A DNA stretch of 64,000 nt. Origin: an uncultured Acidobacteriaceae bacterium (GTDB lineage: Bacteria; Acidobacteriota; Terriglobia; Terriglobales; Acidobacteriaceae). A program made the translations under genes and the position numbers. The stretch lies in assembly GCA_963698865.1 (NCBI GenBank), contig CAVOSL010000002.1, forward strand, positions 166,514 through 230,513. Reading direction: 5' to 3'. Positions 1 to 64,000 of the stretch are shown one piece after another (positions within the stretch are counted from its first letter, which is position 1; every line of letters starts with the position of its first letter). A model generated the notes under the pieces. The model worked only from the letters and a program-made list of their open reading frames with translations, had not been told where the DNA came from and searched no databases.

Positions 1-170
1 GCGGATTTCCTACAGGCTTGTTGTTGGGAATGCTGCTGAGCGGCGGGCGCGGCGGCGGCGGATTTGGCGGGGGCGGTTGGGGCGGTGGCGGGTTCGGCGG
101 AGGCGGCGGTGGATTTGGCGGCTTCGGCGGCGGAAGCACGGGCGGCGGCGGAGCCGGCGGTAGTTGGTAA
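1..170 (+). CDS. TPM-domain (YgcG-like) protein, C-terminal fragment; 5' end outside window
   Basis: Frame 3 reads GFPTGLLLGMLLSGGRGGGGFGGGGWGGGGFGGGGGGFGGFGGGSTGGGGAGGSW-stop (taa 168-170). A hydrophobic segment followed by a Gly-rich tail is typical of TPM/YgcG C-termini, which often neighbour LemA. Confidence 0.45.
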   Translation, partial: GFPTGLLLGMLLSGGRGGGGFGGGGWGGGGFGGGGGGFGGFGGGSTGGGGAGGSW

Positions 171-187
171 GAACGGAGTGACAAGCG

Positions 188-904
188 ATGGTTCCGGAAA
201 AATTGATTGCTGAGTTCGTCGGGCGCTTGCAGGCCGCGGCGGGAGCAAACCTGAAGTCGGTAATCCTGTACGGCTCGGCGGCGGCGGGAGACTATGTGCC
301 GAACTACTCCGACGTCAACTTGCTGTGTGTGCTGGGTGAGACGTCGTATGCCGCGATTGGCGGGCTGTCTGCGGCCGTAGAGTGGTGGGCCAAACAAAAG
401 CACCACGCACCGCTCTTGATGACAAAGGAAGAGTTACAACGCGGTGCGGATGTTTTCTCCATTGAGTTTCTCGATATGAAGCGGAATTATCGCGTGCTGT
501 GGGGCGAGGACGTGCTGAAGACGCTGGAGATTCCGATGAAACTTCATCGGGCGCAAGTCGAATACGAATTGCGCGAGAAAACAATTCTGTTACGGCAAAA
601 ATTACTAACGATGGCTGGAGATCGGAACGCAAAGTGGGAACTGCTGCTACGTTCAGCGCCGGCGTTTGGGACCTTGGCGCGGCACGCGCTCATTGCGATG
701 GGTGAACCGGCAGCCGCGTCCAAGCGAGAGGCTGTGCAGCGGCTGGCTGCGAAGACCGGACTAGACCCAGGCGCATTTTTGCAGATATTCGACGCGCGTG
801 AGCAGAAGATAGACCGCAAGAGCGTCGACCTTGATGAACTGTTCGCTCGATATCTGAAGGCGGTGGAACAAATGACGGCGGCGGTTGACACGATGCTGGA
901 TTGA
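188..904 (+). CDS. nucleotidyltransferase-domain protein (minimal NTase fold plus helical C-terminal half)
   Basis: ATG ORF with the GS-x10-D-x-N signature LYGSAAAGDYVPNYSDVNLLCVL. Confidence 0.7.
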   Translation: MVPEKLIAEFVGRLQAAAGANLKSVILYGSAAAGDYVPNYSDVNLLCVLGETSYAAIGGLSAAVEWWAKQKHHAPLLMTKEELQRGADVFSIEFLDMKRNYRVLWGEDVLKTLEIPMKLHRAQVEYELREKTILLRQKLLTMAGDRNAKWELLLRSAPAFGTLARHALIAMGEPAAASKREAVQRLAAKTGLDPGAFLQIFDAREQKIDRKSVDLDELFARYLKAVEQMTAAVDTMLD

Positions 905-908
905 GATC

Positions 909-942
909 GATTGCAGAGGTTAGAGGTTAGATTGCAGAGGTA
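909..942. repeat. heptamer word array (GATTGCA/GAGGTTA)
   Basis: gattgca gaggtta gaggtta gattgca gaggta. Shares the 12-mer attgcagaggta with 4576-4608. Confidence 0.6.
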
Positions 943-975
943 AAAAGCGAAGAATTCTTCTCTAAGGAGAATGCG

Positions 976-1587
976 ATGAAAGCATTCATTGGCGTGGTGG
1001 TTGTGTTGGTGATAATTGCGCTGATCGGGTTCGGACAATACGTTGGTGTCCGGAACACACTGGTTGCGAAAGATCAGGCGGTGAAGGCTGCGTGGTCGCA
1101 GGTGGATATCGTCCTGCAACGGCGCGCGGACTTGATCCCCAACCTGGTCGAAACCGTGAAAGGGTATGCGCAGCAGGAAGTGACCGTGTTTGGGGACATC
1201 GCGAAGGCGCGTTCGGCGCTGCTTTCGGCGGGCACTCCGGCGGATAAGATCGCCGCCAACAACCAGCTTGACGGCGCAATCGGCCGTTTGCTGCTGGTGG
1301 TGGAGAACTATCCGCAGCTCAAGTCGAATGAGAATTTCATGCGGCTCCAGGATGAACTGGCGGGAACGGAGAACCGGATCGCGGTGGAGCGCAAGCGCTA
1401 CAACGATACGCTGCAGGACTACAACACCTACGTGCTGAAGTTCCCCAACAATATTTATGCGGGCTTTGCGGGCTACAAGGTAAACGACGCTTACTTCAAG
1501 GCGGCTGAGGGTGCGCGCGAAGTGCCCAAGGTAAACTTTGGCACGGCCCCGGCGAACCCGGCGCCCGCAACCGCGCCGGCTCACTAG
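976..1587 (+). CDS. lemA: LemA family protein
   Basis: N-terminal TM helix, then NTLVAKDQAVKAAWSQVDIVLQRRADLIPNLVETVKGYA and ENYPQLKSNENF, which are characteristic LemA blocks. Confidence 0.9.
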   Translation: MKAFIGVVVVLVIIALIGFGQYVGVRNTLVAKDQAVKAAWSQVDIVLQRRADLIPNLVETVKGYAQQEVTVFGDIAKARSALLSAGTPADKIAANNQLDGAIGRLLLVVENYPQLKSNENFMRLQDELAGTENRIAVERKRYNDTLQDYNTYVLKFPNNIYAGFAGYKVNDAYFKAAEGAREVPKVNFGTAPANPAPATAPAH

Positions 1588-1642
1588 AGTGCTGCGCACG
1601 CCGCTTCGTGTGTTCTAATCGACATCTGTTCTAATTAACAGC

Positions 1643-2521
1643 ATGACTGAAGAGGAACTACAACAGGCTCGGGCGGCAAAGTGGCGCCTGGACGGGCGGT
1701 CCGTGCGCACGCTCGACGAGGCCCGCGAGTTTTTTGATTCCGTGGGATTCTGCTTGATGTATCCCGCGCGCCCGAGTGTTCTGGTGCCGACGTTTATTGG
1801 GGCCTGGGTGGGTGAGAACGATCGCCTGCCCTTGCAGCAGCACGCCTATGCCGATGCGCGCGCGAACGAGGCGATGGGCCTGATGGTGCGCGCGCTGCGC
1901 GCCAAGGCGGCCTATGAGGCGCCGCTCGTCGACGAAAACAATCCCTTCCTGGTGTCCCCCGCGGCCTTTCCATTTTTCTATGCGCTGGTGGGCGAGCGGA
2001 ACCCAAAGCTTCCTCCCAAAGCCGGGCCGCGATCGGAGTATTCGCAGTTGGCCTGCGATGCATTTCAGATTATCCGCAAGCACGGGCCGATTTCAAAAAA
2101 AAGGCTTGGCGAGCTGCTGGGCGGCGGCCTTTCGACGGCAGGCTCGGATCGCGCGCTGGGCGAATTGTGGGCCAAGCTCCGCATCACGCGCGTCGATTAC
2201 AGCGAAGAAGAGGGCTCGGTGTGGGATGAGATGACGCGCTGGGCGCCCGACAAGGTGTGGGAAGGCATCAGCGCATCAATCGGGCAATCGCTCTCGGCGC
2301 TGCTCTCGAAGTATATGGACTGCGTGATCGCGGCCGAGCAGGAAGAAGTAGAAAACTTTTTCTCGAGTTTTGTTCCGCGTTCCAAGGTGCGAGACGCCAT
2401 CAAGGCCCTGCTCGCCGCACGCGAGTTTGGCTACGTGCACTCGGGGAGCAAGTCGCTGTTGCAAGTGGCGCCACGCCGGGAAGCGTTCGTGCTACGGCCA
2501 CGGGTGGAGCGAGCGCGGTAG
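1643..2521 (+). CDS. conserved hypothetical protein
   Basis: Clean 292-aa ORF with coding-like composition. I cannot name a motif. Confidence 0.5.
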   Translation: MTEEELQQARAAKWRLDGRSVRTLDEAREFFDSVGFCLMYPARPSVLVPTFIGAWVGENDRLPLQQHAYADARANEAMGLMVRALRAKAAYEAPLVDENNPFLVSPAAFPFFYALVGERNPKLPPKAGPRSEYSQLACDAFQIIRKHGPISKKRLGELLGGGLSTAGSDRALGELWAKLRITRVDYSEEEGSVWDEMTRWAPDKVWEGISASIGQSLSALLSKYMDCVIAAEQEEVENFFSSFVPRSKVRDAIKALLAAREFGYVHSGSKSLLQVAPRREAFVLRPRVERAR

Positions 2522-2525
2522 ACGG

Positions 2526-2578
2526 TTCCCAGTTCTCAGTTCTCAGTTCCCAGCGAAGACGTCTTTACTGAGAACTGG
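2526..2578 (+). terminator. hairpin built from AGTTCNC heptamers (possible terminator)
   Basis: ccagttctcagt (2529-2540) pairs perfectly with actgagaactgg (2567-2578). The loop holds a nested palindrome, aagacgtctt. Sits directly after the stop at 2521. Confidence 0.4.
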
Positions 2579-2651
2579 ACCTGCGGTGCGGAATCTTGAT
2601 CTCCCCGGATAGTTTTCGATACCCGAGACATGTAAAATCGCCCTTCGCACA

Positions 2652-3353
2652 ATGAATGCCCCTTCCCCACGAAAACTAATCATCGCCATCGACGGCCCGG
2701 CGGGCGCGGGCAAGAGCACGGTTGCTGCGCGCGTGGCGCGCAAACTTGGCTACGTAAACCTCGAAAGCGGCGCCATGTATCGGGCGCTGGCCCTGAAGGC
2801 GATTGAGGGGGACGCCTCATTCGAAGACGAGGCAGCGCTCGTCAAGATGGCGCGAGACTCGCATATTGCTCTGGAGCCGACCCTCACCGGCAACCGCGTG
2901 CTGCTGAACGATCGCGATGTATCCGCCCGTATTCGCGAGCGCGATGTGACCGAGGCAGCTTCGAAGGTTTCCGTGCACCCGCTGGTACGAGAGTGGATGG
3001 TGGCGCGTCAGCGCGACATGGGCCTGGGCGGCGGCGTGGTCATGGAGGGCCGTGACATTGGGACGAAGGTTTTTCCCGACGCCGATCTAAAGATTTTTCT
3101 CGACGCCGATCCGGTGGTGCGCGAGCAGCGGCGGCTCGATCAGCAACGCAACATCCATCCGCAGCGCAAGGGAGCGCCGGCCGAATCGATAGCTACCGAC
3201 CTCCGCGAGCGTGACCGCCGCGACCGCACGCGTGCCGCATCGCCGCTGGTCGCGGCCGAGGATGCGATCGTGCTCGACTCTACTTACCTGACCGAGGATG
3301 AGGTCGTGGAGCGGATCGAGAAGCTTGCGCAGGAAAAGCTTGCGGCGAGGTGA
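2652..3353 (+). CDS. cmk: cytidylate kinase
   Basis: P-loop IIAIDGPAGAGKSTVA, GAMYRALALKA, and typical length of 233 aa. Confidence 0.92.
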   Translation: MNAPSPRKLIIAIDGPAGAGKSTVAARVARKLGYVNLESGAMYRALALKAIEGDASFEDEAALVKMARDSHIALEPTLTGNRVLLNDRDVSARIRERDVTEAASKVSVHPLVREWMVARQRDMGLGGGVVMEGRDIGTKVFPDADLKIFLDADPVVREQRRLDQQRNIHPQRKGAPAESIATDLRERDRRDRTRAASPLVAAEDAIVLDSTYLTEDEVVERIEKLAQEKLAAR

Positions 3354-3430
3354 GCGGAGCGCCGCCGGGCCAAACTTTCTTCGTGTCGACGATTTCTGTA
3401 GCCTCGCGAGCCTGCTAAACTTCTCCCTCT

Positions 3431-4570
3431 ATGAAAGCGCAAGCGATTCTGGCTGCCTGCTCTTCTATTCTGCTGCTCGGTGTATGCCTCGCGCAGGCGC
3501 CAACCGCGCCTCCGACGACCGCGAATTCCGCCACTGAACTTCGCACCCCCGAAGAAAAGCATTTGCGCAATGTGCGCCAGCTCACCTTCGGCGGCTCGAA
3601 CGCGGAAGCCTATTTTTCGGCAGACGGCAAGAAGATTATTTTTCAGTCGACGCGCGGCGATCTCCAGTGCGATCAGATCTTCATCATGAATGCGGATGGA
3701 AGCGATCAGAGGATGATCTCGACCGGCAAGGGACGCACCACCTGCGCCTATATCTATCCACACAACGACAAAATTCTTTACTCGTCGACGCACCTCGCCG
3801 ATCCAGCTTGCCCGCCGCGCCCCGACTACTCGAAGGGATATGTGTGGGCGGTGTATCCGGGGTTCGACATTTTTACACAAGCCGACGTGCTAATGCCGCG
3901 TCCGCACCTCGACGGTTGCTCAAAGTTGAAGCACAAGCCAAACGTCGACCCTTGCGCTCCCAAGCAGCTGACTAAAACGCCCGGCTATGATGCGGAGGCG
4001 ACGATCTCCGAGGACGGAAAGAAGATCGTCTTCACCTCCATGCGGAACGGCGACCTCGACATTTATTCGATGAACGCTGACGGCAAAAACGTGAAGCAAC
4101 TCACCCACGAACTCGGCTACGACGGCGGCCCGTTCTATTCCAAAGACCGCAAGTGGATCGTATACCGCGCCTACCATCCCAAGACCGACGCGGAGATTGC
4201 CGAGTACAAAGATCTGCTCAAGCAGAATCAAATCCGCCCGACAACGCTGGAGATCTGGCTGATGAAGGCCGATGGCAGCGGCAAGCGGCAGCTCACAAAC
4301 CTAAATGCGGCCAGTTTTGCGCCATCGTTTTTTCCGGATGGAAAGCGGATTATTTTTGCGACCAACGTCGGCTCGACCGGCGGTATGGGGAACTTTGAGC
4401 TCTACACGATCAAGGTCGACGGCACCGGGCTCGAACGAATCACCTTCAGCGATGGCTTCGATGGCTTCCCGATGTTCAGTCCCGACGGCAAGCAACTCGT
4501 CTGGATTTCGCATCGCAACGGAAAAGCTCCGCATGAGACGAATGTGTTTATTGCGGATTGGGCGGAATAG
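3431..4570 (+). CDS. secreted TolB-like beta-propeller (PD40 repeat) protein
   Basis: Signal peptide MKAQAILAACSSILLLGVCLAQA. Repeated blades FSADGKKIIFQS, ISEDGKKIVFTSMRNGDLDIY, FSPDGKQLVWISHRNG. Confidence 0.8.
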   Translation: MKAQAILAACSSILLLGVCLAQAPTAPPTTANSATELRTPEEKHLRNVRQLTFGGSNAEAYFSADGKKIIFQSTRGDLQCDQIFIMNADGSDQRMISTGKGRTTCAYIYPHNDKILYSSTHLADPACPPRPDYSKGYVWAVYPGFDIFTQADVLMPRPHLDGCSKLKHKPNVDPCAPKQLTKTPGYDAEATISEDGKKIVFTSMRNGDLDIYSMNADGKNVKQLTHELGYDGGPFYSKDRKWIVYRAYHPKTDAEIAEYKDLLKQNQIRPTTLEIWLMKADGSGKRQLTNLNAASFAPSFFPDGKRIIFATNVGSTGGMGNFELYTIKVDGTGLERITFSDGFDGFPMFSPDGKQLVWISHRNGKAPHETNVFIADWAE

Positions 4571-4575
4571 AGAAA

Positions 4576-4608
4576 GGTCAGAGGTTCGAGGTCAAATTGC
4601 AGAGGTAG
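4576..4608. repeat. heptamer word array (NNGAGGT)
   Basis: ggtcagaggttcgaggtcaaattgcagaggtag, lying between convergent genes. Confidence 0.55.
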
Positions 4609-4611
4609 AAC

Positions 4612-5397
4612 CTACTCCTCCGAGGCCGCAGCCTTTCCCGCGGCTCTTTCGTGCAGCAACTGACTCTTGATATGGGCGGGCAGACGCGAAGTTTGTAGGA
4701 TTTCGTGCAGCCGAGCCGGGGATATTTCGCGCGCGAAGGCCAGCGCGCGGGCGAGCGAGAGATGCTCAGTCCGAAGTAGGGCGGTCTGCACATCGCGCCG
4801 GTACGACCACTTGGCGTGATGGGCCGCCGACTGCACCAGGGCCGCGCTGGCTTCCGACTTAAGAACCGCCTGCACAACCTGAACTTCCGTAAGCTGCGGG
4901 TTTTCGAGCGCCACCTGCATGACTCGTTCGTTGGCATCGGCGAGGAGCGCGCCCGCAATTCTCCCAGACGCCCGCCGCGCCAGCGTCAACCGTTCGCCGA
5001 GCGTGATCATTTTCAGGCGAGCAATCAGGGTCTCGTCCGCAGTCAGCTTCACATCCGCGGGCACAACGGGCGAGAGAGCTACCTTCATCAAATCAAAAGT
5101 GTAGAACTGGCGAATCAGCGGGATAGAAATCTGGCGTAGCGTGTGCGCATGGCAGGCCAGCGCGACTTTCACTTTGCGCAGTTTGAGCACAGAACGATTT
5201 TTGGCAAGCTGCTCGATCACGTCGGCGGGCAGATCGGCGCGCGCCAGCAGAGCCAGCGCCTGATCGCCGCTGAGCGCGGGATCGGAAGCCGCGCGCAGCA
5301 ATTCGCCGCGCTCGGTGTTGTGAATTGCCCCGCCGAGCGGCATCTCCGCGAATGACGGACCCGCAGACGATTCCGCTTTTACACTCTCTTCGGACAT
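4612..5397 (-). CDS. hypothetical alpha-helical repeat protein
   Basis: ORF 4612..5409. The ATG at 5397 (MSEESV) avoids crowding the upstream stop at 5413. Leu/Ala-rich helical repeats, no catalytic motif recognised. Confidence 0.5.
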   Translation of the reverse strand: MSEESVKAESSAGPSFAEMPLGGAIHNTERGELLRAASDPALSGDQALALLARADLPADVIEQLAKNRSVLKLRKVKVALACHAHTLRQISIPLIRQFYTFDLMKVALSPVVPADVKLTADETLIARLKMITLGERLTLARRASGRIAGALLADANERVMQVALENPQLTEVQVVQAVLKSEASAALVQSAAHHAKWSYRRDVQTALLRTEHLSLARALAFAREISPARLHEILQTSRLPAHIKSQLLHERAAGKAAASEE

Positions 5398-5412
5398 GTT
5401 TTCTCGCAACTG

Positions 5413-6330
5413 TCAGCCCGCGATCGCACTACGCGCCCGCGCCAGCGCTCCCAGCACGGGATCGACAGAATCGTCGAGCAGCTTGATTCCGGGAAAACTG
5501 CGCTTGAGCTGATTGTAAAAAACCTGGCGCACCTCCTCCGACTGACGAAAGACGCTGCCCGTGGTGGCCACTGGTACATACGGAGGAGCGGGAGAAACAC
5601 GCCGAAGAACGATGCCCGCAAGGACAGCGAGTTCCCTTCCAGCGCGGCCCAATAATTCGCGCGCAACCGAGTCGCCCTCCGTGGCGGCCCGCACGATGAC
5701 AGGAAAAAGGCGCGGAAACTCCGGAGGTGGAGTCGCGTTGGCACGCTGAATAAGCGCGTCGATGCTGTCGAGTTTCCAGGCTTCCAGAATGAGCGCGGTC
5801 AGCGCGGTTTTATATCCCTCATCGCGGGCATGCAGCAAAGCAGAGATCGCATGACGCCCGATCCAGTGCCCGGAACCTTCATCAGAGATCGCAAATCCCC
5901 AGCCGCCCGCGCGTGCGGTATGTCCGGACGCGTCGCGGCCATAGACGATCGAACCAGTTCCGGCAATCGCAATCACGCCCGGTCCGGAGCCAAACGCGGC
6001 TTCGAGCGCGATGGCGGCATCTCCGACGACTTCGACGCGCGCGGCGGATTGCAGGCCGATCTCCGCGAGGATGCTGCGAACTTTCGCGGCAATCTCAGGC
6101 CGCGCTGCGCCGGCAGCGCCGATGCACACCGCGTCAATCTGACCGGCGGTGATTTTGGCTATCGCGCAGACCTGCCGCACTACCGCATGCAGCGATTCGC
6201 GCGCCTGCGCCTCGCCGAGGCGGACGATGTTGCTCCCACCTGAAACCGCCGTGGCCAGCACAGCCGTCTCATTGCCGAGAACGCAGCGCGTCTTGGTGCC
6301 ACCGCCGTCGATGCCGAGATAGAAACCCAT
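5413..6330 (-). CDS. BadF/BadG/BcrA/BcrD-type ATPase (N-acetylglucosamine kinase-like)
   Basis: MGFYLGIDGGGTKTRCVL phosphate-1 motif, IAGTGSIVYG, ISDEGSGHWIG. Confidence 0.85.
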   Translation of the reverse strand: MGFYLGIDGGGTKTRCVLGNETAVLATAVSGGSNIVRLGEAQARESLHAVVRQVCAIAKITAGQIDAVCIGAAGAARPEIAAKVRSILAEIGLQSAARVEVVGDAAIALEAAFGSGPGVIAIAGTGSIVYGRDASGHTARAGGWGFAISDEGSGHWIGRHAISALLHARDEGYKTALTALILEAWKLDSIDALIQRANATPPPEFPRLFPVIVRAATEGDSVARELLGRAGRELAVLAGIVLRRVSPAPPYVPVATTGSVFRQSEEVRQVFYNQLKRSFPGIKLLDDSVDPVLGALARARSAIAG

Positions 6331-6516
6331 GGAATCGGGTCATCGGGCGATCGGGTCATCGGGCGATCTAAACGTCCGACGAAACGATCCCGCAATGTCG
6401 GTAGTAGTTCTAACACAGGTTCGGGCAGATTTTAGGCGTGGAACATGCTTCTACAATGCTCGACAATTCACTTCAGGATCTGGACGCGCCAGCCCTCGAA
6501 TGAAAGAGAGCAAAGT

Positions 6517-6609
6517 CTTACACCGCAAAGTTCGCAGAGATTTCGCAGAGGACGCCGAGAAGTTCTCTGCGCTCTCTGCGATCTTTCTCCGCGTACTCAG
6601 CGGTTAAAG
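6517..6609. repeat. ~95-nt imperfect hairpin element built from CGCAGAG/CTCTGCG words (copy A)
   Basis: caccgcaaag...gcagaggacgccgagaagttctctgc...ctcagcggttaaag. Same architecture as 8567-8665. Confidence 0.7.
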
Positions 6610-6671
6610 TCTTTCCATCGGTCTGCCGCCGGCACAGGGCAACCTGGTCCGCACTACATCAAGGAGTCGCG

Positions 6672-8159
6672 TTGGGATTGAATCGACTCGATCTGCTGAT
6701 CATCGCGGCGTATCTCGTGGGGATCACGCTTTTTGGCCTGCGCTTCCGCAAGCGCCAGCGCACCATGCGCGATTACTTCCTGGCCGACCGCGACATCCCG
6801 TGGTGGGCAATTTCGCTGTCGATCGTTGCGGCCGAAACCAGCACCCTGACCATCATCAGCATTCCCGGCCTCGCTTACGATTCGAACCTTACGTTTCTTC
6901 AACTCGTGATGGGCTATGTAGTGGGGCGAGTCATCATTAGCTTTGTTCTCTTGCCGCAATATTTTCGCGGCGATCTTTACACCGCCTACCAGCTAATTGA
7001 GCGGCGCTTCGGACCTACGCTACGCAGCGTAACGGCCGGGCTATTTCTGCTGACGAGGGCGGCGGCGGAAGGCGTGCGCGTGTATGCGGTCTCAATCGTA
7101 GTGTCCATCGCCCTAGGGACAGGAGAGATCACCTCGATCGCGATCATTACGATGCTCACGTTGATTTACACGTTCGAGGGCGGCCTAGCCGCGGTCATCT
7201 GGACCGACGTGGTGCAGACATTTATCTACATCGGCGGAACGCTGGTTGGGCTGTATACGATTCTTCATCTCATCCCCGGCGGATGGAATTCGGCGCACGC
7301 AATCGCGTCGGGCCTGCACAAGTTTCAGATATTCGATTTCCAGCTCCTCGGTCCGACCCCATTCCGCGTTCCCGGCCCGGGTTGGTGGGATTGGCAGTTC
7401 GCCTATCTCACGAAGCCCTATACCATCTGGGCGGGAATCATCGGCGGCGCGTTCCTCACCACCGCGAGCCATGGCACCGACCAACTCATCGTGCAAAGAC
7501 TGCTGGCGGCCCGCAACCAGCGGCAATCTGTGCTGGCGCTGCTCTCGAGCGGCGTGGCAATTTTGTTTCAGTTTGCATTGTTTCTTTTTGTCGGCGTGCT
7601 GCTTTTTGCCTACTATCGCGTACCCTCCGCCACTTTTGGGCGGGCCGACCGGATTTATCCCACGTTCATCGTAAGCCGCATGCCGCATGGCATTTCAGGG
7701 CTTCTGATTGCCGCGATTCTGGCAGCTGCCATGTCGAACCTCAGCGCCGCGCTCAATTCCTTGTCCTCAAGTTTGATGATGGATTTTTACTTTCACTTCC
7801 GTCCGGAGCTGACCGAGGCTGCACGCCTTCGCCTTGCGCGGCTTGCTACTCTGGGCTGGGCGCTGGTTCTGTTTGCGCTGGCGGTACTTGCGCTCCATCG
7901 TGTCGGCCGCGTGGTCGAAGTCGGACTACAGATCGCATCGATTGCGTATGGCGCATTGCTCGGCGTATTTCTGCTCGGCGTGCTGACGCGGCGCGCCAAT
8001 CAGAATGGGGCCATTGCCGGCATGATTTGCGGCCTGGCAACTGAGCTTTATTTGTGGAGGATGACGCAGGTGGCTTTTACGTGGTGGGTACTAATTGGGA
8101 CTTGTGTGACTTTCGCAGTGGGATATGCTCTGAGCGCGATGGAAGGCGCAAAGAGATGA
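6672..8159 (+). CDS. sodium:solute symporter family transporter
   Basis: 495-aa polytopic membrane ORF. AAGGAG at 6661-6666 lies 5 nt before the TTG start. SSF-like blocks WWAISLSIVAAETSTLT and GLAAVIWTDVVQ. Confidence 0.8.
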   Translation: MGLNRLDLLIIAAYLVGITLFGLRFRKRQRTMRDYFLADRDIPWWAISLSIVAAETSTLTIISIPGLAYDSNLTFLQLVMGYVVGRVIISFVLLPQYFRGDLYTAYQLIERRFGPTLRSVTAGLFLLTRAAAEGVRVYAVSIVVSIALGTGEITSIAIITMLTLIYTFEGGLAAVIWTDVVQTFIYIGGTLVGLYTILHLIPGGWNSAHAIASGLHKFQIFDFQLLGPTPFRVPGPGWWDWQFAYLTKPYTIWAGIIGGAFLTTASHGTDQLIVQRLLAARNQRQSVLALLSSGVAILFQFALFLFVGVLLFAYYRVPSATFGRADRIYPTFIVSRMPHGISGLLIAAILAAAMSNLSAALNSLSSSLMMDFYFHFRPELTEAARLRLARLATLGWALVLFALAVLALHRVGRVVEVGLQIASIAYGALLGVFLLGVLTRRANQNGAIAGMICGLATELYLWRMTQVAFTWWVLIGTCVTFAVGYALSAMEGAKR

Positions 8160-8554
8160 CTCCGAATCGCATCACATCCGAAATCATCGGGGCGGCAATG
8201 AAGGTCCACCGTAAGCTTGGGCCGGGACTTCTCGAGTCGGCTTATGAAGCTTGCATGGAGTACGAACTGAAGACAGCCGGATTGCAGGTCGAGAGACAGA
8301 AAGCCGTGCCCCTGGTCTACGAAGCCATCAAGCTCGACTGCGGGTTTCGCGCCGACCTAGTTGTGAACGGACTAGTGGTGGTCGAACTCAAGTGTAAGGA
8401 AGCACTACATCCGGTCGACACCGCGCAACTCTTATCTCACCTCCGTTTGCTGAATCTTCCCATTGGCTTGCTTATTAACTTTCATGTCGTGCTTCTCAGA
8501 GACGGGATCCATCGACTGGTAAACAACTATCGGGAGGAGGATTTCGTGGCTTAA
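8156..8554 (+). CDS. GxxExxY protein (PD-(D/E)XK-type, 23S rRNA IVS-associated family)
   Basis: MTPNRITSEIIGAAMKVHRKLGPGLLESAYEACMEYEL contains G-LL-E-SA-Y. The ATG at 8156 overlaps the symporter stop (ATGA). Confidence 0.85.
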   Translation: MTPNRITSEIIGAAMKVHRKLGPGLLESAYEACMEYELKTAGLQVERQKAVPLVYEAIKLDCGFRADLVVNGLVVVELKCKEALHPVDTAQLLSHLRLLNLPIGLLINFHVVLLRDGIHRLVNNYREEDFVA

Positions 8555-8566
8555 GCAGAGAGCAAG

Positions 8567-8665
8567 ACCTTAAACCGCAGAGTGCGCTGAGAGATTCGCA
8601 GAGAACGCGGAGAAGTTCTCTGCGCTCTCAGCGGTTTTTCTCTGCGTTACTCTGCGGTTAAAGGC
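8567..8665. repeat. ~95-nt imperfect hairpin element built from CGCAGAG/CTCTGCG words (copy B)
   Basis: ttaaaccgcagagt pairs with actctgcggttaa, gcgctgagag with ctctcagcg, and cgcagagaac with gttctctgcg. Confidence 0.75.
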
Positions 8666-8690
8666 TTTTTGCTAGACTCGGCAACGAGGC

Positions 8691-10093
8691 ATGACTCCCA
8701 TTCCGCAGTCTCCCCGACATAGCGAGTCTTCCCACCCCGAGCTCGCCCGCGACCTCAAGCTCTCGCACGCGGGAGCGGTCGTAGTCGGCACCATTATCGG
8801 CAGCGGAATCTTTCTTGTTCCGCAGGAGATGATGCAGGCGGTTGGCTCGGCGCGCATCGTCTATCTGGCGTGGATGGTGGGCGGCGTGCTCTCTTTCTTC
8901 GGCGCGCTGACCTATGCCGAACTCGGCGCTATGAAGCCACAGGCAGGCGGCGAATACGTCTACGTGCGCGACGCCTATGGCCCGCTGGCCGGCTTCCTCT
9001 ACGGCTGGACGTGGTTTCTGATCGCCAAGCCGGCTTCCATCGCCACCGTCACCACCGGCCTCGTCCGCACGCTTGCAACCTTTCCTGTCTTTTATTTCTT
9101 CTCGCAGAACTGCTTCGCGATCTCATCAGTTTCGCGGTCACCTACGGTCAAATCGTGGCCATCGGCGCGGCCATCGCCATCACCTGGCTCAACTACATCG
9201 GCGTGCGCAAGGCCGGCGAATTCCAATTTCTGTTCACGTTGCTGAAGGTCGCGGTCATCCTCGCTATCGTCGTGGTGGGGTTCACTTACAAAGCAGGTAC
9301 ATGGGCAAACTTCTCGACCCATTTCCCGGGCGCCAAGGGCGGCGTCGACGGCTTTTTCCTGGCGCTCGTCGCCGCGCTCTGGGCCTACGATGGCTGGAAC
9401 GATCTCAACATGGTCGCGGGAGAAATTCGTAATCCGCAGCGCAACATCCCGCTCTCGCTCATCTGGGGAGTCGCAACCGTCGGACTTCTCTACATCCTCG
9501 TGAATGCAGCCGTGCAATACGTCATGCCGGCAGCCGCGATCGCAGCTTCGGCGCGTCCGGCCGCCGACACGGTTGGGATGGCGCTCGGGCACGTTGGCGC
9601 CAGTTTGGTCTCGGTCGGGATCGCCATTTCGATGCTCGTGACTCTGAATGGCACGACCATGAGCGGAGCCCGGGTGCCCTTCGCCATGTCGCGCGACGGA
9701 TACTTCTTCCAGGCGATTGCGAAAGTCCACCCGCGGTTCCGCACGCCGTCGGTCGCGCTGCTCGTGCAGTGCGCGCTATCGATCATCCTGTTGTTGGGCG
9801 GCGGAAATTTTCGCCAATTCTTCTCGCTCGCCATCTTCGCCGAATGGCTTTTCTACATGATCGCGGCCAGCACGGTGTTCGTCTTCCGCTACCGGGATCC
9901 CAACGCAGACAGGCCCTATCGTGTGATGGGATATCCTCTTGTGCCCGCGATTTTCATTCTCGCGTCGGCGAGGCTGCTTTACTCCACCTTCACGGACAAT
10001 CTGCCTTACTCTGAGTACGGCTGCCTCGCCATCCTGGCGGGCGTGCCAATCTTCTACTTTTTCAAATGGAAACGCGCCCGCACACTATCGTAA
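8691..10093 (+). CDS. APC-family amino acid permease, frameshifted in this assembly near 9080-9100
   Basis: Frame 0 gives the N-terminus (GTIIGSGIFLVPQEMM, YAELGAMKPQAGGEYVYV). Homology then continues in the 8870 frame (AELLRDLISFAVTYGQIVAIGAAIAITWLNYIGVRKAGEFQ...). The junction lies in a T-rich run, gtcttttatttcttctc. Confidence 0.8.
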
Positions 10094-10213
10094 TGAGGTA
10101 ACCACTGCAACCGCTAAAGCCGGTTACCAAAGGACAGGCGCACCCGACACGTTTACCCCCTAATGAAACTCCCATAAGGTGAAGACTCCAAGTCCTGAGC
10201 CACTCCCCGGCTC

Positions 10214-11290
10214 ATGATCCTCCATTGGAGTCTAGGGATGCCTACGGTCAATCGCGAGTTTCAACTCGGAATTTTGCCCGAAAAAAAGTGGGACTGGCGC
10301 ACCTTTGCCGCCAGTTACGGGTTTGTGACGGCATGCGCGGCATTTCTCTGCTTTTTCGGGATTTTCATGCCTGACACGCTCAAGGTCTCGCTGAACTACC
10401 ACGTCACCGAGCTGATCCCGCGTCCGGCGCTTATTCCGGAGCGGATCCACAAGCTTCCACCGAAGGTGCAGGCCAAACTGTTGCCGCCCGATCCGGTGTT
10501 TAAGGCTCCAAAGATCATAGTTCCGCGCGAGGTGGTCACGCCTAAGGTCAAGCCGCAGGAAGTTGAGGCTCCCAAGGTCGCGATGAACAATTTCATGCCC
10601 GCCGCGCTCAAGGTAACTCCCGGCGGCGCTCGCCCAATGCTGATTCACACCGGAGAATTTCAGGGCAGTTCGGTTGCGCCTACGGTGAATGCGCCGGTTG
10701 ACAAAGTGCAGACCGGCGGCTTTGGCGATCCCAACGGACTGAAGCCCAACGCCAACAGCAAGCCTGGCGGCAAGCTGATCGCTTCCGCAGCGGGCTCATT
10801 TGACATGCCGGTGGGACCGGGCCAGGGCAACGGCTCCGGCGGCGCAAAAGGAATCAAGGGCACGGTGGCCAGCGCGAATTTCGGCGACGGCATTGCCACG
10901 CCGGGCCGCGGCGATGGACGTAGTGGCGGCCAAGGCCACGCCGTGCAGACCTCTGGCTTCGGAACCCAGGAAGTCGCGCAGAACACACCCCACGCGCAGA
11001 GGATGGATACAGGACCGGCTTCGACGGCTGTCGAGATCACCTACAAGCCGAATCCGGTTTACACCGCAGAAGCGAGAGAGCTGAAGATCGAAGGCGAAGT
11101 TTTATTGGAAGTGATGTTCACGGCGAGCGGGCAACTGCACGTAAGCCGTGTGGTGCGCGGTCTGGGACATGGCCTCGATGAGGCCGCCATGGCCGCCGCC
11201 AACAAGATGCGTTACAAGCCGGCCACCCGCAGCGGACAGGCCGTGGATTCAACAGCGATTGTGCACGTCGTATTTCAACTGGCGTACTGA
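10214..11290 (+). CDS. TonB family energy transducer
   Basis: TM helix, Pro/Lys-rich spacer (PPKVQAKLLPPDPVFKAPKIIVP), and C-terminal TonB domain YKPNPVYTAEARELKIEGEVLLEVMF...MRYKPATRSGQAVD. The start may be the ATG at 10238. Confidence 0.85.
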   Translation: MILHWSLGMPTVNREFQLGILPEKKWDWRTFAASYGFVTACAAFLCFFGIFMPDTLKVSLNYHVTELIPRPALIPERIHKLPPKVQAKLLPPDPVFKAPKIIVPREVVTPKVKPQEVEAPKVAMNNFMPAALKVTPGGARPMLIHTGEFQGSSVAPTVNAPVDKVQTGGFGDPNGLKPNANSKPGGKLIASAAGSFDMPVGPGQGNGSGGAKGIKGTVASANFGDGIATPGRGDGRSGGQGHAVQTSGFGTQEVAQNTPHAQRMDTGPASTAVEITYKPNPVYTAEARELKIEGEVLLEVMFTASGQLHVSRVVRGLGHGLDEAAMAAANKMRYKPATRSGQAVDSTAIVHVVFQLAY

Positions 11291-11307
11291 AACGGGGAGA
11301 TGAGGTT

Positions 11308-13113
11308 ATGCGCACTCGAAACATGATGGTTCTGGCTCTGCTGGCGGTCGCGATGACGGCAGCGGCTCAACAAACTACGTCCGCGCCACAGAACTCGTCG
11401 GCTGGACAGGCAGGTACAACCTCAGCCCAAACCGCGCCCGCCCAGGCACAGAGCAACGTCGCTCCGCCTACCACCATGGATCAGGTCATCGACCGGGCGA
11501 TCGCGCGCGAGAAGGATCTCATCAAGTTCCTGGAGCCGCGCACGCCGGTTGTCGAAACCTATCTGCAGAACCTCCAACAGGACCCGCAACTCGGGCCGAT
11601 TCCGCAGGACGACCACTACTTCCTCGGACGCATGGACCTGAGCGATTCGATCGACCGCTCCGATTATCTGAAGGACAAGGATAAGGACAAAGAAGAGAGC
11701 ATGGAGAAGCGCCTCCTCGGCGGCTTGACCAATAAATTTAAGTTCCAATACCAGCCGCTCGGTTTTTCGTGGATGATCTACGCCGACCGAAACGACTTCG
11801 ACCGCCAGCACTATGAATTTCATTACGTGCGCCGCGAATTCCTGGGCGACGTGCGCAGCCTGGTGTTCGACGTCACTCCCAAGAAAGATGCTGGCCGCGG
11901 ACGCTTCCTGGGCCGCATCTGGATCGAGGATCAGGATTTCAACATCGTTCGCCTCAACGGCACCTACAGCCATCCCACGCGCAACACCTACTACTTCCAC
12001 ATGGACAGTTGGCGCCTGAACCTGATTCCCGGTTACTGGCTGCCCTCTTACATCTACAGCGAAGAAGGAAACTTTACCGCCGGAGCGAAGAACAAGCTCG
12101 CCTTCAAAGCGCAGACGCGCCTGTGGGGCTACAACCTGAAGATGGGCAAAACGGATGACGAACTCACGCAGATCCGCGTGGACAGCGTGAAGGACACTTC
12201 GCCCGACGCGCAGGACGCCTCTCCGCTGGCCGCCGAACGCGAATGGCAGCAGCAGGCGGAAGATAACGTCATCGAGCGCCTGGAGCGCTCGGGCTTGCTG
12301 GCGCCCGAAGGCGATGTCGACAAGGTCCTCCAGACGGTCGTCAACAATCTGCTGATCACCAACAACGTCGAACTGCCGCGCCCCGTGCGCACGCGCGTGC
12401 TGACGACTTCTCCGCTTGAAACCTTCAGCGTGGGCAACACCATCGTCGTGAGCCGCGGTTTGATCGACGTGCTTCCCGACGAGGGTAGCCTCGCCATGGT
12501 GCTTTCGCATGAACTGGCGCACATCGTTCTCGGTCACAACCTCGGCAGCCAGTATGCCTTCAATGACCGCATGCTCTTCTCTGACGAGGGAACGTTCCAC
12601 AACCTCGGGTTCAAACACATTCCTGAGGAGGAAACCGCCGCCGATAAGAAAGCCGTCGACATGCTGAAGGCTTCTCCGTATGCGCAGAAGCTTGAGACGG
12701 CGGGACTGTTCCTGAAAGCTCTGCAAACGCGCGCTCCGCAACTGTCGGCCCTGCTTCAGGCCCACCTCGGCAACAACTTCGCCGAGAACGGCACCGTGAC
12801 CCGCATGGCCGCGCTCGAAACCTCGGCGCCCGCGCTCGATTGGAACAAGCTCGATCAGATCGCCGCGCTGCCCCTGGGCGGACGCGTCAAGCTGAATCCC
12901 TGGGACAACAAAGTTGAGATGGTGAAGGCACAGCCGGTATCAATCACTTCCGCGCGCGACAAAATGCCGTTCGAAGTCACTCCCTTCTTCCCGCGCCTGG
13001 TACGCTACAACGCGACCACGCCCACGGGAAATGGGGCGCCTTCGACGACCGCAGCCAATCAGACGGCAGCACCGGCAACCACCACGTCTGCCGATGCCGA
13101 GCCCAGCCACTAA
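11308..13113 (+). CDS. secreted M48-type zinc metallopeptidase
   Basis: Signal peptide MRTRNMMVLALLAVAMTAAAQ. HExxH motif in LAMVLSHELAHIVLGHN. Confidence 0.7.
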   Translation: MRTRNMMVLALLAVAMTAAAQQTTSAPQNSSAGQAGTTSAQTAPAQAQSNVAPPTTMDQVIDRAIAREKDLIKFLEPRTPVVETYLQNLQQDPQLGPIPQDDHYFLGRMDLSDSIDRSDYLKDKDKDKEESMEKRLLGGLTNKFKFQYQPLGFSWMIYADRNDFDRQHYEFHYVRREFLGDVRSLVFDVTPKKDAGRGRFLGRIWIEDQDFNIVRLNGTYSHPTRNTYYFHMDSWRLNLIPGYWLPSYIYSEEGNFTAGAKNKLAFKAQTRLWGYNLKMGKTDDELTQIRVDSVKDTSPDAQDASPLAAEREWQQQAEDNVIERLERSGLLAPEGDVDKVLQTVVNNLLITNNVELPRPVRTRVLTTSPLETFSVGNTIVVSRGLIDVLPDEGSLAMVLSHELAHIVLGHNLGSQYAFNDRMLFSDEGTFHNLGFKHIPEEETAADKKAVDMLKASPYAQKLETAGLFLKALQTRAPQLSALLQAHLGNNFAENGTVTRMAALETSAPALDWNKLDQIAALPLGGRVKLNPWDNKVEMVKAQPVSITSARDKMPFEVTPFFPRLVRYNATTPTGNGAPSTTAANQTAAPATTTSADAEPSH

Positions 13114-13404
13114 CGCCTGAACGTAGCGACGGCGACTCCACAGTAGTTGGCGGTCGCCTCGCCCCGAAACCCTTCGAGTTGATGGAAGCGCAGGCTGGAG
13201 CCGGAAGCAATTCCGGCCTTCAGCCTGTGTCTTATTTTGGATACAACTTGGGCGGGACAACCCTGCCATCAACTATCTCTGATCGTTCTAAATCCGGCTC
13301 CGAGCGCGCCTTTTCAATGCTATTCATTCCTATCCAATCCGGCGAAAGTTTGATAGCATGGTCACCCCGCGCGCGAGCGCGCAAGCCGTAGTCCCCCAGG
13401 GAGG

Positions 13405-14901
13405 GTGAGGATGGTCCCAACTTCTGTTCAAGAGGATACCAGTGTGCCTAATGTTCGTGGCAGTTCACTCAAGCTGTTAAGTGTCTTTGCTGTGTTTGTG
13501 TTGCTCATTTCCACCGCGACCGCGCAATCCGTACAAAGCCTGAAGCATCAACCGCCGATTAGTATCCAGTTGGCATTTCAATCGACCGATGGCACGGTCC
13601 TCGCGCAAAGCTATAACGACCCGGTCTGGTATAAGCTCACGCCCGACAACACCGGAAGCTACGTGAACGGAACGTGGAGTCAGATGGCCAGCCTGCCTGC
13701 GGCGTATTCGCCCGACGCGTTTGCGTCTGCCGTGCTAGCGGATGGCCGTCTGATCATCGTCGGTGGCGAATATAACTTTGGCAACTTCGCGCTGACCAAC
13801 CAAGGCGCGATCTACGATCCCGTGGCGAATACCTGGACTACGGTTACTCCTCCGAAAGGATGGAAGTATATCGGCGATTCCCCATCGACGGTGTTGCCCA
13901 ACGGCAATTTCCTCGTCGGCAACAAGCTCACCAAGAAACTCCAGCAATATAACCCCACTACGAATACATGGTCCTCTCTCAGCCCCAAGGGCAAGTCGGA
14001 CTTCGATGCTGAGGAAGGATGGACTCTGCTGGCGAATGGCACAATCTTAACCGCCGACGTGCAGAATGCCCCCAACTCCGAAATCTACTCAACCACCCCT
14101 AAGAAGAAGTGGGTCAGCGCCGGCAGCACGATCGTCGACCTGCACTCGCCGTCGCCCTTCGGCTGCATCAACTACGGCCCCAAAGGCAAACTCTGCTACT
14201 ACCCGCCTGGAGAGATTGGCCCGCAGATCCTCCGTCCTGATGGCACCGTCTTCGTGACAGGCTCGTACACGAACACAGGAAATGGAGCCGGACACACCGC
14301 CATTTATGACAGTCTGGCCGGCGGCTGGACGGTCGGACCCGACTTCCCCAACGGTGATAACGCCGGTGATTCCTTTGCCGTGTTGTTGACCAACGGCGAC
14401 GTGCTCGTCGAAGGCGATTCCGGGCAGGGCTACATCTGGGACGGGAATACCTTTAAGGCCACCAACTATCTAGGAGGGGCTCTGATGGTTCTGCCTACGG
14501 GCCAGATCCTGGTTACCGGCAATTCAGCAGCCGTCTATAATTCGGCCGGAACTTACCAGAGTTCGTGGCAGCCCGCGATCACGAGTTGTCCCACTACAGT
14601 AACTCGTGGTTCGACTTACTCGATCTCCGGTACCCAGTTCAATGGTCTATCGCAGGCAAACCACTTTGGGGATGAATACGAGACCGCAACCAATTATCCG
14701 CTCGTTCGGATCACCAACAACGCCACCGGCCATGTGTTCTACGCGAGGACTCACGGCCACAGCACGATGGGCGTCGCCACCGGTTCGGCCATTGTTTCAA
14801 CGAACTTTGATGTGTCTGCGGCGACGGAAACGGGCGCGAGCACCTTGGCGGTGGTAGCCAATGGCATCCCCTCTGCACCGTTTAGCATTACTGTACAGTA
14901 A
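13405..14901 (+). CDS. secreted Kelch/galactose-oxidase-like beta-propeller protein with C-terminal IPT/TIG-like domain
   Basis: Signal/TM segment, DGRLIIVGGEYNFGN Kelch-like blades, Ig-like C-terminal ~100 aa. The exact start is uncertain. Confidence 0.6.
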   Translation: MRMVPTSVQEDTSVPNVRGSSLKLLSVFAVFVLLISTATAQSVQSLKHQPPISIQLAFQSTDGTVLAQSYNDPVWYKLTPDNTGSYVNGTWSQMASLPAAYSPDAFASAVLADGRLIIVGGEYNFGNFALTNQGAIYDPVANTWTTVTPPKGWKYIGDSPSTVLPNGNFLVGNKLTKKLQQYNPTTNTWSSLSPKGKSDFDAEEGWTLLANGTILTADVQNAPNSEIYSTTPKKKWVSAGSTIVDLHSPSPFGCINYGPKGKLCYYPPGEIGPQILRPDGTVFVTGSYTNTGNGAGHTAIYDSLAGGWTVGPDFPNGDNAGDSFAVLLTNGDVLVEGDSGQGYIWDGNTFKATNYLGGALMVLPTGQILVTGNSAAVYNSAGTYQSSWQPAITSCPTTVTRGSTYSISGTQFNGLSQANHFGDEYETATNYPLVRITNNATGHVFYARTHGHSTMGVATGSAIVSTNFDVSAATETGASTLAVVANGIPSAPFSITVQ

Positions 14902-14941
14902 GCGTTGAGTAAGTGCTGTTTTTGGCGGATTACTGTGAGAT

Positions 14942-14985
14942 TACCCCAGGTTCACACGCACTTTGAGTGTGCTAACCTGGGGTAT
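14942..14985. terminator. bidirectional hairpin terminator between convergent genes
   Basis: taccccaggtt...aacctggggta forms an 11-bp perfect outer stem plus an inner cacac/gtgtg pairing, followed by tttc. Confidence 0.5.
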
Positions 14986-15050
14986 TTCTATCGCAGTTAA
15001 CAATAGGATACAAGAGACACGGTGGCGAGAGACACAACCCTAGCCGCAAC

Positions 15051-15764
15051 CTAGAAGTGCCTCTTAAGATCGTCGAAGCGATCGACCACGAGTAAGCGCT
15101 GCGAGGCAGGGGCGCTAGCCAGCTCTTCGTGCTCCAGGATCCACGTATCGTTGTGAGGCACAAACACCGCGTGCAGCCCGGCCGCCAGCGCTGGATTGAT
15201 ATCCGACTTCGGACTATTCCCCACCATCCAGGTGTAATCAGGCTCAAGCGCATACTTCGCGACAGCCGAGCGGTACGTGGCCTCGTCTTTTTCGGCGACG
15301 ATCTCTACCGCGGCAAAATATTCTTTCAATCCGGAACGCTCCACTTTCCCGGCCTGCTCGGCGGGATGCCCCTTGGTCATGAGAATGAGGTGATGGCGCT
15401 GGTTCAGATAATCCAGCGTTTCCGGCACGCCGGTGATAATCTCGACCGGATGCTCCGCAATCTGATGCGCGAAGCTGTGGATGCGCTCGTGCAGCTCCGG
15501 CGTGATCGGCTCGGCGGACAGTTTCTCGAACGTCTCAAGCAGGGAATGCGCAAAGCTGTGCAGCCCGTAGCCGTGCTTCACAATGGAGTCGCGCTCCACA
15601 TCGTTCAGTACCAACCGTACCTGCTCGGGCGTGTATTCTCGATGATTCAGGAACGAGATGAACTTCCCGATCGCGCGTTCAAAATAAATGTTGTTTTCCC
15701 AGAGCGTGTCATCGGCGTCAATAAGCAGGGTCTGGGCGCCATTCGAATCCGACATGACTACCAT
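15051..15764 (-). CDS. HAD-superfamily hydrolase
   Basis: Motif I LLIDADDTLWEN. ORF is open to 15878, but the ATGs at 15764/15755 fit the divergent neighbour. Confidence 0.8.
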   Translation of the reverse strand: MVVMSDSNGAQTLLIDADDTLWENNIYFERAIGKFISFLNHREYTPEQVRLVLNDVERDSIVKHGYGLHSFAHSLLETFEKLSAEPITPELHERIHSFAHQIAEHPVEIITGVPETLDYLNQRHHLILMTKGHPAEQAGKVERSGLKEYFAAVEIVAEKDEATYRSAVAKYALEPDYTWMVGNSPKSDINPALAAGLHAVFVPHNDTWILEHEELASAPASQRLLVVDRFDDLKRHF

Positions 15765-15814
15765 GATACCGGGTGCCAAGACGCCGCAACTGCTTTGGTA
15801 GAATCGAGCACGCA

Positions 15815-17524
15815 ATGAGGGGCCGCCGCTTCGTTCTTTTTCTCGCTCTTCTACTATCGATGGCGCAAGCCGCTCCAACCGGGAAGCCTCGGGTCATGAC
15901 CGGTTCGGCGGCGCGCAGCGGCGTGCCGGCAAATTTGAGGGTCGTTCCCGACATTGCCGAACGCGTTGCGAAATTCCGCCGCGTCCAGATGCCGTTCCAC
16001 GCAACCGGCCTGACCACTCGCGAGCAGCAGATGATTCGCAAGCTGGTCGAAGCCTGCGGCTACCTGGAAAGCATTTATTGGCGGCAGAGTGATCCCGACG
16101 CCCTTACGCTTTATCAAGCGCTCGAGTCGAGCACAAACGCGCGCGACATTCTGCTCCGGCGCTATCTGTGGATCAACGCGTCGCGTTTCGATCCGATTCA
16201 CGATAACAAGCCATTCGCCGGCACGGGCTCGCTGCCTCCGGGTCACGGATTCTATCCTCCCAACCTCAGCACCGCGCAGATTGAACAGTACGTGCAGCGG
16301 CATCCCGATCAGAAAGCGGCAATCTACAATCAATTCACAATCGTTCGGTGGCACGGCAACGAACTCGAAACGGTCCCTTACGATATCGCCTATCGCACAT
16401 TTCTGGAGCCGGCCGCCCAGGCGTTGCGCGCTGCCGCAAAGCTCAGCAGCGATCAGGCGTTCGCCAACTTCCTGCGCCTGCGCGCCGACGCGCTTCTCAG
16501 CGATGACTATTTCGCCAGCGATCTGGCCTGGCTGGCGTTGAAAAATCCCAAAGTCGACATTATTTTCGCGCCTTATGAAACTTACATGGACGACCTGCTC
16601 GGAGTGAAGGGTTCGTATGGAGCGGCCGTCATGGTCCGCGATGACCGCGATAGCAAAAAGCTTGACGTCTTCGCCAAATACGTGCCCGACCTCCAGGACG
16701 CGTTGCCGCTCGCCGCCGAGGATCGCCCCTCTAAGCGCGGATTGCAGGCGCCGTTGGAAGTCGTCGACTCTCCGTTCCGCGCGGGCGACCTCACGCACGG
16801 CTACCAGGCGGTGGCCGACAATCTTCCCAACGATCCGCGCGTGCATGAGCAGGCGGGGAGCAAGAGAATTTTCTTTCGGAATTTCATGGACGCGCGCGTG
16901 AATTACGTGATCGTGCCGCTCGCCCGCAAGCTTATGGAGCCCGAGCAGGCGGCGAAGGTAACCAGCGATGGCTACCTGGTGGGAACCGTCCTGCACGAAA
17001 TTTGTCATGGCTTGGGCCCGGCCTTTGCGCGTACCAGCGCAGGAAAAGTCGATATTCGCGAAGCAATCGGCGCTCAGTTTAGCGCACTCGAAGAGGCCAA
17101 AGCCGATGCAGCCGGAATGTTCGCCGTGCAATGGCTCGTGGATCATGCCGTTCTGCCGAAAAAGAATCTCGAGGAGTATTACGCGTCCTACGTCGGCGAT
17201 CTGTTCCGCAGCGTCCGCTTTGGCACCATGGAGGCCCATGCCGAAGCCGAAATCATGGAGCTGAATTATCTGCTGGAACGGAGCGCGCTGCTTCGGAACG
17301 CGCACGGCCGCTACTTCATCGATTACGCAAAAATCCCGGCCGCCCTCTCCGATTTGTCCAAAGAGCTATTGGAAATCGAGGCCACCGGAGACCGCCAGCG
17401 TGCTGAAAACTGGTTCGCAAAATATTCCCGTGTGGGGGTCGATCTGAAACAATCTCTCCGGGCCACGTCCGATATTCCCATCGATATCGACCCCGTGTTC
17501 TCATTTGCGAACAAAGTAAAATAA
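15815..17524 (+). CDS. secreted M49-like (dipeptidyl-peptidase III-like) zinc hydrolase
   Basis: Signal peptide MRGRRFVLFLALLLSMAQA. VLHEICHGLGP, then LEEAKADAAG about 45 aa later, resembles the two DPP III zinc motifs in a pentapeptide HExxH variant. Confidence 0.5.
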   Translation: MRGRRFVLFLALLLSMAQAAPTGKPRVMTGSAARSGVPANLRVVPDIAERVAKFRRVQMPFHATGLTTREQQMIRKLVEACGYLESIYWRQSDPDALTLYQALESSTNARDILLRRYLWINASRFDPIHDNKPFAGTGSLPPGHGFYPPNLSTAQIEQYVQRHPDQKAAIYNQFTIVRWHGNELETVPYDIAYRTFLEPAAQALRAAAKLSSDQAFANFLRLRADALLSDDYFASDLAWLALKNPKVDIIFAPYETYMDDLLGVKGSYGAAVMVRDDRDSKKLDVFAKYVPDLQDALPLAAEDRPSKRGLQAPLEVVDSPFRAGDLTHGYQAVADNLPNDPRVHEQAGSKRIFFRNFMDARVNYVIVPLARKLMEPEQAAKVTSDGYLVGTVLHEICHGLGPAFARTSAGKVDIREAIGAQFSALEEAKADAAGMFAVQWLVDHAVLPKKNLEEYYASYVGDLFRSVRFGTMEAHAEAEIMELNYLLERSALLRNAHGRYFIDYAKIPAALSDLSKELLEIEATGDRQRAENWFAKYSRVGVDLKQSLRATSDIPIDIDPVFSFANKVK

Positions 17525-17541
17525 AACGTCCAAAATCGGCA

Positions 17542-18333
17542 ATGCCCTTCACTCCCGCCCATGTTGCCGCCGCTTTTCCTTTTCGCCGGTCGCGGCTGGT
17601 CTGGTCGGCCCTGATCGTCGGCACCATCGCTCCTGACCTCGAGTACTTCGTTCGCCTCGCGCCCGGGCATCCTTACGGTCACGCGGTTCCGGGTGTGTTC
17701 CTGGTCACTCTGCCGCTCGCGCTTGTCACGCTCTGGCTCTTCCACGCCCTCGTCAAAGTGCCTTTCATAGAACTGTTGCCCGAAGGCTTTAAGCGCAGGC
17801 TGGCGCCCTACGCTGGCAAATTTCGTTTTGGCGGCGCGGCGCGTTTTGCGTTGATCGTCGCGTCCATTCTGATCGGAATTTTGACGCACCTGATCTGGGA
17901 TTCCTTCACTCACGGAAACATGTGGCTAGTTCGCAACTGGCCTGCCCTGCGGCATCCGGTCCACATCAGCTTCCTTGGAGCCGTGCCCCTTTACAAGCTC
18001 TTGCAACATGCCAGCACTGTCTTCGGATTAACGGTTCTGGCGCTGTGGATTGCAGCATGGTATCGGAACGCCGAAGTTGCCGGCCGCCGCGCGGCCCATT
18101 CCCAAGGTGTCTGGCCCACAAAAAGGATTTTTACTCTCATCGCCATTGCCGCTATCGCTTCTTTGGCAGCGATCATTTACGCGCTCAAAGTCACAGGAAT
18201 CCCGTCCAACCGCGGCGAACTCGCCCGTTTCCTCGGCATCCTGGTTGTGATGGCAATCGCGGTGATGTGGTGGGAACTGGTTGTGCTGGGAATCTGGCGC
18301 TTAAAAACGAAGAACAGCCAAAGGGTTAGTTAA
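17542..18333 (+). CDS. DUF4184-family membrane protein
   Basis: MPFTPAHVAAAFPFRR N-terminus, multiple TM helices, HLIWDSFTH motif. Confidence 0.7.
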   Translation: MPFTPAHVAAAFPFRRSRLVWSALIVGTIAPDLEYFVRLAPGHPYGHAVPGVFLVTLPLALVTLWLFHALVKVPFIELLPEGFKRRLAPYAGKFRFGGAARFALIVASILIGILTHLIWDSFTHGNMWLVRNWPALRHPVHISFLGAVPLYKLLQHASTVFGLTVLALWIAAWYRNAEVAGRRAAHSQGVWPTKRIFTLIAIAAIASLAAIIYALKVTGIPSNRGELARFLGILVVMAIAVMWWELVVLGIWRLKTKNSQRVS

Positions 18334-18362
18334 AAGCTAATAGCCAGGAACTGGAAGCTACC
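18332..18362. repeat. GCTANNN heptamer word array
   Basis: aaaagctaatagccaggaactggaagctacc, lying between convergent genes. Confidence 0.5.
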
Positions 18363-19217
18363 TCACACCCACTCCACCCGCGGCTCGATCGGGATAATCC
18401 CGGCCTTGTGGCCCATGTCGAGCAAGCGCCGCACGGCTTCGCGTCCGTCGTCACCATAGTCGAGCGTGCGATCATTCACGTACATGCCGACAAACTTGTC
18501 GGCGAGCTGGGTATCTAGATCACGGGCAAACTGCATAGCGTAGGCCAGCGCTTCGTCGCGATGATCGATCGCGTACTGAATGCTTTCGCGCAGCGCCTGC
18601 GTCACGCTTGTCATCATCTCCGCACCGAGTGAGCGCCGGATGGCATTTCCGCCCAGCGGCAACGGCAGACCGGTCACTTTCAGCCACCACTTGCCAAGGT
18701 CGATCACGCGGTGCAGACCAGACTTGTCGTAGGTAAGCTGGCCCTCATGAATGATCAAGCCAGCCTCGTACTTCCCTTCCAGTATTTGCGGGATGATCTG
18801 GTCAAAAGGCACGACTTCCACTTCGATGCCGGGCGCAAAAAGTTGTAGCGCCAGATAGGCGGTTGTCAGTTTGCCGGGCACAGCAATTTTCTTGTTCTTG
18901 ATCTCGGTGGTCGTGAACGAGCGTGGCGAAACCACCATGGGGCCATAGCCATCGCCCACACTGCCGCCACACGACATCAACGCGTAGTTTTCCTGAATAT
19001 ACGGATAGGCATGGAACGAAATCGCCGTGACATCATAAACGCCCTGCTGCGCGTCGCGATTCAGCGTCTCGATATCGCACAACGTGTGGTTAAAGCGTAA
19101 CCCCGGCACCCGAACCTTGTTCGTGGCTAAGCCATAAAACATGAATGCGTCATCGGAGTCCGGGCTGTGCGCCACGGTAATTTCACGAACTGGAGAAGAA
19201 ACAGTACTCGTACTCAT
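18363..19217 (-). CDS. MqnA/MqnD/SBP-family menaquinone (futalosine pathway) protein
   Basis: ITVAHSPDSDDAFMFYGL N-terminal motif and periplasmic-binding-protein-like fold length (284 aa). Confidence 0.7.
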   Translation of the reverse strand: MSTSTVSSPVREITVAHSPDSDDAFMFYGLATNKVRVPGLRFNHTLCDIETLNRDAQQGVYDVTAISFHAYPYIQENYALMSCGGSVGDGYGPMVVSPRSFTTTEIKNKKIAVPGKLTTAYLALQLFAPGIEVEVVPFDQIIPQILEGKYEAGLIIHEGQLTYDKSGLHRVIDLGKWWLKVTGLPLPLGGNAIRRSLGAEMMTSVTQALRESIQYAIDHRDEALAYAMQFARDLDTQLADKFVGMYVNDRTLDYGDDGREAVRRLLDMGHKAGIIPIEPRVEWV

Positions 19218-19275
19218 AAATTCAGCTTTTCGACTTCTTAGTTGTGCAGCGATTGACCGACAAGACTATAAGCGT

Positions 19276-19300
19276 GTCATCCTGAGCGAAGCGAAGGACC
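19276..19300. repeat. short dispersed motif gtcatcctgagcgaagcgaaggacc
   Basis: A related copy, interrupted by an 18-nt insert, lies at 35406-35445. Confidence 0.45.
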
Positions 19301-19341
19301 TATGCATTTCTGCGTGCATCACCAAAATTTCTGTGCGACCG

Positions 19342-20142
19342 CTACGCCACACGCGCGGAACGCCGGTTCCACGCGCTCGCGATCCCAGCCGCCAGCATGA
19401 TCTTGATCACTTCCGCGAAGACAAACCAATACAGGCCCCAGCGGACCGTCTGCGAGAGCGAATGCGTAAGCACAAACAGCCAGCCCAATCCTCCCGCAAA
19501 AAGCACGACCTCGCCCGCAAATCCCGCCAGCGCAGCCCACGCAAAACGACGCGAAGTGCGCTCATAGATCCAGCCTGCAACAAACGCTACAAACGGATAC
19601 GCCATCAAAAAGCCACCAGTTGCACCCATCAACTGCAGAATCCCGCCCGGTCCTGCAGGATTGAATACCGGTAAGCCCGCCGCGCCTTCCGCCAGGTACA
19701 GCGCCAAGGCCGCAAAGCCGCGCCGCGAACCGAGCGCCAGCGCAACTGCCAGCACTCCAAAGTTCTGCAGAGTCAGCGGCACGGGGTAAATGCCCGGCAG
19801 AGGCACCGTCACACGTGCGCACAACGCGACGAACAGACTCGCCCCGATCACGATCCCCGCTTGCTTCGCCCATTCCAGCGAATGCGATTGGGAAGGCAAA
19901 ACCTCGGCGCGAATCACGCGCCCCCAACGGCTCAGCAGTAACTCTTCGCATGATGTTCCTTTCGACGCAGCGGAATCAGGCTTCCGGCGGCAGAGTCTTG
20001 GCCCTCGCCGCGCCCGTTCGGCTCCGCTTTCAGCGCCGCCGAAGCCCATCTGCTTCCGCACACGCACGTACAGCGAAACCGCCACCGACACGACCAGCAC
20101 CAGACTGACTCCCAGAATCAAGAACCACCAGAGCATCCGCAC
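19342..20142 (-). CDS. bioY: biotin transporter BioY family (start uncertain)
   Basis: VTVPLPGIYPVPLTLQNFGVLAVALALG and GATGGFLMAYPFVAFVAGW blocks. The N-terminal ~80 aa are atypical. Alternative ATG starts at 20136 and 20049. Confidence 0.7.
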   Translation of the reverse strand: MRMLWWFLILGVSLVLVVSVAVSLYVRVRKQMGFGGAESGAERARRGPRLCRRKPDSAASKGTSCEELLLSRWGRVIRAEVLPSQSHSLEWAKQAGIVIGASLFVALCARVTVPLPGIYPVPLTLQNFGVLAVALALGSRRGFAALALYLAEGAAGLPVFNPAGPGGILQLMGATGGFLMAYPFVAFVAGWIYERTSRRFAWAALAGFAGEVVLFAGGLGWLFVLTHSLSQTVRWGLYWFVFAEVIKIMLAAGIASAWNRRSARVA

Positions 20143-20197
20143 AACCCGTTAGGATAGCAGACGCGCGGCGACGAGCGTCTGTGATGTGTAACCACTC

Positions 20198-20657
20198 CTA
20201 CTTCTTCGCCTTCGCCAGCGCGGCCCGCCGCTTCTCGACGTTGGCAGAGACACGCGCCAGCCGCTTGCGCGCCAGTTTCGAGCCGGTCGCCACCTTCTCG
20301 ATGTTTCCCCAAACATCGGGATTGTCCATCTTCTGGCGAATCTCTTTCAGGAACGGATGGACCTTTGCGAAAAAGAAAAACATTTCGCCGCTGCAGCCCG
20401 GCTGTAGAAAGAGTTCCTCATGCAACGCGCCCTGGAGTACGAGCGAGGCCGCCATATCCCAATAGCCGCCAACCTGCCGAAGCCAGCTATTCTCCTGGCT
20501 CGGGAAACGCGTTGGCCACCTTGACGAAGTCCTCCGCGCTAAGCGGCCAGAAATCGACTAAAAACCAGTTCCGCGCCTTGCGCATTTCCGCTTCGCGGCG
20601 CAGATCGTAAAGTTGCAACATCAACTGCCCATCATGTGGAGTCGCTTTTTTCGCCAT
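20198..20657 (-). CDS. conserved hypothetical protein, frameshifted in this assembly near 20502-20504
   Basis: The ATG at 20657 gives MAKKATPHDGQLMLQLYDLRREAEMRKARNWFLVDFWPLSAEDFVKVANAF. One extra C in a CCC run (+ strand ggg 20502-20504) separates it from ...PSQENSWLRQVGGYWDMAASLVLQGAL..., which is ORF 20198..20455. Confidence 0.5.
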
Positions 20658-20727
20658 GTAATCACCCTCGTTTACTCAGAAGTCAGAATCAGAACTGTTA
20701 AAAGTGTTGCGCGCCGCCCCGCCCGCG

Positions 20728-20826
20728 GCTTTTCTCTGCGATCTCTGGGGATTTTCTCTGTGATCTCCGCGGTTAAAAGCTTTGAACCGCAGAGTTCGCT
20801 AAGAAAAGCCGCCGAGATCGCAGAGT
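20728..20826. repeat. CGCAGAG-word hairpin element (copy C, permuted relative to A/B)
   Basis: ctctgcgatctc pairs with gagatcgcagag, and ctccgcggttaaa with tttgaaccgcagag. Lies between the topA stop and the downstream gene. Confidence 0.65.
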
Positions 20827-20835
20827 GATTCCGTT

Positions 20836-23336
20836 TCAACCAGACTTCGCCGCATCCGCACCCGACCCGCCAGCGCTCTCCCGCTCGTAATCGCATTCCT
20901 TGTTCGGGCACGCGATCACCGTGCCGTCTTTGCGCATGCGCTCGACCAGATAATCATTTCCGCACTTCGGACATTTCTCCGCGATCGGCTTGGCGGCGGA
21001 CGTAAATTTGCACTTCGGATACTTCGAGCATCCATAAAACGTATTGCCCTTGCGCGCCCGCTTCTCCACCAGTTCGCCTTCACCGCACAGGGGGCACTTC
21101 ACGCCAATAAAATTCTGCTTCACAAACTTGCAATCCGGATAACCGCTGCACGAAGTGAACTCGCCATAGCGTCCATGCCGAATAATCAAGTTTCGCCCGC
21201 AGTCGGGACACTTTTCATCCAGCGGAATATCCGGCACGCGCTTGCCCTGATCGAGCCGCCGCGTCGTTTTGCAATCCGGATAACCCGTGCAGGCCATGAA
21301 CTGCCCAAACCGCCCCCGCTTCAGCACCATCACTCGGCCGCAATTCTCGCAGTACTCCTCCTGCGCCGTCTCCTGCATGTCGGCGGAATCGAGGTCCGGC
21401 AAATTGATCGGATTTTCCTTGGTGAACGTGCAGGAATTTGGATCCTCTTTATCGTAGGTGCTGCACGCGTAGAACGATCCGTGCTTGCCCCACTTAATGA
21501 CCAGCGGCGCTCCGCAACGCTCGCACTTCTCGTCCGTCGGCTTCTCCATACGCTTGATGTTTTCCATGTGCTTCTCGGCGTATCGGAGATCTTTGGCGAA
21601 TTTTTTGTAGAACTCACCGAGCGCGTCCGTCCACTTCTCTTTCCCTTCTTCAATCTCGTCGAGCTCTTCTTCCAGGCGCGCGGTGTACTGGAAATCGAAA
21701 ATATCCTTGAAGTTCTCGACCAGCAGATCGGTGACGACCAGGCCAATTTCGGTCGGCGTAAATTTGCCGCCTATTTTCTGCGCGTACTGCCGCTCCTGAA
21801 TCGTGCTCAGAATCGTCGCGTAGGTGGATGGCCGCCCAATACCCCGCTCCTCCAGCTCTTTAACCAGCGACGCCTCGTTGTACCGCGGAGGCGGCTCGGT
21901 AAAATGTTGCTCCGGTTTGAGCGATTTCAATGTCAGCTTCTGCCCCGCTTCCAGCGCCGGCAGCTTGTGCTTCAGCTCTTCATCTTCTTCGTCCTTCGAG
22001 TCCTTCGACTCTTCGTAAACCTTCAGGAAGCCGTCGAACTTCATCACCGAGCCAGTCACTCGAAACCAGAAGACTTCGTTCGCCGGACTTGGCATCGATA
22101 TCGACGGTCGTCTGATCGAAGACCGCCGGGTTCATCTGCGAAGCAACGAACCGCTGCCAGATCAACTTATAGACCTTGAACTCATCCTCCTGCAGATACT
22201 GCTTGACCTGGTCGGGATGCCGCGTCGCCAAGGTCGGACGAATCGCTTCGTGCGCCGCCTGCGCTTCTTTCTTTTCCTTATATGTATTGGGGGATTCGGG
22301 CAAATATTGCGGGCCGTATTCGCCGCCAATGTATTCGCGCACCTCGGCAATCGCCTCGGGCGCAACGCGCGTCGAGTCGGTACGCATGTAGGTAATCAGA
22401 CCGACCAGACCCTCGTCGCCGAGTTCGACGCCTTCATACAGCCTCTGCGCAATCATCATCGCCCGCTTCACGCTGAAGCGCAGTTTGCGCGATGCATCCT
22501 GCTGCAGCTTACTGGTCGTGAACGGCGGAGTCGCATTGCGCCGGCGCTCTTTCTTCTCCACCGAGCGAACGACCCAATCGGCCTTCTCCAGAGCGAGCCG
22601 GATTTTTTCCGCGTCCTCGCCGTTGGTGACCTCAACCTTCTCTTCGCCCTTACCAAGAAAGCGCGCGTCGAATGAGGGCGGCTTCTGCGCAGCGAGATGG
22701 GCGTCGATCGTCCAATATTCCTTCTTCTCAAACGCCTTGATCTCGCGCTCGCGATCGACAATCAACCGCAACGCGACGGTCTGTACGCGTCCGGCTGAAA
22801 GTCCACGCCGGACCTTGTCCCACAACAGCGGAGAGACCTGATATCCCACCAGCCGGTCGAGCACGCGCCGCGCTTGCTGCGCGTCCACCAGGTTCTGGTC
22901 AATATCGCGAGGATGTTCGAACGCTGCCTTCACCGCGCGCTGCGTGATCTCGTTAAATGTCACGCGCCGGATGCGCTGGTCATCCGCATCTTCTTCTTTT
23001 CTTAGCGGCTTTCCCCTTCTTCTTTTTCTTGCCGTCGTCGCTGAGTTCACCGGCCAAATGCGCAGCGATAGCTTCGCCTTCGCGATCCGGGTCAGGCGCC
23101 AGGTAAATCTTGTCGGCCGTGAGCGCCAGCTTCTTCAGCTTGGCCAGGACCTTCTCTTTGCCGGGAATGACGACATACTCGGTTTCGAATCCCTCATCGA
23201 CATCGACACCCAGGCTGCTTTTGGGCAGGTCTTTCACATGCCCGAACGAGGCATCGACCGTGAAGCCCTTCCCCAGATATTTCTGAATAGTTTTCGCCTT
23301 AGCCGGCGACTCGACAATGACTAGACCTTTGGACAA
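20836..23336 (-). CDS. topA: DNA topoisomerase I, split over three frames in this assembly
   Basis: TOPRIM N-terminus [21 protein letters not shown] (22980..23336). Core with YMRTDSTR (21980..23050). C-terminal C4 zinc fingers (20836..22095). Frame breaks lie at an A-run near 22997-23000 and near 22081-22088. Confidence 0.93.
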
Positions 23337-23410
23337 TGGTTCCTCTGTTTGGAGATGGTGAATTTGAAGCTAGCACGAAGCATGCGAATGCAACAACTCG
23401 CCGCGCCGTC

Positions 23411-23445
23411 CAGCTGCTAGCTACTAGCTTCTAGCTACTAGCAGG
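23411..23445. repeat. GCTAGNN heptamer arm (left arm of inverted pair)
   Basis: cagctgctagctactagcttctagctactagcagg. Shares tagctactagcttctagct (19 nt) with the reverse complement of 23864-23896. Confidence 0.75.
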
Positions 23446-23456
23446 CAGAGGCTCTT

Positions 23457-23840
23457 TCACCCGTTTCGCGGCCTCTCAAGCGTCACGACTGGCCGCACTG
23501 TCTGCACCAGGGAGGTCAGCATCCTTTGAACTTCGACGAGAAGTTTCTCTGTGCTCCGATGGTCGTCATGCGAAAGAAACTTCAGATCCCTTGCGAGCAA
23601 CAGATGATATTCCGTCTCGCTTGCCGAGCCACGTGCGATCTGTAGAAAGCGTGCAAATTCGCCATCCGAGTGCCGGCCGCATCCTTCGGCGATGTTCGCG
23701 CCGATCGAGGCAGTGGAGCGACGCAGCTGTGAAGTCAGTCCATACATTTCGTCTCGCGGAAATGTGCGCGTAACGCCGTAAATCGCGATAGTCAATTCAT
23801 GTGCCTTAACCCATACCTTCAATTCTTTGAAGTCCTTCAT
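23457..23840 (-). CDS. four-helix-bundle protein (23S rRNA intervening-sequence protein family, PF05635-like)
   Basis: MKDFKELKVWVKAHELTIAIYGVTRTFPRDEMYGLTSQLRRSTASIGANIAEGCGR...GSASETEYHLLLARDL are hallmark blocks of this family. Confidence 0.88.
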   Translation of the reverse strand: MKDFKELKVWVKAHELTIAIYGVTRTFPRDEMYGLTSQLRRSTASIGANIAEGCGRHSDGEFARFLQIARGSASETEYHLLLARDLKFLSHDDHRSTEKLLVEVQRMLTSLVQTVRPVVTLERPRNG

Positions 23841-23863
23841 GTTCTGTCCTCACAAGACTTTGG

Positions 23864-23896
23864 TTAGCTAGCAGCTAGAAGCTAGTAGCTAGAAGC
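23864..23896. repeat. GCTAGNN heptamer arm (right arm of inverted pair)
   Basis: ttagctagcagctagaagctagtagctagaagc. Overlaps the dprA stop codon (23889-23891). Confidence 0.75.
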
Positions 23897-25094
23897 TTTT
23901 TACAAAATTCTTCCCCGGCAACTGCCGCACCTTCCCGTTCAACTCCAGCTCAAAGAGCGCGGAAAAAATTTCCGAGGAGGACATTTCGTTTTCTAGCATT
24001 TCTACCAGTTCGTCGATGTGCGTCGACTGGTCCGGCTTCAGCAGCTTGAGGAGCTTCTGTTCGTGAGGCGATGGGACGTCATCCGGAAATAGAGATGCAT
24101 TTCCCGGCGCCGGAGATTCATTCGCGGTCAGGCGCAGCGCGTCCTGAACGTCCGTAGGTAGCTCTTCCCAAACGTCTTCCCACGTCGCCACCAGCTTCGC
24201 GCCCTGCTTGATCAGTGTGTTCGGTCCCCAGGAGTTTTTGTTCGTGACATTGCCCGGCACCGCATAAACATCGCGGTTCTGCTCGAGCGCGCATCGCGAG
24301 GTGATGCGGGTACCGCTGTATTCCGCGGCCTCCACCACCAGTACCCCCACCGACATGCCGCTGATGATGCGGTTGCGAATCGGAAAATTCTGCGGCTGTG
24401 GTGAGGTCCCCATCGGAAATTCGGAAATGATCGTCCCACCCAAAGAGAGAATCTGCTCGGCCAGCCGCGTGTTCTCTTTCGGATAAAAAACGTCTATCCC
24501 CGTGCCCAGCACCGCAATGGTCTTGCCTTTCGCCGCGATCGCGCCCCGATGCGAGGCCGTGTCAATTCCACGGGCCATTCCGCTGATGATGACCAACCCG
24601 CGCGCCGCAAGATCAGTCGCCAGCCGCTCCGCCATGCCGGTACCGTAGGGCGTGGGATGCCGCGTTCCGACCATCGCAATCCCCGGCTTCGACAGCAACT
24701 CCACGCTTCCCTTCACAAACAAAATCACCGGCGGATCGTAAATTTCCTTCAATCTCGGCGGATATTCCAGGCTGCTCAAGGAAATGATGGCCGTGCTCGC
24801 CTGCGTCGCGCGCGCCATTTCATCTTGCGCCAACTCCAGCGATTTACCCGTGGCGAGCGCTTGCGCAGACACCGCGCGCATGCCGGTCGCCTCCAGTTCC
24901 GTCAAGCTCGCCTGCAACACGCGCTCGGCGGTGCCGAAGTGCTCGATCAGTTTTCGAACGCGCGACGGCCCGAGTCCTTCCGTGAGCGCCAGCGCCAGCC
25001 AGCAGAGCGTCTCCCCGGAAGCTCGTTGAGGCAAAGTAGTAGAGGAAGTAGCTGGCGAAGCGGCCGTCGCAGTTGTGTCGTTTGGTGTTGGCAT
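23889..25094 (-). CDS. dprA: DNA-processing protein DprA
   Basis: GMARGIDTASHRGA, VLGTGIDVFYPKEN, AVPGNV blocks. ORF is open to 25166; the ATG at 25094 (MPTPND) leaves room for the divergent mqnA promoter. Confidence 0.88.
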   Translation of the reverse strand: MPTPNDTTATAASPATSSTTLPQRASGETLCWLALALTEGLGPSRVRKLIEHFGTAERVLQASLTELEATGMRAVSAQALATGKSLELAQDEMARATQASTAIISLSSLEYPPRLKEIYDPPVILFVKGSVELLSKPGIAMVGTRHPTPYGTGMAERLATDLAARGLVIISGMARGIDTASHRGAIAAKGKTIAVLGTGIDVFYPKENTRLAEQILSLGGTIISEFPMGTSPQPQNFPIRNRIISGMSVGVLVVEAAEYSGTRITSRCALEQNRDVYAVPGNVTNKNSWGPNTLIKQGAKLVATWEDVWEELPTDVQDALRLTANESPAPGNASLFPDDVPSPHEQKLLKLLKPDQSTHIDELVEMLENEMSSSEIFSALFELELNGKVRQLPGKNFVKSF

Positions 25095-25170
25095 CGAGCC
25101 GACGCTAGCCGCGATCCCTACGCCTGTCAATGATGGCGCACACATCACTTTTGGTAGAATTCGCAAAGTG

Positions 25171-26064
25171 ATGAGCCGATTAAGGATTTCCGCGATTTCT
25201 TATCTCAATACCGCTCCCCTTATGTGGGATTTTGAGCATGGGAATCCTGAGCCGGCCGCGCCCGCCATCGCTTCTTCCGCCCGCGCTAGCTCTCCGTTCG
25301 GCACCGCTGCCTCCATTGCCATCGAAGAAACCGCCGCCGATTTCGACATCTCCTACACCATCCCCTCCGCGTGCGCGCGTGCGCTCGCCGAGGGCACCGC
25401 CGACATCGGTATCATTCCCGCGGCCGCCTACGCAGCCACGCCCGATCTCGTCATCATCCCCGACATTGCGATCGCCGCGCGCAGTGCCGTGCGCTCGATC
25501 CTGCTCGTCAGCAAAATGCCTCTCGACCGCGTGCGCACGGTGGCGCTCGATACTTCTTCGCTGACCTCGGTCGCGCTCGCCAAAATTCTCTTCGCTAAAT
25601 GGCTTGGCGGAGCCCGCGCCTATTCCGACATGGCTCCCAATCTCGACGCCATGCTTGCCGCCTGCGATGCCGCCCTGCTCATCGGAGATCCTGCGCTTCA
25701 GGTCGATCGCGAGCGCTACATCACTCTCGACCTCGCGGAAGAGTGGAACGCCCGCACCGGCAAGTCATTTGTTTTTGCGTTTTGGGCGGTCCGGCGCCCG
25801 GCGCTCGCGGGACACGACCGTGCCGCCATTACCAGGGTCTTCAAGGATTCACGCGATCACGGCCTGATGCCGGAGCATCTCGAAACCGTCGCCCAGGAAT
25901 GGGCGCCACGTCTTGGTTTGACGCTGGAAGCAGTTCGAACCTATTTCGCGCGCAACATTCACTACTACCTCGATCCGCCCTGCCTCGAGGGCCTGTCGCT
26001 CTTCTATCAACTGGGCGCGGAGATCGGCGCGCTGCCCGCCGCACGGGAGTTGGAGTTTCTTTAA
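25171..26064 (+). CDS. mqnA: chorismate dehydratase MqnA (futalosine pathway)
   Basis: MSRLRISAISYLNTAPLMWDFEHG N-terminus, ADIGIIPAAAY, ALLIGDPAL. Confidence 0.8.
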   Translation: MSRLRISAISYLNTAPLMWDFEHGNPEPAAPAIASSARASSPFGTAASIAIEETAADFDISYTIPSACARALAEGTADIGIIPAAAYAATPDLVIIPDIAIAARSAVRSILLVSKMPLDRVRTVALDTSSLTSVALAKILFAKWLGGARAYSDMAPNLDAMLAACDAALLIGDPALQVDRERYITLDLAEEWNARTGKSFVFAFWAVRRPALAGHDRAAITRVFKDSRDHGLMPEHLETVAQEWAPRLGLTLEAVRTYFARNIHYYLDPPCLEGLSLFYQLGAEIGALPAARELEFL

Positions 26065-26074
26065 AGCCGACTAC

Positions 26075-28045
26075 TCATCTCTCCAACACCTGCACCGCCA
26101 CACCTGAAGCCTGCCCCCGCGCGTGATACACGCGCTCCGTCGCCTTCACAAAATCCGACGCCTTTGCGTCCGGAATATTCACGAACGTCTGCGGGTTCCG
26201 ATCCGTCAGCGGAAACCACGAGCTCTGAACCTGCACCATAATGCGGTGGCCACGTCGAAAAGTATGGTTTATATCCGGCATATTGAAATCCACTTCCTCG
26301 ACTTTGCCCGGAGTAAACGGTTCCGGCTTTTCGAAGCTATGGCGAAATTTTCCCCGGAAGGGCTCTCCCCGCACCAGTTGCTGATAGCCTCCCATGGTGA
26401 AGCTGTTAGGCCCGACGTCGGTTCGAGCCCTGTGATCACCGGCGTCCCCTGCGTCTTTCGTCTCCGGATAATCCGTTGGATACACATCGATGAGCTTCAC
26501 GTCAAAATCGGAATCGGTGCCGGACGTCGAAACAAATAGCCGCGGCGAAACCGGTCCCGCGATGGTCACGTCCTCCTGAAGCGCTGGAGTCTCGTAGACC
26601 AAAACGTCCGTGCGGCTATCGGCAAAGCGCTGGTCGGAGACCATGTATTCCTGTGGCACATCGAGCGCCGGATAGTTCACAAAGGGCACCGGCTTTGCGG
26701 GATCGCTCACATACTCGTCGAATGCCGTGGACTCCGCACCGGGCCCGTCAAACGAGAGCCCGCCATCGGCGTGGAAGTAAAGAGTTTTCTGGTGAGCATT
26801 GGCCGGCGGCCAACTCGCATACTGCCGCCACACATTCGTCCCCGTCTCGAAGACATAAGCCTTGGGCAGCTTTGCGTCGCCACTGCCTTTCAGGTACTGC
26901 TCGAAAAACGGAAAGACAATATTCTTTCGGTAGTAGTCGCCCGTATTCGAGAAAAATTCCGCATGCCCCAGGCGCTCTCCATCCAAGCGCGCCCAGCCGC
27001 CATGCACCCACGGACCCATCACCAGCGTGTTGACGATCGACGGATCATTCTTCTCGATCGCGCGAAACTCGCTCAGCGGGCCTTGCAAGTCCTCTGCGTC
27101 AAACCATCCGCCTACCGTGAGCACGGCGCAGTGGATGTTGCTGAAGCGTGGCGCCAGGTTGCGCACCTTCCAGTAATCGTCATATGTGTCGTGCCTGATC
27201 TGGTCGTCCCACAGCGAAGTATTGCCGTTGAGATACGTTCGCAAGTTCGCGAGCGGACCTGCCCTCAAGAAAAAGTCGTAGCTGTCCTTGGTGCCGTAAT
27301 CGAACTCGACATAATTCTTGGATGGAAGCGCAGGATTTTTCTGCGGCACAAATTGACTGTAAAAATCGAAGTTGGCCGACAGCATGAACGCTCCGCCATG
27401 GTAGGCATCGTCGCCCATAAAAAGGTCGACCATCGGAGCCTGCGGCGAGGCTGCCTTGAGCGCCGGATGCGTGTCAATCATGCTCGCCGCCGCGTAGAAC
27501 CCGGAATAGGAAATCCCCCAAATCCCGGCGTTGCCGTTGTTGTTGGGGATATTCTTCAGCAGCCAGTCGATAGTGTCATAGAGGTCAGTTGAGTCGTCCA
27601 CATCCTGGTTCGACTTCTTGCCGTCGATGTGTGGGTTTTCTTCAACAAACGTTCCCTCCGACATGTAGCGGCCACGCACATCCTGAAAAACAAAAATGTA
27701 TCCCGACTTGTCAAAATCCGGCGATGGTCCCAGCTGCTTGCGATACTGGTCTACACCGTAAGGACCGACGCTATAAGGTGTACGCACGATCAGGAAGGGA
27801 TAAGTCCGCGAACTGTCCTTCGGCACATAGACGGAGGTGAAAAGATGCACGCCATCACGCATCGCGATCCTGTATTCATACTTCGTGTAGTGCTCTTTAA
27901 CGTCGTAGTCCTGTTTCTCGGCCTTGCTCTGCCCGAAAAGAAAAACGGGCACCAGGAGCGCGAAAAAAAACGCAGCCACAAACCCGGATCGTCGATCCAC
28001 CATTTCCTCCTTGGATGCACACCCCACGCGAGAATGCTTAAGCAA
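26075..28045 (-). CDS. CocE/NonD-family hydrolase (S15 X-Pro dipeptidyl-peptidase-like), secreted
   Basis: GIWGISYSGFYA nucleophile elbow (GxSYxG), N-terminal signal/TM FVAAFFFALLVPVFLFG. The start may be the ATG at 28003. Confidence 0.8.
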   Translation of the reverse strand: MLKHSRVGCASKEEMVDRRSGFVAAFFFALLVPVFLFGQSKAEKQDYDVKEHYTKYEYRIAMRDGVHLFTSVYVPKDSSRTYPFLIVRTPYSVGPYGVDQYRKQLGPSPDFDKSGYIFVFQDVRGRYMSEGTFVEENPHIDGKKSNQDVDDSTDLYDTIDWLLKNIPNNNGNAGIWGISYSGFYAAASMIDTHPALKAASPQAPMVDLFMGDDAYHGGAFMLSANFDFYSQFVPQKNPALPSKNYVEFDYGTKDSYDFFLRAGPLANLRTYLNGNTSLWDDQIRHDTYDDYWKVRNLAPRFSNIHCAVLTVGGWFDAEDLQGPLSEFRAIEKNDPSIVNTLVMGPWVHGGWARLDGERLGHAEFFSNTGDYYRKNIVFPFFEQYLKGSGDAKLPKAYVFETGTNVWRQYASWPPANAHQKTLYFHADGGLSFDGPGAESTAFDEYVSDPAKPVPFVNYPALDVPQEYMVSDQRFADSRTDVLVYETPALQEDVTIAGPVSPRLFVSTSGTDSDFDVKLIDVYPTDYPETKDAGDAGDHRARTDVGPNSFTMGGYQQLVRGEPFRGKFRHSFEKPEPFTPGKVEEVDFNMPDINHTFRRGHRIMVQVQSSWFPLTDRNPQTFVNIPDAKASDFVKATERVYHARGQASGVAVQVLER

Positions 28046-28204
28046 CGTACAAGCGGATCAAAGCAGAGTCAAGCGACCGTAGCGCCGGCAGTTGTGGCGG
28101 CGCCTCGCCGCACCCTGCGCGCCCGCCCACCGCCAAGCACTCTCCCATTACACAGGATTACAATTGCGTTGCATCTGCCCACCCAGATTCTGCCTCTAAT
28201 CAAC

Positions 28205-28894
28205 ATGACGCGTCTGCCCGCGATCGTCGCCGTGTTCGCCGCGAAAGCCGCCAAAACCCGGTCGGGGGGCATGCTCCGGTGGTTGATCCATCTCGGCGGA
28301 CCGAGCCTGATTCTCCTGGGTCTGATCGACAATTCCGTGATCCCGCTGCCGGGAAGCACCGATATAGTGACGATTTTGCTGGCCGCTCACCGTCGCGAAC
28401 CCTGGATCTACTACGCCATCATGGCGACGGCAGGCTCGGTATTGGGCGGCTATCTTACCTACCGCATGGCTCGCAAGGGCGGGAAAGAAACGCTGGAAAA
28501 GCGCTTCTCGCAGAAGAAAGTAAATAAGGTATACGCAATTTTTGAACGCTGGGGATTCGCATCTGTGGCGATCCCTGCCCTCCTGCCGCCGCCATTTCCG
28601 ATCGTGCCCATGCTGCTGGCCGCGGGTGCCATGCAATATCCCACCAGAAAATTCCTAACCGCTTTGACCGTGGGCCGCGGCCTTCGCTACATCATTCTTG
28701 CTTATCTCGGCTACCAATACGGACGGCACATCGTGAAGTTTTTCGATCAGTATTACTGGCCGGTGCTAATCGTCCTGATCGCTTTTTCAGTGCTGGGCGG
28801 GTTGTATGGCCTTTACGAATACAAGCGCCGGCAAAAGCCAGGCAGGTCCGATGTCTCCAGCTCAAACACGCGGGTGCGCGCCCGGGTAGCGTGA
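28205..28894 (+). CDS. DedA/YqaA-type (SNARE-associated) membrane protein
   Basis: ATG at 28205 (MTRLPAIV...). LGLIDNSVIPLPGSTDIV and GFASVAIPALLPPPFPIVP blocks. The longer ORF from 27629 is antisense to the peptidase gene. Confidence 0.7.
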   Translation: MTRLPAIVAVFAAKAAKTRSGGMLRWLIHLGGPSLILLGLIDNSVIPLPGSTDIVTILLAAHRREPWIYYAIMATAGSVLGGYLTYRMARKGGKETLEKRFSQKKVNKVYAIFERWGFASVAIPALLPPPFPIVPMLLAAGAMQYPTRKFLTALTVGRGLRYIILAYLGYQYGRHIVKFFDQYYWPVLIVLIAFSVLGGLYGLYEYKRRQKPGRSDVSSSNTRVRARVA

Positions 28895-28945
28895 AAAACT
28901 CGCCTCGAGCGGCCTTCCCTCGCTAAAATAGGGCGTGGGGTAATA

Positions 28946-29993
28946 ATGTCTCTGACCAAACAACAAGCCCTCGACCTGTTCCACTCCGACGACCTCATCG
29001 GAATCGGCATGGAAGCCGACGCCGTCCGCCGCCGCCTGCATCCCGAAGGCACCGTCACCTACATCATCGATCGCAATATTAATTACACGAATTTCTGTAC
29101 CGAATACTGCACCTTCTGCGCGTTCTATCGCCCGCTCAAGGGTCCCGCCGCCAAAGAGGGCTACATCCTCGACTTCGACACCATCTACGAAAAAATTCGC
29201 GAGACCGTCGAACTCGGCGGCACCGGTGTCCTGATGCAGGGAGGCCTGCATCCCGACCTCAAAATCGACTGGCACGAGAAGATGCTGCAGCGGCATCAAG
29301 CAGCGCTTCCCCAAAATCCACCTGCACTGCTACTCCGCATCCGAAATTCTTGCCATCGCCGAATACAGCAGTCTCACCGTGCGCGACACGATTGCGCGCC
29401 TGCGCGATGCAGGCCTCGATTCCATCCCCGGCGGCGGAGCCGAAATCTTGGACGACGAAGTCCGCTACAAGATCGCCCGCTTGAAATGCCTGACTGCCGA
29501 CTGGCTGGAGGTCCACCGCACCGCGCACCAGCTCGGCATGCGCACCACCGCAACCATGATGTTCGGCGTCGGCGAAACGTTCGAGCATCGCGTCAATCAT
29601 TTCGACGCCATCTATCGCCTCCAGGAAGAAACCGGCGGCTTCACCGCCTTCATCCCCTGGAGCTTCCAGCCCGCCAACACTGCCCTCGGCGGCCGCAAAT
29701 GGGACGAAGCCACGGCGGTCGAATACTTGAAAGTTCTCGCCATCTCGCGCATGTATCTTTCGAATTTCCTGAATGTGCAATCAAGCTGGGTGACGCAAGG
29801 GCTGAAAGTCTGCCAGATGGGCCTGCGCTTCGGCGGCAATGACGTGGGCTCGGTCATGCTGGAAGAAAACGTAGTGCGCGCGGCCGGCGTCACCAACTGC
29901 ACCACCGAAGAGGAGCTGCGCCGCATCATCCGCGATGCCGGCTTCCGCCCCGCCCAACGCGACACGCTCTACCGGCAATATTTCTTGAATTGA
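28946..29993 (+). CDS. radical SAM menaquinone-biosynthesis enzyme (MqnC/MqnE family), frameshifted in this assembly near 29291-29294
   Basis: NINYTNFCTEYCTFCAFY (CxxxCxxC) in the first frame. After ...HEKMLQR the sequence IKQRFPKIHLHCYSASEILAIAEYSSLTVRDTIARLRDAGLDSIPGGGAEIL continues in the frame of ORF 29379..29993. Confidence 0.8.
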
Positions 29994-30175
29994 ACTCTGG
30001 ATGACGGCCAGAGTCCAAGCGTGCAATTTATACCTCCAAAACCCACGTTTCCTGGATTGATGATGCCACTCTTATTGTTTAGAATCAATAGCTTAACGCT
30101 GTTTTCCTGATAGGACGAACTCCAGCCCGAGCCTGCGACCAGTTAGCTGAAGAAGAAGATCTAGGTTGACATTAT

Positions 30176-30192
30176 GGTAGCACGGTGCTACC
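30176..30192. promoter_or_regulatory. perfect palindrome GGTAGCAC-G-GTGCTACC, candidate MqsA operator
   Basis: 8-bp arms lying 12 nt upstream of the mqsR ATG. TTGACA at 30166-30171 sits immediately upstream. Confidence 0.4.
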
Positions 30193-30203
30193 TTCAATCG
30201 TGC

Positions 30204-30500
30204 ATGGGGAAACCGACTTACGCTCTGGATCTCATCAAGGGTCTAATGAAAGACGAAAGTTGGGTTCTGACCGAAATTGCACGAGACACCGCTACAGCAC
30301 TGGGCTTCGATGAAGAGGACATATACGACTGTATCGTCAACCACCTGGAGGACACCCATTTTTACAAGACGATGGAATCGGAGAAGAAGCAAGGGCTGTT
30401 TCAGGACGTTTATTACATCACGTATGGCGGCTATCGCTTGTACGTAAAACTGCAAGTCAACGTGGACGCAGTAGTAGTTTCGTTCAAAGAAAAAGATTAG
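30204..30500 (+). CDS. mqsR: type II toxin MqsR family
   Basis: MGKPTYALDLIKGLM...FYKTMESEKKQGLFQDVYYITYGGYRLYVKLQVNVDAVVVSFKEKD parallels E. coli MqsR ...FYKSMTTYSDHTIWQDVY...YLKITVIHDVLIVSFKEK (recalled from memory). Confidence 0.8.
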   Translation: MGKPTYALDLIKGLMKDESWVLTEIARDTATALGFDEEDIYDCIVNHLEDTHFYKTMESEKKQGLFQDVYYITYGGYRLYVKLQVNVDAVVVSFKEKD

Positions 30501-30512
30501 GAGCCGGGGCCA

Positions 30513-30971
30513 ATGAATTGCGCAGTGTGCGGTGGTTCGACAACCGAGGTCAGGGAAATCAAGAAGGCGAAGTACCGCGATGAAACGGTCGAGGTTGTAG
30601 CGGAGCTATTCCGTTGCGATTCCTGCAAAGAGGGTTTTGTTACGCCAAAACAAATGCGCATGCATGTTCGAGCGGTAAAGAATGAGGTGCGCAAGAAACA
30701 CGGGTTGCTGGCGCCGGAGAGAATTGTTGAAATACGACAAAAGTTGAAGCTCACTCAGAGTGCACTCGAAGAGGCGCTAGGTACAGGTCCCAAAATGGTG
30801 GTTCGATGGGAAAACGGCAAAGTGATTCAAAGCCGGGGCCACGATAATATGCTTCGCCTGCTTGAACGCGATCCTTCGGTACTGAAGTCCTTGCTGGCAA
30901 TCAAGAAAGCTCGATCCCTCGAGTTAAGAGCACACGCAAGTTCGAAACAAGGAGTACCTTTGAGGGCGTGA
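30513..30971 (+). CDS. mqsA: type II antitoxin MqsA family (zinc ribbon plus XRE HTH)
   Basis: CAVCGG...CDSC zinc ribbon, then IVEIRQKLKLTQSALEEALGTGPKMVVRWENGK HTH. Starts 13 nt after the mqsR stop. Confidence 0.8.
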   Translation: MNCAVCGGSTTEVREIKKAKYRDETVEVVAELFRCDSCKEGFVTPKQMRMHVRAVKNEVRKKHGLLAPERIVEIRQKLKLTQSALEEALGTGPKMVVRWENGKVIQSRGHDNMLRLLERDPSVLKSLLAIKKARSLELRAHASSKQGVPLRA

Positions 30972-31086
30972 ACGGGCGCTCGACTACCGGTCTATTTATC
31001 CAACCTTGAAGCAGCGGCAGTAAAGTTGGTCCGTTCCCCAATCCCCGTCGGTCTGACACATTGGCCTTTTCGTAGGAGGATGTCAC

Positions 31087-31575
31087 ATGGCTCAATCCAG
31101 CACGCGTGAACTGTTGGCTCACTTTGGCAACATTATGGAAGAACTGCGGCAGCGCGAAGTCATAAGGAGCTCAAATAACCCCGTAGGAGACATTTGTGAA
31201 TCCCTCGTCGTGGAGGCCCTGAAGTTGCAGCGATTGGATGCCTCTCACAGGGGTTGCGACGCCGTGGATCCCGCCACCCAGAAGCACTACGAAATCAAGG
31301 GCCGCAGAGTCACGAGACACAACACTTCCACGCAGCTGAGCGTCATCCGAGATCTCGATTCGTGTCAGTTTGATTACCTCGTTGGCGTTCTCCTTGATGA
31401 AACCTTCGCCGTCACCCACGCTTATTGCATCCCCCACCAGACGGTCCGAGAAATCGCCGTCTTTCGTAAATACGTCAATGGCTCGATACTTCACCTGACA
31501 CCCGCGTTGCTAAAGCACCCTGGGGTTCGTGACATAACTAAGGAGCTGAGGGAAGCGCAGAGCGAATGGGATTAG
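31087..31575 (+). CDS. orphan PD-(D/E)XK-like nuclease-fold protein (hypothetical)
   Basis: GCDAVD...(7 aa)...YEIKGRR matches a D...(E/Q)xK core. No partner methylase is nearby. Confidence 0.4.
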   Translation: MAQSSTRELLAHFGNIMEELRQREVIRSSNNPVGDICESLVVEALKLQRLDASHRGCDAVDPATQKHYEIKGRRVTRHNTSTQLSVIRDLDSCQFDYLVGVLLDETFAVTHAYCIPHQTVREIAVFRKYVNGSILHLTPALLKHPGVRDITKELREAQSEWD

Positions 31576-31606
31576 CTCTCAAGTCCACGACTTCGGCGAC
31601 GGCCAT

Positions 31607-33283
31607 GTGAGCCCATCAGGTACAATTCTTCCTCTGCACCTTTTTTCTTCGATGTTAATGGCATTTCTACTTCGACCCTCGTCGTTCGCCCTGTTCCTCG
31701 CCTCCAAAGGCTTGGTCCCCTATTTCCGCCAGCACTTCCTCGACAAGACCTTTCAGGGCCTCTACCAGATCAACGCCTTCGATCTCGCCCTCCTCGTTCC
31801 CTACTTCATCGTCCTCATCATCCTCGCGGCCTACGGCGGCCACCGCTACTGGCTCGTCTATCTTTATTACAAGCACAAGAAGAACAAGACGACCGAGCCG
31901 TCCGGGCACTTCGATGAACTGCCGCGCGTCACCGTGCAGCTCCCAATCTTCAACGAGCAATACGTCGTCGATCGCCTCCTCGACGCCGTCTGCCGCCTCG
32001 ACTACCCACGCGAGAAGCTCGACATCCAACTCCTCGACGACTCCACCGACGAGACCGTCGAAGTCGCCCGCGCGCTAGTCGAGCGCTACGCCGCGCTCGG
32101 TAATCCGGTCAGCTATATCCACCGCGCAAATCGCCATGGCTTCAAGGCAGGGGCCCTCGAAGCCGGCCTTCAATCCGCCCAGGGTGAATTCGTCGCCATC
32201 TTCGACGCCGATTTCGTTCCGCCGCCCGACTTCCTGCTCAAGTGCATCCACCACTTCACCGACCCAAAAATCGGCATGGTGCAAACCCGCTGGACGCACA
32301 TCAATCGAGGCTACTCTCTGCTGACGCAGGTCGAGGCCATCCTCCTCGACGGTCACTTCGTCCTCGAGCACTCCGGACGCGCCCGCAGCGGTGTCTTCTT
32401 CAATTTCAACGGCACTGCTGGCATGTGGCGGCGCAAAGCGATAGACGAGGCTGGCGGCTGGGAGCACGACACCCTCACTGAGGACACCGATCTCTCCTAT
32501 CGCGCCCAATTAAAAGGATGGAAGTTCCTCTACCTCCAGGACGTTGAGTGCCCTGCCGAACTCCCCGTCGAAATGACAGCCTTCAAAACCCAGCAGGCAC
32601 GCTGGGCCAAGGGTCTGATTCAAGTCTCCAAGAAAATTTTGCCGCAAGTTTTCGCCAGCGACGCCTCGCGCCACCAGAAAGTCGAAGCCTGGTATCACCT
32701 GACCGCCAATCTCTCTTACCCGCTGATGATTGTGTTGTCGGTCCTTCTGCTGCCCGCCATGATCATCCGCTTTTATCAGGGATGGTTCCAGATGCTTTAC
32801 ATCGACCTCCCGCTCTTCATGGCGTCGACGTTTTCCATCTCCAGCTTTTATCTCGTCTCGCAGAAAGAATTGTTTCCGAAGAGCTGGGTGCGTTCCCTGC
32901 TCTACCTGCCTCTGCTCATGGCTCTCGGCATCGGCCTGACCATCACCAACACGCGCGCCGTCCTCGAAGCCCTGGTCGGCAAGCAGACCTCCTTTGTGCG
33001 CACCCCCAAATACCGCGTCGAATCGAAGAAGGATAAAGTGGGCGCAAACAAATACCGCAAGCGCCTGGGCTGGGTGCCGTGGATTGAAATAGCGATTGGC
33101 TGCTACTTCGCGCTGACGGTCTACTACGCCATCGACAACGAAAACTACTTCACGGTGCCATTCCTGTTGCTGTTCGTGATCGGCTACTGGTGCACAGGAC
33201 TAATGTCGTTATTGCAAGGCCGCTTTGCAGGATTGCAAGTAGGCTCAGAGGCTCACACCAAGCCGTTCCCAGTAGGAGTGTAA
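31607..33283 (+). CDS. family 2 glycosyltransferase (processive, CslA/cellulose-synthase-like), membrane-embedded
   Basis: VQLPIFNEQYV, LLDDSTDET (DxD), IFDADF, TEDTDLSYR, QQARWAKG (QxxRW), and multiple C-terminal TM helices. Start uncertain: GTG 31607 or ATG 31652/31658. Confidence 0.85.
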   Translation: MSPSGTILPLHLFSSMLMAFLLRPSSFALFLASKGLVPYFRQHFLDKTFQGLYQINAFDLALLVPYFIVLIILAAYGGHRYWLVYLYYKHKKNKTTEPSGHFDELPRVTVQLPIFNEQYVVDRLLDAVCRLDYPREKLDIQLLDDSTDETVEVARALVERYAALGNPVSYIHRANRHGFKAGALEAGLQSAQGEFVAIFDADFVPPPDFLLKCIHHFTDPKIGMVQTRWTHINRGYSLLTQVEAILLDGHFVLEHSGRARSGVFFNFNGTAGMWRRKAIDEAGGWEHDTLTEDTDLSYRAQLKGWKFLYLQDVECPAELPVEMTAFKTQQARWAKGLIQVSKKILPQVFASDASRHQKVEAWYHLTANLSYPLMIVLSVLLLPAMIIRFYQGWFQMLYIDLPLFMASTFSISSFYLVSQKELFPKSWVRSLLYLPLLMALGIGLTITNTRAVLEALVGKQTSFVRTPKYRVESKKDKVGANKYRKRLGWVPWIEIAIGCYFALTVYYAIDNENYFTVPFLLLFVIGYWCTGLMSLLQGRFAGLQVGSEAHTKPFPVGV

Positions 33284-33711
33284 AAAGCATTGAATCATTG
33301 AGAGATTGAGGGATTGAGAGATTGAGGTATTAGAAAACCAAATCAGCGGCGTACCCCAAGGGCAGTTCAATCACTCAATACCTCAATCAGTCAATGACAG
33401 GCTCACACCAAGCCGTTCCCAGTAGGAGTGTAAAAAGCATTGAATCATTGAGAGATTGAGGGATTGAGAGATTGAGGGATGAGATTGAGGTATTAGAAAA
33501 CCAAATCAGCGGCGTACCCCAAGGGCAGTTCAATCACTCAATACCTCAATCAGTCAATGACAGGCTCACACCAAGCCGTTCCCAGTAGGAGTGTAAAAAG
33601 CATTGAATCATTGAGAGATTGAGGGATTGAGAGATTGAGGTATTAGAAAACCAAATCAGCGGCGTACCCCAAGGGCAGTTCAATCACTCAATACCTCAAT
33701 CAGTCAATGAC
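33249..33711. repeat. tandem array, 3 units (150/163/150 bp); each unit is the last ~35 nt of the GT2 CDS plus an octamer-arm hairpin
   Basis: aggctcacaccaagccgttcccagtaggagtgtaa recurs at 33249, 33399 and 33562. Each copy is followed by a NATTGAGN x5-7 arm, a 38-nt loop and a tcaat-word arm. Confidence 0.9.
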
Positions 33712-33741
33712 TCAATAATTTCACTCAATGATTCAATAACT

Positions 33742-35373
33742 TCACCTCGGCAGCTTAAAGTCCACCGTAATCCTCATCGGATTCTTCACCGCCTTGCCGT
33801 CCAGCACAAACGGCTTATACCGCCACCTCTTTACCGCATCGACCGCCGCCACGATGAGCATGGGCTGCCCCTGCACAATCTTTACGTCACTCACCGTTCC
33901 ATCTTCCATCACCATCGCATCCATCACGACTGCGCCTTCGACGCGCAGGGATTTGGCTTGCGGCGGATAAACCGGCGGCACGCGATGGATCAACTGCCCG
34001 CCCGAAACACCTCGCGATATTCTTTGCGCCGCCAGCGTCGGCACCATAGCCTGCGACGACAAAACGCCTGTAAGCGTTGCCGGTGATTGATCGATAACGA
34101 GCGTCGGAGGGCTAACCGCCGCGAGTTCTTCTTTATTCGCCGCGGCGGAGTCCTTGCTCGTCGCGCTCAATCCATCCGGCCCTGCACTTGATCCCGAGGC
34201 CTCCGACGCCCGAGCGCCGTTCGCCGCGCCCGCAGTCGAAACCGTCTGCGCCTTGATCTTCTTCGCCTCGGCCGCATCGAGTTGCTCGGCGGTCTTCACT
34301 GTCTTCGCCGCCGAGGGCTTGCCGCTCGAAGCCAGCAACTGTCCCCCGGGATTCGGCTTCCACACCGCATCGTTGTCGGGAACATGTTGCCCCGCCACCG
34401 GCTGTTCCACCGGCCGCACCTCCGCACCCCGCACAATGCTGCTGACCGCCGATGAGGCCGGCGCCGCCGCATGAGCCTTGCTCTCACTCCCGTCATTCCC
34501 GCGCCAGCCCAGCCAGATCACGAAGCCAAGGAGGAGCATCGCCAAAAGTCCCACCGCGCCCAGAACCAGCGGCCGCCTTCCTACCAGCGCCCGCACGAAA
34601 TCTACAAACCGATCCGAGGCCGGCAAAAGTCCCGGAGGGCCCGGTTTTTCCAGTGGTGCCTTCACCACCATCGGTGCCGCTACCGGCGACGCTCCCACCG
34701 GCTTCGCGGCGCGCGCCCGTTCCGCCAACCCCGCTAAGTGCTCCAGAACCGCCAAGTGATGCGTGCTGAATGCCCCCGGCTCGGTCGAAAATACCTCCAG
34801 GATTCCATTGTTTCCGCGCTCGCCCTGAATCGGGATCACGGCGATCGAACGCAACCCGAGCGTGCGGCAAACTTCGACATCCACCAGCCGGTTCTTTTCC
34901 GTATCGACGCAATGCTGAACCTTGCCCGTCCGCAGGCATTCGCCCGAAATTCCCGTGTCCGCGCTCAAGCGCGCCCCCAGCGGCGGAGCCGTCTCTCCGC
35001 TGCGCGCCCGGCACACCATCGCCCCGTCTTTCCACATTGCCAGCGCGACTCCCGTGGCGCCCGTCAGCAACGATGCCGCGTCCGCAATTGCCCCCAGTAT
35101 CGGGTCCAGCCGGTGTTCTCCCGCCGCCACCAGTTCTCTGAGCGTCGAGAGCACCTGCGGCTCATCCGGATCGCCATTGCGTAGAGGCGCTGCTGCGGCC
35201 GCCACACCGCGGCCGCCGCTATTAGAAACATTTTCGGAAGGATTGGACCTTGCCTGAAGAACAGCCACAGATTTTCTCTCAATTCGCAAGAATTGGCTGG
35301 AACTATAGCCTAAACGAAGGTGGCGAAGGTATTGATTGCATCGGAGTATGAGCCAACTTCCCGCCACTGTCAA
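33742..35373 (-). CDS. GAF-domain / TM / TonB C-terminal-domain fusion protein
   Basis: N-terminal GAF-like region (ILGAIADAASLLTGATGVALAMW...IAVIPIQGERGNNGILEVFS), a TM helix (LVLGAVGLLAMLLLGFVIWLGW), and the C-terminal TonB block PPVYPPQAKSLRVEGAVVMDAMVMEDGTV...KRWRYKPFVLDGK. The start is uncertain. Confidence 0.7.
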   Translation of the reverse strand: MTVAGSWLILRCNQYLRHLRLGYSSSQFLRIERKSVAVLQARSNPSENVSNSGGRGVAAAAAPLRNGDPDEPQVLSTLRELVAAGEHRLDPILGAIADAASLLTGATGVALAMWKDGAMVCRARSGETAPPLGARLSADTGISGECLRTGKVQHCVDTEKNRLVDVEVCRTLGLRSIAVIPIQGERGNNGILEVFSTEPGAFSTHHLAVLEHLAGLAERARAAKPVGASPVAAPMVVKAPLEKPGPPGLLPASDRFVDFVRALVGRRPLVLGAVGLLAMLLLGFVIWLGWRGNDGSESKAHAAAPASSAVSSIVRGAEVRPVEQPVAGQHVPDNDAVWKPNPGGQLLASSGKPSAAKTVKTAEQLDAAEAKKIKAQTVSTAGAANGARASEASGSSAGPDGLSATSKDSAAANKEELAAVSPPTLVIDQSPATLTGVLSSQAMVPTLAAQRISRGVSGGQLIHRVPPVYPPQAKSLRVEGAVVMDAMVMEDGTVSDVKIVQGQPMLIVAAVDAVKRWRYKPFVLDGKAVKNPMRITVDFKLPR

Positions 35374-35692
35374 GGAAACTCAACGCTCTGCCAGTGTCTT
35401 CGTTTGTCATCGTGAGCAAGACGCCTTTTTGTCTCGCGAAGGACCTGGGGCGAGCCGCGCGAACCGGGGTCCCCAGACGGCACGTTTTTCGCCGGCTGGC
35501 GTGGAGAAGCGTCGCGTTCTTTGCGACGCAAAAATCGCGCGTTTGGCTCGCATCCTTATTCCTTCCCATCCCTCGGATGACCTCGCGCCATCCGGCACCT
35601 TAGTCGGGCATCAAACTAACCAATCATCCCCCACTCCCCTGCGTGCTACGCTGATAGCGCTCTGGTTTCTGGCAAGGTTTCGCGCTACGACA

Positions 35693-36937
35693 TTGCTGGG
35701 ATCCAATTTAAAAAAGCTTTTGCGCACCGTTGAAGCTCTGGCCGATCTCGGGCCGCAACTCACCGCGGACCACGACTTTCGCCAGACGACGCGCACTATT
35801 CTCTCCGCCGCCATGGAGGCTGCGGGCGCGCGTGAAGCTGTTCTGTTCTCATTCGGCGAGCGGCCCTCCATGCTCACCTCCCTCGACGCGCAAGGGTTCG
35901 CGCTCATGCCCGACCCGGCCATCATCCCCCTGCTCCCCCGGCAAGTCCACATGCTCACCGCCGCCAGCGGCGCGGTCATTCTCAATAGCGCGACCACCGA
36001 CGTCTATCTCAGCTCCAACGGCAACGTCGCGCCCGAACTTTTCCATTGCGTCTGCGCTTTAAAAGTTCGCGGCAAACTGGTGGGAGCAATCGCCTTGGGA
36101 CGCCGCCCCGGCGAAGCCGCCTACGAGGAAGACTCCCTCGCTGCCCTCGAAATGATCGCCAGCTACGTCGCGCTCGCCATTCAAAATCACACGCTCACCC
36201 AGACGCTGGCCCAGCGCGTCTCCGAAAATCTTCGCCTCCTCGCCTCCCTTCACGGCTTCTACGACAACGCCCTCGAAGCCTTCGCCACCGCCATCGACGT
36301 CAAGCACGTCAACATTCATGGCCACTCGCTGCGCGTCGGCCGCTACGCCCAAGCCATCGGCGAAGCGCTCGGCATGGAACCAGGCGAGGTCGCGCCTCTC
36401 CGTTCCGCCGGCTACCTGCACGACATCGGCAAAGTCGCCGTCGATACCCGCCTCTTCGGCAAACCCTCGTCGCTTAACGATGAAGAAGCCCGCGCCATGC
36501 GCGACCACACCACGGTCGGCCACCAGATCGTCAGCCAGGTGCAATTCCCTTGGCCGCAGATTCCCGAGATCGTGCGCTGGCATCACGAGCGCGCCGACGG
36601 CTCCGGCTACCCCGACGGCTTGCACGGAGACGAGATGCCGCGCGCTGTCCGTATCATTGCCCTTGCCGATGCCTTCGACGCCATGACCACCGAGCGCCCC
36701 TACCGCGCGCGCATGACGGTGGGTACCGCGCTCCAGGAGCTGATTCGCATGACGCCCGAAAAATACGATCCGCAAGCGGTACAAGCCTTGCTGATCCAGG
36801 TCCGCCGCGATGCGGTTGGCAGCAACCGCCTCCCCATCCTGGAACCCGGCTTAGTCAACGTCTCGCCCGCCGACATCGACCAGCTAGCTTCAACGCTCCA
36901 ACACCGCACGACCAGGGCCCGTGTGTATCTCACCTAA
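35693..36937 (+). CDS. GAF-domain HD-GYP phosphohydrolase (c-di-GMP phosphodiesterase-like)
   Basis: HSLRVGRYAQAIG, GYLHDIGKVAV, WHHERADGSGYPDGL. ORF is open from 35336, but 35374-35690 contains repeat motifs. The TTG at 35693 is my best guess for the start. Confidence 0.75.
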   Translation: MLGSNLKKLLRTVEALADLGPQLTADHDFRQTTRTILSAAMEAAGAREAVLFSFGERPSMLTSLDAQGFALMPDPAIIPLLPRQVHMLTAASGAVILNSATTDVYLSSNGNVAPELFHCVCALKVRGKLVGAIALGRRPGEAAYEEDSLAALEMIASYVALAIQNHTLTQTLAQRVSENLRLLASLHGFYDNALEAFATAIDVKHVNIHGHSLRVGRYAQAIGEALGMEPGEVAPLRSAGYLHDIGKVAVDTRLFGKPSSLNDEEARAMRDHTTVGHQIVSQVQFPWPQIPEIVRWHHERADGSGYPDGLHGDEMPRAVRIIALADAFDAMTTERPYRARMTVGTALQELIRMTPEKYDPQAVQALLIQVRRDAVGSNRLPILEPGLVNVSPADIDQLASTLQHRTTRARVYLT

Positions 36938-37078
36938 ATCCACGACGGTGTAAAATCTAGGCTTCGCGTCCATCGCCGTCTGCACTTTGTGGAAAACGCC
37001 TTTGTGCAATCGCGGCATCAAATCGACGCCGGCTTCATCTAATCAGGCAAGTTACGTTGACTTGCGAGGAGACCATCG

Positions 37079-39157
37079 ATGGCAGTGAGTGACCAGGCTG
37101 TGGCCACCGGTCGAGAGCTCGATCTGTTGACGATCAACACCATTCGCACCCTTTCGATGGATGCGGTGCAAAAAGCGAACTCCGGCCACCCCGGAGCGCC
37201 CATGGGCCTCGCGCCCGCAGCCTACTGCCTGTGGCAACAATTCCTGCGCTTCGATCCGCAAGACCCGCACTGGCCCAGCCGCGATCGCTTCGTCCTCTCC
37301 AACGGCCACGCCTCCATGCTTCTCTATTCCCTGCTGCATCTCGCAGGAGTGCGCGAGGTCAACGCGAATGGCGAAGTCACCAGCACGCCCGCCGTCTCGC
37401 TCGACGACATCAAAGCCTTCCGTCAACTCGACAGCAAAACCCCCGGCCACCCTGAATATGGCATCACCACCGGAGTCGAAACCACGACCGGCCCGCTCGG
37501 CCAGGGAGTCGCCAACAGCGTCGGCATGGCCATCGCCGAGCGCTGGCTCGCCGCACATTTCAATCGTCCGGGCTTCGAGCTCTTCAACTACAACATCTGG
37601 GCGATCTGCGGCGACGGCGACATGATGGAAGGCATCTCCGGTGAAGCCGCTTCGGTTGCCGGCCATCTTCGTCTCTCGAACCTCTGCTGGATCTACGACA
37701 ACAATCACATCACCATCGAAGGCAACACCGATCTCGCCTTCGATGAAAACGTAGGCGACCGCTTCAGAGCCTACGGCTGGGCCGTCACCCATGTTCACGA
37801 CGCCAACGATCTCGACGCGCTGGCCGCCGCCTATCGCTGGGCGCTCACCGTCACCGATCGACCGAAGTTCATCATCGTCGACAGCCACATCGCCTTCGGC
37901 TCTCCCCATCGACAAGACACAAAAGAAGCCCACGGCGAGCCGCTCGGCGAAGAAGAAGTAAAGCTCACCAAGCGCGCCTACGGCTGGCCCGAAGATGCCA
38001 AGTTCTTAGTCCCGGATGGCGTCCGCGAAAATTTCCGCGACGGAATGGGCAAGCGCGGCGCTCAACTCAGCGGCCAGTGGCACGCGCAATTCAACAAGTA
38101 CAGCGAACAATTTCCCGAACTCGCGGACCAGTTCACCCGCATGCAGAGCCGCGAACTCCCCGACGGCTGGGACAAAGAGCTCCCCACCTTCCCCGCCGAC
38201 GCCAAAGGCATCGCCACTCGCGAATCGTCATCCAAAGTTCTCAACGCGATTGCCAAAAACGATCCCTGGCTGATGGGCGGCTCCGCCGACCTCTATCCAT
38301 CAACCAAAACGCGCCTCACCTTCGAAGGTGCCGGCGACTTCGAAGCCAACAACTACGCTGCCCGCAACTTCCACTTCGGCATTCGCGAACACGCCATGGG
38401 CGCCATCGTCAACGGCATGACGCTCTCGTATCTTCGCGCCTACGGCTCGACCTTCCTCATCTTCTCCGATTACATGAAGCCGGCCATCCGCCTCTCGGCG
38501 ATCATGGAAATCCCGTGCATCTGGATCTACACCCACGATTCCATCGGAGTAGGCGAAGACGGCCCCACCCATCAACCAATCGAGCAACTGCCCACCCTGC
38601 GCGCCGTCCCCGGCCTCGTAACGCTGCGCCCCGCCGATGCCAACGAAGTAGTCGAAGCGTGGAAAATAATCATGAAGCTAAAGAAGGAGCCGGTAGCGCT
38701 GATCCTGACGCGCCAGGCCCTGCCCACATTCGATCGCTCAAAGTATGCGTCCGCCGAGGGCGCGTCTCGAGGCGGCTACATCCTCGCCGACGCCGAAGGT
38801 GGCAAGCCGCAAGTAATTCTGATGGCGACCGGCAGCGAAGTTTATCTCTGCATCGACGCCTATGAAAAACTCAAAGCTGAAGGCATTCGCGCCCGCGTAG
38901 TCAGCCTCCCATCGTGGGATATTTTTGATCATCAAGACCAAAGCTACCGCGACCACGTACTTCCGCCCGACGTCATCGCCCGTGTAGCAGTCGAACAGGC
39001 CGCAACGCTAGGCTGGTCGCAATACGTTGGCCCGAAGGGTCAAGTAATTGGCATGCACCGTTTTGGAGCCTCCGCGCCTCTAAAAGACTTGCAAAAGAAA
39101 TTCGGCTTCACCGCCGACGCGGTCGCGCAAGCGGCCCGCAATGCCATAGGCAAGTGA
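37079..39157 (+). CDS. tkt: transketolase
   Basis: RTLSMDAVQKANSGHPGAPMG, GDGDMMEGIS, HDSIGVGEDGPTHQPIE. GAGGAG SD before the ATG. Confidence 0.95.
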   Translation: MAVSDQAVATGRELDLLTINTIRTLSMDAVQKANSGHPGAPMGLAPAAYCLWQQFLRFDPQDPHWPSRDRFVLSNGHASMLLYSLLHLAGVREVNANGEVTSTPAVSLDDIKAFRQLDSKTPGHPEYGITTGVETTTGPLGQGVANSVGMAIAERWLAAHFNRPGFELFNYNIWAICGDGDMMEGISGEAASVAGHLRLSNLCWIYDNNHITIEGNTDLAFDENVGDRFRAYGWAVTHVHDANDLDALAAAYRWALTVTDRPKFIIVDSHIAFGSPHRQDTKEAHGEPLGEEEVKLTKRAYGWPEDAKFLVPDGVRENFRDGMGKRGAQLSGQWHAQFNKYSEQFPELADQFTRMQSRELPDGWDKELPTFPADAKGIATRESSSKVLNAIAKNDPWLMGGSADLYPSTKTRLTFEGAGDFEANNYAARNFHFGIREHAMGAIVNGMTLSYLRAYGSTFLIFSDYMKPAIRLSAIMEIPCIWIYTHDSIGVGEDGPTHQPIEQLPTLRAVPGLVTLRPADANEVVEAWKIIMKLKKEPVALILTRQALPTFDRSKYASAEGASRGGYILADAEGGKPQVILMATGSEVYLCIDAYEKLKAEGIRARVVSLPSWDIFDHQDQSYRDHVLPPDVIARVAVEQAATLGWSQYVGPKGQVIGMHRFGASAPLKDLQKKFGFTADAVAQAARNAIGK

Positions 39158-39193
39158 CATTAATAATGTAGACGCTGCAGTCGTCTTAGGTTC

Positions 39194-39228
39194 GCTAGGA
39201 GCTAGCAGCTAGAAGCCAGTAGCTAAGT
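39194..39228. repeat. GCTAGNA heptamer word array (tkt | tal-pgi junction)
   Basis: gctagga gctagca gctagaa gccagta gctaagt, ending 1 nt before the AGGAG SD of tal-pgi. Confidence 0.7.
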
Positions 39229-39242
39229 CAGGAGAAGCACTC

Positions 39243-42176
39243 ATGAATCCCGTCGACACCCTCGAAACCGCCAAGGCCGTCAATCCGCTGAAGCAACTTA
39301 TCCCCATCGGCCAATCCATCTGGCTCGACTACATCCGCCGCGATCTCTTCAAGAGCGGTGAACTCAAGCGCCTGATCGACGACGACGGCCTCCGCGGCAT
39401 GACCTCCAATCCCTCCATCTTTGAGAAAGCCATCGGCGACTCCACTCTCTATCAGGATTTCCTCGACACCTTCGCCAATCGCGCCGACCTCGATGCCAAG
39501 GGGCGCTACGAACTGCTCGCCATCCGCGACATCCAGGACGCCGCCGATCTCCTGAAGCCCGTCTACAAGAGCACGAATCGCCGCGACGGCTACGTCAGCC
39601 TCGAAGTCTCGCCCTTCCTCGGCCACGACACCGAAGGCACGCTCGAAGAAGCTCGCCGCCTCTGGACCGCCGTCGCTCGCGACAACATCATGATCAAGGT
39701 CCCCGGCACGCCTGAGGGTATCCCGGCATTTCGCCAGCTCATCAGCGAAGGCATCAACGTCAACGTCACGCTCCTCTTCGCGCAGGATGTCTATGAAGAA
39801 GTAGCCGCCGCCTACATCGACGGAGTCGAACGCTTCGCGGCGTCCGGCGGCGATGCCGGCCGCATCGCCAGCGTGGCCAGCTTCTTCATCAGCCGCATCG
39901 ACACCCTGGTCGATTCAATCGCCACCGACAAACTCAAAACCGAATCCGATCCCGCCCGCAAAGCCAAGCTGCAAAGCGTGATCGGCAAAGTCGCCATCGC
40001 CAACGGCAAACTGACCTACGATGCCTATCAGCGCATCTTCTCGACTCCGCGCTGGAAGGCGCTCGCCGCCAAAGGCGCACAGACGCAGCGCGTTCTCTGG
40101 GCCAGCACCAGCACAAAAAACAAAAATTATCGTGACGTGATCTACGTCGAAGAGCTCATCGGACCGGACACCGTCAATACCCTTCCGCCCGCCACGCTCG
40201 AAGCCTTCCGCGATCATGGCAAGCCTCGCCAAAGTCTCACCGAGGATCTCGACGGCGCCCGCAAGACGATGTCCGATCTCGCCGCCTCCGGCATCTCGAT
40301 GAAAGAGGTCACCGACAAGCTCACCGCCGACGGCGTCAAGCTCTTCGCCGACGCCTTCGACAAGCTTCTCGAAGCGGTCGAGAAGAACACGCATCGGCCG
40401 GACCGCCCCCAGGTCAATCCGCAGACTGCCAAACTCCCCGCCGATCTCGACGAGGCGGTAAAAAAAAACCTTAGCGACTGGCGCGCGCAAGGAAAAGTAA
40501 GACGTCTCTGGCAGCACGACGCTTCGCTCTGGACCAACGAGGACGAGTGTTCGTGGCTCGGCTGGCTCAACATTGTCGACGATCAACTCTCGAACGTAGC
40601 CAAGCTGACGGACCTCGCGGGTGAAGTCAAAGCCGGCGGCTTCACCGACATTCTTCTTCTCGGCATGGGTGGCTCCAGCCTCTGTCCCGAAGTCTTCGCG
40701 CTCACTTTTCCGCAAACCCCCGGCTTTCCGCGCCTCCACATTCTCGACTCCACCGACCCGGCGCAGATCAAGCACATCGAAGAGAAACTCGACCTCGCCA
40801 AAACTCTCTTCATCGTTTCCAGCAAATCCGGCAGCACGCTCGAGCCCAACATCTACAAGCAATATTTCTTCGAGCGCGTGCGGCAGACCCTCGGTGACAA
40901 CCCGGGGGCCCCGGCCAGCCCGGTTTTGGCTGGCCGGGGTGGTGGCAAAGCCGGCGACCACTTCATCGCCATCACCGATCCCGGCTCTAAGATGCAAGGC
41001 GTCGCCGAGCGCGACCGCTTCCGCCACATCTTCTACGGGCTCCCCACGATCGGCGGCCGCTACTCCGCGCTCTCCAACTTCGGCATGGCCCCCGCCGCCG
41101 CCATGGGCATGGACGTCAAGAAATTTCTCGACCGCACCAAGCAAATGGTCGATGCGTGCGCTGCCGCCGTTCCTGTCGCCGAAAATCCCGGCGCTATGCT
41201 CGGCATCATCCTCGGTTCCGCCGCCAATCAAGGCCGCGACAAAATCACGCTCATCACCTCGCCCGGCATTCACGATCTCGGCGCGTGGCTTGAACAACTC
41301 ATCGCCGAGTCCACCGGCAAGATCGGCAAGGGCATCATTCCGGTCGATCGCGAAACGTTAGGCGCGCCTGATGTTTACGGCAACGACCGCATCTTCGCCT
41401 ACATCCGCCTGGAGTCCGAACCCGACTCCGCTCAAGCTGCAAAAGTCTCAGCCCTAGAGAAAACCGGTCAGCCCGTAGTTCGCATCGTGCTTCCCGACAT
41501 CTACAACCTCGGCCAGGAATTCTTCCGCTGGGAAATTGCCACCGCGGTAGCCGGCTCAATCATCGGCATCAACGCCTTCAATCAACCTGATGTCGAAGCC
41601 AGCAAAATTGAAACGCGAAAGTTGACAACGGAGTACGAAAGCAAAGGCTCCCTGCCCGCCGAGCAACCGATCCTCGAAGAAGCCGGCTTCAAGTTCTTCA
41701 CCGATGCGAAGAACGCCACCGATCTTGCTAAAGCAGTCGGCAATGATCGCTCGCTCAAGAGTTATCTCCGCGCGCACCTCGCACGACTCGGTGCCAACGA
41801 CTATTTCGCCGTGCTCGCCTATATCGAGATGAACGCCGAGCACGAAGGGCTGCTGCAATCATTGCGCATGAACGTGCGCGACAAAAAGCACGTGGCCACC
41901 TGTCTCGGCTTCGGCCCGCGCTTCCTGCACTCGACCGGCCAGGCCTATAAAGGCGGCCCCAACAGCGGAGTCTTCCTGCAAATCACCTGCGACGACGCCA
42001 ACGATCTTCAAGTCCCGCAGCAGAAATACACCTTCGGAGTAGTAAAAGCAGCGCAAGCAAGAGGCGACTTCGCAGTGCTGGCAGAGCGCAATCGCCGAGC
42101 CCTGCGCGTCCACATAGGCAGCAATGTAACTGCGGGCCTGAAGAAGTTAGGGTCTCTGATCGGCGAGGCGCTGTGA
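39243..42176 (+). CDS. bifunctional transaldolase / glucose-6-phosphate isomerase fusion
   Basis: N-terminal transaldolase blocks (GMTSNPSIFEKAI, IMIKVPGT) and C-terminal PGI blocks (LLLGMGGSSL, FIVSSKSGSTLEP, GGRYSALS) in a single 977-aa ORF. Confidence 0.9.
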   Translation: MNPVDTLETAKAVNPLKQLIPIGQSIWLDYIRRDLFKSGELKRLIDDDGLRGMTSNPSIFEKAIGDSTLYQDFLDTFANRADLDAKGRYELLAIRDIQDAADLLKPVYKSTNRRDGYVSLEVSPFLGHDTEGTLEEARRLWTAVARDNIMIKVPGTPEGIPAFRQLISEGINVNVTLLFAQDVYEEVAAAYIDGVERFAASGGDAGRIASVASFFISRIDTLVDSIATDKLKTESDPARKAKLQSVIGKVAIANGKLTYDAYQRIFSTPRWKALAAKGAQTQRVLWASTSTKNKNYRDVIYVEELIGPDTVNTLPPATLEAFRDHGKPRQSLTEDLDGARKTMSDLAASGISMKEVTDKLTADGVKLFADAFDKLLEAVEKNTHRPDRPQVNPQTAKLPADLDEAVKKNLSDWRAQGKVRRLWQHDASLWTNEDECSWLGWLNIVDDQLSNVAKLTDLAGEVKAGGFTDILLLGMGGSSLCPEVFALTFPQTPGFPRLHILDSTDPAQIKHIEEKLDLAKTLFIVSSKSGSTLEPNIYKQYFFERVRQTLGDNPGAPASPVLAGRGGGKAGDHFIAITDPGSKMQGVAERDRFRHIFYGLPTIGGRYSALSNFGMAPAAAMGMDVKKFLDRTKQMVDACAAAVPVAENPGAMLGIILGSAANQGRDKITLITSPGIHDLGAWLEQLIAESTGKIGKGIIPVDRETLGAPDVYGNDRIFAYIRLESEPDSAQAAKVSALEKTGQPVVRIVLPDIYNLGQEFFRWEIATAVAGSIIGINAFNQPDVEASKIETRKLTTEYESKGSLPAEQPILEEAGFKFFTDAKNATDLAKAVGNDRSLKSYLRAHLARLGANDYFAVLAYIEMNAEHEGLLQSLRMNVRDKKHVATCLGFGPRFLHSTGQAYKGGPNSGVFLQITCDDANDLQVPQQKYTFGVVKAAQARGDFAVLAERNRRALRVHIGSNVTAGLKKLGSLIGEAL

Positions 42177-42301
42177 AGCCGCGAAGCGGTAGAAGAGCGC
42201 AGCCCACGACGGTCTTGGGTTACTTGAAATTCGATGGAGCCGCGGACGACGAAAGGAATGGTTCGAGCACAACTATCCCGCTCACAGAATGGATAGGGTT
42301 G

Positions 42302-42342
42302 GCTAAAAGCTAATAGCTAGGAGCTAACAGCTTCTAGCTCGC
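42302..42342. repeat. GCTANNA heptamer word array (tal-pgi | gnd junction)
   Basis: gctaaaa gctaata gctagga gctaaca gcttcta gctcgc. Confidence 0.65.
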
Positions 42343-42403
42343 AGTCGAAATGTAGCATTTCGTTCCAATGCTAGAAACAAGCACCAGCGTGTAAGGAGAA
42401 GCA

Positions 42404-43405
42404 ATGCAACTCGCAATGGTAGGCCTGGGCCGCATGGGCGCGAACATGACGCGCCGCCTCATGCGCGGCGGACACAAACTCGTCGTCTCCGACCTCAGCC
42501 CCGACGCTGTCAAACAACTCGCTGGCGAAGGCGCCACCGGCTCCACCTCGCTCGACGACCTCGTCACAAAACTCACCCCGCCCCGCGCCGCCTGGGTCAT
42601 GGTTCCTTCCGGCGACGCCACTGAAAAAACGGTCCAGACTCTGCTCGCCCGCATGGACAAAGGCGATACCATCATCGACGGCGGCAACAGTTTTTTCAAA
42701 GACGACGTCCGCCGCTCCGAAATGTGCGCCGCCAAAGGCGTTCACTACGTCGACGTCGGTACCAGCGGCGGCGTGTGGGGCATCGATCGCGGATACTGCA
42801 TGATGATCGGCGGCCCCAAAGAAGCCGTCCAGCGCCTCGACCCAATCTTCAAAACGCTCGCTCCCGGCCGCGGAGACATTCCTCGCACGCCCGGCTTCGA
42901 CCAGCGCAGCGCCTCCGGATCGACAGCCGAAGACGGCTACATTCACTGCGGCCCCAGCGGCTCCGGCCATTTCGTAAAAATGGTCCACAACGGCATCGAA
43001 TACGGAATTATGCAGGCCTATGCCGAGGGCTTCGACATTTTCAAGAACGCCACCAGCAAAGATCTTCCGGCCAACATTCGCTACGATCTCAACCTGCCCG
43101 ACATTGCCGAGGTTTGGCGCCGCGGCAGCGTCATCAGTTCGTGGCTGCTCGATCTCACATCCATGGCGCTGGTAGAAAATCCCGCGCTTACCGAGTACAG
43201 CGGATTCGTGCAGGATTCCGGCGAAGGCCGCTGGACCATTAACGCGGCCATCGAAGAAGCGGTGCCAGCCGAAGTGTTAACGGCCGCCCTCTACGCAAGG
43301 TTCCGTTCGCGCCAGGAGCACACCTTTGCGGATAAGATGCTCTCAGCCATGCGCCAGAAATTCGGCGGCCACGTGGAGCCAAAGGCACAGGCGAAGGCAA
43401 AATGA
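42404..43405 (+). CDS. gnd: 6-phosphogluconate dehydrogenase (decarboxylating, short form)
   Basis: [15 protein letters not shown] Rossmann motif, [19 protein letters not shown]. Confidence 0.88.
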
Positions 43406-43412
43406 GAACAGG

Positions 43413-43553
43413 AATTGAATCATTGAGTGATTGAGGCATTGAGTCATTAAAAGACTAAGCGGTTGAGCCATTAACCGGTGGGGATGCGGTCTCAAATTAC
43501 TGAATTACCAAATGACTCAATACCTCAATGATTCAATGACTCAATCTCTCAAT
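43413..43553. repeat. inverted NATTGAGN octamer arms (36 and 43 nt) around a 62-nt loop (gnd | zwf junction)
   Basis: Left arm aattgaatcattgagtgattgaggcattgagtcatt. The reverse complement of the right arm ends ...cattgaggtattgagtcatt. Confidence 0.8.
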
Positions 43554-43567
43554 AACAGGACTCTCCC

Positions 43568-45109
<1,542 letters not shown>

Positions 45110-45118
45110 AAGAGGAGC

Positions 45119-45259
45119 AATTTGTAATTTCTAATTTGTAATTGGTAATTTGTCGCAAGGGCCGTGCACAGTTTGAAGGCCAATGGGGCAGCAACCGTCA
45201 CCAAAGTCACGAATTGCCGGGTTTCAAAATTACAAATTACCAATCACAAATTACAAATT
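45119..45259. repeat. inverted AATTNGT heptamer arms (~35 nt each) around a 72-nt loop (zwf | pgl junction)
   Basis: aatttgtaatttctaatttgtaattggtaatttgt ... aaaattacaaattaccaatcacaaattacaaatt. The right arm ends 4 nt before the pgl ATG. Confidence 0.8.
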
Positions 45260-45262
45260 CCC

Positions 45263-46003
45263 ATGCCCGCAACACGCACCATCGCAGTCTCCTCCACCGC
45301 CGCCGATCTCTTCCACGCTGCCGCCGAGGAATTCACCAAAGTCGGCCGACAAGCCATCGGTGCCCTGGGCCGCTTCATCGTCGCCCTCTCCGGAGGATCC
45401 ACTCCCAGGAGTCTCTATTCCTTGCTCGCTACCAGCTACCCTGACTTTCCCTGGGCGCGCACCTACCTCTTTTTCGGCGACGAGCGTCACGTCCCGCCCA
45501 CCGACACCGACAGCAACTACCGCATGGTCAACGAGTCCTTGCTCTCAAAAATTGCCATCCCCGCGCAAAATGTTTTTCGAGTCAAAGCCGAACTCCCCGA
45601 TGCCGCCGCGGCCGCCGCCGACTACGAATCGCAAATCAGAAAATTCTTCGAGCTCAAGGCCAGCCAATTCCCGCGCTTCGATCTGATACTCCTCGGCCTC
45701 GGGCCCGACGGCCACACCGCCTCCCTCTTCCCCGATTCCGAGGGCCTGAAAGAAACGACCAAACTGGCCATGGCCAACTGGGTGGAGAAATTCAAGACGC
45801 ACCGCATCAGCTTCACATTTCCTGTATTGAACAACGCCGGAGAAGTGATCTTCCTGGCCAGCGGCTCAGACAAATCCGAGATGGTCCACGAAGTTCTAGA
45901 GGGCAAGCCCACGCCGCCACTTCCAGCCCAGCAAGTCCAACCAATAAACGGACGTCTGCTCTGGATGCTAGACGAAGCCGCCGCCGCCAAACTCAAGCAT
46001 TAA
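45263..46003 (+). CDS. pgl: 6-phosphogluconolactonase
   Basis: ATG at 45263 (MPATRTIAV). ALSGGSTP, FFGDERHVP, LGLGPDGHTASLFP. Confidence 0.9.
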   Translation: MPATRTIAVSSTAADLFHAAAEEFTKVGRQAIGALGRFIVALSGGSTPRSLYSLLATSYPDFPWARTYLFFGDERHVPPTDTDSNYRMVNESLLSKIAIPAQNVFRVKAELPDAAAAAADYESQIRKFFELKASQFPRFDLILLGLGPDGHTASLFPDSEGLKETTKLAMANWVEKFKTHRISFTFPVLNNAGEVIFLASGSDKSEMVHEVLEGKPTPPLPAQQVQPINGRLLWMLDEAAAAKLKH

Positions 46004-46114
46004 ACCGAGCGCAATGCTCCGGCGAACCCGACATTGTTGATTTTGAGAGAATCCGTGAAGATCCGCGTGAATCCGCGGAAAAGAAGTTGATTTTTCGAAG
46101 CGCTGGCAACAATC

Positions 46115-46516
46115 CTAAGCCGCGCTGCGCCAGTCCCCAATCTCGCGCAATCCCTCGCCGCGCGAGTGCTCAAACAATCGAACCTTATGCCGGCTGTGCT
46201 CGAACTCATGAATATCCGCCCACACCTCCGCCTGCCATCCCATCTCGTGGGTCGAAGACTCGCCGCAAGATGCGCACCGCGTATGAAACGTCACTCCCGG
46301 CTTTCGCCCATGCGAATCCTGCAACTCGATAAATACGCAGCGCACCTCTTCAATCTCTTCATCTTCGCCGAGAACGTGCTCGTACCGCAGCAGGTATCCA
46401 AACCCAAGCTTGCGCGCCTCCGCCTCCGCCTCCTCGCGGGTATGGAACGGCCCATACTCAGCCCGCAACTGCTCCGTCGAGTCGCAAGCCATCCAGAAAA
46501 CGTCCTTGTTTTCCAT
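46115..46516 (-). CDS. hypothetical protein
   Basis: 133-aa ATG ORF with acidic/His-rich composition. No recognisable motif. Confidence 0.4.
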   Translation of the reverse strand: MENKDVFWMACDSTEQLRAEYGPFHTREEAEAEARKLGFGYLLRYEHVLGEDEEIEEVRCVFIELQDSHGRKPGVTFHTRCASCGESSTHEMGWQAEVWADIHEFEHSRHKVRLFEHSRGEGLREIGDWRSAA

Positions 46517-46951
46517 ACCTAGATACCAGATCCCAGCCTAAGCGACTCTATCACCGCTCTCGACCGTAGCGCCGGCGTCCCGCCGGCAGTTCCGAGAGCG
46601 TCTCGCTCTCGGCCCCGTCTCCACAACCGCAAACGCAAGGGCCGAATCGCCAAGCACTCCCCCAAACAATCGAGCAATTCAATGACCGAGCAGTCTACCC
46701 TATCCACTCCCAGCAAGCCTTATCCAACAAGGCCAAGAACCCCTCATATCCCAATGAAATACTGCAACTTACCAGCGACCCAAAACTCGCGCGTAGAACC
46801 CCGCGCCAACGAGTGCGCTGCTTCCCCTGTGAAATTCCTTGCCCTCCAGGCGCACGAACAAGAAATCCCGACGACCTACGCTCCCCCACAATTCGCCCCT
46901 TGAGGTACAATCGCACCCTCTGTCAAACCGGGCGTGAAAAGGAGAAAACAA

Positions 46952-47197
46952 ATGGGGTTCATCACGTGGATCGTGGTAGGGCTCATCGCCGGCTGGCTCG
47001 CCGGCCAGGTCATGAAGGGTGGAGGCTACGGCGTTCTCGTCGACATCATTCTCGGCATCCTCGGAGGCGTAGTCGGCGGCTGGGTTTTCGGAGCCTTGGG
47101 AATCTGGCCCGGCGGCGGACTCCTGGGCGCGATCATCGTCGCCTTCGTAGGCGCGGTCATTCTAGTCGGACTCACCCGCCTGATCAAGAAGGCCTAG
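46952..47197 (+). CDS. GlsB/YeaQ/YmgE-family small membrane stress protein
   Basis: AAGGAG lies 7 nt before the ATG. MGFITWIVVGLIAGWLAGQVMKGGGYGVLVDIILGILGGVVGGWVF. Confidence 0.85.
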   Translation: MGFITWIVVGLIAGWLAGQVMKGGGYGVLVDIILGILGGVVGGWVFGALGIWPGGGLLGAIIVAFVGAVILVGLTRLIKKA

Positions 47198-47426
47198 CCG
47201 CGCGAACCAGCCTCTACAAAAATGCGCTCGCGCTTCCGATTTGCCCGTCACAAATCCAAGTGACCTGCGTCATTGCATTTCATAGGAAGAATATGTTGTG
47301 GTCAACACGGTTCAAGAACGTACCCGCTCGAGCCGAAGAGCGGCCATCCTTGAGCTCGATAAGATGCCTTCGCGGACAGGTTAATGGCTGAAGTAATAAC
47401 GGCCGGAGCCTGAGATTGAGTCGTCC

Positions 47427-49661
47427 ATGAGCATCGGCAAGAACGACGTTCTCTTCGTTTTTCCGCCTGCCCCCAGAAATGCCGCCGCCTTCAAAAATCA
47501 TCTCGGGGTGGCATACCTCCGCGCGGCACTCGCCCGCGAAGGAATGGCCACAGTCCAATATCTGAACAGTAACCTTGGCCCGATCGACGCAGTCGCGCGC
47601 GACATCATTCAACAGAAGTGTCCCATCGTCGGTTTCACGGTGTATGACACAAATGCGCCTTTGTGTATTTCCATCGCCCAAAGCATTAAGCGCCAAAAAC
47701 CTGAAATCCGAATCGTGTTCGGCGGGCCCGCCGCCACTTTCACGGCGCGTCCCCTGATGGAAAGGCACGCGGTGATCGATGCCTGCGTCATGGGGGAGGC
47801 CGAAGAGACAGCCGCGCGAATCTTCGTGAAGTTGCTGGGCGGTGGTGAAGTCGACGATGCGGAGCCGGGAGTCGCTTTCCGCAGAGGCGGCGAGGTGGTT
47901 TGTACGCCATTGCCTCCTTTGGTTGGTGCAACTCAACCAGGCGTACAGGGATTGCTGGACAGCACCCCGTCACCTTATCTCTCGGGAATTCTCGCCGACG
48001 GTCAGGAAGGTGTGCTGACGGGCCGGGGCTGCACGCATCATTGCCAATACTGTTGCTTTGCCGCGCTGGGCAGGATGCGCCTACGCCTGCATTCCATTGA
48101 AAGGGTCGTTGCGGAACTGGAAAGCATCGCAGAACACCAGAAGCGAACCGGGAGACATTATCCGGTTTCTATCCAGGATGATGCGTTCACCCTACTGCCA
48201 TCGCGTGCCAAAGCCTTATGCCAGGCGATCGCGGATCGTAAGTTCAGTCTCCTCCTTTCTTGTGTCACGCGCGCCGACACGGTTGATGAGGAATTGATAA
48301 AACTGATGCGCGAGGCGGGCTTCGGGAGCATCGCCTTCGGCCTGGAGAGCGCAGTGCCTTCCGTTCTGCGAGCCATCGGTAAAGTACGGCCTCCCGATTG
48401 GCGTGACCCCGATTTGGCGCCAGAGCGGCAGTTTCTGGAACGGGTGAGGAACAGCATCCGTGTAGCCAGCAAATGCGGATTAAATGTAGGTGTGAGTATC
48501 ATCCTGGGTTTGCCGACCGAGACGCCGATCGACGGCGCCGAGACTCTTCGCTTCGTGAAGCAACTGCCGGTTGATTACTACGCGCACAATTTCTTGAAAA
48601 TATTTGCCGGCACGCCCCTGTGGACGACACATGACGATTATCGAATCGCTTGCACTGTAGACAAGATTGGCCTGCCCGAAACCACTGAGTATTCCTACGA
48701 CGTCAAGTCGCTGAAACCTGGTCCGAAATGCGAACTGGAGAACGATGCCCATCTGGTTCGGCTTTTGGCCAGAGATGCGCTTTACGGCTGTGGGGCATCG
48801 TCAACAGCAGGGAAAGGAATAAGCGCTGTGATCCTTAAGACGGGAGAGTTGTCGCCCCAGACAGCGGAATGGCTGCGGAGCATTCTCACAGTCGGCGGTA
48901 TCGTGGTGCAGATCTACCCGGCCATGAAGAGGAGCGGCGAGAAGCTGAGGCTGGATCGAGACCGCCATATTCTCCGCGAGCACGCGGTTCCTGTCCAGCA
49001 CTACATCCAGGTTCTACCGAAGAGCAGGAAGAGCAAGCATAACTCCCACGGCGGAGACGAGACCTTGGAGGTTGTATGTGCCGGCGTGGACATCATCCGT
49101 ATGCATAAGCCGGCGCTACTTCAGATCACCGCCTCACAAGACGCTAGTCCTCTGGCCGCTTGGATCAAGGGCCAGGACACCCAGGCGACAGTTTGTGAAG
49201 TATCGAAATATTTGGACCATTCGAGCGGACTCATTCCAATAATGGATCGGATTGAGGCTGAGGATTCACCTTCTCCTTTGCAGCGAATGCCTGTCCCGCC
49301 GCAGGTAAAGTATGCAGGCCGCTGGCTTAGAGGAAAAACTCCGTGTCTATCGCTAACCCGAATCGAGGTTTCCAGCTGCGGGGAAATTCGCAGCTGCCGG
49401 CAGGGTAAACCCATTGGAAAGGTTGGAGACTCCCGGAAAATCCTGGCGAGGCGATTGGCCCGGTTAGCAAGAGCTGTGGAGCAACGACGTGGCTGTGCAA
49501 AGTGTCGGAACAACCAGTGTCCGCGATGTCCATTTCCCGGACTTAACGATTTGAGGTATTGCCAAGTAATGACCAAACGAGAGCGATCTCTACGGTTGCT
49601 CAACTGGGTAGAGATATATTCTCGGCTCCCGTTGCTCTTGGCGCGACAGCGAGTTAGTTGA
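47427..49661 (+). CDS. B12-binding-domain radical SAM protein with C-terminal SPASM-like Cys-rich extension
   Basis: N-terminal B12-binding-like region (VLFVFPP, IVGFTVYD, IVFGGPAAT). CxxxCxxC at 48030-48053 (GCTHHCQYC). C-terminal cluster at 49344-49562: C-x11-C-x5-C...GCAKCRNNQCPRC...YC. Confidence 0.75.
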   Translation: MSIGKNDVLFVFPPAPRNAAAFKNHLGVAYLRAALAREGMATVQYLNSNLGPIDAVARDIIQQKCPIVGFTVYDTNAPLCISIAQSIKRQKPEIRIVFGGPAATFTARPLMERHAVIDACVMGEAEETAARIFVKLLGGGEVDDAEPGVAFRRGGEVVCTPLPPLVGATQPGVQGLLDSTPSPYLSGILADGQEGVLTGRGCTHHCQYCCFAALGRMRLRLHSIERVVAELESIAEHQKRTGRHYPVSIQDDAFTLLPSRAKALCQAIADRKFSLLLSCVTRADTVDEELIKLMREAGFGSIAFGLESAVPSVLRAIGKVRPPDWRDPDLAPERQFLERVRNSIRVASKCGLNVGVSIILGLPTETPIDGAETLRFVKQLPVDYYAHNFLKIFAGTPLWTTHDDYRIACTVDKIGLPETTEYSYDVKSLKPGPKCELENDAHLVRLLARDALYGCGASSTAGKGISAVILKTGELSPQTAEWLRSILTVGGIVVQIYPAMKRSGEKLRLDRDRHILREHAVPVQHYIQVLPKSRKSKHNSHGGDETLEVVCAGVDIIRMHKPALLQITASQDASPLAAWIKGQDTQATVCEVSKYLDHSSGLIPIMDRIEAEDSPSPLQRMPVPPQVKYAGRWLRGKTPCLSLTRIEVSSCGEIRSCRQGKPIGKVGDSRKILARRLARLARAVEQRRGCAKCRNNQCPRCPFPGLNDLRYCQVMTKRERSLRLLNWVEIYSRLPLLLARQRVS

Positions 49662-49709
49662 TGTGAAGAGGGTGAAGGCCGATAGAAAGCAAGACAGAGG
49701 AGGTTCCAT

Positions 49710-49904
49710 ATGAAATCGAAAGATAGTGTTCAGTATCTGGTGCGCAAACAAGCGGGCAAGGATGCAGTAATCATCCTAAACAAGGTCGATAAAATGCTTA
49801 AGCAGGATGTGGCTCGCGCGAAGATCGAAAGCGCGTTAGCGGTGGAGCTCACCGTTCACCTGAGGAGACAGTTGGTTAATCTTGTCCCCCCTATCCAACC
49901 TTAG
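49710..49904 (+). CDS. 64-aa hypothetical protein (candidate precursor peptide or accessory factor)
   Basis: GGAGG at 49699-49703 lies 6 nt before the ATG, which is 48 nt downstream of the rSAM stop on the same strand. MKSKDSVQYLVRKQAGKDAVIILNKVDKMLKQDVARAKIESALAVELTVHLRRQLVNLVPPIQP. Confidence 0.5.
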   Translation: MKSKDSVQYLVRKQAGKDAVIILNKVDKMLKQDVARAKIESALAVELTVHLRRQLVNLVPPIQP

Positions 49905-50038
49905 GCACAAATGTATCCGGGTAAAGGCAATTTACGTGCGCCCCAATTCCAAGGGCTTGGTGTCTGGGACTAGGGGTGGAGCACGCATGGCGCAAGACTC
50001 TTCTCGCTGGGAATCGCGGATCTCCTCACTCACCGGCT

Positions 50039-52432
50039 TCAGTTGGGAAGATGGAGTGTCCTAAGGATCTGGACATAGCGGGGGTCCTCGCGGAGAGGCC
50101 TCAGCAGCATGTCGGTTTTGATTAAGCAGAGACCAACATCGTGCTGCCGGTAGGCGCGGTTCAGCCAATCAAAGGCTTGATCTGTGTCCCTTCGATATGC
50201 GTAAACTTGCGCAATCTGATAAGCGCAAGTATTTTGATTTTGTGAGATCAAACTTGCCAGCGCAGCGTCGGATTCCTGGTGTCGCCCCAGATCCTGGAAG
50301 GCAAGTCCCATTCCAAGGTTGTGCTGGCAACCTGCCGGTTCCCTTTCCATCTCAGTCAGGGCTTCCCGGGGACGCCGTTGCGCCAGGTAAACCTCGCCGC
50401 GAGTTTCATGGGCCCAGACTTCGTTGGGATTGAGATCAAGGGCTTTCGTGAGATTGACAAGTGCTTCATCGTAGCGTCCCAGGTCTCGCAAGTACTGTGC
50501 GAGTTGCCGGTGTCGTCCGGCCACAAGCGGATCGAGAGCTACCGCCCGATTCATAAGCCCAACAGCCTCCTCCTGGCGGCCCAGACAGTTAGCGATAAAC
50601 GCGCTCGAGTCGAGATTGCTAGCGTCTCCAGGCGCTAGCTCCAGTGCTCTTTTCAGGGTTGACTCTGCAGCTGGGCAATTCAACTCCGTGAATAGCTGGA
50701 TCATGCTGAGAACGCGGTATCCTTCGGCCAGATTTGGATCCAACTCGATAGCCCTCTCGATGTCGCTTCGCGCGTTCCCTATCGCCTCAGAGTATTCGGT
50801 CCATCCGATTACACCGGAGGTTGCTGTGAGATAAGCGCGTAAGGCGTAGGCCGCGGCGTAATGCGGATCTGCTACGATCGCTTGATCTACGTACTCCAGA
50901 GCTTTTTGCCGGGATGCCTTGTCCACCCTGTTGGCAAAGTACCGCGATTGCAGGAAATCCTGAAAGGCTACGGGGCTCCTCGTTTGAGATGTACGACGTA
51001 TGTCCGGAGACACTCCAGGAAGCAGCTTAAGTCGCAGCGCCGAAGTGACGTCTTTCGCAATATCATCCTGCACTGTAAGGACGTCATTTAAATCACGATC
51101 GTAGGACTCTGACCAGATATGAAAGCCGTCACCCGCTTTAATAAGCTGCGCCGTGATCCGAACACGCGTCCCGTCTCTTCGCACGCTCCCTTCAAGCACG
51201 TTGTCCACGTTGAGTTTCCGTCCGATCACGCGCAGGTCTTCGTTCTTCCCTTTGAACTGAAATGCTGAGGTACGAGCCACCACCTTCAGGTTCGGGATTC
51301 TGGCGAGATCGTTCAGGATTTCTTCTGCTAATCCGTCCGAGAAGTACTCTTGGTCATGGCTAGGACTCAGGTCGGCAAACGGCAGCACTGCAATAGAAGC
51401 TGTAATCACTGGTCCGGTATTCCCTTGGACATACTGCTGCCACAAGCCCAAAGCGACAATCGCCAGAGCGAGGATCGCGGCGCCGACCATCGAAAACATG
51501 CCCCTATGAAAACTTACCTCCCGCTCAGATTGCCCATTGATAGCGTTGAATTTCGATGAACCGGTTTCCGTACAATGCTCCAGGCGTCGCAAATCGATGG
51601 CCAGTTCCTTCGCCGACTGGTAACGGTTCTCCGGTTCCTTCTCCATGCATTTCCCGATGATCCTCTCCAATTCCGGAGACAACCTGGAATTGAGCGCCGC
51701 AGGTGGGAGTGGTAGCCTGCTCAGAATCGCACTAATCAGTTGCGCTTGCTCCAACTTGCCGAATGGTCGTTGCCCGGTGGCCATCTCGTAGAGTACGGAT
51801 CCGGCCGCATGCAGGTCCGTGCGAGCGTCAATCTCTGCGCCCAGCAACTGTTCCGGCGTCATGTAGGGCAGAGTCCCGGCCATGGTCCGTGTCTCGCCCA
51901 GACTCTCCGTGGTGGCCGTCGTCGTCACCGGCAGCCGTAGCATGGCCAACCCGAAATCCAGAATCTTCAGCCGTCCATCGCTCGTAACCCGCAAGTTGCC
52001 GGGCTTGAGGTCCCGATGAACGACCCCGCGCTCATGGGCCGCCGCCAAGCCTTCCGCAAGCTGGATTCCCAGTCGGACGATCTCCTTTTCCGGCAGCGGT
52101 CGACCGGCCAGCTTTTCGCTCAATGTAATCCCGGGGATGTACTCCATCACCAGGAAGTCCACTCCTTGTTGCGAGTCGAAATCGTGGATCGTGGCGACGT
52201 TGGGATGATTGAGCTGCGAGAGAACCAGAGCTTCTTTGTGAAAATGCTTGCGCGCGGATTCGTCGCTGAGAGTACCGGGGGGAAGGACTTTGATGGCGAC
52301 ATCACGGGGTAAGTGCTCGTCACGGGCGCGATAGACTTCTCCCATGCCGCCCGCGCCGATCTTTTCGACGATGCGATAGTGGTCCAGCGTTTGGCCAACA
52401 AGTGTATCTTGGCCTACGACCTGGCTCGCCAT
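50039..52432 (-). CDS. Ser/Thr protein kinase with TM, periplasmic TolB-N-like module and TPR repeats
   Basis: GAGGMGEVYRARD, HRDLKPGN, DFGLA, TLPYMTPE. One TM helix. IAVLPFADLS...YFSDGLAEEI module. C-terminal TPR-like repeats. Confidence 0.9.
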   Translation of the reverse strand: MASQVVGQDTLVGQTLDHYRIVEKIGAGGMGEVYRARDEHLPRDVAIKVLPPGTLSDESARKHFHKEALVLSQLNHPNVATIHDFDSQQGVDFLVMEYIPGITLSEKLAGRPLPEKEIVRLGIQLAEGLAAAHERGVVHRDLKPGNLRVTSDGRLKILDFGLAMLRLPVTTTATTESLGETRTMAGTLPYMTPEQLLGAEIDARTDLHAAGSVLYEMATGQRPFGKLEQAQLISAILSRLPLPPAALNSRLSPELERIIGKCMEKEPENRYQSAKELAIDLRRLEHCTETGSSKFNAINGQSEREVSFHRGMFSMVGAAILALAIVALGLWQQYVQGNTGPVITASIAVLPFADLSPSHDQEYFSDGLAEEILNDLARIPNLKVVARTSAFQFKGKNEDLRVIGRKLNVDNVLEGSVRRDGTRVRITAQLIKAGDGFHIWSESYDRDLNDVLTVQDDIAKDVTSALRLKLLPGVSPDIRRTSQTRSPVAFQDFLQSRYFANRVDKASRQKALEYVDQAIVADPHYAAAYALRAYLTATSGVIGWTEYSEAIGNARSDIERAIELDPNLAEGYRVLSMIQLFTELNCPAAESTLKRALELAPGDASNLDSSAFIANCLGRQEEAVGLMNRAVALDPLVAGRHRQLAQYLRDLGRYDEALVNLTKALDLNPNEVWAHETRGEVYLAQRRPREALTEMEREPAGCQHNLGMGLAFQDLGRHQESDAALASLISQNQNTCAYQIAQVYAYRRDTDQAFDWLNRAYRQHDVGLCLIKTDMLLRPLREDPRYVQILRTLHLPN

Positions 52433-52504
52433 GGGGAAAGCACTCCTTCCCCCGCCTTCTCAAGCAAATCCTAGGCTCGGCGGTGGTGCAAGTCAATGTA
52501 CTCG

Positions 52505-52751
52505 TCTGGCGGCGTCGCCGGGGACAATGACTACGCTCTTCCAGCGTCGTCAAATCCAGCGGCTCATTGCGCTTGAGCCAGCGATAGAAGGTCTGCCGGC
52601 TGATGCCAAAGTGACGGCAAGTATGAGCCACGTTTCCGCAGCGTCGATAAAAATCCATCCCGGCCAATCGCACCCGCGCTTCCCGGCTCAACTCCACTCC
52701 GGTCCCAGGCAGTCGCCCCGAACCAGGCGGTTTTCCCCCGCGAATTTGCAT
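52505..52751 (-). mobile_element. IS481-like transposase N-terminal HTH remnant (truncated)
   Basis: LSREARVRLAGMDFYRRCGNVAHTCRHFGISRQTFYRWLKRNEPLDLTTLEERSHCPRRRRQ resembles IS481-family HTH leaders. No DDE domain follows, and the ORF runs into the kinase upstream region. Confidence 0.55.
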
Positions 52752-52882
52752 TTCGACACTCTATTCGAGTGTCACTAATCATTCTGAACGAGAGCAGAAG
52801 GCCTGACTCCGCGAACCAACCGTTCCGTCGAACACCTTTACAGGTTAGAATCTCTGTTCCTCCCCAGAGACATACCTGAGTT

Positions 52883-54337
52883 ATGTTCGAACAAGCCTTC
52901 AAAAACATTGACGACGTTCTTCGCAAGGAAGCCGGCTGCACCACCGAACTCGATTACACCGAGCAGACTTCCTGGCTGCTCTTCCTGAAATATCTCGAAA
53001 ACCTCGAACAGGAGCGCGCCACCGAGGCGGCGCTGCAAGGCCGGAAGTATTCGCCGCTGCTCGAAAAGGCCTACCAATGGGAAAGCTGGGCCGCGCCCAA
53101 GGGCAAGGACGGCAAACTCGACCACAACAAAGCCATGACCGGAGACGATCTCCGCGACTTCGTCAATACGAAGCTCTTTCCCTACCTTCAGGGCTTCAAG
53201 AAAAAGGCCAGCGGCCCGAACACCATCGAATACAAAATCGGGGAGATCTTCGGCGAGATCAAGAACAAGATTCAGAGCGGCTACAACCTGCGCGAAATTC
53301 TCGACCATATCGACGAACTTCAATTCCGCTCGCAGACCGAGAAGCACGAACTGTCGCATCTCTACGAGGCGAAAATCCGCAACATGGGCAACGCCGGGCG
53401 CAATGGCGGCGAGTATTACACTCCGCGGCCGCTCATCCGCGCTATCGTGCAGGTCGTCAAGCCGCGCATCGGCGAACGCATCTATGACCCGGCGGTGGGA
53501 TCGGCGGGTTTCCTGTGCGAGTCGTTTGAGTACCTGACCAAAAATAAGAACCTGACCACGAAAGACGTACGTACGCTTCAGGAAAAGACCTTCATCGGCA
53601 AGGAGAAGAAGTCGCTCGCCTACGTGATTGCCATCATGAACATGATCCTGCATGGCATCGAGGCGCCGAACATCCTTCACGTCAACACGCTCACGGAAAA
53701 CACAGCCGATATACAGGAGAAAGAACGCGTCGAAGTGATCATGGCGAATCCGCCTTTCGGCGGCAAAGAGCGCAAGGAGGTACAACAGAACTTTTCCATC
53801 CGCACCGGCGAGACGGCGTTTCTGTTTCTCCAGCACTTCATCAAGATGCTGAAGGCGGGCGGGCGCGCCGGCATCGTGATCAAGAATACGTTTCTTTCGA
53901 ATACCGACAACGCTTCGGTGAGCCTGCGCAAGGTGCTGCTCGAAAGCTGCGCGCTGCACACGGTGCTCGACTGCCCCGGCGGGACGTTCCAGGGCGCGGG
54001 CGTGAAGACGGTGGTGCTCTTCTTCGAGAAAGGCGCGCCCACGCGGAAGATCTGGTATTACCAGCTCGATCCGGGACGCAATCTGGGCAAGACCAATCCG
54101 CTTAACGACGACGATCTGGCGGAGTTCGTGAAGCTGCAAAGGACTTTTGCCGACTCGGCGAAGTCGTGGACGGTGGATGCCAAGGGCATCGACAAGGCTA
54201 CGTTCGATCTTTCGGTGAAGAATCCGAATGGCGGCGAGGAGATTGCGCACCGCACGCCGCAGGAAATCATGGATGAGATTGCCGCGCTGGATGCCGAGAG
54301 CGCGGAGGTGCTGGCGGGGATTCGGGCGCTGCTATGA
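52883..54337 (+). CDS. hsdM: type I restriction-modification methyltransferase subunit M
   Basis: HsdM N-terminal domain (FKNIDDVLRKEAGCTTELDYTEQTSWLLFLKYL), GEYYTPRPL, DPAVGSAGFL, ANPPFGG. Confidence 0.93.
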   Translation: MFEQAFKNIDDVLRKEAGCTTELDYTEQTSWLLFLKYLENLEQERATEAALQGRKYSPLLEKAYQWESWAAPKGKDGKLDHNKAMTGDDLRDFVNTKLFPYLQGFKKKASGPNTIEYKIGEIFGEIKNKIQSGYNLREILDHIDELQFRSQTEKHELSHLYEAKIRNMGNAGRNGGEYYTPRPLIRAIVQVVKPRIGERIYDPAVGSAGFLCESFEYLTKNKNLTTKDVRTLQEKTFIGKEKKSLAYVIAIMNMILHGIEAPNILHVNTLTENTADIQEKERVEVIMANPPFGGKERKEVQQNFSIRTGETAFLFLQHFIKMLKAGGRAGIVIKNTFLSNTDNASVSLRKVLLESCALHTVLDCPGGTFQGAGVKTVVLFFEKGAPTRKIWYYQLDPGRNLGKTNPLNDDDLAEFVKLQRTFADSAKSWTVDAKGIDKATFDLSVKNPNGGEEIAHRTPQEIMDEIAALDAESAEVLAGIRALL

Positions 54338-55464
54338 GGGACGGCTGGAAGAAGCAATCATTCGAGAGCTGCATCGAACGGGTGACCTATACCCAGAAGA
54401 TTCAGCGCAAGGACTTCTTGGGTGATGGCGCGTACCCGATCGTGTCGCAAGAAGAGAGCTTCATAAATGGCTATTGGGATAACGAGGACGATCTCTTCAA
54501 GGTCACCACGCCAGTCGTTATATTCGGCGACCACACAAAGGTTCTAAAATATGTCGATTTCGATTTCGTGCTTGGCGCTGACGGGGTGAAGATCTTACAG
54601 CCGCGTGAGTTTCTGGTTCCGAAATTCTTTCTTTACCGACTGCAGGCGGCGAGCCTTGATTCTCTTGGCTACGCCCGGCACTACAAACTGCTGAGAGAGC
54701 TTGAGATTGCCTACCCGTCTCTTCCCGAACAGCGGCGGATCGTCGGCATCCTCGACGAGGCGTTTGCGGGCATCGCCACCGCCAAAGCCAATGCCGAAAA
54801 GAATCTGCAAAACGCCCGCGCCCTCTTTGAAAGCTACCTCCAATCGCTCTTCACCCAGCGCGGACTGGGCTGGATTGAGAAGCGGCTTGACGAACTTTGT
54901 ACCTTCACGAGCGGGGGCACGCCGCCGAAGAACAACGTCAGTTATTGGCGGGGCAAGATTCCTTGGGTTTCTGGACGGGACATGAAATCGACCCGGCTGT
55001 GCGATTCGCAACTGCACATTTCTCAATCTGCGGTTGATGGTTCCTCAACTCGCATGGCGCCGGCAGGGGCACTGCTGATCCTTGTGCGCGGAATGGGCCT
55101 GGCCCATGGCGCCCAAATCGCCGAACTGATGGCTCCCTGTGCGTTCAATCAGGACATCAGAGCCATGCACCCCAAACCCGAGCTAATACCTCGCTATCTT
55201 CTCTTTGCCTTGCGAGACAGAATCAATGCGAGCGAGACCGTTCTAAGCAATGCGGCTCATGGAACGCTGAAGATAGACTCAGCCCAATTGGAGAGCGTGA
55301 CGATTCCTATCCCTTCGCGCCAGGTGCAGCAGAGAATTGTGGCTACGATCGACGGGCTTTCGGATGAAACATGGCGCCTTGAATCTATCTACCAGCGCAA
55401 GCTCGCCGCGCTGGAGGCGCTGAAGAAGTCGCTGCTGCACCGGGCGTTTACGGGCCAGCTTTGA
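54334..55464 (+). CDS. hsdS: type I restriction-modification specificity subunit S
   Basis: ATGA overlap with hsdM. Two target-recognition halves separated by conserved helices (LPEQRRIVGILDEAF..., SRQVQQRIVATIDGL...). Confidence 0.88.
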   Translation: MRDGWKKQSFESCIERVTYTQKIQRKDFLGDGAYPIVSQEESFINGYWDNEDDLFKVTTPVVIFGDHTKVLKYVDFDFVLGADGVKILQPREFLVPKFFLYRLQAASLDSLGYARHYKLLRELEIAYPSLPEQRRIVGILDEAFAGIATAKANAEKNLQNARALFESYLQSLFTQRGLGWIEKRLDELCTFTSGGTPPKNNVSYWRGKIPWVSGRDMKSTRLCDSQLHISQSAVDGSSTRMAPAGALLILVRGMGLAHGAQIAELMAPCAFNQDIRAMHPKPELIPRYLLFALRDRINASETVLSNAAHGTLKIDSAQLESVTIPIPSRQVQQRIVATIDGLSDETWRLESIYQRKLAALEALKKSLLHRAFTGQL

Positions 55465-55475
55465 GGTCGTTCTCT

Positions 55476-55549
55476 CAGTTGGTGACAAATTGTCACCAAC
55501 TGGAATTGCCTCGCATAGCGGTCAACTGGTGACAATCTGTCACCGGTTG
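55476..55549. promoter_or_regulatory. two copies of palindrome GGTGACA-N3-TGTCACC (a third lies inside the next gene at 55854-55880)
   Basis: cagttggtgacaaattgtcaccaactg (55476-55502, perfect 13-bp arms) and caactggtgacaatctgtcaccggttg (55523-55549). Confidence 0.5.
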
Positions 55550-55673
55550 AAAATGGCGGCAGGCGGCGTGAGAAAAGAGCAAGATCAACAACAAGAGCAG
55601 GGCAACAGCAAGGGCAATAGCAACACCAACGACAACGGCGGCGGACAGGAGTGTCCGCCCTACAAGGAGCGCC

Positions 55674-56536
55674 ATGGAGCACCTGCCCGTGCAGTTCGAA
55701 AATCAGGCCATCCGCCGAGTTTTTGACGAGCCGACCGAAACCTGGTGGTTTTCCGTGGTGGACATCGTGCAAGTACTCACCCAGCAGCCCGATCCCCAGA
55801 CCGCGCGCAAATACTGGAACAAGCTGAAAGAACGGCTGGGAAACGAAGGTAGTCAAGTGGTGACAAATTGTCACCAGTTGAAAATGACGGCCGGTGACGG
55901 CAAGCAACGCCTTACCGATGTGGCTACTGCGGGGACGCTGTTGCGTCTGGTGCAGTCCATCCCCAGCCCCAAGGCCGAATCGATCAAGGTGTGGCTAGCC
56001 AGGGTTGGGTATGAGCGGATGCAGGAGATGGCCGACCCGGCATTGTCGCTCGACCGCGCGCGCGAGACCTGGCAAAAGCACGGACGCAGCGAGAAGTGGA
56101 TTCAGCAGCGCATGACTGGGCAGGAAACCCGCAATAAACTGACCGACTATTGGTCGGAGCATGAGATTAAACAGGGAGAAGAGTACGCCATTCTCACCAA
56201 CTTATTCATGAGGAGTGGGCCGGGGTGAGCGTCAAGGCGCACAAGGACCTAAAGGGTCTCAAGAGCCAGAACCTGCGCGATCATATGAGCGAGGCGGAAT
56301 TGATTTTTACCGCGCTGGCCGAGCTTTCTACCCGTCAACTGGCTGAAAGTGTGGAGGCCACCGGGATGACGGAGAACAAGTCGGCAGCGAGGCAGGGCGG
56401 CCGGATCGCGAAGAAGGCGCGCCTCGATCTGGAGAGCAAGACCGGGCAGCGAGTCGTCAGTGGAGCAAATTTTCTGCCGCCGCGAGGACCGGTCCAAAAG
56501 CAGATCGGCGGCGCGAAAAACCGCAAGAAAAAATGA
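55674..56536 (+). CDS. Bro-N / DinD-like (DNA-damage-inducible protein D-like) protein, frameshifted in this assembly near 56200-56205
   Basis: Bro-N-like N-terminus (FENQAIRRVFDEPTETWWFSVVDIVQVL, SIPSPKAESIKVWLA). After ...YAILTN the sequence IHEEWAGVSVKAHKDLKGLKSQNLRDHMSEAELIF continues in the frame of ORF 56225..56536. Confidence 0.7.
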
Positions 56537-58931
56537 ACGAAGCCGAAACCAGAGCGGAGCACATCGATCCCGCGTTGAAGGCGGCGGGATGGGGCGTGGT
56601 CGACGGCAGCCGCGTCCGGCGCGATTACTGGATTGCGCCCGGACGGATTGAAGGGCGCATTTCGGGAGACCTCCGGCGCGCGAAACCGCTGCGCGCCGAT
56701 TACGTTCTGGAATATCGCAACACTAAACTCGCCGTCGTCGAAGCCAAGGCCTGGAACGAGGCGCTCACCGAAGGCCTGGCGCAGGCCAAGAATTACGCCG
56801 AGAAGATGGAGATTCGCTACACCTATTGCACCAACGGCCAGGGCATCTACGGCATCGACATGAAGACGGGCAAGGAAGGCACGGTGCCGGTCTATCCCAC
56901 TCCGGACGAGCTTTGGAACCGGACGTTTGCCAAGGCTAACGCATGGCGCGACCGTTTTGCCGCCGTACCCTTCGAGGACAAGGGCGGGACGCTGGGCGAC
57001 CGCTATTTCCGCGACCTGGCGATTGAGCGCGTGCTGGAGGCGATTGCGCAGGGCCGGCAGCGGATTCTGCTTACGCTGGCCACCGGGACGGGGAAGACGC
57101 TGATCGCTTTTCAGATTGCGTGGAAGCTTTTTCAGAGCCGCTGGAATTTGAGCGATTGGAAGAAAGACACGCCGCCGTCGCGCCGGCCGCGAATTCTTTT
57201 CCTGGCGGACCGGAACATTCTAGCCGACCAGGCCTATAACGCTTTTTCGTCGTTTCCGGAAGATGCGCTGGTGCGGATCGCTCCCGACAGCGTTCGCAAA
57301 AAAGGCCGGGTGCCGACCAACGGAAACATATTCTTCACGATCTTTCAGACGTTCATGAGCGGGCCCAAAGTCGATGGGGAGGATACGCCCTACTTTGGCG
57401 AGTATCCGCCAGACTTTTTCGACTTCATCGTGATCGACGAATGCCATCGCGGCGGAGCCAACGACGAGGGCAACTGGCGCGGCATCATGGATTACTTTGC
57501 GCCCGCGGTTCAGCTTGGCCTGACTGCGACTCCGCGGCGCAAGGAGAACGCCGACACCTATGAGTATTTTGGCGAGCCAGTCTATATCTACTCGCTGCGC
57601 GAGGGCATCAATGATGGCTTCCTGACGCCGTTCCGCGTGAAGCAGATTCGCCACCACGCTGGACGAATATGTCTACACGCCCGATGACTTTGTGGTGGAC
57701 GGCGACGTGCTGCCCGGCAAGCGCTACATGGAACCCGACTTCAACAAGATCATCGAGATCGAGGCGCGGGAAAAGCATCGCGTGAAACTATTCATGGAGC
57801 AGATCAACCAGAACGAAAAGACGCTGGTCTTCTGCGCCACGCAGGACCATGCGCTGGCGGTGCGCGACCTGATTAACCAGATCAAGACGAGCGCCGACCC
57901 GAATTATTGCCAGCGCGTAACCGCGAACGACGGCGAACTCGGGAACCAGCATTTGCGCGACTTTCAGGACAACGAAAAAACGATTCCCACGATTTTGACT
58001 ACGTCGCAGAAGCTCTCGACCGGCGTGGATGCCCGGAATATCCGGAACATTGTGCTGATGCGGCCCATCAATACGATGATCGAGTTCAAGCAGATTATCG
58101 GGCGCGGGACGCGACTGTACGACGGCAAAGACTACTTCACCATCTACGATTTTGTGCGCGCCTATGTGCACTTCAGCGATCCGGAATGGGATGGCGAGCC
58201 GCTGGAGCCGTCGCCGTGCGCAAAATGCAATGCTTATCCTTGCGAGTGCGACCGGCCCGCGCCGCATCCGTGCGCGGTATGCGGGCAACGGCCATGCGTG
58301 TGCCCGAAAGAGGCTTGCGAAGTTTGCGGGCAGCAGCCGTGCGTGTGCCGGAGAAAAGCGACGGTGAAGCTGGCCGACGGGAAAGAGCGCGCGATTCAGC
58401 ACATGATGGCGACGGCGTTCTGGCATCCGGATGGAACGCCGATGTCGGCGCAGCAATTCATGGAGTCGCTGTTTGGGGAGTTGCCGGAATTTTTCAAGGA
58501 TGAGGCCGAACTGCGCGCCTTGTGGAGCGTCCCTGATACGCGGAAGAAATTGCTGGAAGGGCTGGCGGAGAAGGGATTTGGACACGAACAACTGGCGGAG
58601 ATGCAGAGGATCATCAACGCGGAGAAGAGCGATCTGTTCGACGTGCTGGCCTATGTTGCCTACGCACTGCCGCCGCTAACGCGCGAGGAGCAGAGCGGTT
58701 AGGGCAAAGGCACCGATCAGCAGACAGTTCAATGCGAGGCAGCAGTCCTTCCTCAGTTTCGTTCTGGCGCACTACGTAGGCGAGGGCGTGGACGAACTGG
58801 ATCAGGAAAAACTCGCGCCGCTGCTCCGGCTCAGGTATTTCAATTCCACCTCCGACGCGATCGCCGACCTGGGAGAGCCCGAAGAAATCAGGAAGGTGTT
58901 CGTGGGCTTTCAAAAATATCTGTACCAATGA
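56533..58931 (+). CDS. hsdR: type I restriction enzyme subunit R (EcoEI-like C-terminus), split over three frames in this assembly
   Basis: MNEAETRAEHIDPALKAAGW, LATGTGKT, VIDECHRG (frame 1). ...TTLDEYVYTPDDFVVDG and helicase C-terminal blocks TSQKLSTGVDA, QIIGRGTR (frame 2, from ~57650). RAVRAKAPISRQFNARQQSFLSFVLAHYVGEGVDEL...RYFNSTSDAIADLGEPEEIRKVFVGFQKYLYQ-stop (frame 0, from ~58692). Confidence 0.88.
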
Positions 58932-59797
58932 GAGCGTCATAAAGCAGCTCACTCCTCACCTTGGTCCGTTACTTCTTTTCCATAAACGGAGCTGAGGTAT
59001 TTCAATTCCACGTCGGACGCAATTGCCGACCTGGGGGAGCCCCGAAGAAATCAGAAGGGTATTCGTGGGATCTCAAAAATACTTATACCAATGAGCGTGG
59101 ATAAGCTGCCCACCCTTCACCTTGCCCTGTCACTCCTTTCCCATAAACGGGCTGAGGTATTTCAATTCCACGTCGGACGCAATTGCCGACCTGTGGGAGC
59201 CCCGAAGAAATCAGAAGGGTATTCGTGGGATTTCAAAAATACTCTATACCAATGAGCGTGGATAAGGCTGCCCACCCTTCACCTTGCCCTGTTACTCCTT
59301 TCCCATAAACGGGCTGAGGTATTTCAATTCCACGTCGGACGCAATTGCCGACCTGGGGGAGCCCCGAAGAAATCAGAAGGGTATTCGTGGGATCTCAAAA
59401 ATACTTATACCAATGAGCGTGGATAAGCTGCCCACCCTTCACCTTGCCCTGTCACTCCTTTCCCATAAACGGGCTGAGGTATTTCAATTCCACGTCGGAC
59501 GCAATTGCCGACCTGGGGAAGCCCCGAAGAAATCAGAAGGGTATTCGTGGGATCTCAAAAATACTTATACCAATGAGCGTGGATAAGCTGCCCACCCTTC
59601 ACCTTGCCCTGTCACTCCTTTCCCATAAACGGAGCTGAGGTATTTCAATTCCACGTCGGACGCAATTGCCGACCTGGGGAAGCCCCGAAGAAATCAGAAG
59701 GGTATTCGTGGGATCTCAAAAATACTTATACCAATGAGCGTGGATAAGCTGCCCACCCTTCACCTTGCCCTGTCACTCCTTTCCCATAAAAACGGAG
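58833..59797. repeat. tandem array of 6 units of ~160-162 bp seeded by the hsdR 3' end
   Basis: aggtatttcaattcc starts at 58833, 58995, 59155, 59317, 59477 and 59638. Units 1-5 are near-identical to each other. Unit 0 is the real gene end. Confidence 0.92.
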
Positions 59798-59959
59798 ACG
59801 GGGTGATCCGCCGTTGCCTGTTTTGTAACGGTGGGCCGCGATGCTGCCTGCGGCCAAGGCTCCGAGGAAAGGAGCCCGGCCATGATGATTATAGGTTGCG
59901 AACTTACACACACTCCGCCGTCGCCCCCTCCCCCGGCCCGCCCCGCCGCGCGCTCCGCC

Positions 59960-60313
59960 TCACCCCGTCCCTCCACCTAGTGCGTACCTCCCGAAGATGC
60001 CGCAGCCGCCTTGGCTGCGCCCTCCGCAAAGGGTACGACTTCCTCGCCAACCGCCCGCATTCCACTCGACCGGCGCCGCCGGTGCTGCGCGCCCTAGTTC
60101 CATCCGCCAGTTCGCGCCGCCGTGGCTGGCCACGTAGAGCGCCAATTCCAGCCTCGTCCACACTCCCAGCTTGTCAAAGGTTGTCCGCAGATAGTTCTTC
60201 ACCACCTGCTCGCTCGTTCCGAGCACCGCGGCAATGTCCTTGTTCGTCAGACCCTGCCACACCAGCGAAGCTACTTGAATCTCTTTTCCGGTCAGTCGGT
60301 CGCGGGGGGGCAT
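59960..60313 (-). CDS. LuxR/GerE-type HTH protein (small, no receiver domain)
   Basis: ATG at 60313. LTGKEIQVASLVWQGLTNKDIAAVLGTSEQVVKNYLRTTFDKLGV. The C-terminal ~50 aa look non-native. Confidence 0.6.
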   Translation of the reverse strand: MPPRDRLTGKEIQVASLVWQGLTNKDIAAVLGTSEQVVKNYLRTTFDKLGVWTRLELALYVASHGGANWRMELGRAAPAAPVEWNAGGWRGSRTLCGGRSQGGCGIFGRYALGGGTG

Positions 60314-60534
60314 GGCTGCACCTGCTCCTTTATGAACATGGCGGTCGCAAGCTTCACTCGCTTCCGGCCTTCTTTGATGCCTGCGCGCAAAAACAACGTG
60401 CGCAGGTGCTGCTTCACGGTCCGCGGGCTGATGTTCAAATGACTCGCAATCTCCTTGTTGCTGCATCCTTGCACCAACAGATGGAGAACCTCCTCGTCCC
60501 GAGGGGTAATCTTGATTTCACTGAGATTGATCAT
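60292..60534 (-). CDS. LuxR/GerE-type HTH protein (80 aa, HTH only)
   Basis: ITPRDEEVLHLLVQGCSNKEIASHLNISPRTVKQHLRTLFLRAGI. Overlaps the next LuxR ORF by 22 nt. Confidence 0.7.
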   Translation of the reverse strand: MINLSEIKITPRDEEVLHLLVQGCSNKEIASHLNISPRTVKQHLRTLFLRAGIKEGRKRVKLATAMFIKEQVQPCPPATD

Positions 60535-60861
60535 GTCCTGTTTCGTCGGCTCCTTCCGTTCACTCTATCGGTCGCGACCCACTCCTCCTGTAGCAAGGCT
60601 TTCGCCAAACTTTCGCCCCAATAAACAAGCCTACTTTTCAGGCACATACAACATATCCACAGCTCTTGCAGTTGTTTATGAGTGCTTTTTCATGAAGCCA
60701 TTCCCAGATTGGCCTCCCATTTCAGGACAATCATGGATCCTAGGCCGCCACTAGCGCTTGGCTCGAATGGGCCATACCCCATCCTCCGGACTTGGGTTTT
60801 TCTTGCCTCGAGACCCCCAAAGTTGCACTACAATTGGGGTAGAATCCTCCCTCCGGAAGTT

Positions 60862-61758
60862 ATGCCTTCGACCCGACCCAAACTGACCCTCGACGAGGAT
60901 TCCTTTCAGGGCTTGCTGGCGGCTGCCTTCACCATCCAGCAGTACAACGAGCGGGAAGGAGGAATCGACGCCGCCCTTTCTGCCGAGTTGAATGCCACCC
61001 TGGGCGCCAGCCTTGGGGCCACGAAGAATAACGCCGGTGCGAAGTCGACCGGGGTTCGTGGAACTGATCTAGACAAGACCGCTGTTGCTGAGCCTTCCAT
61101 TGAGCTTTGTCCGCAGTGTGGCTCGCCGTTGGCGGGGGCTGGTGTTCCCTGTCGGGTCTGCGACGCGGAGGTGTTTCGTCCGGGCGAGCGCTTGCAGCGC
61201 ACCTGGGCCACGATGTGGTCGATCAGCCAGGAGCAGGGATCGCTTCCAGGACCAGGGTCGTTGCCGAAGCAAGGGCCGCCGGAACAGGCGGGCAGCGCAC
61301 ACTCTGACGCCTTATCGGCGGAGGATCTCGTTCTCCCCGAGGCGAATGAAGAGTCGCTTCGAATCCTCCCCGCGGACGTGGCCGCCGCCGTGGCCGATAC
61401 GCCCCGCCCCCGACTGAAGCTGCGCTTCCATCGCGCCGACTTGTATCTGGGGATGGCGGTGCTGGTGGCGTTCGTGGCCTTGCTGTGGCCGACGGCATCG
61501 GCGGGACGGTCCGAGTTGCGGCCATGGGAGCGGGTTTTGATCGCCATGGGGATTGCAGAGGCGCCGACCTCGGCGGCGGCGGAGGTGCAGTACAGCGGGG
61601 ATCCGAACATCAAGGTGTGGGTGGACACGCAGGCCGCCCTTTATTACTGCCCGGGGGATGAGCTCTATGGGAAGTCCTCGGGCGGCTACTACACTACCCA
61701 GCACGAGGCCCAGCTCGACCGGTTCGAGCCGGCCTTGCGGCGGGCCTGCGTCCCCTAG
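60862..61758 (+). CDS. hypothetical zinc-ribbon membrane protein
   Basis: ATG at 60862. CPQCGSPLAGAGVPCRVC ribbon and one TM helix (LYLGMAVLVAFVALLWP). Confidence 0.45.
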   Translation: MPSTRPKLTLDEDSFQGLLAAAFTIQQYNEREGGIDAALSAELNATLGASLGATKNNAGAKSTGVRGTDLDKTAVAEPSIELCPQCGSPLAGAGVPCRVCDAEVFRPGERLQRTWATMWSISQEQGSLPGPGSLPKQGPPEQAGSAHSDALSAEDLVLPEANEESLRILPADVAAAVADTPRPRLKLRFHRADLYLGMAVLVAFVALLWPTASAGRSELRPWERVLIAMGIAEAPTSAAAEVQYSGDPNIKVWVDTQAALYYCPGDELYGKSSGGYYTTQHEAQLDRFEPALRRACVP

Positions 61759-61787
61759 GCCGGTGCTTCCGGGAATGCTCCCGGCTA

Positions 61788-61822
61788 CAGAATGCTCCAC
61801 GTGGAGCATTCTGGCATATATT
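61788..61822 (+). terminator. perfect 26-nt palindrome followed by a T-run
   Basis: cagaatgctccac/gtggagcattctg (61788-61813), then gcatatattttt. Lies 30 nt after the stop at 61758. Confidence 0.5.
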
Positions 61823-61858
61823 TTTGTACGTATCGATCTGTACGTAAATTCCACTTAA

Positions 61859-62182
61859 ATGAAACGAAAGAAGCGAGTTAGCGGGACGCGGAGGGTGCGA
61901 AGCATCCGGGCGGAGGAGGGCGGGAAAGCAAAATGCTCCACGCTCAGCGAGGAACGTTTTGGGCCGGATGGCGAGGTCCTGGACGGCGGATCGGGTTCGA
62001 GGTTTCGGGAGTGGATACAGGTGAAGGGTGCCTTGAAGCAGCCGGGTAGAAGGCGGGTTAGTTTGTATCTGGATGCTGATGTGCTGGCTTTTTTCCGGGA
62101 TCAGGGCCCGCGCTACCAGCGGTTGATCAATAAGGCGCTGCGGGCGGTGATGGAAAAGGAAGCGCGCAGTTCAGGGCATTAA
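61859..62182 (+). CDS. BrnA-like (CopG/RHH) antitoxin-family protein, no adjacent toxin
   Basis: C-terminal RRVSLYLDADVLAFFRDQGPRYQRLINKALRAVM matches the BrnA pattern (I-x-L-D-x-D-V-L-x-W-F-K...YQTRIN-x-AL). Confidence 0.6.
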   Translation: MKRKKRVSGTRRVRSIRAEEGGKAKCSTLSEERFGPDGEVLDGGSGSRFREWIQVKGALKQPGRRRVSLYLDADVLAFFRDQGPRYQRLINKALRAVMEKEARSSGH

Positions 62183-62813
62183 GAGCGAAGAAAACGCGAA
62201 TCACGGGGAGCAAAAATAAATTTGATTTGTGAGGCAGCGAAAAAGTGCCAAATTCGGGATTTTTCGTGAGTTTGATGTTTACTCTCTGGTACTGAGGGCG
62301 CCTTTCTCTGATCGATTGAGATCATGGGGTTAGCGGGGAGTTCTGGTTGGTTTATTGAAAGAGAAGGAGTTAGGTCGAGTTATTGCGAAATAAGGAGTTA
62401 CTCGTTTACGGGCCGTTTTATCAGGTGGGCGCGGGCCGAATTTGTCAAGTTGACAGGGCGTGCTATGGGAGTCGAGATTTGGAAGGGACTGCGGGGAGAG
62501 CCCATCGAACCCTGACCTTGCGGCAAGAGGGAAACTGGGAAACGTTCCGCCTGCTACCAGCGGCATCGCAGACCCACCCTTGCAAAGAACGCAAGGATGG
62601 GGCACCCTCGTTTCATTATGGGAAAGGAAAACAGAGCGTGGAGGGTGGGCCACCTGTCCCCAATGAAAGTAGACTGGTATACGGATATCCAACTAACGGG
62701 TCCGAGTTTTACGGGACAGGGAAACGTCGGCGCGTACGTTGCGGGCAAACTTATTTGGACTGCGACAAGGAAAGCCACCGGCGCGCCGATAACGAATTAC
62801 TTACCGTTTACCG

Positions 62814-63383
62814 ATGCTTCCGAACGAAACACACTTTGGAATACTATGTCCACATTTAGCCATTACTCTGACATTTTTACCCCGCAGTTTATGCAACAAA
62901 ATTGCCCGAATGGCGGAGGGTTGTCTGGAGGGGGCGGTGTGGCTTTTTGAGCGAATTCCAAGGGGCTTCGTCAGTAGGAGCCTCGGTATTGGACTCGCAG
63001 TTTATGAAGGAGCATTGCGCCCCGTGACGAGATCCTCACCCACTCTCTTTCGCGGTCTTGGGTTCTTGTCCATTGCCTTCGCTGCTGTACTGTTCCTCTT
63101 GTTTCTCGCGAATCTTCGATCTAGACTGCTCTTCCATGGGCCGAATTATTCACAACTACTCTGGATGTCGATCTACTGTGGATGCATCGGCATCGGGATG
63201 ACATACCTGAAGAAGTGGGCTGTTGCGCTTTTTACGGTATCTTTGGTAGCCGTGGGTCTCTTTGTCACGGTTCGGGCGACAATTGAGACGCCGTTTCCGT
63301 GGACCTTGGTTAATCTCGCCCTGGGGATTTGTTTTTGCTTGCCCGCTGTTGCCGCTATTCGGTGCTGGAGCGAGCTTAAATGA
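62814..63383 (+). CDS. hypothetical polytopic membrane protein (possible immunity-type ORF; start uncertain)
   Basis: 3-4 TM helices (GFLSIAFAAVLFLLFLA, LLWMSIYCGCIGIGM, WAVALFTVSLVAVGLFV, LVNLALGICFCLPAVAAI). More AT-rich by eye. Confidence 0.35.
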   Translation: MLPNETHFGILCPHLAITLTFLPRSLCNKIARMAEGCLEGAVWLFERIPRGFVSRSLGIGLAVYEGALRPVTRSSPTLFRGLGFLSIAFAAVLFLLFLANLRSRLLFHGPNYSQLLWMSIYCGCIGIGMTYLKKWAVALFTVSLVAVGLFVTVRATIETPFPWTLVNLALGICFCLPAVAAIRCWSELK

Positions 63384-63410
63384 AATTATGGCCTCTCATC
63401 ACAATCTAGG

Positions 63411-64000
63411 GTGGGATACATTCGAGGGCGGCTCGGGAGCTGCGGACCCACCAACCAGGACGGCACAACTTGGGGCCAGGCGTTCGCTTACGATCCCTTC
63501 GGCAACATCACCAAGACCGTGCCGCTCTCGATGACCGGCATCTCATGGCAGCCGGGGTACAACACTCAAAACCAGTACACGCTCGGGGGCACAAGCTACG
63601 ACGGCAACGGCAATCTGACGGCGGATACTTTTAACACATACGCGTGGGATTCGGATGGCAACACGATTGGCGTCAACCTCAACGGCAGCTCTCCGGTCAA
63701 CATCACTTACGATGCGCTCGACCGGGCCGTGGAAGAGAACAACTCGGGGACTTACAAACAGATTCTGTACGGCCCAACCGGCGGCAAACTGGCGTTGATG
63801 GCGAGACAAAGCGCGTCCTCCGTTTTTGTGCCGCTGCCCGGTGGCGAGGAGGCGACTTATACCGGCTCGACGATTCGCTTCCGGCATTATGACTGGCTGG
63901 GGAGTGCGCGGTTTGAGTCGAACATGACGCAGCGGGAATACGGGGATGCAGCGTATGCTCCCTTTGGGGAGCCGTACTCGATCAAGGACACGCCGTATCT
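63411..64000 (+). CDS. RHS/YD-repeat protein fragment lacking the N-terminal region; 3' end outside window
   Basis: The frame-0 read-through contains AYDPFGNIT, SYDGNGNLT, AWDSDGNTI, TYDALDRAV, then FRHYDWLGSARFES...YAPFGEPY (RHS core-like). The frame opens only after the stop at 63381-63383. Confidence 0.7.
   Translation, partial: MGYIRGRLGSCGPTNQDGTTWGQAFAYDPFGNITKTVPLSMTGISWQPGYNTQNQYTLGGTSYDGNGNLTADTFNTYAWDSDGNTIGVNLNGSSPVNITYDALDRAVEENNSGTYKQILYGPTGGKLALMARQSASSVFVPLPGGEEATYTGSTIRFRHYDWLGSARFESNMTQREYGDAAYAPFGEPYSIKDTPY

Follow-up and report, generated by a model that had tools for sequence, protein, structure and literature searches.

Architecture of the enzyme

The locus described here raises the question of what is modified by a single predicted protein which carries a cobalamin (B12)-binding domain, a radical SAM core and a C-terminal cysteine cluster, and whether the small ORF that follows it encodes the substrate. 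It lies in DNA of an uncultured Acidobacteriaceae bacterium (assembly GCA_963698865.1, contig CAVOSL010000002.1, positions 166,514-230,513), and this whole stretch of 64,000 nt is referred to below as the window. The relevant features are listed in Table 1.

Table 1. Features of the enzyme/small-ORF/kinase locus (positions within the window; aa, amino acid positions in the encoded protein)
Feature	Position	Strand	Details
GlsB/YeaQ-type gene	46934..47197		PF04226
B12-binding radical SAM enzyme gene with C-terminal SPASM-like domain	47427..49661	+	744 aa, ATG start
Cobalamin-binding Rossmann domain (aa 26-131)	47502..47819	+	PF02310, E 3.6e-19
Radical SAM core (aa 197-377)	48015..48557	+	PF04055, E 6e-17, above cut-off
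CxxxCxxC motif (C202, C206, C209)	48030..48053	+	Cys codons at 48030, 48042 and 48051
Family-specific alpha/beta middle region (aa ~405-617)	48639..49277	+	Between barrel and Cys domain
Divergent SPASM-like Cys-rich domain (aa ~625-720)	49299..49586	+	Invariant Cys, superfamily matches
Shine-Dalgarno sequence GGAGG	49699..49703	+	6 nt upstream of small-ORF ATG, read from the sequence
Small ORF, putative precursor peptide	49710..49904	+	64 aa, downstream of enzyme gene
Conserved helical N-terminal region of small ORF (aa 1-57)	49710..49880	+	
Variable tail of small ORF, LVPPIQP	49881..49901	+	~7 residues
Receptor-type Ser/Thr kinase	50039..52432	-	797 aa; Pkinase E 1e-45 and TPR matches; VAIK, HRD and DFG motifs
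Kinase single TM helix (aa 312-331)	51440..51499	-	
Kinase domain (aa 19-273)	51614..52378	-	

The enzyme ORF was found as the first-pass annotation of this DNA had described it, and both of the N-terminal assignments made there were upheld. The B12-binding region matched its Pfam model with 69.2 bits (cut-off 32.1), and the radical SAM core was likewise recognised, with the cysteine codons of its CxxxCxxC motif correctly placed and all three residues invariant in 26 homologs with identities as low as 53% (alignment A1). A database search returned more than 387 full-length homologs, each of approximately 740 amino acids. The AF2 model of the enzyme (pLDDT 78.6) matched CysS, TokK, TsrM, MgmA, OxsB and AprD4 (Foldseek, 420-540 columns, E 2e-16 to 1e-11; for solved B12 radical SAM structures ~475-500 columns, E 1e-13 to 1e-16), and the alignments to these class B radical SAM structures take in the cobalamin-binding region. 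The ORF product belongs to the class B (cobalamin-dependent) radical SAM enzymes; cobalamin binding and a catalytic role of the cofactor are inferred.

No curated NCBIfam family was reached by the enzyme at its cut-off. The highest similarities were to methylases of ribosomally made peptides (RiPPs) and to other B12-dependent radical SAM methylases (ApyD, PhpK, QCMT and TIGR03975), all below cut-off (bits/cut-off: ApyD 122.5/750, PhpK 91/600, HpnJ 82/578, BchE 75/481, TIGR03975 68/282), and distant relatives also remained below the cut-offs of the named B12 radical SAM equivalogs. Homologs are publicly annotated as 'YgiQ', 'BchE-like' or simply 'radical SAM protein', and none of the fusions of a B12 radical SAM enzyme to the cysteine domain bears a curated family name. 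The earlier description of the architecture as unusual is in keeping with this and with the papers searched, which handle B12-binding and SPASM enzymes as distinct subgroups (PMC9477430, PMC8950095, PMC9204698). No described B12-SPASM fusion was found in the literature searched, the coverage of which was incomplete, and its absence is thus not proven.

The C-terminal cysteine domain

The region between the barrel and the cysteine domain was modelled confidently as alternating strands and helices (AF2, block pLDDT mostly 80-90). It had no Pfam or NCBIfam match, and an HMM built from it picked up close relatives only; it contains one invariant cysteine (C455) and two that are almost so (C435 and C590; alignment A1).

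The cysteine domain which follows has the pattern C640-x11-G652-x4-C657, x32, C690-x2-C693-x4-C698-x2-C701, x10, C712 (nt 49344..49562), and all seven of these cysteines are invariant in the family (26 homologs). A C-terminal cluster had been proposed in the first-pass annotation and does exist, but the C-x11-C-x5-C spacing given there is in fact C-x10-C-x5-C, and its middle cysteine (C651) is not conserved. SPASM maturases (TIGR04085; anSME, PqqE, AlbA, SuiB, CteB, PapB, QhpD) have a common seven-cysteine form, for which the reference motif is CX9-15GX4C, gap, CX2CX5CX3C, gap, C. The window enzyme conforms to this motif in its opening and closing elements, while its central element, Cx2Cx4Cx2C, differs from the Cx2Cx5Cx3C of the maturases. 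The AF2 topology of the domain (beta-hairpin 645-655, helix 670-688, Cys loop, helix 708-717) corresponds to the hairpin-helix-Cys-loop arrangement of SPASM maturases, which also resemble the window enzyme in having small peptide genes nearby. These maturases lack a B12 domain, however, and carry SPASM directly after the barrel, whereas approximately 240 amino acids separate the end of the barrel (near aa 400) from C640 here.

Direct searches did not identify the domain. The hmmscan proposed in the first-pass annotation returned the two N-terminal domains but not SPASM: neither PF13186 nor TIGR04085 (SPASM/twitch) was matched by the window protein, even with the C-terminus alone at E<=10 (Pfam, NCBIfam), and PF13186 was matched by only one of the 26 close homologs (E 0.19). 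Profiles of the cysteine domain (A2 and A4) retrieved no solved SPASM structure from the PDB sequences, only zinc-finger or cytochrome matches at chance level. Modelled on its own by AF2, the C-terminus (aa 618-744) reached only a low confidence (pLDDT 63) and yielded no Foldseek match; the matches of the full model were confined to B12 radical SAM and generic radical SAM cores, a search which cannot test the C-terminal domain because only one region is aligned per target. With hhalign, the domain could be matched in register to an alignment of three PqqE/SuiB sequences, but only weakly and without significance (probability 4.5%, P 0.009). The daptide_RRE model gave a weak match to aa 643-682 (E 2e-4 to 2e-3) through its positions 156-195, which belong to the 'DUF' portion of MpaB rather than to the RRE at its C-terminus (PMC10028931), and no PqqD/RRE match was found in the enzyme with Pfam.

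A wider superfamily sharing the cysteine domain

Proteins with the cysteine domain make up a superfamily of 384 clusters (50% identity), in which the last six cysteines are conserved at 96-99% across 150 representative clusters, far above chance, and the central element reads Cx2Cx5Cx2C. TIGR04085 was matched by 22 of 41 diverse superfamily members (best E 1.9e-5). Other models matched in this set were TIGR04148 (18 members), PapB (7) and QhpD (6), with further matches of superfamily members to the SuiB-type, CcpM, lachnocin and SCIFF maturase models; among the 41, matches to SPASM and SPASM maturases together outnumber those to any other family. Since 22 of the 41 match TIGR04085 and others match SPASM maturases, the domain is, on sequence comparison, a divergent SPASM homolog. 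The earlier suggestion of a SPASM-like domain is therefore borne out through the relatives, but not by any SPASM/twitch match of the window protein itself. One or two auxiliary [4Fe-4S] clusters are probably bound by the domain; cluster binding is inferred and has no experimental support.

Among the best 150 of the 384 clusters are at least 58 complete B12 radical SAM fusions, with a median linker of 217 amino acids between the barrel and the cysteine domain (58 complete relatives). A further 22 of these top 150 clusters carry the domain on class-I SAM methyltransferases without a radical SAM core, in which respect it differs from the SPASM of maturases; the genome contexts of these methyltransferase fusions were uninformative at the three loci inspected. 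As the domain also occurs on non-radical methyltransferases, it does not necessarily serve radical chemistry as an auxiliary-cluster domain, and may be a docking or zinc module. By this account it would be a SPASM-derived zinc-binding or structural element for docking the peptide, and the enzyme an ordinary B12 radical SAM methylase which uses it for recognition only. The long distance from the barrel (~217-240 aa) speaks for such a role, as do a CxxC...CxxC spacing that also suits zinc ribbons, the zinc-binding proteins RecR and DnaI as the only weak sequence matches in the PDB, and matches of 18 of the 41 superfamily members to the model of MpaB (daptide 'DUF-RRE'). Six to seven cysteines, so highly conserved and in a SPASM pattern, nevertheless exceed the need of a single zinc site, and the predominance of SPASM and SPASM-maturase matches also speaks against it; we regard this account as possible but doubtful.

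A small ORF paired with the enzyme gene

In all 73 evaluable homologous loci the enzyme gene is followed, after 17-233 nt, by a small ORF whose product combines a conserved leader with a variable tail, so that the co-occurrence check suggested in the first-pass annotation gave a strict pairing. The Shine-Dalgarno site of the small ORF in the window is a strong one. The 'RRIV-M' which appears on in-frame translation upstream of the small ORF recurs at other loci because an AGGAG-type site is conserved there. The encoded protein consists of a conserved helical N-terminus of ~58 amino acids (leader HMM E 1e-4 to 1e-27 across loci), followed by a tail which varies in length and sequence. In most pairs the leader is under purifying selection, with dN/dS values of 0.14-0.39. 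The tails are distinct in composition, with Pro, Gly, Ile and Val over-represented; no single residue is common to all of them, and the target site is therefore unknown. All 44 database clusters of small-ORF homologs are labelled 'hypothetical', and no Pfam or NCBIfam family, including the leader families NHLP, Nif11 and others, was matched.

Apart from the kinase described below, no conserved neighbour was found across 87 loci, including any leader protease, exporter or recognisable RRE. Homologs embedded in hopanoid or bacteriochlorophyll loci and lacking small ORFs, which would have counted against a peptide-modification role, were not seen.

Distant enzymes of the same architecture were observed in proteusin-like RiPP clusters. 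One of these enzymes (P0164) is accompanied by an NHLP precursor with a VVGG cleavage motif, an asparagine synthetase-like gene, a methyltransferase and three tandem B12 radical SAM genes, at least two of them with the cysteine domain. Another distant enzyme (P0137) adjoins a 74-aa NHLP-like ORF and an M50 peptidase, a third (P0141) adjoins a 43-aa ORF and is present as two tandem copies, and two relatives with the cysteine domain (L090 and L091) lie within a proteusin-type cluster.

It could be argued that the small protein is an accessory subunit or regulator and that the substrate of the enzyme is not a peptide but, for instance, a lipid, a cofactor or a sugar; many class B radical SAM enzymes have substrates of this kind. 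The N-terminal ~58 amino acids do resemble a small folded helical domain more than a typical short leader, the tail in the window is very short, protease and exporter are absent, and the HpnJ, BchE and PhpK-type scores of the enzyme are comparable to its RiPP-enzyme scores. All named non-peptide families were, however, matched far below their cut-offs, no conserved pathway genes lie beside the pair, and a conserved domain bearing a variable Pro/Gly/Ile/Val-rich tail is what a substrate would be expected to look like. Taken with the proteusin-like contexts of the distant relatives, and with the fact that the SPASM relatives matched are peptide maturases, this makes a subunit or regulator unlikely in our judgement.

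The adjacent kinase and genomic neighbourhood

The GlsB-type gene and the convergent Ser/Thr kinase reported to flank the locus were both confirmed. The kinase had been taken merely as its boundary, which proved not to be so: it is a conserved third component, found within 1.5 kb of the enzyme/peptide pair at 22 of the 27 loci with at least 3 kb on both flanks, while the other flanks differ. The 50 adjacent kinases lie nearly always in one of two orientations (26 downstream convergent, 22 upstream co-directional, 2 other). The window kinase has intact catalytic motifs and a single TM helix, followed by a large TPR-containing sensor region (aa ~340-797) which is predicted to be extracytoplasmic. 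Its role is inferred only.

An arrangement of this kind is known in Bacillus, where ComQ-ComX-ComP comprises a modifying enzyme, a pro-peptide and a membrane sensor kinase. The present module resembles it in its three genes, for an enzyme, a small peptide variable at its C-terminus and a membrane kinase whose sensor part varies, and in having no dedicated exporter or protease in the locus, but differs in its chemistry (isoprenylation in ComQ-ComX-ComP, radical SAM here) and in its kinase (a histidine kinase there, Hanks-type Ser/Thr here); the comparison is an analogy only, and homology is not expected. By that analogy, enzyme, peptide and kinase might form a peptide-signalling circuit in Acidobacteriota, a functional counterpart of ComQXP/agr pherotypes, in which the enzyme would tailor the pro-peptide and the released variable tail would be the cognate ligand or substrate of a co-diversifying sensor domain. 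The conserved adjacency and receptor form of the kinase are in favour, as is the observation that the peptide tail and the sensor are the most variable parts (mean normalised similarity 0.14 and 0.16, compared with 0.42 for the kinase domain and 0.57 for the enzyme); in addition, a sensor histidine kinase gene comes after one distant relative (L088). Tail and sensor similarity were correlated with the enzyme controlled for, albeit weakly (rho 0.21), but co-variation of tail, sensor and enzyme is given no weight here, the correlations being weak and the pairs not phylogenetically independent of one another. The circuit is judged improbable: the peptide has no hydrophobic segment or signal sequence, no exporter or protease is conserved, four loci of the long conserved tail type (L006, L012, L017 and L021) have no adjacent kinase, and such kinases are numerous in Acidobacteria.

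A type I restriction-modification (R-M) system lies just downstream in the window. Together with the PADLOC matches of the enzyme (PDC-M51A, E 4e-17) and the kinase (PD-T4-6), it could point to parts of an anti-phage defence system. This reading is unsupported, as the PADLOC matches extend over nothing more specific than a generic radical SAM core and a generic kinase domain; the small ORF had no PADLOC match, the R-M system is not conserved beside homologs, and we give the idea almost no credence.

The stretch had also been described as AT-rich, which is correct in direction but marginal in extent: the GC content of the enzyme gene is 0.565, at the 18th percentile of 2.2-kb windows, where the window as a whole averages 0.581; that of the small ORF is 0.487, and GC3 is 0.62 compared with values of 0.70-0.79 in zwf and pgl. 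So marginal a drop in GC does not support an AT-rich island gained by horizontal transfer. No cobalamin riboswitch or other RNA element was detected around the genes at E<=1, and promoter and terminator scans gave nothing above shuffled sequences.

Comparison with known RiPP systems

The RiPP B12 radical SAM enzymes ApyD (NF050148), the PoyB/PoyC-type TIGR03975, PbsB and QCMT/MgmA likewise have an N-terminal B12-binding domain and a radical SAM core, and their substrates are ribosomal peptides or proteins; they come closest to the window enzyme both in NCBIfam similarity and in fold, and the genes of both adjoin a small precursor-like ORF. Their known reactions include formation of beta-methyl-Tyr by ApyD (PMC10635010), C-C crosslinking of a RiPP by PbsB (PMC12257519) and methylation with epimerisation by QCMT (PMC13469106). 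The similarity is, however, limited to the B12/radical SAM core: the C-terminal ~340 amino acids of the window enzyme, comprising the middle region and the SPASM-like domain, are not shared, ApyD having an RRE in their place, and the window module also differs from the RiPP enzymes in its precursor family and in its association with a kinase.

The likeness to proteusins (NHLP-leader, polytheonamide type), the clusters of which have multiple B12 radical SAM C-methyltransferases, lies in a helical leader of ~60 amino acids, a Val/Ile/Gly-rich core and modification by B12 radical SAM enzymes. Unlike proteusins, the small ORF of the window matches neither NHLP nor Nif11 and has no double-glycine cleavage motif, and the module, with its single enzyme and a kinase, contains no epimerase, dehydratase, protease or transporter.

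Proposed function

The interpretation which we favour, with moderate confidence, is that the enzyme and the small ORF form an unnamed RiPP-like maturase/precursor pair, found mainly in Acidobacteriota, in which the tail of the peptide is probably C-methylated. An undescribed RiPP-like peptide-modification cassette was also the reading of the first-pass annotation, and it is supported by the invariable small-ORF pairing and the SPASM matches of the superfamily. The enzyme would dock the conserved N-terminal region of the small peptide and cleave SAM reductively at the C202/C206/C209 cluster, after which unactivated carbons of the tail would be modified, most likely by methylcobalamin-dependent C-methylation of aliphatic residues, or alternatively by epimerisation or a C-C crosslink. 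The SPASM-like domain may serve in electron transfer, in holding the substrate, or in both, and the adjacent membrane kinase would most likely control the pair or respond to its product. That the peptide is the substrate, and which reaction it undergoes, are inferences for which there is no experimental evidence. Counting against this interpretation are the missing SPASM match in the window protein, the negative or weak profile, model and hhalign comparisons of the cysteine domain, its distance from the barrel, its Cx2Cx4Cx2C spacing and its occurrence on methyltransferases without a radical SAM core, the want of a conserved protease, exporter or recognisable RRE, a tail of only ~7 residues in the window peptide, and the lack of any residue shared by all tails.

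The enzyme unites B12 and SPASM-like domains in one protein, across subgroups which are usually kept separate, and the family is not rare. Its strict pairing with a new small-peptide family provides a ready enzyme/substrate hypothesis. If the SPASM-like domain binds clusters, cobalamin and auxiliary-cluster chemistry could be coupled on one peptide; if it binds none, the non-radical methyltransferase fusions point to a portable SPASM-derived peptide-handling module. Acidobacteriota are an abundant soil phylum, the secondary metabolism of which has been little studied. It is unusual for a RiPP-like pair to be accompanied by a conserved receptor Ser/Thr kinase, and the kinase may tie peptide modification to signalling in these bacteria.

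Domain composition and family status of the enzyme

The 744-aa ORF of the first-pass annotation was confirmed as real, and both its B12-binding and its Radical_SAM domain were recovered with Pfam (see table). The cysteine codons previously noted at 48030, 48042 and 48051 correspond to C202, C206 and C209, none of which varies across 26 aligned homologs with identity down to 53%. When the enzyme was modelled with AlphaFold2 from the 26-sequence alignment (mean pLDDT 78.6), the top matches among solved structures were the cobalamin-dependent radical SAM enzymes CysS, TokK, TsrM, MgmA/QCMT, OxsB and AprD4, with E-values of 2e-16 to 1e-11 across 420-540 columns. Matches to the B12-radical SAM families of NCBIfam were limited to the B12 and radical SAM core (ApyD 122 bits, PhpK 91, HpnJ 82, BchE 75, TIGR03975 68 and QCMT 67), and no curated NCBIfam cut-off was reached, these matches lying far under the required 281-750 bits. 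Because of these structure matches and the sub-threshold, core-only family matches, the enzyme is a class B radical SAM protein outside every named family. The region between the barrel and the Cys domain is family-specific and confidently modelled, with no function assigned.

More than 387 homologs were found, of which the best 120 listed were nearly all full-length (~740 aa) and in the majority metagenomic, and their source labels were only 'radical SAM protein', 'YgiQ' or 'BchE-like'. Genome matches were nearly all to Acidobacteriota MAGs (Terriglobales, Bryobacteraceae, Korobacteraceae, Acidiferrum).

Coordinates of the enzyme, its partners and the adjacent restriction-modification genes
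Feature	Position	Strand	Remarks
Enzyme	47427..49661	+	744 aa
B12-binding domain	aa 26-131 of enzyme		Pfam, E 3.6e-19, exceeds gathering score
Radical_SAM domain	aa 197-377 of enzyme		Pfam, E 6e-17, exceeds gathering score
MpaB-model match	49353..49472 (aa 643-682 of enzyme)		NCBIfam
Small ORF	49710..49904	+	64 aa; directly downstream of enzyme, same strand
Hanks-type Ser/Thr kinase	50039..52432	-	VAIK, HRD and DFG motifs intact
Kinase TM helix (single)	aa 312-331 of kinase		large TPR-containing region on C-terminal side
HsdM	52883..54337		type I restriction-modification system (whole 52883..58702)
HsdS	54334..55464		type I restriction-modification system
HsdR, apparently split in two adjacent ORFs	56533..57687 and 57692..58702		ResIII; Helicase_C/EcoEI_R_C

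The C-terminal cysteine domain

The C-terminal cysteine stretch had been read as SPASM-like. C640, C657, C690, C693, C698, C701 and C712 proved invariant and G652 nearly so, which upholds the cluster, but not the spacing first given for it: the first interval is x10 rather than x11, and the cysteine that closes it (C651) is not conserved. The conserved pattern is instead C-x11-G-x4-C, x32, C-x2-C-x4-C-x2-C, x10, C. Neither PF13186 nor TIGR04085 matched the window enzyme, even with the C-terminus alone at E<=10, and only 1 of 26 close homologs matched PF13186 (E 0.19). Cys-domain profiles identified no solved structure by sequence, and aa 618-744 modelled on their own gave a poor prediction with no fold match.

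In the wider superfamily, by contrast, the SPASM assignment was supported. A profile search of 1.84 billion representative proteins yielded 384 clusters, and among the best 150 of these the cysteines equivalent to C657, C690, C693, C698, C701 and C712 were 96-99% conserved, while the first cysteine shifted among three neighbouring columns; the central motif across the superfamily is Cx2Cx5Cx2C. When 41 diverse members were scanned against NCBIfam, 22 matched the SPASM domain model TIGR04085 (best E 1.9e-5), with further matches to TIGR04148 (18), PapB (7), QhpD (6) and the NirJ2, lachnocin, CcpM, KxxxW and SCIFF maturases, all of which are radical SAM/SPASM proteins. Profile-profile alignment to PqqE and SuiB placed G-x4-C and CxxC in register, at weak statistical support. 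In the Cys region of the full-length model, a beta-hairpin (645-655) is succeeded by a helix (670-688), then by a cysteine loop and another helix, an order that is the SPASM topology of the anSME, SuiB and CteB structures. We thus regard the domain as very probably a divergent SPASM homolog. Its binding of two [4Fe-4S] clusters is only inferred; by analogy with anSME, C690, C693, C698 and C712 would presumably ligate one cluster and C640, C657 and C701 the second, the fourth ligand perhaps being C590, or the site being open. One published study detected a SPASM domain in 29 sequences, only 6 of which carried the Pfam annotation for it (bioRxiv 10.1101/717249).

Two features are atypical for SPASM. 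The domain lies ~240 aa past the barrel (median linker 217 aa in 58 complete relatives), and in 22 of the 150 top clusters it is fused to class-I SAM methyltransferases without a radical SAM core. Because of this occurrence in non-radical methyltransferases, a role purely in docking or zinc binding is not excluded and remains open.

The methyltransferase fusions (HemK/MTS-like, 500-630 aa) include proteins P0143, P0153, P0176, P0185, P0192 and P0226, from other metagenomes, and locus L087 (1351..3123), where a 92-aa ORF overlaps the start of the fusion gene; the contexts at three genome loci were not obviously RiPP-like. Separately, 18 of the 41 members had a Cys domain matched by the NCBIfam model of the daptide 'RRE' protein MpaB, over model positions ~155-195 and up to 297, which suggests that the uncharacterised 'DUF' half of MpaB is related to this SPASM-derived domain (PMC10028931).

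A small ORF accompanies the enzyme

The window was compared with 23 genome and 63 metagenome loci. When all flanking ORFs were clustered, only two recurring neighbours of the enzyme emerged, a small ORF and a Ser/Thr kinase, and no conserved protease, transporter or pathway gene was present near the pair in these loci. In the window the small-ORF ATG is preceded, six bases 5', by GGAGG. Of 73 evaluable loci, 64 had the small ORF 17-233 nt past the enzyme stop codon as located by an HMM of the first ~58 residues, and the remaining 9 carried a more divergent yet similar helical small ORF at the same position, so that the co-occurrence initially put forward for checking holds in 73/73. Neither Pfam nor NCBIfam has a model of the family, and 44/44 database clusters are labelled 'hypothetical'.

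The N-terminal ~58 aa (the leader) follow the consensus M..K..V..LLRK.LGKE.ADA.L.KIDKM.......IEK.I..DL..HIEKQV and are under purifying selection in most pairs (dN/dS 0.14-0.39). Between the window leader (49710..49880) and its closest relative, L024, dN/dS was about 1.0, against 0.14-0.39 in other same-clade pairs; with only 52 codons compared, either noise or rapid evolution of the peptide may account for the value.

The C-terminal tail is variable in sequence as well as in length, reaching about 76 residues, and is enriched in Pro (six-fold), Gly (2.8-fold), and Ile and Val (1.5-fold). Orthologs L006 and L012 are examples with long tails. Ile or Val was present in 50 of 52 distinct tails, and Lys/Arg stood at the end in 36. 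A large subgroup shows alternating Ile/Val (KIGPIxPIKVKPIQVSIKPAIKP..PKINTGVSVKVGP..RGxK); tails of the window clade are short and dissimilar, that of the window being LVPPIQP. The peptide of one other locus (L044) carries HKPPVNIG five times in tandem, which recalls multi-core RiPP precursors.

The kinase partner and the surroundings of the module

Among the 27 loci whose flanks both extend for 3 kb or more, 22 had a kinase within 1.5 kb of the pair, and the kinase is a component of a conserved module. In 50 adjacent cases it was downstream and convergent in 26, upstream and co-directional in 22, and otherwise arranged in 2. Its kinase domain is moderately conserved, and the sensor regions of different loci often have no relation to one another. 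The kinase might control the pair, phosphorylate the peptide, which has a conserved Thr/Ser at position 3, or sense a released product. That enzyme, peptide and kinase form a ComQXP-like signalling triad is considered unlikely, though not excluded; no export signal was found in the window peptide, which argues against simple secretion.

A variant module (L005, 10885..16446) has two kinases in tandem. In the window, the start of the kinase gene is overlapped by a 143-aa ORF (52320..52751, -) whose helix-turn-helix is of the transposase type (HTH_28/HTH_23), and this ORF may be a mobile-element remnant at the module edge.

Upstream of the window module is a core pentose-phosphate operon; its other side is taken by a type I restriction-modification system, whose apparently split HsdR may reflect a frameshift or pseudogene. 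The upstream operon (39243..46003) encodes a 977-aa transaldolase-phosphoglucose isomerase fusion, a 6-phosphogluconate dehydrogenase-like protein, zwf and pgl. Between pgl and the GlsB-type gene stands a 133-aa ORF (46115..46516, -) whose sole match, to DUF7848, was below threshold; this ORF does not recur beside enzyme homologs. The AT-richness earlier ascribed to the surroundings of the enzyme gene is marginal (GC 0.565 in that gene vs a window mean of 0.581, and 0.487 in the small ORF); GC3 is 0.62, vs 0.70-0.79 in zwf and pgl.

Proposed function and novelty

Distant enzymes of the same B12, radical SAM and Cys-domain architecture, with Cys domains only about 30% identical, were located in RiPP-like clusters; the three described here reached no NCBIfam cut-off. 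P0164 is one of three tandem B12-radical SAM genes, at least two with the Cys domain. Their neighbours are a leader peptide of the nitrile-hydratase type, which carries a VVGG cleavage motif, an asparagine-synthetase-like gene and a methyltransferase, an arrangement that is the proteusin layout. P0137 is preceded by a 74-aa NHLP-like ORF and followed by an M50 peptidase, and P0141 is preceded by a 43-aa ORF, is present as a tandem duplicate and has a sensor histidine kinase after it. Two or three tandem B12-radical SAM genes occur in the distant clusters L088 (2166..7120) and L090 (3352..10615), and locus L017 has a second B12-radical SAM gene (7823..9175, 450 aa) three genes downstream.

The best-supported reading is that the enzyme and small ORF are a RiPP-like maturase/precursor pair. 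The enzyme would recognise the small protein by its conserved N-terminal part and then modify unactivated carbons of its Pro/Gly/Ile/Val-rich tail via SAM cleavage and cobalamin, with C-methylation, the default chemistry of the class, as the presumed outcome. The SPASM-like domain would contribute auxiliary clusters that transfer electrons or hold the substrate. Among B12-radical SAM enzymes, ApyD methylates Tyr C-beta (PMC10635010), the peptide-acting PbsB forms a C-C crosslink (PMC12257519) and epimerisation has been shown for QCMT (PMC13469106). Auxiliary-cluster roles in SPASM enzymes generally are proposed, not settled (PMC9407657). It is speculation that tails of the common type, with their alternating Ile/Val, would be suited to methylation or epimerisation carried out repeatedly.

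The system resembles known B12-radical SAM RiPP pathways and SPASM maturase/precursor pairs in how it would work, but the enzyme belongs to no named family of either. The architecture had been called unusual at first reading, and indeed no described B12-radical SAM and SPASM fusion was found in the searchable literature, where B12-binding and SPASM enzymes are handled as separate subgroups (PMC9477430, PMC8950095, PMC9204698). What is new is a widespread, unnamed fusion of a B12-radical SAM core to a SPASM-derived domain, together with a precursor-like peptide family and a conserved receptor Ser/Thr kinase as partner.

Follow-up and report, generated by a model that had tools for sequence, protein, structure and literature searches.

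How did the hsdR gene of a type I restriction-modification (R-M) locus come to be followed by five nearly identical copies of an hsdR end that is separated from the end of the resident gene almost exclusively by synonymous changes? The question arises from a window of 64,000 nucleotides belonging to an uncultured member of the Acidobacteriaceae (contig CAVOSL010000002.1, forward-strand positions 166,514 to 230,513; positions below are those of the window), the genome of which is assembled into 5.65 Mb on 8 contigs, the largest being of 2.86 Mb. The explanation that we regard as probable is that the repeated units are a non-coding relic: the final 32 codons, stop and 3' flank of a sister allele of hsdR, a gene end that would have been severed from the rest of its gene and then amplified, and that most likely has no function.

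The R-M locus and its repeat array

The locus comprises hsdM, hsdS and hsdR in one operon on the plus strand, each with its own Pfam domains. The intact hsdM (52883..54337, 484 aa) matches N6_Mtase (6.8e-62) and HsdM_N, and shows 77-84% nucleotide identity to relatives beginning exactly at the start codon; hsdS (54334..55464, 376 aa), also intact, matches Methylase_S (8.3e-21) in two stretches. Between hsdS and hsdR lies, on the same strand, a Bro-N/DinD-like gene (55674..56536; Bro-N, 1.8e-7, on 55674-56228) that is split over two frames, the change falling near 56210-56230, and is missing at the equivalent position in relatives, where hsdS abuts hsdR. The hsdR gene itself (56533..58931), of EcoEI_R_C type, matches ResIII, SWI2_SNF2, Helicase_C and EcoEI_R_C over three frame pieces; if read through it would encode about 798 aa, and its product has 70-90% amino acid identity to thousands of HsdR proteins. 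Its reading frame is not intact in the assembly consensus, being interrupted by two 1-nt insertions, near 57649 and near 58691-58694, as placed against intact homologues.

The R-M locus and the array form part of a 13.4-kb segment (46522..59975) that contains also rSAM-peptide-kinase genes and an IS481-like remnant, and that is absent, between the two genes that border it, from both congeners compared with the window by tblastx and blastn, G178 (L010) and G050 (L009). Congener homology ends at 46521 and picks up again at 59975-59977, only about 520-610 bp being present there in the congeners. Synteny with these two genomes yielded neither direct repeats nor exact edges for the segment, because intergenic DNA is unconserved even between the two of them. 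The array occupies the right edge of the segment and lies between convergent genes: hsdR is faced by a LuxR/GerE-family regulator gene on the minus strand (59960..60466; GerE, 9e-12), which is kept in both congeners at 74-82% nucleotide identity. At the right array edge (59797..59812), pattern matching alone finds a minus-strand terminator-like hairpin with a T-run, which may serve this convergent gene; the AAAAA of the last unit supplies the T-run.

The array is confirmed in the assembly. Tandem Repeats Finder (TRF) reports at 58828-59790 a repeat of period 160 with 6.0 copies, 94% matches and a score of 1641, in agreement with the six units of about 160 bp that a preliminary description had proposed; the unit starts given there (58833, 58995, 59155, 59317, 59477 and 59638, with spacings of 162, 160, 162, 160 and 161) are reproduced. 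Unit 0 (58828..58994) contains, as had been claimed, the real hsdR terminus, that is, the last 32 codons and stop (58833-58931) in a frame that ends ...RYFNSTSDAIADLGEPEEIRKVFVGFQKYLYQ-stop at 58929-58931 and is matched by EcoEI_R_C through its last residue, followed by 63 nt of 3' flank. Units 1-5, which like unit 0 are on the plus strand, have 96-100% identity among themselves and 81-83% to unit 0, slightly higher than the 75-80% estimated earlier. Unit 1 (58995..59154) and unit 3 (59317..59476) are 100% identical, each presenting a relic tail with one additional C, which shifts the frame, and an F->S change, plus the flank. Unit 2 (59155..59316), the most divergent copy, has G->T and two 1-nt insertions, and retains the ancestral TTT (Phe) and GTTACT states in common with unit 0. 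Unit 4 (59477..59637) has undergone G->A (GGGGAAGCC) and shows CGGAGCTG as a variant of the joint, while unit 5 (59638..59797), the last one, has the same G->A and continues into unique flank ...CCATAAAAACGGAGACGGGG. The SNPs named beforehand were found in the array, and the extra C (GAGCCCCGAAG) is present in all five copies. Deleting this C had been said to restore a tail with its stop; done in silico, the deletion yields ...EPEEIRRVFVGSQKYLYQ-stop in units 1 and 3 and GKPEE in units 4 and 5, while unit 2 holds a further indel. All joints read CGG(A)GCTG/AGG (the stroke marking the joint), with constant period and head-to-tail order, and that of unit 0, CGGAGCTG/AGG, is the same as those of the inner units.

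Signs of an imperfect consensus, namely a run of poly-G at C8:335442-335769 and the broken reading frames of the window, might suggest that the copy number, or even the entire multi-copy state, is an artefact of assembly. This is very unlikely, for the array has ordered, distinct variants (units 1 and 3 equal, 4 and 5 similar, 2 unique) and unique flanks on both sides; moreover, short-read assemblers collapse rather than create such arrays, and contigs as few and as large as those described above imply long reads easily spanning 1 kb. Two known kinds of repeat had been dismissed in the preliminary description, and our results concur. The array is not a CRISPR, since whole 160-bp units repeat without unique spacers; nor is it a DGR, since the whole genome has no RVT_1 match (the same search did yield matches in control genomes) and the mismatches, instead of targeting adenines, are largely synonymous, only 5 of the 13 coding differences having A in the repeat copy and 11 leaving the amino acid unchanged.

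Divergence of the two tails

The coding part of unit 0 differs from that of units 1-5 at 13 positions in 96 nt, a small sample in which 10 differences are at third positions, one is a synonymous first-position change, one exchanges K and R, and one is the F->S that does not occur in unit 2. The corresponding NG86 estimates are 0.53 for pS and 0.013-0.027 for pN, with dN/dS of 0.01-0.03. Differences that are so largely synonymous indicate that the repeated tail derives from a second hsdR allele, functional for most of the divergence, and that units 1-5 are not a copy of the present tail decayed in place. When polarised with seven close hsdR relatives, the changes of the array lineage before amplification are six synonymous and one conservative (K to R), the probability of having one nonsynonymous change or fewer among seven under neutrality being about 6e-4; on the unit-0 lineage, all six changes are synonymous.

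The two tails have in common derived states that are absent in all seven relatives: AAT, CCC, AAA and a premature stop, the frame ending three codons sooner with CAA TGA in both tails where relatives read Q-P-G-A/V. Both have ATC, found among the seven relatives only in L105, and both carry the same 3' flank, which is seen in no relative. The unit-1-type tail (…EIRRVFVGFQKYLYQ-stop) has the third-position states ACG/TCG/TAC/TTA. Taken together, the low dN/dS and the common derived states and flank point to a sister hsdR allele as the ancestor of units 1-5. It is from the tails that we infer this donor allele, which, rather than unit 0, would have been the parent of the repeated units. The tail also contains an 8-bp palindrome, GCGATCGC in unit 0 and GCAATTGC in units 1-5, the symmetry of which survives two synonymous changes; as no palindrome is conserved at this place in relatives, it was judged a coincidence.

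An alternative would have the tail of the present hsdR duplicated in place, the non-coding copies then decaying neutrally but being homogenised by concerted evolution, and unit 0 remaining under selection. The two tails with their flanks are indeed mutual closest relatives, the flank being at no other hsdR locus; the joints are all alike; and tandem duplications mediated by microhomology occur commonly and are for the most part neutral (PMC13167724). However, neutral decay is expected to produce about three times as many changes at first and second as at third codon positions, as against an array lineage in which only one change of seven, the K->R, is not synonymous, and the probability of the observed pattern under a model of neutral in-place decay of the copy is 8e-5 to 4e-4. 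We therefore consider in-place duplication unlikely. Descent from a sister allele agrees with the core of the preliminary reading, that a decayed paralogous or allelic hsdR tail with its 3' flank had been amplified head-to-tail, which is sustained by the dN/dS values and the seven-outgroup polarisation.

The unit is unique to this place. It has no further copies in the genome, all six matches falling in the array, and among 200 genomes of the family two match, over hsdR coding sequence only; the possibility that it is the end of a dispersed mobile element was rejected on these grounds. The unit was not found in plasmid and phage collections, and its flank, searched as a degenerate exact pattern, had 0 matches in the genome contigs and 0 in the metagenome contigs. 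A TRF scan revealed no array at 80 related hsdR loci from GTDB genomes, neither flank nor array is present at the 7 closest metagenomic hsdR loci, and searches of genome and metagenome contigs and of HsdR homologues found no intact gene ending in the unit-1-type tail plus flank. Among relatives, homology reaches precisely to the stop codon of hsdR and no further. Nothing specific on arrays of hsdR tails emerged from searches of the literature.

Formation of the array and comparable systems

How would the two tails have come to lie together? Two hsdR alleles would have diverged while each still encoded a working protein. An illegitimate joint with 1-3 nt of microhomology would then have connected the flank ...AAACGGAG to ...CTGAGGTAT of the other allele, thereby placing the old tail directly behind the flank of the new gene; this could have occurred either in a one-sided, homology-anchored replacement of the allele or when a deletion fused two R-M paralogues lying in tandem. 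The stranded tail would have gained one C, after which slippage and unequal crossing-over between direct repeats may have brought it to five copies, with small changes following. Both slippage or unequal crossing-over and a scar of R-M cassette replacement had been proposed beforehand: the former fits the amplification step, while the latter fits the origin of the pair of units 0 and 1, but not by an att-site route, no integrase being present in the window. Since the joint between units 0 and 1 is identical to the inner joints, a simple one-step history is not a full explanation.

For the joint, a precedent exists in the homology-facilitated illegitimate recombination that accompanies the uptake of foreign DNA in Acinetobacter, Pseudomonas stutzeri and Streptococcus pneumoniae. 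This mechanism, the name of which is used also in PMC6382021, would explain homology on one side, a microhomology joint on the other and a resident gene end stranded behind incoming DNA. Five-fold amplification is not part of it, however, and for the hsdR joint it is a candidate mechanism. The subsequent step resembles bacterial gene amplification, in which microhomology-mediated tandem duplication is followed by RecA-dependent unequal crossing-over (PMC1428787, PMC13167724), for the hsdR array has head-to-tail units, a joint of 1-3 nt microhomology and near-identical inner copies, lies outside essential coding sequence and would be expected to behave neutrally. In contrast with such amplifications, the first unit would not be the parent of the others but would come from a different, long-diverged allele, as it differs from them by 17-19% with a synonymous-type pattern on both lineages. 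Gene amplifications, moreover, are usually of kilobases and unstable, whereas the 160-bp units have persisted long enough to gather variants.

A functional gene end followed by a displaced, decaying copy is also the arrangement of tRNA/tmRNA islands, of ICESt1/ICESt3 and of CIMEs (at the fda 3' end), so that the units could be thought of as att scars left by elements that integrated site-specifically, one after another, at the 3' end of hsdR, each bringing a replacement tail, with the cargo lost later. A replacement 3' end held in frame by selection would likewise diverge synonymously, and at two tRNA genes of this genome arrays of the 3' end plus flank begin in the anticodon loop and the T-loop, which under the sublocation rule of Williams (2002) are said to be the classical places of integrase crossover. 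Nevertheless, this origin is highly improbable for the hsdR array. The window contains none of the 18 Phage_integrase matches of the genome and no tyrosine recombinase, the nearest (C2:109365) being about 57 kb away; between the tails there are only 63 nt of flank, without element DNA or cargo; the longest block of identity between units 0 and 1 is of only about 18-20 nt; and the unit has no dispersed or mobile partner in any other genome, plasmid or phage searched. The near-identity of units 1-5 also implies that they are not independent insertions.

The tRNA arrays just mentioned belong to a wider set. The preliminary description had noted a second array at 33249-33711, which is real (TRF, period 150/163, 3 copies), and had surmised that the process recurs in this genome; there are in fact four arrays of a gene 3' end plus flank, at hsdR, GT2, tRNA-Pro and tRNA-Arg, but the units of the others are unrelated to the hsdR unit. 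Repeats of this form linked to tRNA genes have been known in E. coli since 1978, those of tyrT consisting of 178-bp tandem units, each of which closes with the final ~19 nt of the tRNA. As in tyrT, the hsdR array repeats the 3' end and downstream flank of a gene head-to-tail right behind the intact gene, and its genome has comparable arrays at tRNA-Pro and tRNA-Arg. On the other hand, hsdR is protein-coding, its repeated copies are 17-19% off the gene's own end with coding-type substitutions, and its unit has nothing in common with those linked to tRNA genes in the same genome. We have weighed, and find quite improbable, the idea that the hsdR array is the product of a recurrent, undescribed process duplicating gene 3' ends with their downstream flank at transcription-termination zones. 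Both arrays of protein genes (hsdR and GT2) lie between convergent genes, a position that would suit template switching at stalled forks, and the maker may be the same unexplained one that produced the E. coli tRNA-linked repeats. Were this true, the conservation of the flank above synonymous sites would reflect either a role of that flank or selection acting on the displaced tail.

Function and significance

Does the array do anything? Units fold no better than shuffled sequence on either strand (z of +0.68 and +0.79), they have no Rfam match (the sole match at E<=1, M23 with E of 0.91, lies outside the units), and neither promoter nor terminator is predicted inside them. The RNA- or protein-binding modules suggested earlier thus find no support in the Rfam, folding and promoter/terminator scans, and most likely the array has no function, even if the lack of a predicted structure or motif is not proof that function is absent. 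A sign of some constraint, and so of function, could be seen in the flank, mismatches of which between unit 0 and units 1-5 amount to about 23%, below the divergence of synonymous sites. One may accordingly imagine an array under selection, either for binding modules in a long hsdR 3' UTR or as a silent store of defective tails that switches restriction off while methylation continues. Indeed, the tail lies in the conserved EcoEI_R_C domain, where F and L are invariant in all 68 homologues, so that acquiring the +C tail would damage HsdR. This reading is nonetheless very unlikely: the same defect in all silent copies means that nothing is diversified, recombination between direct repeats would irreversibly lose the good tail (gene conversion excepted), none of the 80 related loci has such an array, and the hsdR frame already has two breaks in the consensus. 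Phase-variable type I R-M loci are similar in that repeats of part of an R-M gene adjoin the locus, but their variation relies on hsdS shufflons, with inverted repeats and a recombinase, or on simple-sequence tracts in hsdM or hsdS; the hsdR repeats are direct, have no recombinase and, being alike, produce no variation.

As a relic of a sister allele, the array is ordinary in kind and opens no new mechanism unless the notion of a recurrent process should prove true. It constitutes a clean natural case of an illegitimate joint followed by amplification, in which the functional past of the parent gene can still be read from a stranded end of 96 nt. Annotation should treat it as a repeat region or as pseudogene fragments, not as ORFs. 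For the bacterium, the array extends by about 800 nt the untranslated DNA that separates hsdR from the first terminator-like hairpin, and offers homology by which the defective (+C) tail could recombine onto hsdR. The finding would mean that at this site a type I restriction cassette, of a kind that is widely transferred, has been replaced or duplicated and, with regard to restriction biology, it presents a locus in which the restriction half is decaying and the methylation half is kept.

A tandem array beside a type I restriction-modification operon

The array adjoins a type I restriction-modification (R-M) operon. The operon has an intact hsdM (52883-54337) and an intact hsdS (54334-55464). 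An inserted Bro-N/DinD-like gene (55674-56536), which spans two reading frames, separates hsdS from hsdR, and hsdR itself (56533-58931) encodes ResIII/SWI2_SNF2 and Helicase_C domains followed by a C-terminal EcoEI_R_C domain that reaches the last residue. Three frames are needed to read the assembled hsdR; alignment with intact homologues places single-base insertions near 57649 and 58691-58694, neither of them within a long homopolymer. The gene that follows the array runs on the minus strand (59960-60466) and encodes a LuxR/GerE regulator; the array thus lies between two convergent genes, with a predicted terminator-like hairpin for the minus strand (59797-59812) exactly at its right edge.

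We read the region 58500-60300 directly, passed the whole window through Tandem Repeats Finder (TRF), aligned the six units with MAFFT and ran a repeat finder. TRF places the array at 58828-59790 with a period of 160, 6.0 copies, 94% matches and a score of 1641, and gives it also in a 322-nt reading. The alignment and the repeat finder reproduce the unit starts and spacings (162/160/162/160/161) of the preliminary description, whose claim of a six-unit array of ~160 bp is borne out in all details visible from sequence alone. Searches with unit 2 and with unit 3 show the inner copies (units 1-5) to be 96-100% identical, units 1 and 3 being the same, and unit 0, the resident hsdR tail with its flank, to be only 81-83% identical to them. 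The array encodes no protein repeat, its period not being divisible by three.

A segment specific to this strain (46522-59975) has the array at its edge. The interval from the homologue of a small, pgl-proximal gene (46118-46521) to the LuxR gene measures 520-610 bp in two same-genus genomes, G178 and G050, versus 13.4 kb here, the whole block being missing from both congeners. It contains rSAM/peptide/kinase genes, an IS481-like remnant, the R-M locus and the array, and the repeat finder found no direct repeats marking its edges. Since it includes the B12-rSAM/peptide/kinase system, that system also falls within the variable segment of the lineage.

Several other repeats lie in the window. 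Ahead of its EcoEI_R_C domain, HsdR has three Cys-rich CxxC...PCxC modules (58217-58360), in the DNA of which there is a 45-nt direct repeat (58271-58314 and 58316-58359, 77%). Palindromes lie at 55475-55555 and 55853-55886, and upstream of the Bro-N-like gene there is a 48-nt non-coding copy (55521-55568) of its coding segment 55852-55899 (83%). A stretch of ~60 nt running from upstream of this gene into its start (55603-55664) has dozens of matches in G178, some of them arranged in rows of 90-bp period (e.g., C7:225477-225796), and is a dispersed repeat family common to the genus. A short dispersed repeat at 62552-62654 is likewise shared with G178, matching several contigs there, with some copies in tandem at ~168-bp spacing (C12:65089/65256/65424).

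Divergence of the two hsdR tails

The main new result concerns where the repeated tail came from. Over 32 shared codons, unit 0 and the inner units show 13 differences: 10 third positions, one synonymous first position (CTG/TTA), one K/R and one F->S, the last of which hits a Phe that all 68 of 68 homologues share and is not carried by unit 2. Nei-Gojobori counting gives pS 0.53, pN 0.013-0.027 and dN/dS 0.014-0.03. So few replacement changes have P = 8e-5 to 4e-4 under a model in which the copy loses function at once and decays neutrally while unit 0 changes only synonymously.

Each difference was polarized with the DNA of the seven closest relatives, whose tails read KYFNSTSDAIADLGEPEEIR[K/R]VFVGFQKYLYQ-PGA/PGV/PVA. 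The array lineage has seven changes common to all five copies, six synonymous plus one K->R at a position also polymorphic among these relatives, and the unit-0 lineage has six, all synonymous, of which five run A/T to G/C. From site counts, ~79% of changes should be replacements at random, and the chance of at most one among seven is about 6e-4; changes so nearly all synonymous show that the repeated tail spent most of its separate history evolving as working coding sequence. The core of the preliminary description, namely that a decayed paralogous hsdR tail was amplified with its 3' flank, is supported and sharpened by this synonymous bias.

The two tails are sisters. They share AAT, CCC and AAA, which are absent from all seven relatives, and ATC, which is found in one relative only (locus L105); both stop three codons early, where the relatives read Q-P-G-A/V-stop, and their common 3' flank is present in none of the seven. 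The first bases of this flank (GAGCGTG...) are remains of the lost last hsdR codons. Between unit 0 and the inner units the flank differs by ~23%, versus ~53% at synonymous sites, a lower divergence that could come from small numbers or from constraint of some kind on the flank.

Confinement of the unit and other gene-end arrays

Every match of the unit in the 5.65-Mb genome lies within the array itself. Two of 200 family genomes match it, solely over the hsdR coding part; its non-coding part, as a degenerate exact pattern, has no match in genome and metagenome collections, and two units searched against plasmids and phages gave none. Being confined to the array in all these searches, the unit is therefore not the end of a dispersed or mobile element, a possibility that the preliminary description had raised against its own reading. 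The hsdMSR cassette is extremely widespread, HsdR showing 70-85% amino acid identity across many phyla and thousands of proteins matching it at E<=1e-20. In relatives, nucleotide homology begins at the hsdM start codon and ends at the hsdR stop codon, and a tandem array at the hsdR end is found in 0 of 80 related loci.

The genome-wide TRF listing has 35 rows with a period of at least 50, and, among the non-coding arrays of high identity, four combine a gene 3' end with its flank: those of hsdR, a GT2 gene, tRNA-Pro(GGG) and tRNA-Arg(CCG). The GT2 array (33249-33711), already named in the preliminary description, is real (TRF period 150/163, 3 copies, 92-93% matches). In its unit, the final ~35 nt of the gene are joined to a long hairpin of ATTGAGAG-type octamers, the arms of which are dispersed (58 BLAST hits in the genome), and it too lies between convergent genes (GT2 and a GAF-TonB gene). 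Outside the window, the tRNA-Pro(GGG) array (G000:C7:1263133-1263446, locus L108; period 133, 2.4 copies, 100% identical) has a unit made of 46 nt of the tRNA gene, anticodon loop through 3' end, and 87 nt of flank; that of the tRNA-Arg(CCG) array (G000:C3:160440-160702, locus L109; period 119, 2.2 copies) begins at the T-loop, with the gene's last 25 nt followed by 94 nt of flank. Both tRNA flanks carry a dispersed module of ~70 nt (GGCGTGAGCGAAGCGGGAGCC...CCGAAATCCCGAA), which the hsdR unit lacks. The module has about 10 further copies in the genome, one adjoining an integrase at C7:2725205.

One array duplicates a gene 5' end (G000:C7:2830735-2831005, outside the window): it has two repeats (86%) of a 134-nt unit, start codon included, from a minus-strand gene whose N-terminus resembles the GxxExxY / 23S-IVS four-helix-bundle family, and an integrase lies 5 kb away (C7:2825626). 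Because a duplication starting in a gene end and stopping downstream spares the gene, survivorship alone predicts arrays of 3' ends plus flank; a common maker of them is possible but unsupported. Contig C8, also outside the window, contains about 330 nt that are nearly all G/A and poly-G-like (G000:C8:335442-335769), beside a tRNA gene and with an integrase 1 kb away. This stretch resembles an artefact of sequencing or assembly and calls for caution on the consensus quality of the genome.

A proposed history and its consequences

How could two such tails come to lie side by side? The simplest account, in all its steps, would start from an ancestral allele that already had the early stop and the 3' flank and gave rise to two functional lineages. 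Either the resident allele would then have been replaced, one side being anchored by homology and the other joined illegitimately, or the whole cassette would have been duplicated in tandem and a deletion would have followed. The joint reads ...CCATAAACGGAG/CTGAGGTATTTC..., and its microhomology with the hsdR sequence ...CTCCGG/CTCAGGTAT extends over 1-3 nt at most. The stranded tail would have gained one C, common to all five copies, and been amplified, after which four copies would have acquired F->S, units 4 and 5 G->A, and unit 2, which still keeps two ancestral states, three private changes. The first duplication of unit 1 would need just a short exchange in ...CCATAAACGGAG, and ordinary unequal crossing-over would be enough thereafter; replacement may have come before or after amplification.

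The array is real and well explained. It is of the same kind as a microhomology joint followed by amplification (PMC1428787, PMC13167724), here acting on what would be an allele-replacement relic, and its nearest look-alikes are E. coli tRNA-linked repeats and displaced gene ends at island integration sites. The array does not pass the tests that define a DGR, a CRISPR, att-site accretion, a dispersed element or a structured RNA.

Nothing was found that points to a function of the array: shuffled sequences fold just as well as either strand of the unit (z +0.68 and +0.79), the units contain no Rfam match and no promoter-like or terminator-like site, the genome has no reverse transcriptase, and the window has no integrase. 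The tail is part of the conserved EcoEI_R_C domain, so recombination that put the version with the extra C onto hsdR would damage the enzyme; with silent copies that are identical and directly oriented, such an exchange is a liability rather than a switch.
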